Positions 1 to 64,000 of a DNA stretch of 64,000 nucleotides are shown piece by piece. Positions within the stretch are counted from its first letter, which is position 1. Each line of letters begins with the position of its first letter. The stretch comes from Balanoglossus misakiensis. Lineage: Eukaryota > Animalia > Hemichordata. Location: positions 1,532,831 through 1,596,830 of the forward strand of contig CM082578.2 of assembly GCA_040954595.2 (NCBI GenBank), written 5' to 3'. The notes below the pieces were generated by a model. That model did not search any database, was not told the DNA's origin, and was given only the letters and a program-made list of their open reading frames with translations. The translations under genes and the position numbers were made by a program.

Positions 1-42
1 ACTTTGGAACACAATTTTAAAATTCAATTAAACACATATATA

Positions 43-207
43 CTGTAAAACGGTAAACTTTTGCAACATGAAATTTTCGCGTTCTTGTATTTCACTGCAT
101 CATTATCCCTGAAAAACATTTTTATGCGACTTTTTATTTTTTACCCTTTGATGGCTCTCGCATAGTTCACGAAAATTTATCATTTGCGAAAATTTCCCGT
201 TTTACAG
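43..207. mobile_element. Tc1/pogo-type MITE (TA TSD, ctgtaaaacgg ends)
   Basis: ta-ctgtaaaacgg...cccgttttacag-ta; related copies at about 253-448, 3280-3487, 4830-5020, 9731-9860, 13067-13274, 13860-14035, 21576-21765, 26109-26316. Confidence 0.75.
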
Positions 208-252
208 TATTTGAGTAGCTGTTACAGTAGGAAATGCAACAAGGATTGAATA

Positions 253-448
253 CTGTAAAACGGGACATGATAATTTTTCGCAAACTACGTGAGAGCCAAA
301 AAACATGAAAATAAAGAGTCGCATAAAATGTTTTTTTCGGAGATAACTATGCAGTAAAATATGACAATGTGAAAATTAATTGTCGCGTAACAGTAGCCAC
401 CTTTGATATCGCGAAAATTTCCTGTTGTGAAGATTTCCCGTTTTACGG
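253..448. mobile_element. Tc1/pogo-type MITE, inverted copy of the same family
   Basis: tactgtaaaacggg...cccgttttacggta; interior is the reverse complement of the 43-207 family. Confidence 0.72.
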
Positions 449-487
449 TATCTACAATGCATGCTTTATTTGTCTTTGTTTCTGAAG

Positions 488-671
488 GTATACAACGGTA
501 CTGAGAGTGATGATGATGTCATTATTGGTCCATGGAGTGGCAATTCTGATGAAGTCATTGATGGCACATTGCCACCACCCGATTGCCGTACAGACATTGG
601 ACACTTTTCGGTTGTGTTCAGGAGTAGTAGAACACGACCAGCTAAAGGATTCAGGGCGTCATTTTCACCAG
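488..671 (+). CDS. Exon: C-terminal half of a CUB domain
   Basis: VYNG...IGPWSG...FSVVFRSSRTRPAKGFRASF; ctgaag| acceptor and |gtatac donor. Confidence 0.75.
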
Positions 672-3600
672 GTATACATAACTTACTAACATTTCAGAAA
701 AGGATGTTACAGAATTCTTAGAAACACGCACTCCCTTTATTCCTTATGATTTAGAGTCATTAAGTGAAAGGTGGAAAGATTTTTGAATATGCTTCGTTCA
801 TTCTAAGAATGATCTAATTTCAGGGACTTGTGGATGAATTGTAATGTTTATAATCTTTACGGCCCTGATACGGGTTTTGTGGCCCGAGGTCGTACGGCGG
901 AAGCGCCCGACCGCAGGGAGGGCGGGAATCGACGTACGACCGATGGCCGCAAAACCCGTATCAGGGCCGTAAAGGTTTTATCATATGCCTTATTGAACGA
1001 TAATCTACAAGAAACTAATAAAATACACATTCTGTAATATTTTGGAATGTAAATATTATGTGTTTATTATGTAAATATTATCTATCGTTTTGGAATGATC
1101 TATCCCGTAGCATAGAGGCGCATTCCTCCAGTTCTTGCGGATTGATATGCACGATGTCATTTGTTTATATTCTATTGCACGTGAGATATAGACGCGCTCG
1201 AACTCACAGAGCCGAGCGCGAGCAAAACATTATTTTTTCTTTGCGACGATCGACGCCGACAGTCACACATTAATCAAATCAAATCATCAATTTGACTATT
1301 CATATTTCCAAATAATGCTCTACAACATGCAGCGATTACGGGAGATGATGGGATTCGGTAGCGGCATAGGACATACACACACTGCAAGTGCACTAGTCAC
1401 TGACACCGCACCAGAAAAATTTAATTCCGAACGTAGCAATGACAACTTTCGAATCTCGCGCAATAAACACAAAACTAGATCCGGATATTGAACGCGTCTT
1501 CCAAATATGGTCACCGGGCCGGGGCGTGATAAGCAAAAAAACTGCAGGGATGTGAGGGCGCTTTTCCCCATAGACTTTACGTGGGCACGTGAATATATAT
1601 TTTAATGTGTGTGTTCTTGTTTTTTACTTCTCTTGCTGTGTTTTTATGGGCTACGAGCCTGAAATAAAGATTATTATTATTATAGGCATATGATAATAAA
1701 CATACAAATGCGGCACGACGACCCCTCACATTTATGAGTCAAAGTATTTGTCTGCATGCATTCTTATCATTGTGATCCTTGTTCTGACAGACTGTCCCGA
1801 AATTGTGATTGGTGAGGGCGTGGTGACCAGTACAGATGATAGAAGCTATGATGTCACTGTCTCATTCCAATGCTTGGATGGTTATCAGAAAGTGTCTGGT
1901 ACTGTCTCTTCTCTCTGGAAACTGGAATGAAGAGGATCCTCTCAAGTTACCAGCATGTCAAAGTAAGGCAATAGTGCACTATTCTTCGATATCAAATAAC
2001 GTCAGACGCAGTTCCGTTGGCATTCAAATTTCCAGATGACGGGCAACATCAACAACTTGGTGCAGACAAAGACAGTGCAGATGAAACGCCATGAGGCTGA
2101 TGAGGCACCATACCTGATACATGTTACGTGTCTGGTAGTTCTAAAGTAAAAACATACTCGGAAAAACTTTTACTGGATGCCGAAATATTGTTTGCCCGTC
2201 ATCTGGAAATGACAACACCGTGGGTCACATGGCCAGATCACGTGATTGATAGTAAAGAATTGGTAGGACCGAATCCAGTAGAAGGGGTCCAGCTAATTTC
2301 TACATAATTTGGTAGCTTTGAGGTCACTCTTTCAGAAGAAAAAAAAACATTATTAGAAACCCATTGCCTGTTGATTTCCAGTGCGTAAACAAGCCTACAT
2401 TTCCTGTTCCACAGTTCAGTCAAGTTTAGGAGAAAACTAAAGTCGTCTCAATGTGAACTGTAACTCATGTAGGAATTAATGACTTCTCGTACAGGTGTCA
2501 TGTTGTTTGTAGCTATAAAATTTCTGTGATGGGAATTAATGTGAAGATATGATTCAATCTAACTTATATTTTATGAACATTTAAAGGGACAAAGTCTCAC
2601 TCACTGCCCTTTTCCATGAATTATGTTTGATACAAGACACCGTTTATGTTATTCTACATGTGGGTATACATGTATAGTGAATCAACGTTCGACCACACAC
2701 AACTTCCATACTGTTGAGTAATGAGAGTAAAAATCTCGCCAAAATGAGTAAATGGTAGAGACCGATTATTCATTTTGGCGAGTTTTTCACTCTTGTGTCT
2801 ATAAATGGGATGGAATTTGTGTGTGGTTGAATGTTGTTTCACTATACCATGGTGTCTTGTATCAAAGATAATTAATGAAAAAGGGGCAGCGAGATAGACT
2901 TAATTTGTCCCTTGAATCTATTGTTAGTAACAACTTGAATGACACTAATTTGTTGTTTATTTTTTAGGAATAACATGTGGTGGACCCCCTGAGTGCAGCA
3001 ATGGAATTCTTACCAATGTTACCAGTACAGTGTATGGTGGAATTGCTTATTATCAATGCATTGAGGGCCATCAGTTTATAAATAATGTGACTTCATTGGA
3101 ATGCCAAGCAGATGGTGTCTGGGGTCCGCTTGTGCCCCAATGCGAGCGTAAGTTGATATTTTTGAAAACAATTAAACTGTCATTGTAGTGCACACGTAGG
3201 AGATGGATTTTACAGGGTATATTGGCCTACTGTTTGGAGTAGAACAAAACATTGCATTTGGTACAGAGAACAAAAAATACTCTAAAACAGGTTATTTTCG
3301 CAACAGGAAATTTTCGCAATATCGAAAGAGGCAACTGTTATGCGAGGATTAATTTTCGCGTTTTCATATATCACTAACTGCATTGTTATCTCTGAAAAAC
3401 ATTTTACGCGACTTTTTATTTTCATGTTCTTTGGCTCTCGCGTATTTCGCTGAAATGTTTTGCTCGCGAAAATAGCCCATTTTGCAGTACTTAAAATAAA
3501 GCCAATTACAAGTTACTGTAGCTACATGTAATGTCCCTTTAAACTTTTTTCCTAGTAGTAACACGCTTGTGATGTTATCTGTTCATCTTACCCAAACAGC

Positions 3601-6600
3601 TCGTGAGTGTCCACCACCGAATGTAGACAACTACTTATCTTATGAAATTGTTAATGGTGATTCATTGGTTTTTGGAACAACCATTGCCTACTCATGTCCA
3701 TCTGGCTACAGTCTGACTGGCTACACTGTCTCTACATGTGGTGAAGATGGATCTTGGATTGGAGATCCAGGATACTGTCAACGTAAGTCATTTAAGGACA
3801 TGTACGTTCACTAAAATTGAAAGTATGGTCATTTCTTTTAATTGTTGATTTTTGGATTCGCCTTTGTATGTATAATGAAAATCAGTAATGAAATATACGG
3901 GTCACCGTGCTTGTTTTTGAAATACAGAGCCATGAATTCAGTCGATAATAGAAGAAAAGGAGTCTATGGTATCTGGACTTTTATAGTGGGAACTTGGGGT
4001 GAAAAGGTTAAAGTTGTTTCACAATACAGGTACCTGATACATACCGGTATACCACAACCAAGTCTGAATCCACATAATCCATTAAGATGTTTTATTTTTT
4101 TTTACTTGCAGGATTAAACTGCAGTGACATACTCATAACAGACCAACATTTACAAGCTGTCCCAGATAGTGGACCATATTATATGGGCAGCAACATCACA
4201 TTCTATTGCGATGCTGGCTATGAATTAAATGGTGCTGATTATCTGACATGTCAATCAGATTTACAGTGGAATGATGCAATACCATCATGCATTGGTAAGT
4301 TCACATCATGATTGGTCTTCATGTGGTTGTCTGCTTATTAGGCCAAAAAAAAAGGAAATGTTTCTGGTCAGACCCTTCTTTAAAAACTGGTGGGGGGACG
4401 CAAATTTAAAAAATAAAAATTTCTCTCAAGGGAAGAAGGACGGTCAGTTTTATAGTTTTTATCAATATAGTCACATGTACACTGTTCATGCAGTCATTGA
4501 TTACACGCCCCAAAATGTCCAGTGATTTATATCTAGTTGAAGCAGTTTGAGTTTGCCGTGGCCGCCACCACAAACCAGGAAAAAAATGGGGGTGACACGC
4601 TGTTATTCAAGTGACCCACGCGCTGACCAGAAACATTTCATTTTTTGGCCTGAGTTATTGTAATCACTCCAGTAATTCGACTGCTCCATTAGTTTGACCA
4701 CCCACTAATCTTTGGATAATTAATTATTCTACAACCTCCAATTGTTCGACCAGTACGTGACTGCATAATTCCCCCACCCCTCACCCCCACCCCCGGAGTT
4801 TTAATATCCTCATATAAGTGCCCTTTATCGCTACAGGAAATTTTTGCGACCGGAAATTTTCGCGATATAAAAAGCAGAAACTGTTACGAGACGATTAAGT
4901 TTCATGTTCTCGTATTTCACTGCATTGTCATCACTGAAAAACATTTTTAAGCGAATTTTTATTTTCACTACGTCTTTTTTGGCTCTCTAGCGTAAAAATT
5001 TACTGTTTGCGAAAATTTCCCGTTGGTCTAATACCCAGCTAAACTTGTTGGTCCGAATTTTCCCCTTGGACCTCTGGGATTTTGATCATATCTTGATGAA
5101 TAACATTTCAGATATCAATGAATGTAGTACATTGGTGGCACCATGTGGAATCAATCAAGTCTGTGAAAATAGAGATGGTGACTATCAGTGTGCATGTCTG
5201 GTGGGATTTGAACCGGATGTGAATGGAACAGCATGCAAAGGTGAGACATAACCAGTCACATACAACGTAACTTCAAGTCACTATTCACATTTAACACATT
5301 CCAAACTATCTGGATAAATTTTCAGAATTTCCTTGTAATTTTAAATTTTCTTCAACAGACATATTAACCCTGTGCCGTCTACAGCGCCCTCAGATGTCCC
5401 ATACGGGAGAAACCACAGCGTCTGTACACGTCCGATGATTCCAGAACATCGGGCGATTCAAAAAGTGTGGGATACGTAACGGTTTCTTGTGAAATACGTG
5501 TTATCTTTTTCTAATGACGTATTAAACATATGATAGGCTCTCATTTCCCGCCAAGAAAATATCATGTGATCATTTGACCTTTTGCCGTTATCAGCGATTT
5601 AATCTCAAGGGACGCTACAGGATGCTGCCGATTATTTTTAGTTAATTTATTCACGACATTTGTTGACAGAACTGACTTGACCTACCTCGAATTTTGTGAG
5701 AAAAATTGTGGCATATGCCGAAATAATTTGATTTTTCTTAAGGATGACGATTGGGAAGAATTTTTAGGACTAAAAAATGTTGAAACTGCTAGCGGTTTTG
5801 ATGAACATGAACGGGAATGGGAAGTTTTGAATTTTGAGGCTGCGGCCGTTGAACTTTCACCGGAAGCACCGGGCGACTTGCGCAACGTTCGTTGGTAATA
5901 TCGGAGATTTAATTTTATTAAATTATCACTGTTTTTTCGGAATCTGGTCCTAACCATTGTTTGGAAATAGGTACCCATTTTTTGGCAGTTGATTGCCCAG
6001 AATTTTATGAAGCATCTTGCCAACGAGATCGTGCTACACAATGTCAACAAGTCCACGCTGCTGACTCGAATCTAAAATCAAGGCTGATGAAATATACGGG
6101 AGTTTTAATATTGACGTGAATATTTTTATACGTGTTCGCTGTTTTCCACACGTCAAATTAGTTCACTGGTGACAGATTTCAAGTACCAGGCATCGCTAAG
6201 ATCATGCTAATGAGCAGATACAAAAAACTTTGCGAGTATTTTCCATGTAAACAACAATGACCTTGTTTCGACCTGAGGTGACCTGATCGTGATCGCGTGT
6301 TCAAAATCCGGCCCCTGTTAGAGATCGTTCATTTATCATTTCTAGCCAAGTTTTATGCATTTTAGGAGCTGTCCATTGATCAGGCTACGGTGTAATTCAA
6401 AGAAAACGGCCATATGATATAAATGCCTGTAAAACCAGTCGAGTGGGAGTTCAATGCGTATGCATTGCAATGAACATAGTTGCATGTTATCATACCGGCT
6501 ACTGCTTGAGCGCGAGCAGTTCAGCTGACTGGCAACTGACATAAATGTCATGTTACAACACAGAAGGGTAAAAGGGATAACAAAAACTATAATAAATAGT

Positions 6601-9600
6601 ATAAATAAGACAACCAGACTCTATATTTTGTTCATGTTGATTCCAAGACAAACTGTAGTTGCTGAACAAAAAAAATAAAATTTTCTCTAAACCGTGTTCC
6701 AGAATATTCAGTAAGGTAAAATGTAGTGGAATTTTTATATTTTCATAATCATTTTAGCATCATTTGAGAGCCCATTTTTTTAGCTTTCATATGGAAATAT
6801 GTTGCTATAGTCAATTTTTAGCTCAATTTTGGTTATATTGAAGAAAAGAAATCACTGTCAGTCATTGAATAATATTTTCTAATTTGAGTGGAAAGTTCTG
6901 GTCTCCACTGTGCATTGTTATGCAAATGAGCTGGGCTGCATAGGGTTAAAGTGTTGCCATCACCTTGACACAACTTTATCATAATTTATCTTTTAAGTTC
7001 ATTCACAACCTAAAAACAGTCATTTCCTGGAAATGTTCATCTGTTTTCTCTAAAATATCAGCTGAACTGTTTTGTAGAAGGAAATGTTCAACTAATTATT
7101 TCACAGATTTTTTTTCTCCCAAAAATTGCTGAATTTTTCACTGATTTCCCCCCCCCCCCCTAAATTCAGCTGAATTTTACACTGATCAGACACTTTTGGA
7201 AAGGTGTGGCACAAATTACTGAACGTACATCCTTAATGCAATTTTTTAATCCAACCCATGTTCCTTCTTTACTACTTTGTAGATATAAATGAATGTGCTT
7301 CACATTCTTTTGATCAACTTTGTGAAAACACTGCAGGTGGTTTTCAATGTTCCTGTGAAGAAGGCTATCTCTTATATGCAAATAACGGCACAGGTGGATT
7401 CTATCTACCACCTGGAGAAACTGGTCTCTCAATGTATGATGTCTACACTTTTAACCAATCATGTGTTCGTAAGTATCATGTTAAACTATAGAGTTAAAGG
7501 TATATGATCACCCATGGAAAATTAGCTATAATAGTAACCATGGAAAATTGAAATCTAGCCAATCACAGACTTTCAGTGGGAGGTACACGTGAAAAAAGAG
7601 TGCCACGATATGTTCTTTAGAAGGCTCTAATATGCCATTTCAGCCATATATGGGCATATATAAATTGGAGGTGACTGTATACCTTTAACCAATATTTGTC
7701 ATATTATTGACCTTTATACCGCAATGAATTTGCAGCGACAAAAATTGGACAAATGGCTGAATTTCATAATTGGATTTCATAATTTTGCCGTAATTCAGTT
7801 ATGAAATGTGGAGAAACTCAGCAGACCAACTTTGCACCGTCATTATTCATTTTGGATTTGTTTCTCTCCTGCTAACAAAAGTGTGTTCTCACCTTATGGC
7901 ATGAACATGCATTGAATTCTGAGGAAAAGGGGATTAATACTTGAGTGTATTTACAAAGACAAACAAGCTCACTGGTAGCATTTAAAGGGGAAGTCCGGTT
8001 CAGCTACATAGTTGGGTAGCTTTGAGGTTATTCTTTCAGAAAAAAACATTGTGTAGAAATTATGCATAAATCAGCTGGACTGGACTTCCCTTTTAATATT
8101 TCCAAGCAAGGCAATTGGTTTACTGCAACAATTATTACTTTGAAAACACAGTGTAAAACAACAATCATGATATGAATGTTACTTTAATAGATAGTCATAC
8201 TTATATAAGCATGACTGTCTATGTTGGTCTGTAAGTTGTATTTGAAAGAAAAGTTTCATGTACGAATAGTACGAAGATTGACATTTAGTGTTCTATGTAA
8301 TGGCTATAGTTTGTCATTCTATAAAAACATATATTAATTTGTGTGTACTTCACCAATATTCTCTTCTTATTCCTAATCTTGTACAGCCGTGACGTGTATT
8401 GTACCCAACATTTCCAACCCAATCCCTATTCCAAATCCATGTGAAGGATCCCTAGTCTGGAACATAGAGGAAACTGGTGATATTCTGGTGGAGTTCAATA
8501 GCACCATTACATTCTATTGTTTGGAGGGTTTTCAACTGAATGGACAGTCCACTCTGTTGTGTACAGTGGAAGGCCAGTATGATGCGGACTTTCCAACTTG
8601 CACACGTAAGTCAATATTTTTTTTTTTAATCAGAAAACCTTGATATTATTATACATCTGGCATCGAGAACAATAGAATTTGGCGTATGGAAGTTGTGTGT
8701 GGTTGAACGTTGATTCACTACATATCCACATGTAGAATAACACAAACGGTGTCTTGTATTAAATATAATTAATGGAAAAAGGGCAGCGAGAGAGAGACTT
8801 TGTCCCTTAAAAAGTGATTACAGATTTATCCCAGGCTCTTCCTTCAACTCAACTCTACGTGTATTTTCTACAGCTGCTGTCTGCAGTGAACCAGAGAGTA
8901 TTGATCATGGCAGCTACGAGGTCAATGACCCCAACTACAACTATCAGAGTGAAGTGACCTATAGTTGTGACATTGGATACAACTTATATGGTAGCCATGT
9001 CAGAGTGTGTACCTACAGCAGTCAAGATGGTGATTACCGATGGAATTCCTCTCCTCCTGTCTGTCAACGTAAGTAACAGGAATGAATAATGCTATACCTT
9101 ATATTCCTTAGAATTCTTTTGCATTCTATAGATTGCAATACGCATTAAAGTTATGTAGCACTCTTTGATCAACAGTTGAAACTACAGCATGAGCTTTCGG
9201 GAACATGTAGTCCCCTTCTTCAGATGCACTCGTGGAAGATTCCAAGCTCGTGCTGTAATTTCAACTGTTGATCAAAGAGTGCTACATAACTTTAATGCAT
9301 ATTGTACCGAAGATCACCACGGCAAAACTCTGAATTGTCATTCTATAGATTCTATCATTTCTATAGAATTCAATAGAAACAGGCTTCAATACTTCAAAGA
9401 AAATATGTGCGCTATATAAGAACTCACTATTATTATTTCTAGGTGTTGACTGTGGTTTGTTGACTGCGATTGAAGATGGCTCATGGGAATATAGTGATGG
9501 CACTTGGTATGATAGTGTTGCTACACTCCAGTGTAACATGGCATATGAAGCACTTGGTAACACCAGGAGATATTGCACTGAAGATGGAACATGGAATGGC

Positions 9601-12600
9601 ACCAGACCAAGATGTGTTGCTCAGGGTAACGTAGAAAAGAATATTTCTTTCAGAGAAGCAATCACTTCTGTTTGATAATAGTTATACTCTGATGAAATTC
9701 ATGACATTCACACACAATGTGTTGTTTGAATACAGTGTAAAATGGGGAATTTTTGGGCCAGAAATTTTCGCAATATCAAAAAAGGCGACTGTTACACTGC
9801 GACTACTACTTTTTCACTTTCTTGTATTTCACTGCATCGTTATTTCCGAAAAACATTTTAAGCAACTTCGAAAAGTACATACAAATATATAGATGTCCAT
9901 AGAAATTATTTAAACTTATATAGAAATTCAAAAGGCTAATGAATTCTGTAGAATGATGTATATAGAATGTTTTTGTAAGGAATGACTTCTGTCTGAGTTG
10001 ATGATTTAATATTGATAAGATACTTTGCTTCTTGACCTCAGGAGAATGTCAAGATCCTGGTACACCAGTCAACGGTCAGAGACATGGCAATGATTTCGAC
10101 ATTGGTTCTATAGTGTCATTCAGTTGTGACTATGGATTCACACCAAGCCATCAAAACCCTTTGATGTGTGAAGGAGATGTTGTGACTGTGTTGCCAACAA
10201 CACCTTCTACTACAACTACTGGTGTGTATATACTGTTGTTATAAACATCGTGGTGTGCTGAAACAGTACCGTGATAACTTCTATGTTCATGTAGTGTGAT
10301 ATATGGAGAAATGGTTCAGAATGCCCGCTTCCAAAACAACAGAGAGGCTTTAAAAGCTATTTGAATGTTGAAGTGAAACTTGATAAACAGAATTCAATCA
10401 GCATAACCTCTATTGCCTCCATTGTCATAGAAACAGAAACGGTCACAGACATGTCAACTGCAGAGCTTGGGACGACAGAAATGGATGGAACTGATAGAGC
10501 GGCAACAGAAGAGGAAGAAGTGACCACATTGTGGATGAAAATCTCCACAGCAGCTGCAGACACAGATGTTATGAGAACCACCAAGAGAGCACAGACAGAT
10601 GGCATGGTAACCACAACGGCAAAAGTACACACAGATGATGTGGCAACCACGGCGACAAAAGTACACACAGATGATTTGGTAACCACGACGGCAAGAGTAC
10701 ACACTGATGCTCAAACAAGAGATGCAACAGGTACGTCAAGTACAAACATCCACTGAATATCTGAAAACAATATGACAAGTTTACTTTACAGATGTCCTCT
10801 CAGTGGAAGTGAAAGTATCTCATTTCTTTTAATTGTGGATTTTTGGTTTCTCATTTGTTAGCATAATGAAAAGCTGTATAATACAGGGGTCACCATGCTT
10901 GAATTTAGTCATGGCCTTGTGTAGTTGAAAAACAAACAAACAGCTGAGTCAGCATTTCTTCACCCAAAAACATTTAACGATATTTATCTCTGAATAGACT
11001 GTGGTGACCATACAATTTTATTTGACCAATGAATTTATTTTCATTTAACTGAGCTAAATTGTCATGAAAATGACAATAGTAGTGAGTTTATATCAATCTA
11101 ATCCCATGCGAAGAGACAAATGTGCACGAATTTGCGCAGTTTACAAGTTTACGTTCTGTGTGTACATCAGTAATAGGTTGTGTAGCAAAATGTAGCAATA
11201 ACATCCAAATTCCATTCCAGTCAAGTTATTTATCATATAGTTATATTAAATAATTGATATTAAATAATCATTAGTGAGATCTATGGAATCTCACATATTT
11301 TAATGCAGAATGACTTGATTTCCATATGCAGGTTATGAGGCGCCATCAACGCAGGCAATCACTGTGACTGAAAGAAAACCAACGACAGATTCAGATAAAG
11401 AATTTACAACATCTGAAACTACTAGTGCACCACTTTCAACTAAAATATCAACAACAAAACCAGTGACACCTTCTCATGATGTATCAACAGGTAATTATAC
11501 TGTGTATTCGTATAATTCGTATTCATATCAGTATTTGTCCTTTTTTGCCACAATTTAAGAAAGGAATATATTTTGTGGCAGAGAAATGGTAAATACTTAA
11601 TACCGTATACCAGTATATCTAATTTTTTACATTGGCAATATGGAGCAAGAAACATAGCATGCGCTAGTCAAGTCTTGCCCCATTGTCACATATATAGTAA
11701 TATACATTGCAATTACTGAACAATATTATGGCTTCTGCTGAATGTGTGTGTGTACCGATAAACTGTGCATATTGACTGGCAGTGAGGGCAACAGCATACA
11801 TTTGTTTCCCTAAGGGACTGTGAGTCAACCCAGAACAGTCTGTTTCTAGAGGCTGAAGGCCGATGGAAACAGATTGTTTTGGGGGTAATTTGCATTCCCG
11901 AGGGGACACAAACGTATGCTGTTATCCGAACATGGCTAGTCGATATGTGTTTCATTATCAGAAAGCAGCACAAATCAGGAAATTTCTCTGCTGTACATCA
12001 TCAATTGGTCTTCATTGTAGATGATATATCACCACTGTACAAGGTCCCATACCTGTAAATAAATGATAAAAGCTTACACACAAACACATTTCACCAGATT
12101 AGAAAATGTACCACACAAACCCATTTTAGGATATTAACTCTTCTTGCAGCAAAGAATATCTTGCTTGTGTTGTTGATTTTACAGTCAGTAGAGATTGTGG
12201 AACCTTTGAGACTTTTGTAAACACATCTTGTGAGAAGTACATTGAGACACCAACTGATGGTACCTGTTCATTTGGAACATTCTACACAAGTATGGTTGCT
12301 GGTATGGCCAATTTTCAAGATTCACATGTAAGTATAAAGTTAGTTCTTGAAAGTCAATGTACCGCTAAATGTTTTGCTCCAGTGTCAATACTGACCAGAT
12401 TGTCTCCAATTTCTCATTGTGATTTGTAACATTGTTATGAATTATTTTATTTTGTCTTGTTTTGTGTGTTGCACTGTATTTTTTTAAATTTCTCACCCAA
12501 GATTGATATAATCACTAAATGTACTTGAAAAAAACTGCATACTGTAGTATTTCCAGTGTTGTCTAAAGGAGTTTTTTGGTTTGTGTAATTGCAGGTTTGC

Positions 12601-15600
12601 GGGCAATGCCTGAATGTGATTGGTTCAAATGATGCATCTGTAGTTGTCCGGGTAACAGACATGTGCATGTACCTGTACTGCATGAGTGATGAAGATGGTC
12701 TGGTTCTAAGTCAGGATGCTTACAACATCTTGTCAGATGGTGAAAGTCCTTCATCTCTTCTTGTATCCTACTCAGTTGTTGCCTGTACTGAGGATGTCTC
12801 TATCAAGTTCAAGGTTTGTGAAACAACACAATTATTAACTAATTTATATACCCTTGTCTTTAATTGTCACATCTTGGCAAACTTGTTTGAAACCTCCCTA
12901 GCCATTTTTTTAAGTATTTGTAAGATTGAAGTTTAAATTGTCAAGAGTATTCATCTGTTTCTTTACTGGAAGTTTAGATCTCCTGGAAATCAAACCAGTC
13001 TCAACTGATTTGGACAAGGGAAGATCCAGTGGGGACTAGGTCATTGACAATGATTTGTTGCAAATACTGTAAAACGGGAAATTTTCACGCCAGGAAATTT
13101 TCGCAATATCAAAAGAGGCAACTGTTACGTGAGGATTAATTTTGGCGTTCTTGTATTTCACTAACTGCATCGTTAAATCTGAAAAACATTTCACACGACA
13201 TTTATTTTCACGTCTCTTTTAGATCTTGCGTATTTTGCGAAAATTTATGCTCGCGAAAATAACCCATTTTACAGTAAGTCTTGCTCTAAATTTCAAAGTA
13301 TTAGGACCAACCAGGGACTGTGTTGTTCATCTTTTTAGTGTACTGCATATTGATTGATTGATTTGTTTATTTAGTTTGCAGAGAGCATTTCTGCATCATT
13401 CAGCTTATTAATATTGGATCATCGTTACCCTGTCACCACTGTGGAAGTCCACACAACTGGTCCCTGGATTACTCTAGACAGACTCAGTGATAACTTATTT
13501 GAACCACCCATTGGTTCTGGTGATATACAAGCCCCTCTAAATGTCAAGGTCTATTCGGTGTCTGGTAAAATTAACTACAGGGTTACAGACTTTGAGTTTG
13601 ATGAGATTATTGACACCTCCAAGCAATTTCGACATTGTGAGGATGATGAGCTTGAAGTTACTACACTTCCAGACTTTGGAATAGTTACAACAATTGAGAG
13701 TACGCTTGAAGGTAAGATGGTTTCATTTTATACAATATGTAATTAGTTTACTGTATAACATAGGTCAATGTTGCTGATGATTTCAATGGAGTGTAGCTGA
13801 ATTTGTTACATTAGTTGTGATATCTGATATTGTGTTTTGCACACCAATATCTGGTACACTCTTATGCAAAATTTTCGCAAGAGGAAATGTTCATGATATC
13901 AAATGTGGCAACTGTTACGTGGCGATTAATTTTCACGTTCTGGTATTTCACTGCATCGTTATCTCTGAAAACCATAAGCGACTTTTTTTTTCACCAGTAA
14001 ATTTATCGTTCGTGAAAATTTCCTATTTTACTGTATTTTGAATAAGAAATCTCAACACCCTCATAAACAATTGCATTAAAGAAAGCAATAGAATAATAAC
14101 ACAATATCATTTGAATCACACACCGGGATGAGAATACCTTGAAATTGTCTCCTGCCAGGAACATTGATTCAATACTGTTCATGTTAGTGGAGAACAATAT
14201 AACATTAGATTTCCTTGTTCTAGATTATTCAAATTGTAATGTTCATTTTTATCAACAGATGAAACAACGCTGGAATATTTAACTAGTCCCTACACCGAAG
14301 GCACAGAAAAAAGCATCTCAACTGATGGATATGCCATAACTTTGCCCAGAATGACAACTGTGTTGGACACAGACAATATACCGGCTGTGACAACTGGAAA
14401 ATGCAAGTCAACCACAACAGTTACTATGGTTACAGTAACCATGCCTGTTGTCGTGACAACAGTAGAGGCAAGTTCTGAAAAGCCTGATCAGCAGTCAAGC
14501 ACAGAAGGTGAGGGTACATACAAGACAACATCTGCTCCGATCTCAAAAACAGAAATGATGTCAACAGCAGAATCTGTGGATATTACTCCTGCAGACCAGA
14601 CTTCAGAGTATGACGATGCAAGTGATGTGATGCCAACAGAGTCATGGACCACACCAGAGAAATTGTTGACAACAAACAAAATGGACGCCACCACACCAGA
14701 GACACTTTTGACAACAAATAAAATGGACGGCACCACAGAATATTGGCAAACGGTAGAAGGCACCACAGAATGGCATACACAAATGATAACTGATGAAACT
14801 GCCACTTCCCAAAGAAGAACAACAAGAAAACATACAACTGAGGCACCGACAGATCTGTTAACATCAAAAGGTGAATGTATACGAATTTCTACACTTTTCA
14901 GCATTATGAGCTCCAAAGTAAGGATGGATCTTGTTTACTTAGTTGACACGACTCTAGCTCCTGGATGACACCATTATTTTTAGGGGGTGAGGGGTGGAAG
15001 AAAGGAGAAAACATATTCACTCCTCACTTTTTTTTCAAAGAAATGTAGGTTTACTTCCTATTATGATAAAGTAAACTATGAATAATAAAACATTGAAAAT
15101 TTGGCTTTATTGATAGAAACTTCATGTACGGGTACAGTGAAAATTTCAATTGAAAAAAAAAATTCATAATACCTGCAATGTAAACAGTTAAACAGTTATA
15201 CATTGTTAGTTACCATCATCATCGTTGTTTGAATCAGACTCTATGTCACAAATGAGGCAATAACAATGCTCAGTGCAATTGATCTGTATACAGTTGGTCA
15301 AATAACTCTTCCACTCTTATCATATAGACACCCATGTCCAGTGTGTAATATAAAGTATTCATTCAATTTCATTTATACAGTATATCATGATGTCAGTACT
15401 AAACCAACTACGAAACCAGCAACAACTCTGAAAGCCACAACAGGTGGTCTTACGACCCTACCAACTCCAACTCAACTACCAGGTAAGAGATATTACCCTT
15501 AGTTTGGTTGATAACGTGTTGTATTTGAGTGATGTCTCAAAGTGTTAAAACAAAACATCCAGAAAACTTGTTTTTGGAAGTTAATTTAAATTGCTTGTCA

Positions 15601-18600
15601 CATGATAGTTGTGTAAACAATGGTCACACCAAAATGTTCTCCTATATTTACTTTCAGAAAATATATACTTTTAGGGGATTCTCGATAATTAACAGAACTT
15701 GATAATTAACAGAGAAATGTTTATTTCAAAAAGTTATTTTTTTTTTCTTGTATCTTTCATACACACCATGAAGTAATAATACAGTTAAATTTAAAATCAG
15801 AATAAACCACAAAGAGTTGAACCCATTTATGCTTTGAACAAATTGACCTGAAGAGAATAGGAGTTGTATGGGTCTGTATTTACAATTATTCGATAATTAC
15901 TTTGCAGACCGTGACGTTCCTGACTACTGTGCACAGCTTAGTGTGTCATATAATGGTAGTGGGCAGATTACAGACCAGCAATCCTGTGGCAACTACTATG
16001 GTACAGAAATAACAACACAACTTGTTAATGGTTTAACTCAACTCCTGTCTCAAGATCCATCAGGAGCATGTGTTCCTCTTGCTGGTCTGGTTACAATCAA
16101 TATTGCATTATCCACCACCAGTCTCACCTCGCTATCGGATAATTCGGTGGGTACTCTAACTGTCTCTTTCAGTCTTGCAGAAAATCTTGTAGACTCTTTC
16201 TGGAGTCTAGAATATTACACTCAACAAATTGTTCACTTCATAGCATTTTATCTCACATGCTCTTCAGATTGCATATCCAAAGAAAAAATGCATATTGGGA
16301 GAATATTTTCATGCAAATGTGACAACCATGCGATGTTTAATTTTGTCGATACAATCGATCGTAAACTGCTCAGCTGAAACAGTGAGCAGTCATCTTTCTT
16401 TTTTGTTTACGTGCGTTGGAGTGGGGATGTCTTGAAACCATCCGCATAACAGTACATACCTGTACACGGTGAGTTGGGGCGCCTTGAAACTTAAGGCGTA
16501 TTTAACACGCGTTCTGTACGTACCGTTCCGTATGGCTTTTTAGTACACGCTAAATTCTATTGTTCTTGGTGCCAGATGCATAATAATAAAGCATATTAAA
16601 CATAACATCTTTTAAAACAAATGCTTATGACTGTATTTTCATTACCTGCAGCTTTTAATGGATGTGGGGCTGAACTTACTGATTGAACCCATAGACCCAT
16701 TGAGCCCTGGATACGACAATGCAGAATTGTCGGGATGTGGTCTTCAACTAATCTTTTATCCGACCAACCATCCAAGTGTATTTCCAATTTTGGTTGCCAT
16801 TGACAGTTCAGACAATTGTCCAGAACTATCATCTTCTGCAAACCCAATTCAAGAAGATGATGCAACATTCTGTTGTCCTGAAGGATATGAGCTCTTCCAG
16901 AATGTCAGATGCAGTATGTATAAAATCATTATTTTTATTCACACTAAAGTGGCGCTTATATCTCTTCTTTTCTTTTAAGGATGTACGCGCAGAACATAAA
17001 CCGGAAAACTGCACGCACCCGTCTTTTTCCCTTAGGATTACATTGATAATTGCTAGAAAACAAACTTCTTCTATTGTCATTGTCACAAAATTTTCTACAT
17101 AGCTCAGTCCAGTAAATATAAATTCATTGGTCACTTAAAATATAAGGGTCACCTTGCTCTATTTTGAGATAAATTGCATTAAAAAAAAATTTGCCCATAG
17201 ACAAACCATTGGTGAAAAATGCTGAATCAGCAGTTTTCTGCTATTATCGACTAAATTCGTGACTCTGTAATGTGTATTTCATAAACAGGCACGGTCATCA
17301 GGTAAATGCATGCTATGAGCGGTGTGTTACAAGCATGAATTAAGTATTACTAACAGAAAAAAAATTCTTCTTATTTCAACAGCAGCCGCAGTGGAAGTTG
17401 TGAGGAAAATAAGGGATGCATCTGAACAGTCATCATTTCTCACTAATGCTAAATGGAATGGCACTGCACCTGTTTGTATTGGTATGTTCATTAGGTCAAA
17501 ATAAAAAAATATGTGCTGTTCCAATTACCCGACCTACCCTAATTATAACCCGCTGACCCTAAACATTTTAGAGCTTCCTAAACCGGAAGTATAAAAAACA
17601 ATGTCAAATATACAAAATTTATGAAAATTGCAAGAATCACGTAAGAATTATGACGTTATTCTTATACACTACGGCGGCCAGAGTAATAAAAAAAATGCAA
17701 CATAAAAAAACATTCCCTACCTACCTACCCTATTTTTGAAAACCATGTAATCAGAACAGCACAATTTAGCAATTTATCCGCCAGATTGAGTTCTTGAATG
17801 AAATCACCAATGTTGGAATTGGATTTTAATGTTTGTTTGTGTTTCATTTTAATTTGATTCTGATTGTGTTTCATTCTGATTTGATTTGATTTGATTTCAT
17901 GCATTGTCTGCCTGCTTTCATTTGTGGAAATCACAAAGCTTATAAATGGTCCATCATTGGAGTGGTTGTCAACATCACTGGGAAAAAGGACGATGTTCAA
18001 CTGGTTTAGCAATTGGGGTTGTCATGGAGCCACCTACAGAACAGTTCTTCTCCCAGCTGAATTCAAGATTACTATGTCGCTTTAATGGCTGGCAAGTATT
18101 GTGGTTACAAACTTGGCAGATTACAGTCTCATATCTTATGAAATATTTTTTGGCTTGCAGATACCATGCCACCAACTTTAGACTGTCCAGACACGTACGT
18201 AATTCTTGTTGATGAAGTGGAACACAATGTGTCATATCCAGCAGTCTCTGTTGTAGACAACCACGGAATCAGTGACGTCATATATGAACCACCAAATGGA
18301 ACTGCAGTTGAAACCAGGAACTACATCACAGTGACTGTTACTCAACCGATTACAGTGGCAACCAGGCTCAGTGTCAATTTGATGTTTCTGTTCAGCTAAA
18401 CTAGCCCACTAGTCGCTTGGTGAATTTTGAATCTCAATACTTTTGTGTGTTTGTGGTGATTTTTTGTCTTTATAATACTTTTTGTGTGCATGCTGCTTTG
18501 AGCGTTTTTCTGGTACTGAGTTGAGTTTCGAAAATAATGCAAAAAGTGGTGGCAGAGACTTTAAACATTTAGAAGTTAATATGGCATTGTTTTGAGACAT

Positions 18601-21600
18601 TAGACATTTCACCTTTTAACATCTCATTTTGTTATTCAGCTGATACATGTCCAGAGTGGTCACTACCTACACCAGAAGGTGGACAGAAGACTTGCACCCG
18701 TGTCATTGGAGGACCACTGGGTTCAGGATTCTCATGTGCATTGTCCTGTCAAGCTGGTTATGATTTCATTCAAGAAATTGATTCACCTGGAGGAATGTAC
18801 ACCTGCATAATTGGTGGAACATGGCTACCCCATAATTACGTACCTGATTGTGTTGGTGTGTATGGGCTTCTACTGATCTATTTTTGCGTAATTGAAATTC
18901 AACTGATATCATATCAATATTCATTAGGCCCCCAAAATAATATGTGAATGCTGATGCAGATAATAAACTTGAAGAACCAAAATAACCAACTAATTCAGTG
19001 TTACTGTTGGTTCAAATTTTCTCTGTATATAAACTGATCATTTTATAATCAGTCAATACCTACATTTTTATAATCAGTCAATACCTACATTTTTATAATC
19101 CGTCAATACCTACATTACCGCATGGAAGATGGCACTAGTCCAGATTTGAGTGGATTAGCAAAAATGGGATTTTTTCACCAGCTTAGTAAAGCGAAGACTG
19201 GATTGACGATTGACAATTCAACTAGTTGGCCTGAAGTTAAATTCTCTTCCATATTGATCTTTCCACAGAGAAGGAAGTTCCAGATTATTGCCTGACTGTG
19301 GGAGGTGTATACAACTCTGTGATAACCATTCCAAGTGATACCAACCAATGTATCTCATATTACGAGTCGAGTCTGCTTGGAATTGTGCAGTCTGTTGAAC
19401 CACTGTTGTCGGTCCTGTGTAACTCGATTGAAGACAGTGTTGAAGTTCAAAGTGACTATTCAACAATGGCCATAGTAGACTCCAATCAGGTATTATTATC
19501 TGTCCTGCTGGAAAATTTTACAGTTTTACGCTGAAGAAGAAGGTTGATGTAATCCTTTATTTGATTTCTGTCGTTACATTATTGTACAATGTGTTACCCT
19601 AAGGTTGGGTTCTCCAAGGTGTGTCATTTTTAAGAAGCATTATCTTGTTATTGGAGGGACAAAGTCTCTCGCTCGCTGCCGTTTTCCCATTAATTATGTT
19701 TGGTACAAGACACAGTTTATGTTATTCTACATGTGGATATATAGTGAATCATCATTTGACCACACACAACTTCCATCTTGTTTGTAGGATATGAGGGTAA
19801 AAACTCGCCCAAAATGAATGAATGGTATTCATTTTTCGCGTGTTTTTTCACTGTCGCGTCTACAAGAGGATGGAAGTTGTGTGTGGTCAAACATTGATTC
19901 TCTATATATCCACATGTAGAATAACATAAACAGTGTCTTGTAATTGTATCAAACATAATCCCTTTAAATACTCCATAATAGCTTTATCTTTTTGCTACTT
20001 TTTCAGTGTGTTTGTTTTGTGTATCTACTGCAGTTTCTTGTATAGGGAATCATCATCTGCCCATGCCTGTATCGCTCACTCTTTTTGTTTCTACCGTACA
20101 TGTATTTAACACTGAATGTAATGATACTATTCACAACCACCATCACCATCATCATCATCATAATCATCATCACCACCACCACCACCACCACCACCATCAT
20201 CATCATCATCGTCATCATCATCACCATCATCATCATCAGTTTCTGCTGTTCCAAGAACTAGGCTTATCATGAGTGTAATTGATCATATCAGTTATTATGC
20301 CTATGGATACCATCTCATGACTCCTGTCCTATCTTGTAGTGTTTCTTGACAGTGATCTAGTCTATTCACATGTATCAGAAAACAAGCACTTAACAATATC
20401 TGGATTTCTCATGAATATGTGACAGATATTAACATCTAGAAGTGCATTTACCTAAATGTACCAGTGTATGCATAGGGGGTGTGGACCAGTTGTTTAATTT
20501 ACAAACATTTGTTATTCTTTCACTTTTTTTTCTTCAGATAAACACGCTCCTGAAGTCATTTACTGTCCCAATACGACCCGTATAATTAGTCCTAATAGCT
20601 TGACAACAGGAGTATGGCAGGAGCCTATATTTACAGATGATGTCGCCATTGCCAATGTGACACAAACCTACACAATGGGTAAGTTTCCTATAAAATATCA
20701 TTTCTGATTATAGATAATATATAACATTCACACTAACTAAGTTTTTTTTATCGGGGTGGGGTGGGGAGTTGATCTAAACAGAAACCAACAAGCTGAGACA
20801 ACTTTCCTAAGATTATGGTCAGTATGAAGCATACTGGTACAGTTTATTCTTGTGGCCGTTACTCATATATGGCTAGCACATCCTATGTGCGACAGATGAT
20901 CTTGCTTCCAAGTATTAAAGCCTCAATTGCTGATACTATTACCATATGTTTATAGGCCCTTTCCTCGATCCCAGGGCAGTACAATGAAGTTAAAACTCGA
21001 AAGCATTTGTGTTTGCACGTAATTGTTTATTGGAAACAAAAGATTTGACCAACTGTTGAGCAAGGCCTTTAATCAGTAAAGTACTTAATATTCTCAACTA
21101 CTACTGGGGATACCCATACCACAAATGTTGTGTTCTCTTACAATGGGCAGTTGAATAAACGTGTGCGGCACCATATCTGTTTAGTATACATATCTTGTTC
21201 ATGTTTATATGTACAGTCACAATCAGGAGTTGATAATATGCCTGTGTATACCCACCAGATAGCTCACTTAAATGGACCATTCTAAGTTTGAAAAGAAAAT
21301 CATGAAAAACATTCAAGAAACGGAAGCTATTTTGGCTTTAGCACCCATGCCTGTAATGATGTGCATAATTTTTTTCTTACAGGTGACACCTTTTCCTGGG
21401 GAACCTACCAGATCAGCTATGTTGCTTCAGATACAGCTGGCAACAATGCACAGTGCAACTTTTTACTCTATGTACTGCGTGAGTGAATTTTTTTATCATT
21501 CATACATAAACTTTACAAATTAATTAATATCTTGACAAATTGTCATCTCTACCCCTTGTTATGTCTTGTCACATACTGTAAAACAGGACATTTTCGTGAC

Positions 21601-24600
21601 AGAAAATATTTTGCAATATATCAAAAGAGGCAACTGTGACACGAGAATTAAATTTCCGCATTCTAGTATTTTACTAACTACTCTGGTATCTCTGAAAAAC
21701 ATTTTATGCGACTTTATTTTCTTCTTCTTTTTTGCCGAAGTTTGGGAAAATTTGCCGTTTTACAGTAATATGATTGCATCATTATCACTTATAACAACAT
21801 CATTCAGAACATACAAGGACACTCAAACCCGTCTAAAACAAACCCTGTCTAATCGGGAAACCTCTCTTCAACCAACAGCTTTTCCTAGTCCCTTTTACAT
21901 AGAAACATGTTAATGTGTTGGTGTTCTGTTTACAAGATTTGACTGTGTAATAAATATGGGTGTCACACATACACCATTAAGACAGTTCTGAAGCATCTCA
22001 GAATTGATACTGTCTTAAAAAAACATGTGTGGACGGTGTAAGTGGTCCTGAAACGTCTCAGATTTGAGATGGCTCTGCCAGCCAGACCTGAGCCGGTGTA
22101 AGGATTAACACCTCTCCGCAACCCATTGTCTATGGGGCCGAGCCTCAGCGCCCATACATAAACTTTGATTGGATGACATTTTGCATTCCTTAGTTGACAC
22201 ACACAAAATGTTATCCAATGACGTGAAGTGTATTACACGGCAGAGACTACAATGTGCCAGAAGACAGTTCCAGAGTCATTTATTCAATGTTTTTTAACGA
22301 ATTTGGCTAATTTGTGGCCGTGTGAAAAATATAATCTCACACACCAAAGACCTGGGATCATATTTCTCACGCTCATCAGGGATATTTTGTCCCACACTCG
22401 CCTGCGGCTTGAGTGGGACAATAAATCCCCAACTCATGTGTGAAATATGATCCCAGGTCCTTGGGGAATGGGAGATTCTAGTAACCCCACACTCTGGCAG
22501 ATTTGAAAGCATTATATGTGCAATACATGGACAGAAACTTCAATGTGCCAGCAATCTAATTAGTATCAGATGTAGAGTTAGGCGCTTTTGATAGGTTTGG
22601 CTATTCTGTTCTCTTAGCTTTGGCTGTTCTGTTCTCTGTCTTGGCTGTTCTGTTCTCTGTCTTGGCTGTTCTCGGGTGCACGCATCTCTTTCAAACAGAA
22701 CAGCCAAGAATCAGCGAAAGTAAAGAAGGCGCCTAATTCTACATCTGATTTTAATCAGATTGATGTGCCAAGTGACAGTTACACGAGAAGTAGAATCTCA
22801 AACACCGAGGAACCTGAAATAAGATTTCTGACACTCAAACTAAAATATTGCATCTCACACTCACCTTTGCCCATGAGAAGAAATCTAACACCATATCCTT
22901 TGGGATGTATTAGATTCGGTTAATCTCCTACATGGGACGCAAGACCTGTAATTCATTTTCCATAGCCAACAATGGGAGCTTTGAGCTAAATATTCCTATT
23001 TTATAACATTCAGCGAGCCAAATTCCATTGCATGGTTTTATCTTTGATGTTATATTCTGCCATTATATTTTCCAAGAAATAAAAATGAGGAACAGTGGGC
23101 TGTCAGCAGATTACCAATTGATGTTGGCAACGAAACTGGGGAACCCATCATTGAAGAGAGACAAATTCGAATCATGACAAATCCAGCAAAACCTTTTGAC
23201 TCAGGTGAAGTATTTGAGCCCCAGTAACTCTAACATTTGACTGTTTTTTCAGTATTTTTCTCCTGTGTCATTTTCTTCTTTTACTCTTTATAGCTTTTCA
23301 ACAAAGTCTGTATATAAGCAACGGCCATTGTTATTGTAGAAAATGAATTCGAGTCTCGACTTCATTCAATTTTCATCAATAACAATGCAGATTACTACAA
23401 AAGGGCTGTTTTGAAATAATATCCTAGTCCCTTTTACATAGAAACATGTTAATGTGTTGGTGTTCTGTTTAAAAGATTTGACTGTGTAATAAATATGGGT
23501 GTCACACATACACCATTAAGACAGTTCTGAAGCATCTCAGAATTGATACTGTCTTAAAAAAAACATGTGTGGACGGTGTAAGTGGTCCTGAAACGTCTCA
23601 GATTTGAGACGGCTCTGCCAGCCAGACCTGAGCCTGTGTAAGGATTAACACCTCTCCGCAACCCATTGTCTATGGGGCCGAGCCTCAGCGCCCATACATA
23701 AACTTTGTGTGTGTGGACACAACATGACTCAAAGGATTAATGCTCTGTGGTTAGCACTGGCAAATAGTGTCTCAAATTTTACCCTGTGTGAACCTGGTAA
23801 AAGAGGCATTGTGCCCTAGTGGCTAGGGTTGTGGGTTCGTTACCTAGACCTGGACATTTGGGTAGTATTTGCCTCTTGGATGATATATGAGACACAGACA
23901 TTTGGGTAGTATTTGCCTGTTGGATGATAGATGAAATAAAATTAAAAATATATAGACAAATAAACTGTGTTCTCCTTTCTTTTACAGCATTTGATTGTAA
24001 AAAGCCAGCACCACCAGTTAAAGGTATTTCCATCTGTAATGAGTTTGAGTCGGGTGTATTCTGTCACGTGGATTGTTTACCAGGATACAAGTAATACAAG
24101 AAAAAATGATTTGGTATCAGTAAAGAAATACTGTATACCGTTTTATTTTTGCGAGCGATTTATTTTTGCGACATTCGCGTGTACAACAAAACGCGAACTT
24201 TTTCCTTCGCAAACATATATACATTTCAGCTTACACACTGTACTTCTCACCTGACCTATACACACACACACGCACACAACAACAAGACGATACACCCGGT
24301 TCTTAATCAATACTATGTACATTTATTTTTAATTCAATGTTGGAAAAAATATAAAAGGAACAAAAATAAATAAAGAGAAAATGATCATCTCATAAAGTGT
24401 GCTCCACATGAAACACGTAGCCTACGATTGCACAACTTTCACAACCGGCCGGGGCCAGGAGGGTTAACCGTACGACTCGGGCGGAAAATGGCGTTCACTT
24501 GGCTGGTTCAAGAAAGCAAGTGGCAGACAAAATAACAGTATTACCAAAAGTAAAATCATCAAAACAGTACAAACGAAAAAAATATTATGATATATTTACA

Positions 24601-27600
24601 ATGATTACAAAATTAAAAATATTCACGGGGCCTTGATCGATACAAAATGGCGGCTATTCCTTACGAAAATTTACAAAGGCCAGAAGGTCAAAGTCCACCT
24701 CCCCCTCTCAAAGTTCTCGTAGTTAAATCTGTATTCCGCTAATAGCAGAAATTATAGATGACTTTTCAAAGCCTTCAATGATGGCACCACGATCATTTCA
24801 TAGTTTATCAAATGCTGATAAAAGCCAGTTCGAATGAAGCGGTTTCAGTGTCGACAAACGGAGATCCACTGCTACTGCACTTACATCAACGCCGTTGTCA
24901 AGGGCCTCTGCTACTTTGCGCGCATACCAGTTGTGGAATTCGTGTCCCAATGCTTCCTTGAACTTTGCGTTGAAGGACAGGTCCAGAGGCTGCAATTCTG
25001 AAGTACAGTTCGCAGGGACAAACACAGCATTGATTCCCGAGTCACGGAGTTTCGCGAGACGTAGACGCTTAGCCTTATCACCGTTTTAACGCAATCTGAT
25101 CGATTTCCTGTAAACGCAAACTTAAAACGCCGTAGAGTGCTACCTTGTTGCAAAATCGCAAAAATTTGTGATCGCAAAAATAAAACGGTATACAGTATAA
25201 TCAGGTTGCACATGCACATTCAGAAAATTCTCCAAAGAGAGAGAGTTGTGAGAGGGGGTATTCCAGCATTGAGACAATTTTCTTTTAGTTATAAATGAAA
25301 AGAGAAATATGAGTAATGCAAATTCTTGCTTTACAGTATGTCAAGGTTGTGATTACAGGTAGATAATTTGTTAACATCATATCTGCTTACCCCAATATAA
25401 AGCTCCAGTACATTTGAGCTATTTTCTTAATATTTTGTTCTGGGTAAGCAGCTGTAACTTTCCTGATTGGCTAAGCGGTTTCGCAGTCTAAGTCAATACA
25501 TCGTTCGCTAGATTGAAAATTGCATCTTTAACAAAATTTGTTTGTTTGTATTGTTCTACTGCAGCTCCTGGGAAGACTCAACGTGGAGTGAATTGTGGCG
25601 TGTCATACAATTCACAGGCTGGTACATGTAACAATGGTGTCATCCAGCAATTGAGGATCAGTTTTATGAACACTATCAACTATCTGAATGATTTGTTTGG
25701 TATTTGTGGCGGTGAATGCAACTTTGTTGACCTTGAAATAACCTGCGGCGCCTCAAACCGAAGAAAGAGACAGGCTGATACTCAGCTTGTGGTTCAGTTC
25801 AGTTTCACAACCAATGCGTGAGTAGTAATTGTTATTTTTCGAGTATTTTATTCCCCTTCTGTTCTATTGAAATGACTTTGGTGACATGTCTAGGGTACTG
25901 ATCCCAGGCTGTGTGAGGACCAGCTCTGTATTCCCTATACAGCTGGTGTTTGCATTATTGCAAAATATTCCATTCATGCAAGTGAAAACAAATTATTTTG
26001 TGTCTTAACACTCAAACATTTTCAGTTTTTGGCAACCCCATCATTTCTGCCCACCTTCCTTCATGTTGCGGCATCCTGTATTCTAAAGATTCATGCATTC
26101 GAAATATACTGCAAAACATGTTATTTTCGCGAGCAGTAAATTTCTGCAAAACATGCGCTGGTCAAAAAAACGTTAAAATAAAAAGTTGTGTAAAATGTTT
26201 TTGGAGATAATGATGCAGTTAGTGAAATACGAGAACTCGAAAATTCGTCCTCACGTAACAGTCGCCTCTTTTAATATCGCGAACATTTCCTGTCGTGAAA
26301 ACAACCCAGTTTACAGTACACACTTCTGGTTGGTATTGTAATGTGGCATATGTAAGAATTTTTTGCCTGTTGTTTTATCCATTAGCTCTGCTGATGCTGC
26401 AGCTGTAGTTATTGAAGATGCAGTCAAGAATGGTACTTTTGATACAGCTGAATATTCAGTCGACGCTGAGACATTACAAGTTGAAAGTACAATATTCTGT
26501 TCCAATGGTAGTGTTCTTGTTGGAGAAGAATGTGGTGAGTGCCTATTCTCCTCAGTTATTATGTACTTTAACCCTTTCACTCCCAGTTTCCTCTATAGAG
26601 GTCAAACCTTACCATAGAAAACAATTGGTTTGGACTGAACCATGGTGGTGAAAGGATTAAAACTGTGTCCAAAATTAATATTATAAAAAGGTGTAGATGT
26701 TAATATGTTTATATCGCCTGATATGACCTGTTAGGTGGGCCGTATTGCTGCGAGTGTGGTTGTGAGTCGCAGTGTACAAATCAAAGACAAGTGTGAGTGG
26801 TAAATACAACCCAACCAAGAGGTGATATAAGGAAATAATTGATTTGATATGCTCATACCAAGGAGGGACAAAGTCTCTTTTGCTGCCCTTTTTCCATTAA
26901 TTATGTTTGATAGAAGACACAGTTAATGTTATTCTACATGTGGATATATAGTGAATCAACATTCAACCACACACAACTGCCATCCCACTTGTAGACACAA
27001 GAGTGAAAAACTGGCCAAAATGAATGCTGTGTGTTACAATTGTAGTTGTGTTTTAAACCATTAATGCATAATGATCAGTACATGAACAATGTATACATCT
27101 GCCTTCAACATTTTGTATTTCCACAGTATTGTGTCCTGAAGGGTCGTACCATGACACTGAGCTGAGTCAGTGCCATCCTTGTGCAATTGGATATTATCAA
27201 CCCCTTGAAGGACAAACAGCATGCAATGCCTGTCCAAATAATGGAGTCACCAGGGGAAAGAGATCATTATCCATCTTGCAGTGTTTTGGTATGTATAACA
27301 GAAGGCAATATCTCCTCCTCGTCCACAGCCATAGCCTAGTATCTAGCCGTATTTTGTCCGCTTTGCTTCCAAAACTAGCGTCTAGCCTCACTCATGCCAC
27401 TGGCCCGATAAAACCCCATACCCCTTGCCGGGAATTGTGACGTATATATCAAATTATTGTGGTGTGATCCAATATGGAAAGAATGACAATTGGAATGTTC
27501 ATCTCTTTGGTTGAAAAAATAATTTTTCAACAATGATGTCTATTGCAGAGAGGTGCGATGTTGGTCACTACTTTGACAACGGGACTTCTCAGTGCCAAAG

Positions 27601-30526
27601 CTGCCCTATTGGATTCTGGCAATCAGAAGAAGGAAAGTTTGTGTGTAATACTTGCCCAAAGGGAATGCTTACATTAGTTGAAGGAGCTACTGATGAGTCA
27701 CAATGTCAGGGTAGGTACTTGTGTTATTTGCTATTCTTGACTATCAATCACATGATCTGGCCATGTGACGTACCCATGGCGTTATCATTTGTAAGTGACA
27801 GGCAAGCAATATTTCGGCATCCAGTAAACTTTTTTCCGAGTAGGTTTTTACTTTAGAACCGCCAGATATGTAACATATTCAACAGTTTAACAAATTCACG
27901 TGAGTGAAAAGCAGATAATCGTGAATATCAAAAAAATTAATCTTCTCAATTACAGAGGTATGTAAATCAGTGGGAGTCCAACTTAGTGTCAATGGGTCTT
28001 GTGAGTCGTGTCCCATGGGAACCTATCGATCAAATGCTGAACTTCAGCCATCTTGTATGCCGTGCCCATTTGGCTTCACCACAAGAACAGTCGGTTCAAC
28101 CTTAAGTGAAGATTGTAATGTTCGTAAGTATTATGTATACAACTTTTCATGTTGTATCTCAACTGTACTGAACTGAAGGTTGTATTATTGTGCCTCAGTT
28201 GTTCAGAATAATGATAGTCCTCCAATTTTATTCTATGCTATTTTTCCATTCCATCAACAGCTTACTGCAATGTTGGTTGGTACTTGAATCAGGAGTCCTA
28301 TAGATGTGAGAAATGCCCTGTTGGAACATATAACTTTGAATTCAACCAGGATGCTTGTCAACCATGCCCAACTGGCTACACTACAGGCAGAGAGGGTGCC
28401 CTATATGAAACAGAATGTGTTGGTAGGAATAATTTTTCATAATCATAGAACTGATAACATGCATGAAGTGCTTGTGGAGATCAACCTTAACTGTTCAATC
28501 TGACACAAACACTTCATTATAAGAAATTTTCTTCTTTATTTAGAGTATCATTTGATATGTTGTGTGATCCAATATTTTTATATAATTTAATAATGCTCCT
28601 ATTTTAACACCTTTTCTGAAAATTTCACGGAAATAACAATATCGTAATACTGTTTTCTCAGAATTCTACATGTTAGGCTATGGAATGTGATAACCATGCA
28701 CTGCATCTGGGTAGTCATCTAACTTAAAGGTATACAGTCACCTCCAATTTACAAACGCCCATATATGGCTGAAATGGAGTATATGAGAGTTCTAAAGAAC
28801 ATATGGTGGCGCTCTTTTTTGCATGTGCCACCCACTGAAAATCTGTGATTGGCTAGATCTCCTTTTGCCATGGTAACTATAGCTAATTTTCCATAGGTGA
28901 CCGTATACCTTTAACTGGTGATATGTATGAAGATCCCATAGTTTTATTTGGTGGTCAGTTAAAGACATTGCAAGAATTTTTGTTTTCTAGATGCACATGA
29001 ATGTCGTCTTGGTCTGGATGACTGTCACCCAAATGCCACTTGCAGGAATCTTGTACCAGGATATGAATGCACTTGCAAAACTGGTTTCACTGGTGATGGA
29101 ATAACTTGTACAGGTATGTAACTATCTACAACTGAAATGTCAACAGAAATATGTACAGCTAAAACGTAGACACTACTGTTGATTTTATGCTCTTAAAGGG
29201 ACAAAGTATCTCTCTTGCTGCCCTTTTTCCATTAATTATGTTTGATACAAGACACTGTTTATGTTATTCACCCGGTACATGTGGATATATAGTGAATCAA
29301 CGTTCGACAGCACACAACTTCCATTCCGTTTGTAAGAAATGAATCTACAAGTGGGTTTAGTTCTTGTCTAATACAAATGGTTCGTCAGGTAGAATAATGT
29401 GATGTGATTTTATTCTTGTGTCTAGACAAATGTGAAGGGTTCTGCTCAAACAATGCTGTTTGCATCAAGGACAGTGATGGCAATCCTGTTTGTGAATGTA
29501 CTGATGAATATCAAGGTGAAACTTGCCGCCAGAGAATACCAATGCAAGTTAAAGGTGTGTATACATTTCTTTGTCTTTTAATAACTCAAGATTAAAAAAC
29601 AATATTCACTAAAGTTTACACATTTGTTTGATCTACATGATTACAGTTTACGTTGTCTTGAAAATATTTGTGAAAATGGTGAAACTGCAACATCTGCAGT
29701 ATAACTAGATTTTTGGTCAACTAACCATTTTACAATAGTTAAGCATCATAATGAATGGTTTTCTTGCTTTTATCATAGCATATCGCCCCTGTGACAAATA
29801 GAAATATTTAAACTCTTACAGATTCCTCCGTTGACACAGCTGTCATCATTGGTGGTGTTGCGGGAGGTTTAGCGGCTGTGTTAGTGCTTGGTGTAATAAT
29901 GTTACTCATGTACCAACGGTAAGTTATTTAGTATTACCAGAGTAGAATCGAGACAGCTGTAGAAATGTTGCCCATCAGAAAACTGGGAATTAACCTGTAT
30001 CTTTCCATACATGCATGAGGCAACGTGAAAAATAATCTCATCTGTATCGTGGAAGCAAATTTATTCAAAGAGTTCATGCATAGACCTATTCGCGTATAGG
30101 GTAACTGCAGTGCATCATGGTATAATTTGCGTTCAACATGCATGGCGGCTAACAAGGCAAAGTCACGCGACCAGACCGCAAAGTGTCCAACAACCACCTG
30201 CGTTATTCTACAGTAGTAACCACATCACAACAAATCCCACATTGATGATGTTCAACTATTTGACATTCAGGTGTGCTCTTGGAGGAAAGAAACATCCGGG
30301 CTGGGAAGAACAAGAGGCAACTATGGATATCCATTGGTTTGATGATACAGATGATGTTGATAGCAAGGCAGGGGAAAGTGTGGAAGATGAGGAAGCCTTC
30401 AGAGAAATCTATCACTACAATCCCATGTATAGTGGCGACAGTGGTAGTGCCAGTGGAAGTGAGGAATGGAGACCAAGGCCTCTTAAGAGTAGAAATGAAC
30501 TATTTCATGAGAGTCACGGAGACTGA
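488..30526 (+). CDS. Multi-exon Uninflatable/SVEP1-like type I membrane protein gene (5'-partial; possibly a damaged allele or pseudogene) with mucin stalks and an expansin-like module
   Basis: About 35 GT-AG bounded exons, mostly phase 1-1, giving CUB-4xsushi-2xEGF-sushi repeats-mucin-expansin-mucin-SEA-like-HYR-sushi-SEA-like-HYR-sushi-SEA-like-4x ephrin-rec-like-2xEGF-TM-tail. The EGF insert YANNGTGGFYLPPGETG..DVYTFNQSCV and the sushi CPEWSL...W.P.NYVPDCV resemble Uninflatable-family motifs as I recall them. Confidence 0.85.
848..1699. mobile_element. Non-autonomous hairpin-ended element (Crypton-like architecture)
   Basis: ~130-bp terminal palindrome 848-980, then ttatcatatgcct (978-990) pairing with aggcatatgataa (1684-1696); contains a short retroposon tail (aataaa + att repeats) near 1590-1683. 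Confidence 0.55.
1791..1962 (+). CDS. Exon: sushi/CCP domain, frameshifted
   Basis: DCPEIVIGEG..SFQCLDGYQKVSGTVSSL, then SGNWNEEDPLKLPACQ in another frame; 172 nt is not a multiple of 3 and the third Cys is missing. Confidence 0.75.
2585..2912. mobile_element. Kolobok-like MITE (TTAA-type flanks, agggacaaa ends)
   Basis: ttaa-agggacaaagtc...ttgtccct-tgaa; further copies near 8680-8810, 19655-19965, 26865-27020, 29192-29335. Confidence 0.65.
2968..3147 (+). CDS. Exon: sushi/CCP domain
   Basis: ITCGGPPECSNG..YYQCIEGHQF..LECQADGVWGPLVPQCE; tttag| and |gtaagt; not in the ORF track. Confidence 0.9.
3600..3782 (+). CDS. Exon: sushi/CCP domain
   Basis: RECPPP..YSCPSGYSLTG..TCGEDGSWIGDPGYCQ; canonical splice sites. 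Confidence 0.9.
4112..4294 (+). CDS. Exon: sushi/CCP domain
   Basis: LNCSD..TFYCDAGYELNGADYLTCQSDLQWNDAIPSCI. Confidence 0.9.
4341..4650. mobile_element. PIF/Harbinger-like MITE
   Basis: tta-ggccaaaaaa..gaaatgtttctggtcag ... ctgaccagaaacatttca..ttttggcc-tga; 3-bp TWA-like flanks. Confidence 0.65.
5112..5240 (+). CDS. Exon: calcium-binding EGF domain
   Basis: DINECSTLVAPCGINQVCENRDGDYQCACLVGFEPDVNGTACK. Confidence 0.92.
5368..6945 (+). mobile_element. Degenerate, internally deleted piggyBac transposon
   Basis: TTAA-ccct...aggg-TTAA ends; broken transposase motifs MSRYKKL..F/HVNNN (~6210-6260), FKIRPLLE (~6300) and LSIDQA..FK..MPVKP.EW (~6370-6450). Confidence 0.85.
7283..7468 (+). CDS. Exon: Ca-EGF domain with Uif-type insert
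   Basis: DINECASHSFDQLCENTAGGFQCSCEEGYLLYANNGTGGFYLPPGETGLSMYDVYTFNQSCV; the second Cys is replaced by Phe. Confidence 0.88.
7498..7684. mobile_element. Kolobok-like MITE (TTAA TSD)
   Basis: ttaa-aggtata..tcacc...ggtgactgtatacct-ttaa; inverted copy at 28728-28910. Confidence 0.72.
8387..8605 (+). CDS. Exon: sushi/CCP domain
   Basis: VTCIVP..FNSTITFYCLEGFQLNGQSTLLCTVEGQYDADFPTCT. Confidence 0.88.
8874..9068 (+). CDS. Exon: sushi/CCP domain
   Basis: AVCSEPESIDHGSY..YQSEVTYSCDIGYNLYGSHVRVC..WNSSPPVCQ. Confidence 0.9.
9136..9334. mobile_element. Penelope-like pseudo-LTR remnant forming an inverted repeat
   Basis: ~60-bp arms 9136-9194 and 9245-9304 flank a hammerhead core; layout is typical of Penelope/Neptune pLTR remnants. 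Confidence 0.65.
9187..9227 (-). ncRNA. Minimal type I hammerhead ribozyme motif
   Basis: Minus strand GCAU-CUGAAGA-aGGGG acuacaugu UCCC-GAAA-GC-UC-AUGC: stem I GCAU/AUGC, conserved core, stem II, palindromic AGCU stem III, CUC cleavage triplet. Confidence 0.72.
9443..9625 (+). CDS. Exon: sushi/CCP domain
   Basis: VDCGLLTAIEDG..ATLQCNMAYEALGNTRRYCTEDGTWNGTRPRCV. Confidence 0.9.
10042..10221 (+). CDS. Exon: N-terminal three-quarters of a sushi domain running into a Thr-rich linker
   Basis: [32 protein letters not shown]..LMCEG then VVTVLPTTPSTTTT; no W..P.C end in this exon. Confidence 0.88.
10431..10730 (+). CDS. Exon: Thr-rich mucin-like stalk with 12-aa (36-bp) repeats
   Basis: ETETVTDMSTAE...VTTTAKVHTDD/VATTATKVHTDD/LVTTTARVHTD; catag| and |gtacgt; phase 1-1. 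Confidence 0.8.
11332..11490 (+). CDS. Exon: Ser/Thr-rich mucin-like stalk
   Basis: YEAPSTQAITVTERKPTT..TTKPVTPSHDVST; phase 1-1. Confidence 0.78.
12185..12327 (+). CDS. Exon: expansin-like module part 1 (start of DPBB domain 1)
   Basis: VSRDCGTFETFVNTSCEKYIETPTDGTCSFGTFYTSMVAGMANFQDSH; GTCSFG matches the expansin GxCxF/YG motif; ttttacag| and |gtaagt; phase 1-0. Confidence 0.8.
12595..12813 (+). CDS. Exon: expansin-like module part 2 (DPBB core)
   Basis: VCGQCLNVIGSNDASVVVRVTDMCMYLYCMSDEDGLVLSQDAYNILSDGESPSSLLVSYSVVACTEDVSIKFK matches CGxC..V.V.VTD.C..C...LDLS..AF..V.C; phase 0-0. Confidence 0.85.
13067..13274. mobile_element. Tc1/pogo-type MITE in the intron between expansin exons 2 and 3
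   Basis: tactgtaaaacggg...cccattttacagta. Confidence 0.75.
13375..13711 (+). CDS. Exon: expansin-like module part 3 (CBM63-like domain 2)
   Basis: FSLLILDHRYPVTTVEVHTTGPWITLDRLSDNLF...PLNVKVYSVSGK...TSKQF aligns by eye with EXLX1 RNHKYPVMKMEY..GKWINMEKMDYNHF..LKVRMTDIRGK..QF; phase 0-1. Confidence 0.85.
14259..14870 (+). CDS. Exon: Thr-rich mucin-like stalk
   Basis: 204 open codons rich in T/S/E; duplicated 14-aa unit TTPEKLLTTNKMDA/TTPETLLTTNKMDG; phase 1-1. Confidence 0.82.
15381..15482 (+). CDS. Exon: short PT-rich linker
   Basis: YHDVSTKPTTKPATTLKATTGGLTTLPTPTQLP; tacag| and |gtaaga. Confidence 0.75.
15908..16146 (+). CDS. Exon: first half of a Uif-type SEA-like domain
   Basis: DRDVPDYCAQLSVSYNG..SCGNYY..LTQLLSQ..GAC; similar to the exon at 19269. 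Confidence 0.7.
16652..16913 (+). CDS. Exon: second half of the SEA-like domain plus Cys motif
   Basis: LLMDVGLNLLIEP..LSGCGLQLIF..DNCPELS..FCCPEGYELFQNVRC; phase 0-1. Confidence 0.72.
17383..17481 (+). CDS. Exon: C-terminal end of the split sushi domain
   Basis: AAVEVVRKIRDASEQSSFLTNAKWNGTAPVCI supplies the W..P.C strand missing from exon 10042-10221. Confidence 0.78.
18161..18396 (+). CDS. Exon: HYR domain, 1-nt deletion and defective donor
   Basis: DTMPPTLDCP..VSYP..VVDNHG..VTVT then (A)TDYSGNQAQCQFDVSVQ in a shifted frame; donor reads cagc|taaac. Confidence 0.78.
18640..18855 (+). CDS. Exon: Uif/SVEP1-type sushi domain
   Basis: DTCPEWSLPTPEGGQKTC..GFSCALSCQAGYDF..YTCIIGGTWLPHNYVPDCV. 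Confidence 0.88.
19041..19116. repeat. Short tandem repeat, about 3 x 25 bp
   Basis: ttttataatcagtcaatacctacat repeated three times. Confidence 0.85.
19269..19489 (+). CDS. Exon: first half of a second SEA-like domain
   Basis: EKEVPDYCLTVGGVY..NQCISYYESSL..LLSVLC..; ends in phase 0. Confidence 0.75.
20132..20238. repeat. (CAT/CAC)n microsatellite
   Basis: Direct reading; produces the spurious poly-His and poly-Met/Val ORFs. Confidence 0.95.
20538..20678 (+). CDS. Exon: HYR domain, first half
   Basis: DKHAPEVIYCP..GVWQEPIFTDDVAIANVTQTYTMG. Confidence 0.85.
21383..21478 (+). CDS. Exon: HYR domain, second half
   Basis: GDTFSWGTYQISYVASDTAGNNAQCNFLLYVL. Confidence 0.88.
21883..23707. repeat. 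~285-bp near-identical direct repeats (21883-22167 and 23422-23707) flanking 1.25 kb
   Basis: tcctagtcccttttacatag...cccatacataaactttg present twice with few differences. Confidence 0.9.
22552..22762. mobile_element. MITE with ~35-bp terminal inverted repeats (TIRs) and 8-9-bp TSD
   Basis: caatct.att..atcagatgtaga.ttaggcgc TIRs; flanks atgtgccag / atgtgccaa; internal 21-bp tandem repeat. Confidence 0.7.
23988..24090 (+). CDS. Exon: first half of a sushi domain
   Basis: FDCKKPAPPVKGISICNEFESGVFCHVDCLPGY; phase-2 donor |gtaata; second half not found. Confidence 0.78.
24131..25195 (-). mobile_element. Internally deleted pogo-family DNA transposon
   Basis: Perfect TIR ctgtataccgttttatttttgcga with TA TSD; minus-strand DDE C-terminal fragment VPANCTSELQPLDLSFNAKFK..LKPLHSNWLLSAF (24798-25025). 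Confidence 0.9.
25565..25817 (+). CDS. Exon: SEA-like domain with furin motif RRKR
   Basis: GVSYNSQAGTCNN..GICGGECNFVDLEITCGASNRRKRQADTQLVVQFSF. Confidence 0.82.
26386..26534 (+). CDS. Exon: end of SEA-like domain
   Basis: SADAAAVVIEDAVKNGTF..IFCSNGSVLVGEEC; phase 2-1. Confidence 0.8.
26572..26656. mobile_element. Very short piggyBac-type MITE
   Basis: ttaa-ccctttcac...gtgaaagga-ttaa. Confidence 0.6.
27127..27288 (+). CDS. Exon: ephrin-receptor-like (GCC2/GCC3) Cys repeat 1
   Basis: CPEGSYHD..CHPCAIGYYQPLEGQTACNACP..T.....QC. Confidence 0.9.
27549..27710 (+). CDS. Exon: ephrin-receptor-like Cys repeat 2
   Basis: CDVGHYFD..CQSCPIGFWQSEEGKFVCNTCPKG..GATDESQC. Confidence 0.9.
27956..28123 (+). 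CDS. Exon: ephrin-receptor-like Cys repeat 3
   Basis: CESCPMGTYRS..SCMPCPFGFTTRTVGSTLSEDC. Confidence 0.9.
28261..28422 (+). CDS. Exon: ephrin-receptor-like Cys repeat 4
   Basis: YCNVGWYLN..CEKCPVGTYNFEFNQDACQPCPTGYTTGREGALYETEC. Confidence 0.9.
28728..28910. mobile_element. Kolobok-like MITE, second copy
   Basis: ttaa-aggtatacagtcacc...ggtgaccgtatacct-ttaa; reverse complement of 7498-7684. Confidence 0.72.
28991..29113 (+). CDS. Exon: EGF domain
   Basis: DAHECRLGLDDCHPNATCRNLVPGYECTCKTGFTGDGITCT. Confidence 0.92.
29426..29554 (+). CDS. Exon: juxtamembrane EGF domain
   Basis: DKCEGFCSNNAVCIKDSDGNPVCECTDEYQGETC. Confidence 0.9.
29822..29918 (+). CDS. Exon: transmembrane helix
   Basis: TAVIIGGVAGGLAAVLVLGVIMLLMYQR. 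Confidence 0.9.
30271..30526 (+). CDS. Last exon: acidic cytoplasmic tail with YNPMY (NPxY) motif, TGA stop
   Basis: cattcag| phase-2 acceptor; CALGGKKHPGWEE..EIYHYNPMYSGD..HGD*. Confidence 0.82.
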
Positions 30527-31924
30527 TACTTTTAATGTGCCATCTCTGTGTGTACATGTATGGTATAATTCAAATGATAACTAGAATGGTTTTCATTTTG
30601 TGAGTTGACACAGTACTGTGATAAGCTTGGTATAATCCCATAAATGATAACAATAATAGTTATGCTTTGTCAGACGACAGTACTGTGATAAGCGCACATT
30701 AAATTGGTTGGAGTGAAACAGATCTTTATTATTACACTCTTAGCAACATCTGAATGAAATGATCATAAATAATCATCTTTAAAGTATGTTGGTTATAAGG
30801 CTATATATTTTACATATTTTAAAGAATTTTCCTTAAAAATTTGTTATGACTTATTATAAGGTATAGTGTAATGAGAAAGATATGATAATACGAGAATTCC
30901 TAAACAACAACATATTTGTGTTGAATTTGGAGGACAAATTTAACAGTGTACCAATTCAGCTCTCCCTTTGCATGCTGACTTGCTTCTGTATTCATACAAG
31001 GCAGCATTTATCCTTAACTTGATCAGATAGAAGGTCTTTTCATCCAAATGCATAGATTATGAATTATTTCTCTCAATATATTCAGTGACTACCTCCCGAT
31101 GATATATATCCTCCTGAATTAGTGCTTCAAATTTTGATATTTTTCTTGATATTTTTCTTTAATTTGACTTCAACCGTCACCATTCTCCAAGACTGTAAAA
31201 GAAGGGAGATGATGATTAACTATTATCAATTTTTTTGCCCCTTGTACTGTCTTTTCAACTGGCCGTATAAATCTGATATTTGTTTGGCATGCGAATTTTG
31301 GAATATGGATGTGTATGATCACAATTATAAGATCCTCAAAATAAAAGATCCTATCATTTCATTTGGTTAATAACCAGTTCATAGGTGAATGAAAATATAG
31401 TTACTCACTTTGAGACCTGACATGTATATATAATAATTCAAAGTATTTATTCGCATATTTTTATATTATTCATGGTGTTATAGATCAATGGAAATTTTTC
31501 AAATTAAATTCATGTATATAAAATGTAGCAATGTAATGTCATATGTGAAACCCTTAATCTTGATATTGTAATTCATTGTAGAATATGATTATATTGTGTT
31601 ATTCACTCAACTTGTGCATGTATGTTTAAGATTCATGCAAAATTACTTTTTTATACAAACTGTTCCTTTTTGTGTTGTTCGGAGGTGACAACTCATCAAC
31701 AATGAAATAAGTTTGGGAAATTTTTGAACAAAGTCATGAAGTGGAAGTACTATAAATAAGTTTAATATCTTCTGTAGTTGTTATAATAAGACATCAAACC
31801 AGGTCCAATAATCAATATTACTCAAGCTAAGCTAATTACCAGGTCCAGGTTCAAAAAAGAAATAAGAGAAAAACTTACAATTTCAACAGGATCATCTTGA
31901 ACCACTGCTAAGTGGTAGTACTCG

Positions 31925-33471
31925 CACAGGGGGCTGCAAACATGAAAGTTATAAATGGCGGAGTTCCTGCATTTTCCCCCAATAAACATTAATTGATGAA
32001 CAGTCTTTGTGCTTGTTTATTTTTCTGTGTTACCTCCACCTGTCTTAGCAGTTGCTAATCCAGAATACAAGCTATTGCATTTCCCATTAAGCACCTGCTA
32101 ACGACTTAATCTGTGTGCCCCATCCACGGATTTAGTGGATTAAGTAAACATCGGTCAGTTCTCACTTGGTAAGAGAATACCCATTATTGCATATGTACCA
32201 CAGTATTCTAAGCGGGCCGTGCAATAATAATTCTGGTATTTTTGCGAGCTCATATGCAAATGAGCATCCCGAAGAATAAGATCCCCCATTTCCCCTTCAA
32301 TCGATCGTATCTTTCAAAGTTTAACCCTCGTTCTGTTACACAATCACTTGGAGTTCATATAAACCTCCGGAGGATATAACAAAAGTTTTATTTCAGTCGC
32401 AAAAAAGCCGATTGTTGTTTTAGTTGTGCGCGTGACAAAGTGGTATTTTTCACAACCCATATGCAAATGAGTAAAAACAAGCCGGACTACGTTTTGTTTG
32501 TAAACATTGAACGCGGTCGGCAGAGCTGGAGTATGATCGCCGAAACGTGGGGAATTTTCAACATTCGGAGACGTCATTGTCTTATCCTTCCCAAATTTTG
32601 TCAGAATAGCAAAACATTATTTGGCAGTATGTTTGGGAACCTCGGAATATCCCTCGCTATCGCCAGTTTCTCAAATATTGCCGATGCTATCTTGCGACTT
32701 GAGCTAAACCACCGATGAAATGAGCCAACATGATCGCCGAAACATGCGGATTTTTCAACATTCTGGCACGTTGTTTTATTATCCTTCCCAACTATCGTCA
32801 GAATAACAGAACATTTAGTTGTCAGTGTGTTTTGGAACCTCGAAAATTACGGAAATTTCTCGCTATCGCCAGTGTTTCGAAATTTATCGCTGCGTTCTCA
32901 CGACCTCAGGTAACCCACTGATGGAATGACCCCGCATGACCCTTCTTTGCATAACAAAGGTTGCGTCATTTTGGCCAATGAGCGGCCTTCTCTGGGTTGC
33001 ATAGCCTTTGGCGCATCACTGTAATGAAAATCAATACGCCACGATCGAAACTTTGATTTTCGTCAAATCTGGGGAAACATATGCAATAATAACAGAACTT
33101 CATGACCTCTGCGCGCGATCTGTGCAATATGGATTTTATTTTCACTCGTGAGAAGGTGTATTCTTCTGCATTTTTACTCGCTATCGCTCGTAAAAATACT
33201 CGGAAGAATACACCTTCTCACTCATGAAAATAAAATCCATATTGCACAGATCGCGCGCAGAGGTCATGAAGTTCTGTCATAGTACTCGCTGACCGATGTT
33301 TACTTTATTAACTTAATCCGTGGATGGGGCACACAGATTAAGTCGTTAGCAGGTGATTAATGGGAAATGGATAGCTTTTATTCTGGATTAGCAAATGATA
33401 AGACAGGTTGGGAAAACGCAGAATGGAACGTACTTCGCCATTTATAACTTTCATGTTTGCAGCCCCCTGTG
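31925..33471. mobile_element. Foldback MITE with long TIRs (CACAG ends, 7-bp TSD; P-superfamily-like), carrying a nested insertion
   Basis: ~200-bp inverted arms starting cacagggggctgcaaac; flanks gtactcg / gtactag; uninterrupted copy at 42585-43033. Confidence 0.7.
32184..33281. mobile_element. Hairpin-ended (Crypton-like) non-autonomous element, specific to copy A
   Basis: Absent from the empty site in copy B (aatacccagtactcg, ~42843); attattgcatatgt pairs with acatatgcaataat (~33077-33090); ~190-bp terminal palindrome 33089-33280; no TSD. Confidence 0.65.
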
Positions 33472-36094
33472 GTACTAGGTGTCGGAAATGGGTAAGCACA
33501 CCCTTCCAGCATGCTACACCCGTCAAGACTGACCCAAAGAGACAGATTTAAGTTGAATTTGACTTAACTAACAAATTACTGTTGCAAGTCAAATCCATAT
33601 TTTGACTTTATCTCTGACTGAGCGCAGTGAGTCTGAGAGACACTCCACGTCTTCCTCTTCACAAGCAGCCCACTTCAAGTTTCAGCAACATCCATAATAA
33701 TCGTAAAGTTGAGGTGCCAGTTAAAATTAGATGGCTCGACACAATTTTTTGGACCAAACTGGAATAGCTGCCGAAGTTTGGTATTTCAAATGATTGTCAG
33801 GTCACCTGTTTATTATATGACTGTGAGGTTTCTAACAAAAGGGAGATGACATACAATCACAAGTGTAAATCCAATATTGAACATTACTTAAAGGGACAAA
33901 TTGTTCAAATCCTCTTTTGAGCTTATTTGGTCAATTTTGTTTGATATGAAATGTGCCTATTATGCTGTTTGACTTCTTTAAACATGCTTAAATACTGGCC
34001 AATAAATAACTCCACTATGTTTGAAATTAAACCAGATAGTACAATAATACATTCCAAATGTCATCTGTGATAACATCATGCTTTGGACTTTTTTACTTTA
34101 TATATTACATAACATGTTACGGAGGGGGGAGAGAGGTGAGAAAAGGAATGTGAAAAAGGAGAAGAAAAGCAAGAGGGCGGAAATGAGAATGTCAGGATGG
34201 AAAGGGAATGAGGGGAGGACTTTGACAGAAGGGGAGAGACCGAATAAGTGAAGGTGAGAGAGGAAGTGGTTAGACAGGAAGAAAGGGAAATTAAAGCTCA
34301 ATCACCACCACCACCACAATCATCATCATCACCATCATTGCCATCATCATTCTGGAGGCATCGTGGCCTGTATTGGCCCATGGGCATCATGGGCCAAAAA
34401 AACTGATTCAGTGTAAATGTGCATAAACCACACTTTTGTACGAACTCCTGTAACCGGTGACGCAAGTCGTGAGTGAATTTGTGGGCGTGTCGCGACCTTT
34501 TCTGTGAACGTGATGCAGAGTGATATATTGATGACCCCCAGCCACCCCCACACCCTTTGGTAACACACTTCTTAAACTTTCTTTACATAGAATGGACTTC
34601 TCAAACCTTCCTTACCAAAGTTCTGATTAAAGACATCTATCTTCTAGGGTACTACCAACAGCGTTTCACGTGACTGTAGACAAGAATCAAGTACCTGTAC
34701 ACAGACAAGGGCGTGCGCGCGTCCACAATAATTTAAAACGAATGTTTCCACCGCCGTGTGTTTTATGCACATAAACACTGAATCAGCTTTAATATTGTCC
34801 CATGATGCCCCGTGAGTTGTCAGGGTACCAAACTGACAATGCTGGAGAAAAAATGAAGTGTTGACATGCATGTTGTTAAGGGGTTTCACAATGCATGTTA
34901 CGGACGCTGGTTTCTCTTAGCAATAGAGTAGAGGCGTAAGGATGGGTTGATCTTGTGATTAAGAATTTTGGCAAAGAAACATAAATTGTGTCATTTAGTT
35001 TTGTATTAAACCCTATTCGCGTATTTTGTGTTAAAGCACGAAATACTGCAATAATGAGATACGGTAGTATTTAACACATATCATATATGATATAATATAG
35101 CTTTATCAATACCAGTGAATTTTGTGACGTCATTGCTGTACATTTTTTTATCTTTTATTTAAAACGCACAATGTTACATCAACAAATCAAAAGAAGAAAC
35201 GAACTGAAAACTCACATCATAGCTTCAAAATTTATTACACTTTCTGGATGGTTGCATGATTCCTAAGGCTTGTATACCTTGAACCTCAATGTCACGCGGG
35301 AGGATTGGTGTTGGGAATGTAACGGGGAATTAAACTCTATCGATGGGGATAACTCGCTTGGCTAATACTGAGAGGTACCTATATGGAATCGTGCTGACGT
35401 CCAGATACATCGACACGAACACTGGGTATTTATGGTAGCAACTGAGAATATAAGAATTTAATGAAATAAACCTACTCGACCACTTGCGTTCTGAGGACAA
35501 GAAGGACACAAATAGTCCGCCATCCAAAAGACCGTTCCAGCATTTTATTTTTACCCGCCAAAAGACGCGGAGATATATTTTTAGATGAATGATCCATGCA
35601 TACTCTGATTGCATAGTACTTGTCTTCCTTGTGTTCCTTAAAACAATGAATGTATTGTATTTTCTTTTCTTTTCATCAGGAATTCGATAACTTTCTTAAC
35701 ACTTCAAAAGTTTCTTTACTCTTCAATCACTTCTGTCTCAACTTTTAAGTTTAACTTTTACTTCCAAATCTCAGGTCACAAACTCTATAGACTGCTAAAC
35801 AATTTTCTTCCTAGTGTTGTATGCGCCACTTGTGAATTTTTGCGAGTGAGATTCACGGTCGTTTGAGCACAATTTATACAAAAGATGTTTATCGCTATTA
35901 GAAAAACGTTCGCGTAGAATCAATGACGTCATGGTAAATTTTAGCTGCATGCTCCAATAGGGATGATAGGGAGACTACTTGTTGTAGAGCACCTGAAAAT
36001 GTACGTATTTCGTCACTTCCTTTTCGCGAAATTTAATTCTTAACGGCATCTTAGTTTTAAGATTTGTGATTCCTTTTTTCTTCAGTTGTACATT

Positions 36095-36360
36095 TGCATC
36101 ACGGGATACTTCTTTGTAGACTATCGAACCTTGGCATCTCAGACACAGTACTAACATGGTTTACATCTTACCTTCAATATAGATATCAAACTGTAATCAT
36201 CGAAAACACTGCAAGTTCACAGTCACCTCTCGTATACGGGGTGCCACTGCCCCTCTGTTGTTCACCATTTATATAGCCCCACTTTATAGTAAACCGATTC
36301 GTCCCCACATCGTACAATTTCATCAGTACGCCGATGATAACCAGCGATACCTCGCCTTTT
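36095..36360 (+). mobile_element. Old L2/CR1 reverse-transcriptase fragment (also at 45624-45890)
   Basis: HGILLCRLSNLGISDTVLTWFTSYL..RYQ..GVP ... HQYADDNQ. Confidence 0.8.
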
Positions 36361-36429
36361 CCCATCAAGATTCAACCTCTGACGTTCCTGTCTTCTAAGG
36401 ATTGTTGAACTTTAATTCATGCAGTTTGT

Positions 36430-36969
36430 TGTTACGGCCGGTCGTCCTCCGGACGTTTACCTCATCGGCTTCTGTGGGGAATCAGCCACGTCCGAAAGCT
36501 GACGGCGTACATTCTCTCCATCTCCTTCTCCACCCAACATATTCATAAAGTCCGAGAGAGGTACCCGGCAGATCGTAAACCTTTCGTAGACAGAGACTTG
36601 CAAGAAGTTTTCCGAGTAACACAAAGTTCTGGTTTATTACTGGTCACACGTAAGAATTGCACGACTCGATCCATGCTCGTTGACTCCCATCACGGATCTC
36701 CGGTGATAAACGTGTGATCTCAAATTTCACCACACCTTATTAATACGTTAGTCAAGTATTAAGTCATAAAAGGAACACGTCATCTTGATATTTCTTAAAC
36801 ATGAACTTAGCGCGTGATATCTCTATCTCGTTCTGACATGTATCAATTACGCAATCTTGTTTACTCTGGGTCAAGTACCAATGTCAATACTGGACTAAAA
36901 CCATATAAGTGAATGACTTCTTACGTAATCATAAACAAGATCTATGATCGTTAAAACTCAATCGTGACA
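36430..36969 (-). mobile_element. 3' LTR of an LTR retrotransposon remnant (duplicate at 45959-46497)
   Basis: TGTTAC...GTGACA ends; minus-strand polypurine tract ggaaaagtgggaag abuts 36969; minus-strand AATAAA near 36635; presumed internal sequence continues to ~37818 and 41149-41370. Confidence 0.68.
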
Positions 36970-37818
36970 CTTCCCACTTTTCCAATAATCGAACTTCCAC
37001 GTTCGATCAAAGAAAGAATGAAAACGAAAACCAGGTCTGCGCTAACGGTTTTAAATACACTACGTCAAAATCAAACTCAATAATCACCTTTAAAATATCA
37101 CAGCCTGTTCAAACAAATTAAAGAAAATCGCATAAAACGTTTTCAATGTCAAAATTCAAAACGACTTCACTGTTCTGACTTCTCGTCAAAGAGTGTCTCT
37201 TTTCCAGTGCAAAATTCAACAGTCAATAACCGCGTAAAAAAAATTAAGTCTGATAGTTCTTTCGTACAAACAGTCTCTTCACTGCTGTACTAACGGAGCA
37301 GGCACATTCCAAAGATGCTCTCGAACACAATAACGGTTCCCGATAATACCGCCAAGTACGGAGCATTTCAGAGTGGATCATAATGCAATACAAGCTCGTA
37401 ATAAACAGTAAAAATGAATACACTTCATCATACTGTCACGTTCAAAAATAACCACGAAACGAATTCTTATGTGAAAGGATGCGTAAGACTACAATAAAAT
37501 CACGCTTAACTTCAACTACACTCTGGGACTTCTCTCTTGTCCCTCGTATGAACTCACATGTCAACTCAAAGGGCCATTTTCATACGCCAGACCGTCTCCC
37601 TTGCGGTCATTAAAACATCACGACTTCATCACCAGACCGTCTCTCTTGCGGTCATCACAAAAACTTCAACAACTCCTCAAAAACCTATTAAACTTCACTA
37701 CACTTCACGGCATCACTTCAACAAAAGAATACATTTACAATGTCGAAAACAATGCAAAAACTTGGTGGAAAACAATATCAAATCAAAAGCGGTTAATAAC
37801 GGTCAGTCAACTCACGTC

Positions 37819-40800
37819 TACTAACTCTTCTTATGTGAAAGGATGCGTAAGACTACAATAAAACTCAAAGGACCACTCTTCAATGTAAGTCATCATACCC
37901 TTCCACCCTGTGATTTTGATGAACACTCCCCCCCCCCAGCTTTTTAATTCATTTTGTGTTTCCCATCTAAATGTCAGATCATTACACAGAAACGTTGATG
38001 CCTTAAAATTACTATATGAAGATATTATCAAGTCCAAATTCGCTATCAATGGAATCTCTGAAGTATGGGACCCAAATAACTTAAGTATTTATAATATGCA
38101 AGATTACACATTAGAAGTGAAGTCTCGTGAAGTAGGAAGGGGTGGTGGGGTTGGGGCTTACATACATTCATCAGTAATCTACAAGCTGCTTCGAGCAAGT
38201 GTCAGTCACTCAGAATCACTCTGGATGTAGGTACAGGTTAAAAATACGAAGATAATTTATGGGAATAATCTACAGAAAACCTAATACTGATATAACAGAA
38301 TTTCAAATTAGTCTCACGCAAGTTTTAAACGAGCTCAGATGTGACAAAAATAATTGTATTTTAATGGGCGATTTTAATATTGATACTAACATAAGACTGA
38401 CCAACCCCAATATAGATTCATATCTATCCTCCTTGGAATGTATAGGCTTAAGACAGCTGATATCTACCCCAACCAGAGTGACTAGTTCATCTGAAACTTT
38501 AATTGACCACATCTACACAAATATTAATCAACGTCCTATTCATGCTGGCACTATAATCACTGATATCTCAGACCATTTCCCTGTGTATACTCTTTTAGAA
38601 AATATTCCTCTAAAATTGCCACAAAAAGAGAAAATTATTTTCAGAAATTTCAAAAACTATAGTCCCTCTCAATTTTACGAAGATCTTGAAAACACAACAT
38701 GGGATTCTGTGTACCATTGCTCTGATGCTAATGAGGCTTACAACAATTTTTATTCAGTCTTTAATGAAATTTGTGATAAACATGCACCTATTTCTACCAA
38801 ATCCTATAGTACCAAAAAAAATAAAAAAAACCTTGGATCACCAAATCACTTAGAAAATCTATTAACACCAAACATAGGCTATATAACAAATTATATAAAT
38901 CAAAATTTAATAATGCTGTTGCTGTTGATAATTATAAAAAAATATCGAAATATTTTATCGGCTTTACTCAGGAAAGCCAAACAGATGTACTATAGCAATA
39001 TTTTTATACAAAATGAAAATAACACTACTGCAATATGGAAAACAATTAGAGAGATACTTGGAAGCCAAGGTAATGCCAGTCAATCTCTGCCAGATAATCT
39101 GTGTGTTAAGTCTAATGGTAAGGTACGAACCGTAAATAAGAAAACTGACATTGTCAATGAGCTAAATAACTACTTTGTTGGTATTGGTCCAGACCTTGCT
39201 AGTAAAATAAAGTCTAACAATTGCAACTTTAATAATTATCTCAAGGCACCCATCTCAAACTCAATCTTTCTTGCCCCAACAACTCAGTTTGAAATACAAA
39301 AAATTATTTGTAGCCTAGATCCTTATAAAGCTTGTGGCCAAGATCAAATTCCTGCTAGACTTCTTATAGATGGAGCTGCTGTAATATCTAAACCATTAGA
39401 ATACATATTCAACCTCTCCTTTCATTCAGGAATATTTCCGAAAGCCCTAAAATCAGCAAAAGTTATACCAAGTTTCAAGAAAGGAACCACTGATGATCCA
39501 GGAAATTACAGACCAATATCAATTTTACCTCTTACAAGCAAAGTCTTAGAAAAAATAGTCAACTCCCGTCTTACCAACTTTGTAGAACAATTGAATATTC
39601 TATATCAGTATGCCTTTCGACAAAAATATAGTACCAAACTCTCTCTGATCAATCTTGTCAATTATCTCATTAAGCAACTTGATGCTGGCAGAATTACACT
39701 TGGCATTTTCCTTGACTTTTCAAAAGCCTTTGATACCATTGATCATACAATATTACTATCTAAACTCTCTCACTATGGTATACGTGGACGTCCTCTACAA
39801 TGGTTTACAGATTATTTAAAAGATAGATGTCAACATGTTTGTGCTGATGGCCATATCTAATCTAGCCATAATATTACATGTGGAGTTCCACAGGGATCTG
39901 TCCTTGGACCTACTCTATTTTTATTATTTATTAATGATATAGCCCTTTCAACATCCTTCTTCAACTTTCGGCTGTTTGCTGATGATACAAATCTGTTCCA
40001 TACCTTCCCTGCAAACAAAAGTGATATCAATCTGAACCATGTTGACAGCCAGTTACAGCTGGTACTAGATTGGTGCAATGCCAACAAACTCACTATAAAT
40101 CACTTAAAAACAAATTACATTATTTTCAGAAACCAAAGACGAACCTTTTCCCATGTTGGTTCTCTCCACATAAATAATATGGTCATTAATGAGGTAGAAG
40201 CTGCATCATTTGTTGGCATTCTCATTGACAGGCATCTTACCTGGTCAAAACATATCCAGATGCTAAACACAATCATCAGAAAGAAAGTTGGCATTCTCTT
40301 TAAACTCAGACATTTTGTACCTACCCATAATACTTACCTTACTCTACAAATCACTTATCCAACCACATATAACATACGGCCTCGAAGTATGGGGGTCAAC
40401 ACATCCTTCATATCTCAACCGTATTAAGTTATTACAAAAAATGGCAGTAAGAGCAATAACCTTCAGTGATTTCACAGCTCATTCAACTCCTTTATTCCAT
40501 AAATTGAAAATCCTTGATATTTTCAAATGACATAAGCTCCAGGTATGCTCCTTCATGTATGATCTTGTAAACAATAATCTTCCACAAAGGCTGACAACCT
40601 ACTGTCAATTACCTCTCCATGATTACAGTACACGCCACAAAAACCAAGGTAATCTCCATATTCCAAGTGTAAATACAACAATGGGCAAATTTGCAATATC
40701 TTATAATGGCCCTCTCTTATGGAATTCATTACCAGAACAAATAAAAAACAAAAAATCCCAACAAACTTTCCGGTACTCGCTCAAACAAATGTATTTAGAA

Positions 40801-41140
40801 AATTAACTATAAATATATATATATTTATATATAGTAGTTCAATTTATACATTCAATGTATTTATTTCATTCAAGTTTAGCTACTGTCTATGTACATAGTT
40901 GCCTTTACAGTGTACATGCCTAATATTGCTTCTCTCTAAGAAATACACTGCCCTCAAAATGAAATGTAACTATTTTTTATACCGCAATGTACAGAGGAAT
41001 GGGAACAGACTTGACTAGCACCTGCTATTTTCTGTTCCCAATTACCCTTTCATTCAACCTGTCTCACTCGTGAGTTATGTAAATACTTTTCAACTTTTCA
41101 ACAAGGGTAATAAATTGAATTGAAATTGAATTGAATTGAA
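37819..41140 (+). mobile_element. L2-clade (L2/Crack/Daphne-like) LINE, ORF2 APE + RT, 5'-truncated and inactivated
   Basis: APE motifs HLNVRSL, GISEVW, GDFNID, LIDHIY, SDHFPV; RT motifs NYRPISIL, FLDFSKAFD, GVPQGSVLGP, LFADD; stops at 38228, 39858, 40528 plus frameshifts; 3' stem-loop near 41001-41040; (attga)n tail; TSD aactcacgtc. Confidence 0.95.
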
Positions 41141-41432
41141 CTCACGTCATCAGAGTAGACAAAGAAAATACGATCACGCAATATTTCAATGATCAAATCT
41201 CCCAAACTATAGATTAAAAAGGCTGATTATTCAGTTGAATGTCATTCTATCTCAGTTTTTTTTGCGATAGCAGACGATTCAAGAGTCTTCCCTTCTTCAT
41301 TCCACGAGACCTCTTTTCTTCGTCGCCAGAACTGCTTCAACTACATGCTTCTGGATACGACGCCCCTCTGATCAAACAACAGATCCATCCTGAAATAGTG
41401 CTTCAAATCTTGATATTTTTCTTTAATTTGAC

Positions 41433-44400
41433 TCAGATAGAAGGTCTTTTCATCCAAATGCATAGATTATGAATTATTTCTCTCAATATATTCAGTGACT
41501 ACCTCCCGATGATATATATCCTCCTGAATTAGTGCTTCAAATTTTGATATTTTTCTTGATATTTTTCTTTAATTTGACTTCAACCGTCACCATTCTCGAA
41601 GACTGTAAAAGAAGGGAGATGATGATTAACTATTATCAATTTTTTTGCCCCTTTTACTGTCTTTACAACTGGCCGTATAAATCTGATATTTGTTTGGCAT
41701 GCGAATTTTGGAATATGGATGTGTATGATCACAATTATAAGATCCTCAAAATGAAAGATCCTATCATTTCATTTGGTTAATTACCAGTTCATAGGTGAAT
41801 GAAAATATTGTTACTCACTTTGAAACCTGACATGTATATATAATAATTCAAAGTATTTATTCGCATATTTTTATATTATTCATGGTGTTATAGATCAATG
41901 GAAATTTTTCAAATTAAATTCATGTATATAAAATGTAGCAATGTAATGTCATATGTGAAACCCTTAATCTTGATATTGTAATTCATTGTAGAATATGATT
42001 ATATTGTGTTATTCACTCAACTTGTGCATGTATGTTTAAGATTCATGCAAAATTACTTTTTTATACAAACTGTTCCTTTTTGTGTTGTTCGGAGGTGACA
42101 ACTCATCAACAATGAAATAAGTTTGGGAAATTTTTGAACAAAGTCATGAAGTGGAATTACTATAAATAAGTTTAATATCTGTTTGAGTTGTCCTGCCAGA
42201 AGTCAACATTTTTAGCTTATACAAATACTGGTGCAACTACAGAACAGTTGAAGAATTTCATCATTATATTTATGTTTTAATTACAAGTATATCAATTGTA
42301 CCTTTTCCTTATATTAAAAGCATATTTTTATTATAATATTTAATTGAATTCTTTGTCTACTTTTTTAAACTGACAATTTGTCATTCATTACCATAACCCT
42401 GGAGTGTATTTCACTGTGTCCAGAGATTCTTCTGTAGTAGTTATAATAAGACATCAAACCAGGTCCAGTAATCAATATTACTCAAGCTAAGCTAATTACC
42501 AGGTCCAGGTTCAAAAAAGAAATAAGTGAAAAACTTTCAATTTCAACAGGATCATCTTGAACCACTGCTAAGTGGTAGTACTCGCACAGGGGGCTGCAAA
42601 CATGAAAGTTATAAATGGCGGAGTTCCTGCATTTTCCCCCAATAAACATTAATTGATGAACAGTCTTTGTGCTTGTTTATTTTTCTGTGTTACCTCCACC
42701 TGTCTTAGCAGTTGCTAATCCAGAATACAAGCTATTGCATTTCCCATTAAGCACCTGCTAACGACTTAATCTGTGTGCCCCATCCACGGATTTAGTGGAT
42801 TAAGTAAACATCGGTCAGTTCTCACTTGGTAAGAGAATACCCAGTACTCGCTGACCGATGTTTACTTTATTAACTTAATCCGTGGATGGGGCACACAGAT
42901 TAAGTCGTTAGCAGGTGATTAATGGGAAATGGATAGCTTTTATTCTGGATTAGCAAATGATAAGACAGGTTGGGAAAACGCAGAATGGAACGTACTTCGC
43001 CATTTATAACTTTCATGTTTGCAGCCCCCTGTGGTACTAGGTGTCGGAAATGGGTAAGCACACCCTTCCAGCATGCTACACCCGTTAAGACTGACCCAAA
43101 GAGACAGATTTAAGTTGAATTTGACTTAACTAACAAATTACTGTTGCAAGTCAAATCCATATTTTGACTTTATCTCCGACTGAGCGCAGCGAGTCTGAGA
43201 GACACTCCACGTCTTCCTCTTCACAAGCAGCCCACTGTTTACATAAGTTTCAGTAGCATCCATAATGGTTCTAAAGTTGGTTGCTCGAGACAATATTTCG
43301 GGCAAAACTGGACAGCTGCCGAAGTTTGGTATTTGGAATGATTGTCAGGTCACCTGTTATTATATGAACGTGAGGTTCACAAGTGTAAATCCAATATTTA
43401 ACATTACTTAAAGGGACAAATTACTCAAATTCTCTTTTGAGCTTATTTGATCAATTGTGTTTGATATGAAATGTGCCTATTATGCTGTTTGACTTCTTTA
43501 AACATGCTTAAATACTGGCCAATAAATAACTCCACTATGTTTGAAATTAAACCAGATAGTACAATAATACATTCCAAATGTCATATGTGATAACATCATG
43601 CTTTGGACTTTTTTACTTTATATATTACATAACATGTTACGGAGGGGGAGAGAGGTGAGAGAAGGAATGTGAGAAAGGAGAGAAGAAAAGCAAGAGGGCG
43701 GAAATGAGAATGTCAGGATGGAAAGGGGATGAGGGGAGGACTTTGACAGAAGGGGAGGGGAGAGACCGAATAAGTGAAGGTGAGAGAGGAAGTGGTTAGA
43801 CAGGAAGAAAGGGAAATTAAAGCTCAATCACCACCACCACCACCACAATCATCATCATCACCATCATTGCCATCATCATTCTGGAGGCATCGTGGCCTGT
43901 ATTGGCCCATGGGCATCATGGGCCAAAAAAACTGATTCAGTGTAAATGTGCATAAACCACACTTTTGTACGAACTCCTGTAACCGGTGACGCAAGTCGTG
44001 AGTGAATTTGTGGGCGTGTCGCGACCTTTTCTGTGAACGTGATGCAGAGTGATATATTGATGACCCCCAGCCACCCCCACACCCTTTGGTAACACACTTC
44101 TTAAACTTTCTTTACATAGAATGGACTTCTCAAACCTTCCTTACCAAAGTTCTGATTAAAGACATCTATCTTCTAGGGTACTACCAACAGCGTTTCACGT
44201 GACTGTAGACAAGCAGCAAGTACCTGTTCACAGACAAGGGCGTGCGCGCGTCCACAATAATTAACGAATGTTTTTACCGCCGTGTGTTTTATGCACATAA
44301 ACACTGAATCAGCTTTAATATTGTCCCATGATGCCCCGTGAGTTGTCAGGGTACCAAACTGACAATGCTCGAGAAAAAATGAAGTGTTGACATGCATGTT

Positions 44401-47400
44401 GATAAGGGGTATCACGTGCACAATGCATGTTGCAGACGCTGGTTTCTCTTAGCAATAGAGTAGAGGCGTAAGGATGGGTTGATCTTGTGATTAAGAATTT
44501 TGGCAAAGAAACAGAAATTGTGCCATTTAGTTTTGTATTAAACCCTATTCGCGTATTTTATGTTAAAGCACGAAATACTGCAATAATGAGATACGGTAGT
44601 ATTTAACACATATCATATATGATATAATATAGCTTTATCAATACCAGTGAATTTTGTGACGTCATTTCTGTACATTTTTTTTTCTTTTATTTAAAACGCA
44701 CAATGTTACATCAACAAATCAAAAGAAGAAACGAACTGAAAAGTCACATCATAGCTTCAAAATTTATTACACTTTCTGGATGGTTGCATGATTCCTAAGG
44801 CTTGTATACCTTCAACCTCAATGTCACGCGGGAGGATTGGTGTTAATGTAACGGGGAATTAAACTCTATAGATGGGGATAACTCGCTTGGCTAATACTGA
44901 GAGGTACCTATATGGAATCGTGCTGACGTCCAGATACATCGACACGAACACTGGGTATTTATGGTAGCAACTGAAAATATAAGAATTTAATGAAATAAAC
45001 CTACTCGACCACTTGCGTTCTGAGGACAAGTAGGACACAAATAGTCCGCCATCCAAAAGACCGTTCCAGCATTTTATTTTTACCCGTCAAAAGACGCGGA
45101 GATATATTTTTAGATGAAAGATCCATGCATACTCAGATTGCATAGTACTTGTCTTCCTTGTGTTCCTTAAAATAATGAATGTATTGTATTTTCTTTTCTT
45201 TTCATCAGGAATGTGATAACTTTCTTAACACTTCAAAAGTTTCTTTACTCTTCAATCACTTCTGTCTCAACTGTTAAGTTTAACTTTTACTTCCAAATCT
45301 CAGGTCACAAACTTTATAGACTGCTAAACAATTTTCTTCCTAGTGTTGTATGCGCCACTTGTGAATTTTTGCGAGTGAGATTCACGGGCGTTTGAGCACA
45401 ATTTATACAAAAGATGTTTATCGCCATTAGAAAAACGTTCGCGTAGAATCAATGACGTCATGGTAAATTTTAGCTGCATGCTCCAATAGGGATGATAGGG
45501 AGACTACTTGTTGTAGAGCACCTGAAAATGTACGTATTTCGTCACTTCCTTTTCGCGAAATTTAATTCTTAACGGCATCTTAGTTTTAAGATTTGTGATT
45601 TCTTTTTTCTTCAGTTGTACATTTGCATCACAGGATACTTCTTTGTAGACTATCGAACCTTGGCATCTCAGACACAGTACAAGCATGGTTTACATCTTAC
45701 CTTCAATATAGATATCAAACTGTAATCATCGAAAACACTGCAAGTTCACAGTCACCTCTCGTATACGGGGTGCCACTGGCCCTCTCTTGTTCACCATTTA
45801 TATAGCCCCACTTTATAGTAAACTGATTCGTCCCCACATCGTACAATTTCATCAGTACGCCGATGATAACCAGCGATACCTCGCCTTTTCCCATCAAGAT
45901 TCAACCTCTGACGTTCCTGTCTTCTAAGGATTGTTGAACTTTAATTCATGCAGTTTGTTGTTACGGCCGGTCGTCCTCCGGACGTTTACCTCATCGGCTT
46001 CTGTGGGGAATCAGCCACGTCCGAAGGCTGACGGCGTACATTCTCTCCATCTCCTTCTCCACCCAACATATTCATAAAGTCCGAGAGAGGTACCCGGCAG
46101 ATCGTAAACCTTTCGTAGACAGAGACTTGCAACAAATTTTCCGAGTAACACAAAGTTCTGGTTTATTACTGGTCACACGTAAGAATTGCACGACTCGATC
46201 CATGCTCGTTGACTCCTATCACGGATCTCCGGTGATAAACGTGTGATCTCAAATTTCACCACACCTTATTAATACGTCAGTCAAGTATTAAGTCATAAAA
46301 GGAACACGTCATCTTAATATATCTTAAACATGAACTTAGCGCGTGATATCTCTATCTCGTTCTGACATGTATCAATTACACAATCTTGTTTACTCTTGGT
46401 AAAGTACCTATGTCAACACTGGACTAAAACCATACAAGTGAATGACTTCTTACGTAATCATAGAAAAGATCTATGAGCGTTAAACTCAGTCGTGACACTT
46501 TCCCACATTTCCAATAATCGAACTTCCACGTTCGATCAAAGAAAGAATGAAAACGAAAACCAAGTCTGCGCTATCGGTTTTAAATACACTACGCCAAAAT
46601 CAAACTCAATAATCTCTTTTAAAATATCACAGCCTGTTCAAAGAAATTAAAGAAAATCGCATAAAACGTTTTCAATGTCAAAATTCAAAGCGACTTCACT
46701 GTTCTGACTTCTCGTCAAAGAGTGTCTCTTTTCCAGTGAAAAATTCAACAGTCAATAACCGCGTAAAAAATCAAGTCTGATAGTTCTTTCGTACAAACAG
46801 TCTCTTCACTGCTGTACTAACGGAGCAGGCACTTTCCAAAGATGCTCTCGAACACAATAACTGTTCCGGATAATACCGCCAAGTACGGAGCATTTCAGAG
46901 TGGATCATAATGCAATACAAGCTCGTAATAAACAGTAAAAGTGAATTTAATGAATGTTAAAAGATCTTAATTTAATACCACTATCTGATCGCAGGAGAGA
47001 ACAGCGGCTTCATCTTATGTACAAAATCGTAAATAACCAAATCGCAACTCCAGCCGAAAGTCATATTAAATTCAACCCACGTACATCCAGTAATTCACAC
47101 TCAAGACCCCTGTTCATACCAATGTGCAAAACAGATACTTACAAAGTTAACACTCCTTCATTCCGCGAACCATTATTGACTGGAACCACTTACCTGATAA
47201 CATTGTAACTAGCACAAACCTAGAGCATTTTAAAGCTGGTCTTTCAGGAATAACTAGTCATCACGACTAAATTCACCTTGCGCACCTGCAGGATTACTGC
47301 TCAATTTCTGAGTTACTCTGCAGTATTATACAGATACAGATATAGATACAGATACACTTCATCATACTGTCAGGTTCAAAAATAACCACGACACGAATTC

Positions 47401-47715
47401 TTATGTGAAAGGATGCGTAAGACTACAATAAAATCACGCTCAACTTCAACTACACTCTGGGACTTCTCTCTTGTCCCTCGTATGAACTCACATGCCAACT
47501 CAAAGGGCCATTTTCATACGCCAGACCGTCTCCCTTGCGGTCATTAAAACATCACGACTTCATCACCAGACCGTCTCTCTTGCGGTCATCACAAAAACTT
47601 CAACAACTCCTCGAAAACCTATTAAACTTCACTACACTGCACGGCATCACTTCAACAAAAGAATACACATTTACAATGTCGAAAACAATGCAAAAACTTG
47701 GTGGAAAACAATATC
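41433..47715. repeat. Segmental duplication, copy B (truncated by the satellite)
   Basis: Starts cagatagaaggtctttt and ends ggaaaacaatatc at the satellite junction. Confidence 0.95.
46947..47353 (+). mobile_element. 5'-truncated CR1-like LINE 3' end, specific to copy B
   Basis: MLKDLNLIPLSDRRREQRLHLMYKIVN..SF...WN C-terminal ORF2 motif; (tacaga)n tail; empty site tgaat|acacttc in copy A (~37419). Confidence 0.85.
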
Positions 47716-50700
47716 TAGCTAGTGGCCAGTGTCGTGCCCATCAATTTTGAGTGTTTGGTGGGGTCAACCTTTGCGTCAGCATTGATTAACCAGGCCAGAG
47801 CTAGTGGCCAGTGTCGTGCCCATTAATTTTGAGTGTTTGGTGGGGTCAACCTTTGCGTCAGCATTGATTAACCAGGCCAGAGCTAGTGGCCAGTGCCGTG
47901 CCCATTAATTTTGAGTGTTTGGTGGGGTCAACCTTTGCGTCAGCATTGATTAACCAGGCCATGCAGAGCTAGTGGCCAGTGTCGTGCCCATTAATTTTGA
48001 GTGTTTGGTGGGGTCAACCTTTGCGTCAACATTGATTAGCCAGGCCAGAGCTAGTGGCCAGTGTCGTGCCCATCAATTTTGAGTGTTTGGTGGGATCAAC
48101 CTTTGCGTCAACATTAATTAACCAGGCCATGCAGAGCTAGTGGCCAGTGTCGTGCCCATTAATTTTGAGTGTTTGGTGGGGTCAACCTTTGCGTCAACAT
48201 TGATTAACCAGGCCATGCAGAGCTAGTGGCCAGTGTCGTGCCCATTAATTTTGAGTGTTTGGTGGGGTCAACCTTTGCGTCAACATTGATTAGCCAGGCC
48301 AGAGCTAGTGGCCAGTGTCGTGCCCATCAATTTTGAGTGTTTGGTGGGGTCAACCTTTGCGTCAACATTGATTAGCCAGGCCAGAGCAAGTGGCCAGTGT
48401 AGTGCCCATCAATTTTGAGTGTTTGGTGGGGTCAACCTTTGCGTAAACATTGATTAGCCAGGCCAGAGCTAGTGGCCAGTGTCGTGCCCATCAATTTTGA
48501 GTGTTTGGTGGGGTCAACCTTTGCGTCAACATTGATTAGCCAGGCCAGAGCTAATGGCCAGTGTCGTGCCCATCAATTTTGAGTGTTTGGTGGGGTCAAC
48601 CCTTGCGTCAACACTGATTAACCAGGCCATGCAGAGCTATTGGCCAGTGTCGTGCCCATTAAATTTGAGTGTTTGGTGGGGTCAACCTTTGCGTCAACAT
48701 TGATTAGCCAGGCCAGAGCTAGTGGCCAGTGTCGTGCCCATCAATTTTGAGTGTTTGGTTGGGTCAACCCTTGCGTCAACATTGATTAGCCAGGCCAGAG
48801 CTAGTGGCCAGTGTCGTGCCCATCAATTTTGAGTGTTTGGTGGGGTCAACCTTTGCGTCAACATTGATTAACCAGGCCATGCAGAGCTAGTGGCCAGTGT
48901 CGTGCCCATCAATTTTGAGTGTTTGGTGGGGTCAACCTTTGCGTCAACATTGATTAACCAGGCCATGCAGAGCTAGTGGCCAGTGTCGTGCCTATTAATT
49001 TTGAGTGTTTGGTGGGGTCGACCTTTGCGTCAACATTGATTAACCAGGCCATGCAGAGCTAGTGGCCAGTGTCGTGCCCATTAATTTTGAGTGTTTGGTG
49101 GGGTCGACCTTTGCGTCAACATTGATTAACCAGGCCATGCAGAGCTAGTGGCCAGTGTCGTGCCCATTAATTTTGAGTGTTTGGTGGGGTCGACCTTTGC
49201 GTCAACATTGATTAACCAGGCCATGCAGAGCTAGTGGCCAGTGTCGTGCCCATTAATTTTGAGTGTTTGGTGGGGTCGACCTTTGCGTCAACATTGATTA
49301 ACCAGGCCAGAGCTAGTGGCCAGTGTCGTGCCCATTAATTTTGAGTGTTTGGTGGGGTCGACCTTTGCTTCAACATTGATTAGCAAGGCCAGAGCTAGTG
49401 GCCAGTGTCGAGCCCATCAATTTTGAGTGTTTGGTGGGGTCCACCCTTGCGTCAACATTGATTAGCCGGGCCAGAGCTAGTGGCCAGTGTCGTGCCCATC
49501 AATTTTGAGTGTTTGGTGGGGTCCACCCTTGCGTCAACATTGATTAGCCAGGCCTGAGCTAGTGGCCAGCGTCGTGCCCATCAATTTTGAGTGTTTGGTG
49601 GGGTCAACCCTTGCGTCAACATTGATTAGCCAGGCCAGAGCTAGTGGCAAGTGTCGTGTCCATCAATTTTGAGTGTTTGGTGGGGTCAACCCTTGCGTCA
49701 ACATTGATTAGCCAGGCCAGAGCTAGTGGCCAGTGTCGTGCCCATCAATTTTGAGTGTTTGGTGGGGTCAACCCTTGCGTCAACATTGATTAACCAGGCC
49801 ATGCAGAGCTAGTGGCCAGTGTCGTGCCCATTAATTTTGAGTGTTTGGTGGGGTCGACCTTTGCGTCAACATTGATTAGCCAGGCCAGAGCTAGTGGCCA
49901 GTGTCGTGCCCATCAATTTTGAGTGTTTGGTGGGGTCAACCCTTGCGTCAACATTGATTAGCCAGGCCATGCAGAGCTAGTGGCCAGTGTCGTGCCCATC
50001 AATTGTGAGTGTTTGGTGGGGTCAACCCTTGCGTCAACATTGATTAGCCAGGCCAGAGCTAGTGGCCAGTGTCGTGCCCATCAATTTTGAGTGTTTGGTG
50101 GGGTCAACCCTTGCGTCAACATTGATTAGCCAGGCCAGAGCTAGTGGCCAGTGTCGTGCCCATCAATTTTGAGTGTTTGGTGGGGTCAACCTTTGCGTCA
50201 ACATTGATTAACCAGGCCATGCAGAGCTACCGGTAGTGGCCAGTGTCGTGCCCATTAATTTTGAGTGTTTGGTGGGGTCAACCTTTGCGTCAACATTGAT
50301 TAACCAGGCCAGAGCTAGTGGCCAGTGTCGTGCCCATTAATTTTGAGTGTTTGGTGGGGTCAACCTTTGCGTCAACATTGATTAACCAGGCCATGCAGAG
50401 CTAGTGGCCAGTGTCTTGCCCATTAATTTTGAGTGTTTGGTGGGGTCAACCTTTGCGTCAACATTGATTAACCAGGCCATGCAGAGCTAGTGGCCAGTGT
50501 CGTGCCCATTAATTTTGAGTGTTTGGTGGGGTCAACCTTTGCGTCAACATTGATTAGCCAGGCCAGAGCTAGTGGCCAGTGTCGTGCCCATCAATTTTGA
50601 GTGTTTGGTGGGGTCAACCCTTGCGTCAACATTGATTAACCAGGCCATGCAGAGCTAGTGGCCAGTGTCGTGCCCATTAATTTTGAGTGTTTGGTGGGGT

Positions 50701-53700
50701 CGACCTTTGCGTCAACATTGATTAGCCAGGCCAGAGCTAGTGGCCAGTGTCGTGCCCATCAATTTTGAGTGTTTGGTGGGATCAACCCTTGCGTCAACAT
50801 TGATTAGCCAGGCCAGAGCTAGTGGCCAGTGTCGTGCCCATCAATTGTGAGTGTTTGGTGGGGTCAACCCTTGCGTCAACATTGATTAGCCAGGCCAGAG
50901 CTAGTGGCCACTGTCGTGCCCATCAATTTTGAGTGTTTGGTGGGATCAACCCTTGCGTCAACATTGATTAGCCAGGCCAGAGCTAGTGGCCAGTGTCGTG
51001 CCCATCAATTTTGAGTGTTTGGTGGGGTCAACCTTTGCGTCAACATTGATTAACCAGGCCATGCAGAGCTACCGGTAGTGGCCAGTGTCGTGCCCATTAA
51101 TTTTGAGTGTTTGGTGGGGTCAACCGTTGCGTCAACATTGATTAACCAGGCCAGAGCTAGTGGCCAGTGTCGTGCCCATTAATTTTGAGTGTTTGGTGGG
51201 GTCAACCTTTGCGTCAACATTGATTAACCAGGCCATGCAGAGCTAGTGGCCAGTGTCGTGCCCATTAATTTTGAGTGTTTGGTGGGGTCAACCTTTGCGT
51301 CAACATTTATTAACCAGGCCATGCAGAGCTAGTGGCCAGTGTCGTGCCCATTAATTTTGAGTGTTTGGTGGGGTCAACCTTTGCGTCAACATTGATTAAC
51401 CAGGCCATGCAGAGCTAGTGGCCAGTGTCGTGCCCATTAATTTTGAGTGTTTGGTGGGGTCAACCTTTGCGTCAACATTGATTAACCAGGCCATGCAGAG
51501 CTAGTGGCCAGTGTCGTGCCCATCAATTTTGAGTGTTTGGTGGGGTCAACCCTTGCGTCAACATTGATTAACCAGGCCATGCAGAGCTAGTGGCCAGTGT
51601 CGTGCCCATTAATTTTGAGTGTTTGGTGGGGTCAACCTTTGCGTCAACATTGATTAGCCAGGCCAGAGCTAGTGGCCAGTGCCGTGCCCATCAATTTTGA
51701 GTGTTTGGTGGGGTCAACCCTTGCGTCAACATTGATTAGCCAGGCCAGAGTTAGTGGCCAGTGTCGTGCCCATCAATTTTGAGTGTTTGGTGGGGTCAAC
51801 CCTTGCGTCAACATTGATTAGCCAGTCCAGAGCTAGTGGCCAGTGTCGTGCCCATCAATTTTGAGTGTTTGGTGGGGTCAACCTTTGCGTCAACATTGAT
51901 TAACCAGGCCATGCAGAGCTACCGGTAGTGGCCAGTGTCGTGCCCATTAATTTTGAGTGTTTGGTGGGGTCAACCGTTGCGTCAACATTGATTAACCAGG
52001 CCAGAGCTAGTGGCCAGTGTCGTGCCCATTAATTTTGAGTGTTTGGTGGGGTCAACCTTTGCGTCAACATTGATTAACCAGGCCATGCAGAGCTAGTGGC
52101 CAGTGTCGTGCCCATTAATTTTGAGTGTTTGGTGGGGTCAACCTTTGCGTCAACATTGATTAACCAGGCCATGCAGAGCTAGTGGCCAGTGTCGTGCCCA
52201 TTAATTTTGAGTGTTTGGTGGGGTCAACCTTTGCGTCAACATTGATTAACCAGGCCATGCAGAGCTAGTGGCCAGTGTCGTGCCCATTAATTTTGAGTTT
52301 TTGGTGGGGTCAACCTTTGCGTCAACATTGATTAACCAGGCCATGCAGAGCTAGTGGCCAGTGTCGTGCCCATTAATTTTGAGTGTTTGGTGGGGTCAAC
52401 CTTTGCGTCAACATTGATTAACCAGGCCATGCAGAGCTAGTGGCCAGTGTCGTGCCCATTAATTTTGAGTGTTTGGTGGGGTCAACCTTTGCGTCAACAT
52501 TGATTAGCCAGGCCAGAGCTAGTGGCCAGTGTCGTGCCCATCAATTTTGAGTGTTTGGTGGGGTCAACCCTTGCGTCAACATTGATTAGCCAGTCCAGAG
52601 CTAGTGGCCAGTGTCGTGCCCATCAATTTTGAGTGTTTGGTGGGGTCAACCTTTGCGTCAACATTGATTAACCAGGCCATGCAGAGCTACCGGTAGTGGC
52701 CAGTGTCGTGCCCATTAATTTTGAGTGTTTGGTGGGGTCAACCTTTGCGTCAACATTGATTAACCAAGCCAGAGCTAGTGGCCAGTGTCGTGCCCATTAA
52801 TTTTGAGTGTTTGGTGGGGTCAACCTTTGCGTCAACATTGATTAACCAGGCCATGCAGAGCTAGTGGCCAGTGTCGTGCCCATTAATTTTGAGTGTTTGG
52901 TGGGGTCAACCTTTGCGTCAACATTGATTAACTAGGCCATGCAGAGCTAGTGGTCAGTGTCGTGCCCATTAATTTTGAGTGTTTGGTGGGGTCAACCTTT
53001 GCGTCAACATTGATTAACCAGGCCATGCAGAGCTAGTGGCCAGTGTCGTGCCCATTAATTTTGAGTGTTTGGTGGGGTCAACCTTTGCGTCAACATTGAT
53101 TAGCCAGGCCAGAGCTAGTGGCCAGTGTCGTGCCCATTAATTTTGAGTGTTTGGTGGGGTCAACCTTTGCGTCAACATTGACTAGCCAGGCCAGAGCTAG
53201 TGGCCAGTGTCGTGCCCATCAATTTTGAGTGTTTGGTGGGGTCAACCCTTGCGTCAACATTGATTAGCCAGGCCAGAGCTAGTGGCCAGTGTCGTGCCCA
53301 TCAATTTTGAGTGTTTGGTGGGGTCAACCCTTGCGTCAACATTGATTAGCCAGGCCAGAGCTAGTGGCCAGTGTCGTGCCCATCAATTTTGAGTGTTTGG
53401 TGGGGTCAACCCTTGCATCAGCATTGATTAGCCAGGCCAGAGCTAGTGGCCAGTGTCGTGCCCATCAATTTTGAGTGTTTGGTGGGGTCAACCTTTGCGT
53501 CAGCATTGATTAGCCAGGCCAGAGCTAGTGGCCAGTGTCGTGCCCATCAATTTTGAGTGTTTGGTGGGGTCAACCCTTGCGTCAGCATTGATTAGCCAGG
53601 CCAGAGCTAGTGGCCAGTGTCGTGCCCATCAATTTTGAGTGTTTGGTAGGGTCAACCTTTGCGTCAACATTGATTAGCCAGGCCAGAGCTAGTGGCCAGT

Positions 53701-56083
53701 ATCGTGCCCATCAATTTTGAGTGTTTGGTGGGGTCAACCTTTGCGTCAACCTTGATTAACCAGGCCATGCAGAGCTAGTGGCCAGTGTCGTGCCCATCAA
53801 TTTTGAGTGTTTGGTGGGGTCAACCTTTGCGTCAACATTGATTAACCAGGCCATGCAGAGCTAGTGGCCAGTGTCGTGCCCATCAATTTTGAGTGTTTGG
53901 TGGGGTCAACCTTTGCGTCAACATTGATTAACCAGGCCATGCAGAGCTAGTGGCCAGTGTCGTGCCCATCAATTTTGAGTGTTTGGTGGGGTCAACCTTT
54001 GCGTCAACATTGATTAACCAGGCCATGCAGAGCTAGTGGCCAGTGTAGTGCCCATCAATTTTGAGTGTTTGAAGGTGTGGTCAACCTTTGCGTCAACATT
54101 GATTAACCAGGCCATGCAGAGCTAGTGGCCAGTGTAGTGCCCATCAATTTTGAGTGTTTGCAGGTGTGGTCAACCTTTGCGTCAACATTGATTAACCAGG
54201 CCATGCAGAGCTAGTGGCCAGTGTAGTGCCCATCAATTTTGAGTGTTTGCAGGTGTGGTCAACCTTTGCGTCAACATTGATTAACCAGGCCATGCAGAGC
54301 TAGTGGCCAGTGTAGTGCCCATCAATTTTGAGTGTTTGCAGGTGTGGTCAACCTTTGCGTCAACATTGATTAACCAGGCCATGCAGAGCTAGTGGCCAGT
54401 GTCGTGCCCATCAATTTTGAGTGTTTGCAGGTGTGGTCAACCTTTGCGTCAACATTGATTAACCAGGCCATGCAGAGCTAGTGGCCAGTGTCGTGCCCAT
54501 CAATTTTGAGTGTTTGGTGGGGTCAACCTTTGCGTCAACATTGATTAACCAGGCCATGCAGAGCTAGTGGCCAGTGTCGTGCCCATCAATTTTGAGTGTT
54601 TGGTGGGGTCAACCTTTGTGTCAACATTGATTAACCAGTCCATGCAGAGCTAGTGGCTAGTGTCGTGCCCATCAATTTTGAGTGTTTGGTGGGGTCAACC
54701 TTTGCGTCAACATTGATTAACCAGGCCATGCAGAGCTAGTGGCCAGTGTCGTGCCCATCAATTTTGAGTGTTTGGTTGGGTCAACCTTTGCGTCAACATT
54801 GATTAACCAGGCCATGCAGAGCTAGTGGCCAGTGTCGTGCCCATCAATTTTGAGTGTTTGGTGGGGTCAACCCTTGCGTCAACATTGATTAGCCAGGCCA
54901 GAGCTAGTGGCCAGTGTCGTGCCCATCAATTTTGAGTGTTTGGTGGGGTCAACCTTTGCGTCAGCATTGATTAGCCAGGCCAGAGCTAGTGGCCAGTGTC
55001 GTGCCCATCAATTTTGAGTGTTTGGTGGGGTCAACCCTTGCGTCAGCATTGATTAGCCAGGCCAGAGCTAGTGGCCAGTGTCGTGCCCATCAATTTTGAG
55101 TGTTTGGTGGGGTCAACCTTTGCGTCAACATTGATTAGCCAGGCCAGAGCTAGTGGCCAGTGTCGTGCCCATCAATTTTGAGTGTTTGGTGGGGTCAACC
55201 TTTGCGTCAACATTGATTAACCAGGCCATGCAGAGCTAGTGGCCAGTGTCGTGCCCATCAATTTTGAGTCTTTGGTGGGGTCAACCTTTGCGTCAACATT
55301 GATTAACCAGGCCATGCAGAGCTAGTGGCCAGTGTAGTGCCCATCAATTTTGAGTGTTTGAAGGTGTGGTCAACCTTTGCGTCAACATTGATTAACCAGG
55401 CCATGCAGAGATAGTGGCCAGTGTAGTGCCCATCAATTTTGAGTGTTTGCAGGTGTGGTCAACCTTTGCGTCAACATTGATTAACCAGGCCATGCAGAGC
55501 TAGTGGCCAGTGTCGTGCCCATCAATTTTGAGTGTTTGCAGGTGTGGTCAACCTTTGCGTCAACATTGATTAACCAGGCCATGCAGAGCTAGTGGCCAGT
55601 GTCGTGCCCATCAATTTTGAGTGTTTGGTGGGGTCAACCTTTGCGTCAACATTGATTAGCCAGGCCAGAGCTAGTGGCCAGTGTCGTGCCCATCAATTTT
55701 GAGTGTTTGGTGGGGTCAACCTTTGCGTCAACCTTGATTAACCAGGCCATGCAGAGCTAGGGGCCAGTGTCGTGCCCAGCAATTTTGAGTGTTTGGTTGG
55801 GTCAACCTTTGCGTCAACATTGATTAACCAGGCCATGCAGAGCTAGTGGCCAGTGTCGTGCCCATCAATTTTGAGTGTTTGGTGGGGTCAACCTTTGCGT
55901 CAACATTGATTAACCAGGCCATGCAGAGCTAGTGGCCAGTGTCGTGCCCATCAATTTTGAGTCTTTGGTGGGGTCAACCTTTGCGTCAACATTGATTAAC
56001 CAGGCCATGCAGAGCTAGTGGCCAGTGTCGTGCCCATCAATTTTGAGTGTTTGGTGGGGTCAACCTTTGCGTCAACATTGATT
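47716..56083. repeat. Satellite array, 82/86/88/91-bp monomers
   Basis: Monomer agagctagtggccagtgtcgtgcccatyaattttgagtgtttggtggggtcaacctttgcgtcaacattgattarccaggcc(atgc); roughly 100 copies. Confidence 0.98.
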
Positions 56084-59000
56084 AATTAAAGCTGCAAGCA
56101 GCATTGGGGGGGCACAAGCGGTTCCCATGGTGACCAGCAAATTCCACGGCTGTATCTGCTGGGGATACCGAGACATGGGAAAGTAGGTCAAAGGTCACCT
56201 GAGGTCACCCCAAATTTGGGCAAAAAAATTGGACCCCATACTAGTCTAGATCCAACAAAAAACCAGACCCCTAGCCCTATTGGTTCGCCTGCAATTAGGT
56301 ATGCACATAATTAATGAGGTCTTGTGTAAGACTCCATTATGTGCTCAATACCCATAACAGCCAGGGCTCTAACTGCTCTGGATGCTGAGATATGGGAAAG
56401 TAGATCAAAGGTCACCCAAGGTCACCCAAAATTAGGGCATACAATTTTGACCCCAGACTGGGCCATGTCCAACCAATACCAGACCTCTAGCCCTATTGGG
56501 TAGCATGGAATTAGATATGCAGAAATAGGTCAAAGGTCATTGCCAAAATTACCAAAATATTTGTGTCATGTCCTGGCAGCATTGGTACCCATGTCCACAA
56601 AATTCATGACTGTGGTGCTTTTACAAGAGGAGGTATGGGGAATATGCATATATAATTAGTTGTTTTAAAACTGGGTCAAAGGTCACGTGAAAATTGCCCC
56701 GAAAAATTGTGACAACTTCCGGTCATATGATGACTCATATCCAAAAAAAGAATTTCCGTGCTGTCAACATTTTGGCTACAAAACAGTATTTTCATTTTTC
56801 AATGGTTTTCCGAAAATCCAACATGGCCGCCATAATGATCGACCAATCACAGTGCGCTTCGCAAACTTGATAGACATAGGTTAGGTGACCACATATCCCA
56901 AATCCCGAGACTCGGTAACCGCTGGTTCTGGAGAAGAAGATTTTTAAAGTTTTAAGTAGTTTTTCAGAAAAACAATTGTAGCAAAAAAACTTTATGTATG
57001 ACGTCATGATTTCAATGGGGTAAAATGATGGACAGAAGGTAGGCTACCTGCACACCAAATTTGAACTCGATCGGCCCTGTAGTTTTTGAGAAGGACTCAT
57101 TTAACGGTTTTCAGGAAATCCAATATGGCCGCCAGGTCACATGACTAATTAAATATTCACGGGCCACTGCACGTCTACTCATTGGCCCCTATCACCCTAC
57201 CAAGTTTCAGCCCCCTAGGTGCTGCGGTTTTCCAGATCTACCTGGCCGAATTTCTCGGAAGAAGAAGAAGAAGAAGAAGAAGAAGAATTAAAGCTGCAAG
57301 CAGCATTGTCCGGGCCCAAGCTCTATTATCTGATCTGATTATTAGATATGCACATAATTAATGAGTAGAAACATAATGTTGTGTTTTATCCCATGAAATA
57401 TCAAGATTATATCTATGTTTAGTGCTGATATAGTGTTAAGTAGGTCAAAGGTCACCCAGAGGTCACCCACAATTTGGGCAGAAAATTTTGACCCATAGTG
57501 GTCCATGTCTAACAAAAACCAGACCTCTAGCCCTTTTGATTAGCCCGGATTTAGGTATGCACATAAATAATGAGTTAAGCAGGTGTCACAGATGACCAAA
57601 AACTTTGGCTTTTCATTATGGCCCCATACCTCCAAACGCCAAGGCTGTATCTGCTGTGGATGCTGAGATTTGCGAAATAGGTCAAAGGTCACCAGAGGTC
57701 ACCCTACATTTGGGTAAAAACATTTGACCCCATACTGGTCCTCTCCAACAAAAACAAAACCTCTAGGTCTATTCGTTCGCCTGTAATTAGCTATGCACAT
57801 AATTAATGAGGTCAGCAGGGGTCAAAGGGGTCGTGAAAAGTAGCAAAATATTTTGATCACACACTAATCCACATACATCAAAAACCAAACTTATAGCCCT
57901 ATTGGTTAGCCTGGAATAAGATATGCAGAAAAATGATGCATCAAAAGTAGGTCAAAGGTCATTGCCAAAATTACCAAAATATTTATAGCACATTGTAGTC
58001 ATATGATGATTCATATCCATAAAAAGAATTTCTGTGCTATCAATTTTTAGGCTAGAAAGGGAATTTTTACTTTTTAATCGTTTTTCGCAAAATCCAATAT
58101 GGCCGCCATAATCTTCGACCAATCACAATGCTCTTTGCAAACTTGATAGACATCAGTATAGTGACCATACTGCCCAAATCGTGTGACTCAATTATCGCCG
58201 GTTCTTGAGAAGAAGATTTTTGAAGTTTTACTATGGTTTTTCGAAAATCCAATATGGCCGCCATTATCTTCGACCAATCACAATGATTTTCGCAAACTTG
58301 ATAGACATCAGATAGGTGACCACATACCCCAAACCCCGTGTCTCGGTTATCACCGGTTCTGGAGAAGAAGATTTTTGAAATTTAAGCCAGATTTCAGAAA
58401 TAAAATTGTAGCAAAACAACTGCAACATTGTCAGCATAAGTTCCAATTACAAAAATGATGGGCAGAAGGTAGTCTACCAGCATGCCAAATTTGAAGTTGA
58501 TCTGACTTGTAGTTTCTGAGATCTGAGATTTGCATTTTTTCAGAAAATCCAAGATGGCCGCCAGGTCACGTGACTAATTAAAAATTCACAGGTTCAATGC
58601 ACGACTACTCATTGACCTTGACCACTGTAGCAAGTTTCAGAAGTGTACCTGCAGTGGTGTCTGAGATCTAGAGCGACAAAGAATTGACACAAGAATAAAG
58701 AAAGAAAGAAGAAAGAAGGAAAGACAGAATTAAAGCTGCAAGCAGCATTGTCCGGGCCCAAGCTTTATTATCTGATCTGATATTAGATATGCACATAATT
58801 AATGAGAAGAAACATAATGCTGTGTTTATCCCATGAAATATCAAGGTTATATCTATGTTTGGTGCTGATATAGTGTTAAGTAGGTCAAAGGTCACCCAGA
58901 GGTCACCCACAATTTGGGCAGAAAATTTTGACCCATAGTGGTCCATGTCCAACAAAAACCAGACCTCTAGGCCTTTTGGTTAGTACAGAATTAGGTATGC

Positions 59001-60400
59001 ACATAAATGATGAGTTGAGCAGGGGTCACAGGTGACGCAAAACTTTGGCTTTTCATTATGGCCCCATACCTCCAAATGCCAAGGCTGTATCTGCTGTGGA
59101 TGTCGACATATGCAAAAGTAACTCAAAGGTCACCCAAGGTCACCCAACATTTGGGCAAAAATTTTTGACCCAATACTGGTCCATGTCCAACAAAAACCAA
59201 ACCTCTAGGTCTATTGTTGCATCTGTAATTAGGTATGCGCATATTTAATGAGGTCAGCAGAGGTCAAAGGGGTCATGAAAAGTAGCAAAAATTTTTGATC
59301 ACATACAAAACCACATACATCAAAAACCAAACTTATAGCCCTATTGGTTAGCCTGGAATTAGATATGCAGAAAAATGATGCGTCAAAAGTAGGTCAAAGG
59401 TCATTGCCAAAATTACGAAAATATTTATAGCTTATTCTTGTCATATGATGATTCATATCCATAAAAAGAATTTCTGTGCTATCAATTTTTAGGCTAGAAA
59501 CGGAATTTTTACTTTTTAATCGTTGTTCACGAAATCCAATATGGCCGCCAAAATCTTCGACCAATCACAATGATCTTAGCAAACTTGATAGACATCAGTG
59601 TAGTGACCATATTCCCCAAATCTTGTGACTTGGTTATCGCTGGTTCTTGAGAAGAAGATTTTTGAAATTTTACTAGGGTTTTTCGAAAATCCAATATGGC
59701 CGCCATAATCTTCGACCAATCACAATGATCTTCGCAAACTTGATAGACCTCAGTTTGGTGACCACATACCCCAAACCCAGTGTCTCGGTTATCACCGGTT
59801 CTGGAGAAGAAGATTTTTGAAATTTAAGCCAGATTTCAGAAAAAAAATTGTAGCAAAAAAACTGCAACTTTGTCAGCATAATTTCCAATTACAAAAATGA
59901 TGGGCAGAAGGTAGTCTACCTGCACGCCAAATTTGAAGTCGATCTGACTTGTAGTTTCTGAGATCTGAGATTTGCATATTTTCAGAAAATCCAAGATGGC
60001 TGCCAGGTCATGTGACTAATTAGAAATTCAAGGGTTCAATGCACGACTACTCATTGACCTTGACCACTGTAGCAAGTTTCAGAAGTGTACCTGCAGGGGT
60101 GTCTGAGATCTAGAGCGACAAAGAATTGACACAAGAATAAAGAAAGAAAGAAAGAAAGAAGAAAGAAAAACCCCAACGAAACCAATAGGGCCCAAGCGCT
60201 GGTATGCGCTTGGGCCCTAAAAACCCCAACGAAACCAATAGGGCCCAAGCGCTGGCTTGCGCTTGGGCCCTAATAATAAAGAAAAATTCCAACAATACCA
60301 ATGGGGGCACAAGCCGCCTGAGGGCGCTTGTGCCCCCAATAAAGAAAAATTCCAACAATAACAATGGGGGCACAAGCCGCCTGAGGGCGCTTGTGCCCCC
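56084..60400 (-). mobile_element. Three nested Helentron-associated non-autonomous elements (HINE/DINE-1-like)
   Basis: aattaaagctgcaagcagc end at 56084, 57286 and 58728; subTIRs gggcccaagc / ggggcacaagc; hairpin ends stacked at 60170-60400; inserted at att|aacc of a satellite monomer with no clear TSD. Confidence 0.8.
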
Positions 60401-63400
60401 AACCAGGCCATGCAGAGCTAGTGGCCAGTGTCGTGCCCATCAATATTGAGTGTTTGGTGGGGTCAACCTTTGCGTCAACATTGATTAACCAGGCCATGCA
60501 GAGCTAGTGGCCAGTGTCGTGCCCATCAATTTTGAGTGTTTGGTGGGGTCAACCTTTGCGTCAACATTGATTAGCCAGGCCAGAGCTAGTGGCCAGTGTC
60601 GTGCCCATCAATTTTGAGTGTTTGGTGGGGTCAACCTTTGCGTCAACCTTGATTAACCAGGCCATGCAGAGCTAGTGGCCAGTGTCGTGCCCATCAATTT
60701 TGAGTGTTTGGTTGGGTCAACCTTTGCGTCAACATTGATTAACCAGGCCATGCAGAGCTAGTGGCCAGTGTCGTGCCCATCAATTTTGAGTGTTTGGTGG
60801 GGTCAACCTTTGCGTCAACATTGATTAACCAGGCCATGCAGAGCTAGTGGCCAGTGTCGTGCCCATCAATTTTGAGTCTTTGGTGGGGTCAACCTTTGCG
60901 TCAACATTGATTAACCAGGCCATGCAGAGCTAGTGGCCAGTGTAGTGCCCATCAATTTTGAGTGTTTGCAGGTGTGGTCAACCTTTGCGTCAACATTGAT
61001 TAACCAGGCCATGCAGAGCTAGTGGCCAGTGTAGTGCCCATCAATTTTGAGTGTTTGAAGGTGTGGTCAACCTATGCGTCAACATTGATTAACCAGGCCA
61101 TGCAGAGCTAGTGGCCAGTGTAGTGCCCATCAATTTTGAGTGTTTGCAGGTGTGGTCAACCTTTGCGTCAACATTGATTAACCAGGCCATGCAGAGCTAG
61201 TGGCCAGTGTCGTGCCCATCAATTTTGAGTGTTTGCAGGTGTGGTCAACCTTTGCGTCAACATTGATTAACCAGGCCATGCAGAGCTAGTGGCCAGTGTA
61301 GTGCCCATCAATTTTGAGTGTTTGAAGGTGTGGTCAACCTTTGCGTCAACATTGATTAACCAGGCCATGCAGAGCTAGTGGCCAGTGTAGTGCCCATCAA
61401 TTTTGAGTGTTTGAAGGTGTGGTCAACCTTTGCGTCAACATTGATTAACCAGGCCATGCAGAGCTAGTGGCCAGTGTAGTGCCCATCAATTTTGAGTGTT
61501 TGCAGGTGTGGTCAACCTTTGCGTCAACATTGATTAACCAGGCCATGCAGAGCTAGTGGCCAGTGTCGTGCCCATCAATTTTGAGTGTTTGCAGGTGTGG
61601 TCAACCTTTGCGTCAACATTGATTAACCAGGCCATGCAGAGCTAGTGGCCAGTGTCGTGCCAATCAATTTTGAGTGTTTGGTGGGGTCAACCTTTGCGTC
61701 AACATTGATTAACCAGGCCATGCAGAGCTAGTGGCCAGTGTCGTGCCCATCAATTTTGAGTGTTTGGTGGGGTCAACCTTTGTGTCAACATTGATTAACC
61801 AGTCCATGCAGAGCTAGTAGCCAGTGTCGTGCCCATCAATTTTGAGTGTTTGGTGGGGTCAACCTTTGCGTCAACATTGATTAACCAGGCCATGCAGAGC
61901 TAGTGGCCAGTGTCGTGCCCATCAATTTTGAGTGTTTGGTGGGGTCAACCTTTGCGTCAACATTGATTAACCAGGCCATGCAGAGCTAGTGGCCAGTGTC
62001 GTGCCCATCAATTTTGAGTGTTTGGTGGGGTCAACCTTTGCGTCAACATTGATTAACCAGGCCATGCAGAGCTAGTGGCCAGTGTCGTGCCCATCAATTT
62101 TGAGTGTTTGGTGGGGTCAACCTTTGCGTCAGCATTGATTAGCCAGGCCAGAGCTAGTGGCCAGTGTCGTGCCCATTAATTTTGATTGTTTGGTGGGGTC
62201 AACCCTTGCGTCAGCATTGATTAGCCAGGCCAGAGCTAGTGGCCAGTGTCGTGCCCATCAATTTTGAGTGTTTGGTGGGGTCAACCTTTGCGTCAACATT
62301 GATTAGCCAGGCCAGAGCTAGTGGCCAGTGTCGTGCCCATCAATTTTGAGTGTTTGGTGGGGTCAACCTTTGCGTCAACCTTGATTAACCAGGCCATGCA
62401 GAGCTAGTGGCCAGTGTCGTGCCCATCAATTTTGAGTGTTTGGTTGGGTCAACCTTTGCGTCAACATTGATTAACCAGGCCATGCAGAGCTAGTGGCCAG
62501 TGTCGTGCCCATCAATTTTGAGTGTTTGGTGGGGTCAACCTTTGCGTCAACATTGATTAACCAGGCCATGCAGAGCTAGTGGCCAGTGTCGTGCCCATCA
62601 ATTTTGAGTCTTTGGTGGGGTCAACCTTTGCGTCAACATTGATTAACCAGGCCATGCAGAGCTAGTGGCCAGTGTAGTGCCCATCAATTTTGAGTGTTTG
62701 CAGGTGTGGTCAACCTTTGCGTCAACATTGATTAACCAGGCCATGCAGAGCTAGTGGCCAGTGTAGTGCCCATCAATTTTGAGTGTTTGAAGGTGTGGTC
62801 AACCTTTGCGTCAACATTGATTAACCAGGCCATGCAGAGCTAGTGGCCAGTGTCGTGCCAATCAATTTTGAGTGTTTGGTGGGGTCAACCTTTGCGTCAA
62901 CATTGATTAACCAGGCCATGCAGAGCTAGTGGCCAGTGTCGTGCCCATCAATTTTGAGTGTTTGGTGGGGTCAACCTTTGTGTCAACATTGATTAACCAG
63001 TCCATGCAGAGCTAGTAGCCAGTGTCGTGCCCATCAATTTTGAGTGTTTGGTGGGGTCAACCTTTGCGTCAACATTGATTAACCAGGCCATGCAGAGCTA
63101 GTGGCCAGTGTCGTGCCCATCAATTTTGAGTGTTTGGTGGGGTCAACCTTTGCGTCAACATTGATTAACCAGGCCATGCAGAGCTAGTGGCCAGTGTCGT
63201 GCCCATCAATTTTGAGTGTTTGGTGGGGTCAACCTTTGCGTCAACATTGATTAACCAGGCCATGCAGAGCTAGTGGCCAGTGTCGTGCCCATCAATTTTG
63301 AGTGTTTGGTGGGGTCAACCTTTGCGTCAGCATTGATTAGCCAGGCCAGAGCTAGTGGCCAGTGTCGTGCCCATTAATTTTGATTGTTTGGTGGGGTCAA

Positions 63401-64000
63401 CCCTTGCGTCAGCATTGATTAGCCAGGCCAGAGCTAGTGGCCAGTGTCGTGCCCATCAATTTTGAGTGTTTGGTGGGGTCAACCTTTGCGTCAACATTGA
63501 TTAGCCAGGCCAGAGCTAGTGGCCAGTGTCGTGCCCATCAATTTTGAGTGTTTGGTGGGGTCAACCTTTGCGTCAACCTTGATTAACCAGGCCATGCAGA
63601 GCTAGTGGCCAGTGTCGTGCCCATCAATTTTGAGTGTTTGGTTGGGTCAACCTTTGCGTCAACATTGATTAACCAGGCCATGCAGAGCTAGTGGCCAGTG
63701 TCGTGCCCATCAATTTTGAGTGTTTGGTGGGGTCAACCTTTGCGTCAACATTGATTAACCAGGCCATGCAGAGCTAGTGGCCAGTGTCGTGCCCATCAAT
63801 TTTGAGTCTTTGGTGGGGTCAACCTTTGCGTCAACATTGATTAACCAGGCCATGCAGAGCTAGTGGCCAGTGTAGTGCCCATCAATTTTGAGTGTTTGCA
63901 GGTGTGGTCAACCTTTGCGTCAACATTGATTAACCAGGCCATGCAGAGCTAGTGGCCAGTGTAGTGCCCATCAATTTTGAGTGTTTGAAGGTGTGGTCAA
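60401..64000. repeat. Satellite array, continued to the window end
   Basis: Same monomer; resumes in register (aaccaggcc) after the insertion. Confidence 0.98.

Follow-up and report, generated by a model that had tools for sequence, protein, structure and literature searches.

The window analysed here, a stretch of 64,000 nucleotides from the acorn worm Balanoglossus misakiensis (GenBank assembly GCA_040954595.2, contig CM082578.2, positions 1,532,831 to 1,596,830), encodes an expansin module, with the two-domain DPBB plus CBM63 fold, in frame within the gene of an Uninflatable-like membrane protein. The identical fusion occurs in Saccoglossus (three copies) and Ptychodera (two copies) and is therefore old and common to both; none of the six copies retains Asp82 or W125/W126/Y157, the core, the cysteines and a set of new aromatic and acidic positions being kept. 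We regard these three points, taken together, as close to certain. Our preferred reading, to which we assign a probability of roughly 0.6, is that the module, having lost its active residues, was likely copied from a resident expansin and likely acts as a non-catalytic binding head, not as a wall loosener.

The module is encoded on the + strand by three exons with AG/GT ends, located at 12185-12327 (143 nt, phase 1-0), 12595-12813 (219 nt, phase 0-0) and 13375-13711 (337 nt, phase 0-1), which together comprise 699 nt or 233 codons; the exons reported in a preliminary description of this DNA are real, and the motifs quoted there are present. Exon 1 encodes the first third of the DPBB domain (domain 1), including a module-specific aromatic pair, and is 60% identical to residues 1615-1664 of P. 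flava XP_070567428.1. Exon 2 encodes the remaining DPBB and the inter-domain linker, with Asp71 retained and Val at the Asp82 position, and exon 3 encodes a CBM63-like second domain, from which the aromatic triad is missing, and then about 25 codons of linker. The expansin fold stops at about codon 208, the final 25 codons being a Thr-rich linker. Four Thr/Ser-rich mucin-like exons of phase 1-1 flank the module on the same strand, two upstream (10431-10730 and 11332-11490) and two downstream (14259-14870 and 15381-15482), so that 11332-11490 and 14259-14870, each phase 1-1, are its immediate neighbours. Joined in a chain, 19 exons spanning 2968-17481, among them sushi, EGF, mucin and module exons, translate into 1369 residues with 0 stops. 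The earlier placement of a phase-1 cassette between the mucin stalks of a sushi/EGF/HYR Uninflatable-like membrane protein is borne out. The splice joints were predicted from the sequence and from orthologous database proteins, and the mucin-to-module transition of the P. flava protein coincides with the predicted splice point in the window. RNA data (1 of 22 runs) comprised two partial reads, which were uninformative on expression in either direction, and the contigs of a second sample were of genomic type, derived from one sample, with introns covered. The GC content of the module (36%) matches that of its surroundings; a contaminating or inserted bacterial sequence was ruled out by this value, the introns, the host context and the orthologs.

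Scanned separately, exons 2 and 3 match the NCBIfam EXLX1 model NF041144 colinearly, exon 2 at positions 39-109 (E 2.8e-7, 30 bits) and exon 3 at positions 118-193 (E 2.8e-6, 26.8 bits); the cut-off of this model is 100 bits, and the window exons were scored singly. Against the same cut-off, the Saccoglossus and Ptychodera orthologs score 221.7 and 131.3 bits, summed over three and two repeats, respectively. The joined module scores 69.8 bits against a profile of 18 non-animal (bacteria-only) expansins, covering positions 12-202 of 203, versus a best score of 2.3 bits in 200 shuffles. Pfam matches were weak: exon 2 matched DPBB_1 below the cut-off (E 8e-4) and exons 1 and 3 were unmatched. The best PDB sequence match of exon 3 is B. 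subtilis EXLX1 (E 0.0043), and the module of the Ptychodera ortholog matches the fungal EXLX1 7wvr at E 6.5e-11. Exon 3 folded alone gave no usable structure (pLDDT 34.8). A model was built on the P. flava module, which is 60% identical to that of the window, from an alignment that contained expansins; this modelled structure resembles solved expansins at TM 0.64-0.76, and expansins were its best matches in structure comparison (Z 19.2, rmsd 3.2, 195 aligned; next non-expansin Z 10.9) and accounted for 12 of the 12 Foldseek matches at E<=0.001. The profile score and the ortholog model uphold the fold read from the motifs in the preliminary description. A GH45, barwin or single-domain DPBB identity was discarded because both expansin domains match. 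A DPBB followed by a CBM63 in about 200 residues, the class feature of EXLX, was found in the sequence and in the ortholog model, and domain order and size equal those of microbial EXLX proteins (B. subtilis EXLX1/YoaJ 3d30, Clavibacter 4jcw, Talaromyces 7wvr, NF041144), to which identity in structure alignments is 16-25%. Asp71, the CG.C motif, HRYP and W..L.R..N.F are kept in common with EXLX, whereas Asp82 and the three aromatics of domain 2 are not; unlike EXLX, moreover, the acorn-worm module is split by introns and is an internal repeat of a membrane protein of 4,500-4,800 residues.

The upstream part of the host gene was delimited by tblastn with both orthologs and by Pfam per exon at 488-10221 (+), and contains the end of the third CUB, sushi exons and two Ca-EGF exons, the last upstream sushi being incomplete at its C-terminus and running into mucin. 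The downstream part (15908-30532, +) encodes an unnamed Cys-containing domain, HYR, Ephrin-receptor-like repeats and EGFs, a predicted transmembrane exon at about 29824-29919 (segment read from the translation) and a cytoplasmic tail with an NPMY motif, which we take to be similar to an endocytosis signal. Pfam lists three CUB, eight Sushi, two HYR and 13 EGF domains in both orthologs, together with one transmembrane segment, which is the Uninflatable set; the full EGF/LamG block is present in them, unlike in the window, which contains only part of this set and lacks the EGF array. Uninflatable also has a C-type lectin domain at its N-terminus; in both orthologs a region that looks lectin-like by eye, unlisted by Pfam, lies beyond the window. 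Drosophila Uninflatable (Uif) is described in the available portions of PMC3340373, PMC12867482 and PMC13178913 as a single-pass giant with three CUB, eight sushi, HYR and many EGF domains, and all of these features are shared by the acorn-worm proteins, whose domain content suggests orthology with Uninflatable. The acorn-worm proteins differ from it in their long mucin stalks and one to three expansin modules. Fly Uif carries two discoidin (FA58C) sugar-binding domains (PMC3340373, available text), whereas none was detected in the acorn-worm proteins by a Pfam scan that also missed evident C-type-lectin-like and LDLa parts of the orthologs.

One expansin module is present in the window copy, three in Saccoglossus XP_077862127.1 and two in Ptychodera XP_070567428.1. 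The lineages of the latter two genera reportedly separated at least 370 million years ago. Among proteins of 2653-8444 residues, the module was found in two of 1798 candidates, both from acorn worms. When exon 3 was run by HMMER against 1.84 billion representatives, four matches were returned, of which three were acorn-worm proteins and one was a spurious repeat protein, and a word-index search with exon 3 gave no match among proteins of 157-2000 residues. There is a weak indication that the Uif of echinoderms or chordates may be without the module. Nematodes, named earlier as the most familiar animal cases of expansins, are not the only ones, as annotated expansins exist in Exaiptasia, Oikopleura and bivalves, and free-standing genes exist in three acorn worms.

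The functional residues were compared in the six embedded modules (one from the window, three from Saccoglossus and two from Ptychodera), with numbering anchored on B. subtilis EXLX1. In the alignment, Asp82 is replaced by Val in five and by Ala in one, and no aromatic residue occurs at any of the W125, W126 and Y157 columns in any of the six; expansins hold on to cellulose and loosen it by means of these residues, whose roles are described in the available text of PMC5072189 and PMC12779228. Asp82 is present in 18/18 non-animal rows. With Asp82 and all three cellulose-binding aromatics lost in 6/6 copies, the embedded module falls short of a complete, functional expansin; of the 'complete' expansin proposed in the preliminary description, the fold stands and the set of functional residues does not. 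The hydrophobic core, the cysteines and Asp71 are retained. Aromatic residues occur at module residues 32 and 188 in all six embedded modules and at residues 33 and 195 in five, versus 0/25 other sequences at each position, and these new aromatics may belong to the core rather than the surface. All six modules are acidic (pI 4.05-4.65) with conserved module-specific acidic positions, and pairwise identity among most copies is 32-49%.

Free-standing tandem expansin genes are present in Saccoglossus (XP_006812919.2 and APU50764.1, the latter named 'expansin-yoaj protein-like protein 170'), Ptychodera (XP_070533744.1) and Glandiceps (LOC144434331). Unlike the embedded modules, to which they are 24-33% identical and in the tree the closest relatives, these proteins are small, with two repeats and an N-terminal hydrophobic leader. 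Repeat 1 resembles the embedded modules in the absence of Asp82 in 3/3 species; in repeat 2, the triad of aromatics survives in 4/4 rows and Asp82 in 3/4, and the free-standing proteins may therefore be working expansins. In the tree, which was built without non-hemichordate eukaryotes (no fungal, amoebozoan, cnidarian or mollusc sequences), the embedded modules are grouped with repeat 1 (support 99/99), all acorn-worm rows are separated from bacteria (100/97), and the branch leading to the embedded modules is long (1.22). The immediate source of the module is thus likely to be the acorn worms' own free-standing gene rather than a microbe, the source first proposed; a horizontal origin as such is a candidate reading on a tree of this scope. 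A separate horizontal transfer straight from a microbe into the receptor would be compatible with an AU test that did not reject placement of the embedded modules outside the free-standing ones (p 0.099) and with the fungal and bacterial clusters found as Atlas look-alikes of the module in a search that left small clusters aside. We consider such a transfer quite improbable, given the 99/99 grouping, the prior absence of Asp82 from repeat 1 in all three species and the phase 1-1, intron-bearing cassette, an arrangement typical of shuffling out of an animal gene. The loss of the active residues in the embedded copies likewise makes it likely that a domain of the worm's resident expansin gene was reused as a binding module. 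Capture of one repeat of the resident secreted tandem expansin as a phase 1-1 cassette, and its subsequent duplication within the stalk, is a probable course of events.

As to function, heavily O-glycosylated stalks would extend the acidic heads into the mucus or surface coat. There the heads would use their new surface to anchor the receptor to a glycan or glycoprotein of the matrix, and would perhaps stand in for the two FA58C domains of fly Uif, seemingly absent here; we hold this prediction at slightly below even odds. The module might alternatively be a structural spacer or a protein-contact or dimerisation domain that interrupts the mucin stalk and binds no glycan. This would be in keeping with the disappearance of all known functional residues from a module whose core and cysteines persist, and with the divergence of most copies; the module-specific aromatic and acidic positions, invariant for at least 370 million years, would, if exposed, suggest a constrained surface and render a spacer rather unlikely. 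The module might also sense microbes or food particles: on the feeding surface, which is ciliated and covered with mucus, it would bind peptidoglycan, chitin or the glycans of algal walls, and the receptor would internalise its catch or signal. Such a sensor would fit the NPMY motif, the copy number of one to three and the many amino-acid differences between two samples, although these variant calls come from single contigs at depth 3-4. EXLX1 binds peptidoglycan avidly (PMC5072189, available text), and acidic fungal expansins, like the six modules in their acidity, bind chitin mainly via charge (PMC12779228, available text). The known polysaccharide-binding platform is gone in 6/6 copies, however, and an acidic surface would be expected to repel anionic bacterial walls, which makes a sensor unlikely.

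The host-gene copy in the window is damaged outside the module, through decay or assembly error, at four places on the + strand that had previously been missed. A sushi exon at 1791-1962 (172 nt) changes frame near 1915, and an HYR exon at 18161-18397 changes frame near 18340 and lacks a GT donor at its expected end. At 19489-20538 there is no counterpart of P. flava residues ~2917-3831, a block of about 900 residues with three Ephrin-rec-like repeats, the EGF array and LamG, and exon phases clash (0 to 1); second-sample contigs did not bridge this interval. At 23972-25198 an exon is cut by a stop at 24086, adjoining a transposon-like element with 44-bp inverted ends (24128-24171 and 25156-25198) and a DDE_1-like frame. 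In the module, the second sample differs from the window in at least ten amino-acid-changing and at least five silent codons; the differences amount, among the matches listed, to at least 13 of 541 replacement sites versus at least five of 155 silent sites (approximate), a near-neutral ratio. These four lesions and the codon ratio fit relaxed selection on the window copy, and it is possible, short of probable, that the B. misakiensis gene has decayed and its module is no longer produced. Against decay, 19 successive exons including the module are free of stops, one-base losses are common long-read errors, and a second-sample contig departs from the window at 24092 with 94 unaligned letters, roughly as many as the truncated exon lacks, so that another allele may be whole. 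Decay of this copy is compatible with the binding-head reading as applied to the orthologs.

No description of an expansin/Uninflatable fusion was found in the literature searched, subscription journals lying outside that search, which accords with the novelty first claimed, and both orthologs appear in public databases only as 'uncharacterized protein'. Expansin was not mentioned in the hemichordate literature searched, including the part of the hemichordate genome paper's supplements consulted, and literature pairing expansin with Saccoglossus consisted of nematode work only. The available text of a 2019 survey (10.1101/637728) catalogued expansin fusions with CBM1, CBM2, CBM32 and GH5, and treated the few annotated animal expansins as unconfirmed, being either real genes or contamination. 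Here, spliceosomal introns, an animal receptor context and distant acorn worms sharing the module make contamination impossible, so that animal expansins can be genuine nuclear genes, a point left open by that survey.

Acorn worms also provide a natural series on the expansin fold beyond cellulose, from the bacterial-like repeat 2 (residues kept) through repeat 1 (Asp82 lost) to the embedded copies, in which everything is lost and new residues are gained; all three kinds are small and expressible. In acorn worms it can also be traced how a wall protein of microbial type turned into an extracellular module shuffled into an animal receptor. A wider scenario, which we consider doubtful, is that acorn worms possess a possibly active expansin family of microbial ancestry, one repeat of which became a glycan-reading head of Uninflatable, replacing discoidin, more than 370 million years ago. 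Uninflatable is known for its apical localisation and its modulation of Notch; if this wider scenario is true, no expansin fold had previously been known to serve an animal receptor at the cell surface, here the Notch-modulating Uninflatable, as its ligand-binding domain.

The three exons at 12185-12327, 12595-12813 and 13375-13711 stand where the preliminary description placed them, with AG/GT ends, a total of 699 nt and phases of 1-0, 0-0 and 0-1. They belong to a chain of 19 exons (2968-17481), with splice sites picked by consensus score, which translates into 1369 residues with zero stops and runs through sushi, Ca-EGF, mucin, the module encoded by the three exons, mucin and the next domains. 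The host gene was identified as Uninflatable (Uif)-like by two database proteins that tile 479-30532 in order (tblastn) and by Pfam analysis of each exon; its exons are about 52-83% identical to Ptychodera flava and mostly less to Saccoglossus, values that suggest a further enteropneust. The eighth sushi domain (10042-10221) is C-terminally incomplete and runs straight into mucin, as in both orthologs, and the mucin stalk may have been inserted into it. Two related Cys-containing domains of ~150 residues each (15908-16913 and 19269-19489) are 58-72% conserved in P. flava and had no Pfam match.

A weak Pfam match to DPBB_1 was obtained for exon 2, and the top three of the five PDB sequence matches of exon 3 were bacterial expansins. 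Both exons matched, in the right order, NF041144, the NCBIfam model of the family of the Bacillus subtilis expansin EXLX1. Against a profile of 18 non-animal expansins the joined module scored 69.8 bits over nearly the full profile length (200 shuffles, at most 2.3), and small free-standing acorn-worm expansins scored 146-213 bits. The structure was modelled for a P. flava module 60% identical to that of the window (11-row alignment, pLDDT 78); all 12 matches at E<=0.001 were expansins (TM 0.64-0.76), and a wide structure search gave five expansins at Z 17-19, after which Z fell to 10.9. The expansin fold proposed earlier is thus borne out, by family-model and profile matches for the window module and by structure matches for the model of its ortholog.

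Window exon 3 retrieved Saccoglossus XP_077862127.1 (4825 aa, three modules), and a Saccoglossus module retrieved P. flava XP_070567428.1 (4527 aa, two modules), both unnamed database records. Each protein has 3 CUB, 8 sushi, 2 HYR, 13 EGF and 7 Ephrin-rec-like matches, an inventory close to that reported for fly Uif (PMC3340373). The passage from mucin to module in the P. flava protein falls at the same point as the window splice, which the orthologs, being computed gene models, support without proving. The fusion is common to both lineages, whose split is reported at 370 million years ago at least (PMC4729200), and is old. This domain fusion is real and, as the preliminary description suggested, apparently undescribed: the literature search, within a scope that did not extend to the animal table of a 2019 survey, turned up no account of an expansin either in Uif or in any hemichordate. 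Since the sequences are public and the family model detects them, the architecture is latent in the databases.

Compared with P. flava, the window copy of the host gene carries four lesions: a frame change near 1915 (1791-1962), a second one near 18340 in an exon that lacks its GT donor (18161-18397), the absence of a counterpart for P. flava residues ~2917-3831, where the exon phases clash (19489-20538), and an exon cut at 24086 adjoining a transposon-like element (23972-25198). They represent either decay (a broken allele) or assembly error. The window gene also lacks a second module, against two in P. flava. The conclusion of a fusion rests on two intact orthologs as well as on this damaged copy. 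A second sample, at low depth, differs from the window by at least 18 substitutions in the module exons; among the differences listed, 10 codons are changed and 5 silent, no stop codon arises and all indels lie outside these exons. At the 10 changed codons listed from this low-depth sample, the P. flava residue agrees with the second sample in three cases and with the window in one. The small DNA-transposon-like element (24128-25198) has 44-bp inverted ends, and its minus strand carries a DDE_1-like frame (E 0.0014). Elsewhere, a dispersed direct duplication (31006-37764 and 41415-47715) contains 4.1 kb at 96% identity (33281-37419 / 42843-46946) and, by eye, reverse-transcriptase-like fragments, and satellite arrays (47717-56085 and 60401-63987) have a unit of ~82-86 bp, 95-96% matches and ~50% GC.

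In EXLX1, loosening reportedly needs Asp82, and cellulose is bound by W125, W126 and Y157 (PMC5072189, PMC12779228). A 31-row alignment anchored on EXLX1 positions was used to compare these residues in the six modules embedded in Uif-like proteins (one from the window, three from Saccoglossus and two from Ptychodera). Asp82 is replaced by Val or Ala in all six and none has an aromatic in the three platform columns, while Asp71 is present in 6/6. The 18 non-animal rows, of which four are unnamed records from metagenomes or ENA and presumably bacterial, all have Asp82, and the platform aromatics are present in 16, 17 and 17 of them. A different set of aromatics, at module positions 32, 33, 188 and 195, is shared by the embedded modules and absent from the 25 other rows; these modules are also acidic (pI 4.05-4.65). 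The embedded module thus keeps the expansin fold but, judged by its functional residues, does not qualify as an expansin; of the complete expansin first described, the fold stands and the functional residues do not.

Since the residue responsible for twisting is gone, and with it the flat platform of aromatics, the module head is not expected to loosen crystalline cellulose or to bind it; the new residues that are retained suggest a ligand of another kind. Fly Uif is reported to be an apical single-pass protein able to inhibit Notch (PMC12867482, PMC13178913); if the acorn-worm protein is analogous, its place would be on the surface of epithelia, where Thr/Ser-rich stalks would hold out one to three acidic heads. 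We tentatively favour (probability about 0.45) a head that tethers to a glycan or glycoprotein of the surface coat or mucus over a pure spacer, which seems rather doubtful, and over a microbe sensor, which we consider improbable. FA58C domains were not detected in the orthologs by an insensitive Pfam scan, and that the module stands in for those of fly Uif is a guess.

Free-standing expansins with two repeats were found in each of Saccoglossus, Ptychodera and Glandiceps, one being named 'expansin-yoaj protein-like' in GenBank. In a maximum-likelihood tree of 31 rows (13 acorn-worm and 18 non-animal, with no other eukaryote), the six embedded modules formed a single group (100/99), which joined repeat 1 of the free-standing proteins (99/99); the 13 acorn-worm rows together were separated from the 18 others (100/97). 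Capture of the module from the resident free-standing gene is likely rather than shown, because an AU test did not reject alternative trees (p 0.099) and the branch leading to the embedded modules is long. Annotated expansins have been reported in Exaiptasia (PMC6626399) and in Oikopleura and bivalves (10.1101/637728). In the ESM Atlas, a cluster of 53 Nucleocytoviricota proteins (279 aa), which have no Pfam domain in common, reaches scores of 0.88-0.90 with expansin queries; as a lead only, giant viruses may carry expansin-like genes. In Bacteroidota, 7 of 401 sampled genomes passed the expansin family cut-off, and one genome has three expansin genes, including an adjacent pair.

Asp82 is absent from repeat 1 of the free-standing proteins in 3/3 rows; repeat 2 has the aromatic triad in 4/4 rows and Asp82 in 3/4, and from these residues looks like a working bacterial-type expansin. 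A single repeat 2 scores 172 bits on NF041144. Some of these proteins end in a hydrophobic tail, which may be an anchor signal. For the question of what an animal does with an expansin, the free-standing proteins may be the better target.

Follow-up and report, generated by a model that had tools for sequence, protein, structure and literature searches.

A sushi domain split by a long multi-exon insert in a predicted Uninflatable-family gene of the hemichordate Balanoglossus misakiensis

The host gene and its interrupted sushi domain

The window analysed here is a 64,000-nucleotide stretch of Balanoglossus misakiensis DNA (contig CM082578.2, positions 1,532,831 to 1,596,830). It carries a gene for a predicted membrane protein that, on its sequence, belongs to the Uninflatable (Uif) family, with hemichordate sequences as its sister group (Table 1). 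The 5' end of the gene lies upstream of the window, the N-terminal Uif part, which in the family consists of a C-type lectin, LDLa, and three CUB domains, is represented in the window by the end of a single CUB-like exon, and an exon for an NPxY tail lies near 30175-30520. The Uif core is present, with the signature EGF, the sushi-HYR-sushi-like-SEA-like succession, Eph-like repeats, EGF, and a transmembrane segment. Hemichordate Uif-like proteins are the closest sequences (27-57% identity per exon), and two homologues (P0256 and P0289) carry the database name 'uif'. Generic EGF proteins crowded the profile search, in which four of the 150 matches listed covered the exon in full and were picked by that coverage; a word-index search with the signature EGF kept one of four candidates, a generic EGF protein.

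Table 1. Features of the host gene and of the split sushi exon chain (E1-E11); positions are those of the window.
Feature	Position	Strand	Basis
Host gene within the window	488..29930	+	CUB end, sushis, 2 EGF, sushis, split sushi, HYR, modules, RRKR module, 4 Eph-like repeats, 2 EGF, transmembrane exon
Family-signature EGF exon	7283..7468	+	homologue comparison
E1, sushi N-part (Cys1-Cys3) and 17-residue Thr-rich tail	10042..10221	+	Pfam Sushi match
E2, mucin-like, phase 1-1, 36-bp repeats	10431..10730	+	29% Thr; tandem repeat 10591-10709
E3, mucin-like, phase 1-1	11332..11490	+	52% Thr+Ser+Pro
E4, presumed start of expansin-like domain 1, phase 1-0	12185..12327	+	position, Cys/Gly motifs by eye
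E5, double-psi beta-barrel (expansin domain 1), phase 0-0	12595..12813	+	NF041144, DPBB_1
E6, expansin domain 2 (CBM63-like) and short Thr-rich tail, phase 0-1	13375..13711	+	NF041144, EXLX1
E7, long mucin-like exon with RTTR (minimal R-X-X-R)	14259..14870	+	40% Thr+Ser+Pro; 42-bp repeat
E8, mucin-like, phase 1-1	15381..15482	+	52% Thr+Ser+Pro
E9, putative duplicate of the first half of the Uif-family SEA-like module	15908..16146	+	identity to 19269-19489 exon
E10, second half of SEA-like module	16652..16913	+	module cysteines common with 4 homologues
E11, RKIR then sushi Trp and Cys4	17383..17481	+	closing motif, homologue alignment
HYR exon after the split sushi	18161..18396	+	Pfam HYR E 0.0026
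Sushi-like exon typical of the Uif family	18640..18855	+	42-47% identity to hemichordate homologues
Canonical-position SEA-like module, first half only	19269..19489	+	homologue comparison, tblastn

The first-pass annotation had proposed that one sushi domain is split between the exons at 10042 and 17383 by an insert of about 830 aa, and both points are borne out at the DNA level by the predicted exon chain. Eleven GT-AG exons at 10042-17481 join in frame, all with AG/GT ends, compatible phases, and zero stops, and place 832 residues between Cys3 and the Trp; the Cys3-Cys4 span is 839 residues, compared with 12-17 in the six intact sushi exons measured. Pfam Sushi covers E1 at profile positions 1-46 of 56 only (E 5e-6; Cys1 at 10047, Cys2 at 10125, and Cys3 at 10167), and E1 is 34-44% identical to the pre-HYR sushi of ten homologues. 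E11, ten exons downstream, supplies RKIR (17403-17414), the Trp (17454), and Cys4 (17475), and ends in a phase-1 GT one codon past Cys4, the position found in most intact sushi exons of the gene. In alignment with homologues, the four cysteines and the Trp before Cys4 are present in order.

The best non-self tblastn matches of E11 within the window are the tails of other sushi exons, and the strict sushi closing motif occurs on the forward strand of 10222-18160 in E11 only. Markov simulations returned the motif by chance in 11 of 1000 runs, and with a phase-1 GT in 2 of 1000, for a motif defined after inspection of the window's own sushi tails. The E1 donor (GTGTGT) looks weak by eye. Low-depth DNA contigs of another sample span E1, E4-E5 and, overlapping, E5-E6-E7. 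No splice joints were found in two sequencing runs, which behave as low-depth DNA of one sample and whose coverage does not reach E10/E11. Complex prediction of the two sushi halves, run without alignments, scored 0.25 against a mark of 0.34, which weighs neither for nor against closure of the domain. AlphaFold2 modeling of the Ptychodera homologue with the long insert (six alignment rows) gave a mean pLDDT of 45.8, with the sushi at 42-54 and the HYR domain alone confident, and a fold search with this model matched the HYR domain only.

Mucin-like, expansin-like, and SEA-like contents of the insert

The furin consensus is R-X-K/R-R. It is absent from the whole 839-residue loop, where only RTTR and RKIR occur, and is found twice each in three of the four hemichordate homologue loops. 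RKIR is a minimal R-X-X-R site, and cleavage there, as proposed at first, is a weak case that rests on the homologues rather than on the present copy; a furin-type cut at RKIR or RTTR is possible in this copy, but we lean against it.

The label 'expansin' given to part of the insert gained support, the module being expansin-like of the plant type. The two halves of NCBIfam NF041144 match colinearly on consecutive exons, E5 (39-109 of 194, E 2.8e-7) and E6 (119-193 of 194, E 5.6e-6), in the order DPBB then CBM63-like; each per-exon match lies far under the curated cut-off. E5 also matches DPBB_1 (E 8e-4) and, in Atlas, DPBB/Barwin (0.89), and E6 matches Bacillus subtilis EXLX1 (E 0.0048) and, in Atlas, Expansin_C (0.87). 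E4 alone had no family match in profile searches, and its presumed assignment comes from its position and from Cys/Gly motifs compared by eye with expansin motifs. A plasmid tblastn search with E6 returned three chance matches.

Microbial expansins of the EXLX1 family (NF041144; PDB 2bh0) have the same two colinear domains, DPBB then CBM63-like, according to PMC5072189, whereas the module described here is spread over three exons inside an animal membrane-protein gene and differs at known functional residues. Asp82, which that text gives as required for loosening in EXLX1, corresponds to Val in E5 (by-eye match to EXLX1 81-91), Tyr157 is aligned with Asp in E6, and Trp125/Trp126 correspond to Ala/Ser by ungapped extension, with a Phe one residue away. 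As these known cellulose-binding and loosening residues are lost, any binding role of the module is conjecture. In a survey, the expansin genes of animals were described as unconfirmed, with contamination as a possible source (bioRxiv 10.1101/637728). Contamination is hard to invoke for a module divided among three spliceosomal exons of a gene that is clearly animal, which makes it a testable case for animal expansins. We found no description of a nested sushi insert or of an ambulacrarian expansin in listings of open-access literature, a search that did not extend to the original uif paper.

By sequence comparison, the SEA-like block E9-E10 goes back to an old duplication of the module that the family itself carries further downstream: E9 shares 33% identity over 48 aa with the exon at 19269-19489 and can be aligned with four homologues. 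With identity to its twin this low, we rejected an assembly duplicate as the source of E9-E10. The name 'SEA-like' stands only in part. The model of a Glandiceps homologue of the module (pLDDT 83) has a ferredoxin-like fold in the beta-alpha-beta-beta-alpha-beta order common to SEA domains (MUC16, TMPRSS), and resembles four SEA-containing chains (Z 6.4-6.8, rmsd 3.0-3.7, 93-114 residues aligned), but non-SEA ferredoxin-like folds tie with or exceed these values (best Z 7.7). Foldseek returned nothing at E 0.001 with this model, the top match being thyroglobulin (E 7.7e-3). In contrast to SEA domains, the module has several extra disulfide-type cysteines, and no autoproteolysis motif was noticed. 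The first-pass annotation mentioned neither the SEA-like duplication nor the lesions of the gene outside the insert.

The pre-HYR sushi loop across Uif-family homologues

The loop had also been proposed as a swappable carbohydrate-binding slot, with reference to an F5/8C domain just after Cys3 of the equivalent sushi in Drosophila Uif. This placement holds for all four arthropod Uifs that reach Cys4 (P0256, P0258, P0261, and P0262), a set that does not include Drosophila itself: their Cys3-Cys4 spans are 169-171 residues and are filled by the F5/8C domain (in P0262 at 1315-1439, inside Cys3 1291 and Cys4 1461). The corresponding spans, taken like all homologue loop lengths from database gene models, are 39 residues in Saccoglossus, 42 in Glandiceps, 45 and 961 in two Ptychodera paralogues, and 15 in P0255. 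The 961-residue filler is a helical repeat that belongs to no Pfam family, and the remaining hemichordate fillers are short basic loops. Whatever the filler, the flanks are constant, with the sushi N-part before it, Trp-x6-Cys behind it, and the HYR directly after, which bears out that the two half-domains occupy one sushi position. A word-index search with E6, limited to proteins of 197-2000 aa, found no homologue with the same mucin-expansin-SEA filler among 406 candidates.

The catalogue covers arthropods, hemichordates, and P0255, and contains no echinoderm orthologue. P0150 was left out as its model stops before Cys4, P0271 was counted once with P0125, of which it is an isoform, and P0251, P0252, P0259, and P0267 were examined and dropped as being without the Uif family core. 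As a control, the sushi-before-HYR motif was searched for in 129 proteins and found in 37; all 27 non-Uif proteins with this arrangement had normal spans (21 at 60-67 residues and six at 121-122, by length two sushis), and 2972 of the 2994 sushi starts in the 129 proteins reached the Trp. Because relatives carry unlike inserts at the same spot, the pre-HYR sushi loop is likely a swappable cargo slot in the Uif family, as far as sequence comparison can tell. 'Carbohydrate-binding' is too narrow a description of it, given the short basic loops and the helical repeat.

The host gene shares with Drosophila Uif and its arthropod orthologues the order CUB, sushi, signature-insert EGF pair, sushi, HYR, SEA-like, Eph-like repeats, EGF, and transmembrane segment, as well as an interruption of the pre-HYR sushi between Cys3 and Cys4. 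The arthropod filler is one F5/8C of about 170 residues, whereas no F5/8C match was found in the host gene, among 36 exons, nor in the hemichordate homologues P0125 and P0234. Unlike the arthropod Uifs, the host gene has one HYR, not two, after the split sushi, and their middle block (three Eph-like repeats, an EGF array, and pentraxin) had no tblastn match in 19490-20537, with pentraxin found nowhere in the window; its absence may reflect a deletion or a fault of the assembly. The hemichordate Uif-like proteins (Saccoglossus XP_077865312, Ptychodera XP_070544274/XP_070544275, and Glandiceps XP_077999677) have the same expanded loop, but its content is either short and basic or made of helical repeats, with furin consensus sites and no mucin, expansin, or SEA. 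In the accessible part of PMC3340373, where Drosophila Uif is described as a Notch antagonist, F5/8C and CCP are given as separate domains and nesting goes unmentioned; the Uif domain map would now be reinterpreted, with one F5/8C nested inside a sushi. The same loop is a hotspot in deuterostomes, where its unrelated inserts run from 25 to 950 residues, and nested inserts of this kind escape domain scanners.

By analogy, the split sushi is placed in the laminin-L4 type of nested insertion, as a new variant. According to PMC5338690, laminin L4 interrupts an LE domain between its Cys3 and Cys4, and the L4/LF inserts (up to about 580 residues in alpha3/alpha5) have carbohydrate-binding-module-like folds and sit in a disulfide module of a rod that stays unbroken. 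The laminin host module is however an LE rather than a sushi, and its inserts are fixed globular domains rather than multi-cassette mucin loops that differ between lineages.

Proposed architecture, gene-copy state, and alternative gene models

Sushi disulfides pair 1-3 and 2-4. We think it probable that this Uif-family membrane-protein gene has its last pre-HYR sushi split over eleven exons, with the Cys3-Cys4 loop of some 830 residues as a side branch. The sushi would close around the insert, and the inferred Cys2-Cys4 bond would clamp the base of the loop, so that the rod would run on unbroken, much as LE arrays continue past laminin L4/LF inserts. Exon shuffling may have enlarged the loop, with phase 1-1 cassettes entering an intron of what was a short loop in the ancestor. 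These cassettes are the mucin exons, the expansin-like block of three exons, and a copy, in two exons, of the SEA-like module that the gene already had. O-glycosylated spacers would hold a non-loosening expansin-fold module off the rod at the apical cell surface, where its predicted role is that of a glycan-contact or spacer unit. In hemichordate homologues, furin probably cuts the loop open, with Cys2-Cys4 tethering the resulting pieces. A wider reading, in which bilaterian Uif proteins generally have a plug-in slot inside one sushi with a single-disulfide clamp, furin-opened in deuterostomes and carrying lineage-specific cargo, here a genuine intron-split animal expansin repurposed for a non-cellulose surface glycan, is speculative and rather unlikely to hold in full.

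The architecture may be real while the copy itself is decaying, as a pseudogene or a null allele (or reflects an error-prone assembly), and yields no intact looped protein, a serious alternative to which we give somewhat less than even chances. Frame switches occur near 1910 and 18337, the HYR exon has no GT at its expected donor (18397), no second SEA exon or middle block was found in the window after 19489, and half a sushi is missing after 24090, where a Pogo-like element (24130-25197) adjoins the truncated exon. These five lesions all lie outside the insert. Position 7310 in the signature EGF moreover encodes Phe in place of a conserved Cys that is retained in another individual's contig. 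With two frameshifts, a lost donor, and missing exons, the copy may be decaying or misassembled. Against decay, no lesion falls within the split sushi and insert, which account for 2652 of the roughly 6775 coding bases modelled, both exons with frameshifts are phase 1-1 and splicing could omit them, and small indels are also typical of assembly errors; the HYR-exon lesion sites lie outside the coverage of the two low-depth runs. The value of the finding falls if the copy is dead.

We consider it unlikely that most transcripts skip the cassettes as alternative exons, with the long loop confined to a minor isoform. E2, E3, E7, and E8 are symmetrical (phase 1-1), E4-E6 and E9-E10 form phase 1-1 blocks, and skipping all cassettes would leave a 48-residue loop, which fits the 39-45 residues of the hemichordate homologues. 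However, all nine internal exons have open frames and canonical splice sites, and the Ptychodera gene model includes its 961-residue filler at the same site.

That E1-E10 end one gene and E11 onward belongs to another, as neighbouring paralogues or the remnant of an internal tandem duplication, is very improbable: E9-E10 do represent a module normally found after the HYR and sushi-like domain, as expected of tandem duplication with loss, and the accessions of the two Ptychodera paralogues follow each other on one contig, but between 10221 and 17383 the chain contains neither a stop nor a start or signal exon, tblastn found no HYR or sushi-like exon remnants in the insert's introns, the divergence of E9 from its twin speaks against an assembly duplicate, and all other exons are colinear with single homologues. 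We return to the single split sushi as the preferred reading, in which an old duplication may have been the route of E9-E10 into the loop.

The split sushi domain and its predicted exon chain

Eleven predicted exons (E1–E11), all bounded by AG/GT and compatible in phase, join into an open frame in which 832 residues separate Cys3 of a sushi domain (E1) from its closing Trp (E11), as expected from the ~830-aa insert that the first-pass annotation had placed in one sushi. Cys3 and Cys4 are 839 residues apart, versus 12–17 in six other sushi exons of this gene that are intact. The match of E1 to Pfam Sushi stops at profile position 46 of 56, and on the + strand from 10222 to 18160 a strict closing motif occurs in E11 alone. 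A phase-1 donor sits one codon past the E11 Cys; closing motif and donor coincided by chance in 2 of 1000 simulations. The split sushi with its long insert is real at the DNA level, supported by comparison, and the protein is predicted.

The host gene is colinear and runs from a CUB end (488) to a transmembrane exon (~29824), as mapped by scanning 36 exon translations against Pfam and by tblastn using four hemichordate proteins as queries. Matches from a profile search (signature EGF exon) and a word search (best homologue) included hemichordate proteins and arthropod Uninflatable (Uif) proteins. In a tree of 11 sequences (six concatenated blocks, with homologue P0255 as our chosen root), the sister group of the window gene is formed by four hemichordate proteins (Saccoglossus XP_077865312, Ptychodera XP_070544274 and XP_070544275, and Glandiceps XP_077999677; clade support 99), and the clade is split from the arthropods and P0255 (support 100), a position that fits an ambulacrarian Uif homologue.

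Contents of the insert

The mucin–expansin–mucin order proposed for the insert agrees with composition and profile matches. E2, E3, E7, and E8 contain 31–52% Thr/Ser/Pro, and E5 and E6 match consecutive stretches of an EXLX1-family profile (positions 39–109, E 2.8e-7; positions 119–193, E 5.6e-6), each scoring under the whole-protein cut-off. Pfam, PDB sequences, and the Atlas gave weaker expansin signals that agree with this. In Bacillus subtilis EXLX1, Asp82, Trp125, Trp126, and Tyr157 are described as mattering (PMC5072189). The window module shares the expansin-type match but lacks these residues: Tyr157 aligns with Asp, and by eye Asp82 is replaced by Val and Trp125/Trp126 by Ala/Ser. E5–E6 look like an expansin fold and, because the residues that matter are missing, are not to be classed as an active expansin.

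Contigs from another sample cover E1, E4–E5, and, via an overlap, E5–E6–E7, which supports the expansin–mucin linkage as genomic. Among the differences listed, one contig changes 8 codons in E4–E5, 6 of them non-synonymously, too few and of too uncertain origin to judge selection. Expansin-like genes in animals are not unique to this gene, since an anemone transcript annotated Expansin-YoaJ is reported as upregulated in the pedal disc (PMC6626399); according to an expansin survey, annotated expansins exist in few animals and are unconfirmed (10.1101/637728).

E9–E10 align with the module after the sushi-like domain in all four aligned homologues, and E9 shares 33% identity with the exon at the canonical position (19269); judged from these alignments, E9–E10 is an old internal duplicate of the family module. 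The SEA-like label proposed for it holds as far as a ferredoxin-like fold, which the well-modelled Glandiceps module (pLDDT 83) shows; the scores of this model against SEA chains (Z 6.4–6.8) tie with those of unrelated folds.

A variable slot and its possible cleavage

Nine homologues, all database gene models, reach Cys4 of the sushi preceding the HYR domains. In all nine, an aromatic residue and a Cys close this sushi directly ahead of the first HYR domain, and the loop catalogue suggested earlier gives Cys3–Cys4 spans from 15 to 961 residues (Table). Spans were ordinary in 27 of 27 non-Uif control proteins with a sushi before HYR (the anchor motif was present in 37 of 129 proteins). Of the 2994 sushi starts that these 129 proteins contain, 2972 reach the Trp. 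The loop is thus expanded in eight of nine homologues and in the window gene, at a site where sushis rarely expand; as the four arthropod Uifs share one ancestral insert, independent slot states number ~4–5 rather than nine. An F5/8C domain, which the first-pass annotation placed just after Cys3 in Drosophila Uif, is nested at this site in the arthropod protein P0262, where the match (1315–1439) falls between Cys3 (1291) and Cys4 (1461). The Ptychodera P0234 (XP_070544274) filler is repetitive, Cys-containing, and predicted helical at low confidence, has no Pfam match, and is preceded by two furin-type sites.

Uif is described as carrying CCP, F5/8C, and HYR domains and as antagonizing Notch, in passages that do not mention nesting (PMC3340373). 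Listings from searches of the open-access literature showed no such nested sushi loop. Laminin L4, which interrupts an LE domain after Cys3 and before Cys4 (PMC5338690), is the clear precedent, the host here being a sushi.

The first-pass annotation had also proposed cleavage at RKIR with a disulfide tether. Sushi disulfides pair 1–3 and 2–4, so Cys2–Cys4 would still hold the halves together wherever in the loop a cut fell. Three of four hemichordate loops hold two R-X-K/R-R sites apiece; none occurs in the Saccoglossus loop, the four arthropod loops, or the window loop, which offers just RTTR and RKIR. RKIR is one base away from RKRR and lies 13 residues from the Trp, versus 6 in two homologues. 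From the homologue sites we infer that tethered cleavage may occur in the Uif family; for the window copy the case is weak.

Lesions and other features

The window gene may be a pseudogene or carry assembly errors. The exons at 1791 and 18161 each contain a frame switch, GT is missing where the HYR donor is expected (18397), the second SEA exon and middle block were not found after 19489 by tblastn with hemichordate homologues, nor was the second half of the sushi-like exon ending at 24090, and Phe stands at 7310 where the other sample and homologues have Cys. The split sushi and insert (2652 of ~6775 modelled bases) hold none of these lesions, which is suggestive, not significant.

Table. Features of the window and homologues, with Cys3–Cys4 spans of the pre-HYR sushi
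Feature	Position	Cys3–Cys4 (residues)	Remarks
Split sushi, E1–E11	10042–17481 (+)
P0255		15
Saccoglossus		39
Glandiceps		42
Ptychodera P0166		45
Four arthropods		169–171
Ptychodera P0234	filler, residues 383–1343	961
P0166 loop with two-cysteine peptide	residues 1194–1238		Short peptide between two furin-type sites; might be cut out as a small disulfide peptide
P0150 stretch with first F5/8C	residues 755–960		Appears nested in EGF between fifth and sixth Cys (by-eye reading; Pfam range 815–936); arthropod Uifs likewise; apparently another nested insert besides that in the sushi
Gap in family exons	19490–20537		~850–1000 residues' worth absent
(CAT)n array	20141–20238		Inside the gap; could mark a deletion or misjoin
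Pogo/Tigger-like element	24130–25197		Terminal inverted repeats, DDE_1 fragment (E 0.0014); adjoins truncated exon
Second SEA-like module	25565–25817		Full RRKR furin-type site; common to hemichordate homologues
Probable cytoplasmic-tail exon	30175–30520		NPxY motif; similar Tyr/Asn-rich motif in hemichordate homologues
Near-identical ORF pairs	31000–47700		~10.4 kb apart; point to segmental duplication
Broken LINE	~37900–40800		RVT_1, E 3e-11
Satellite arrays, 82–86 bp unit	47717–56085; 60401–63987		~99 and ~42 copies
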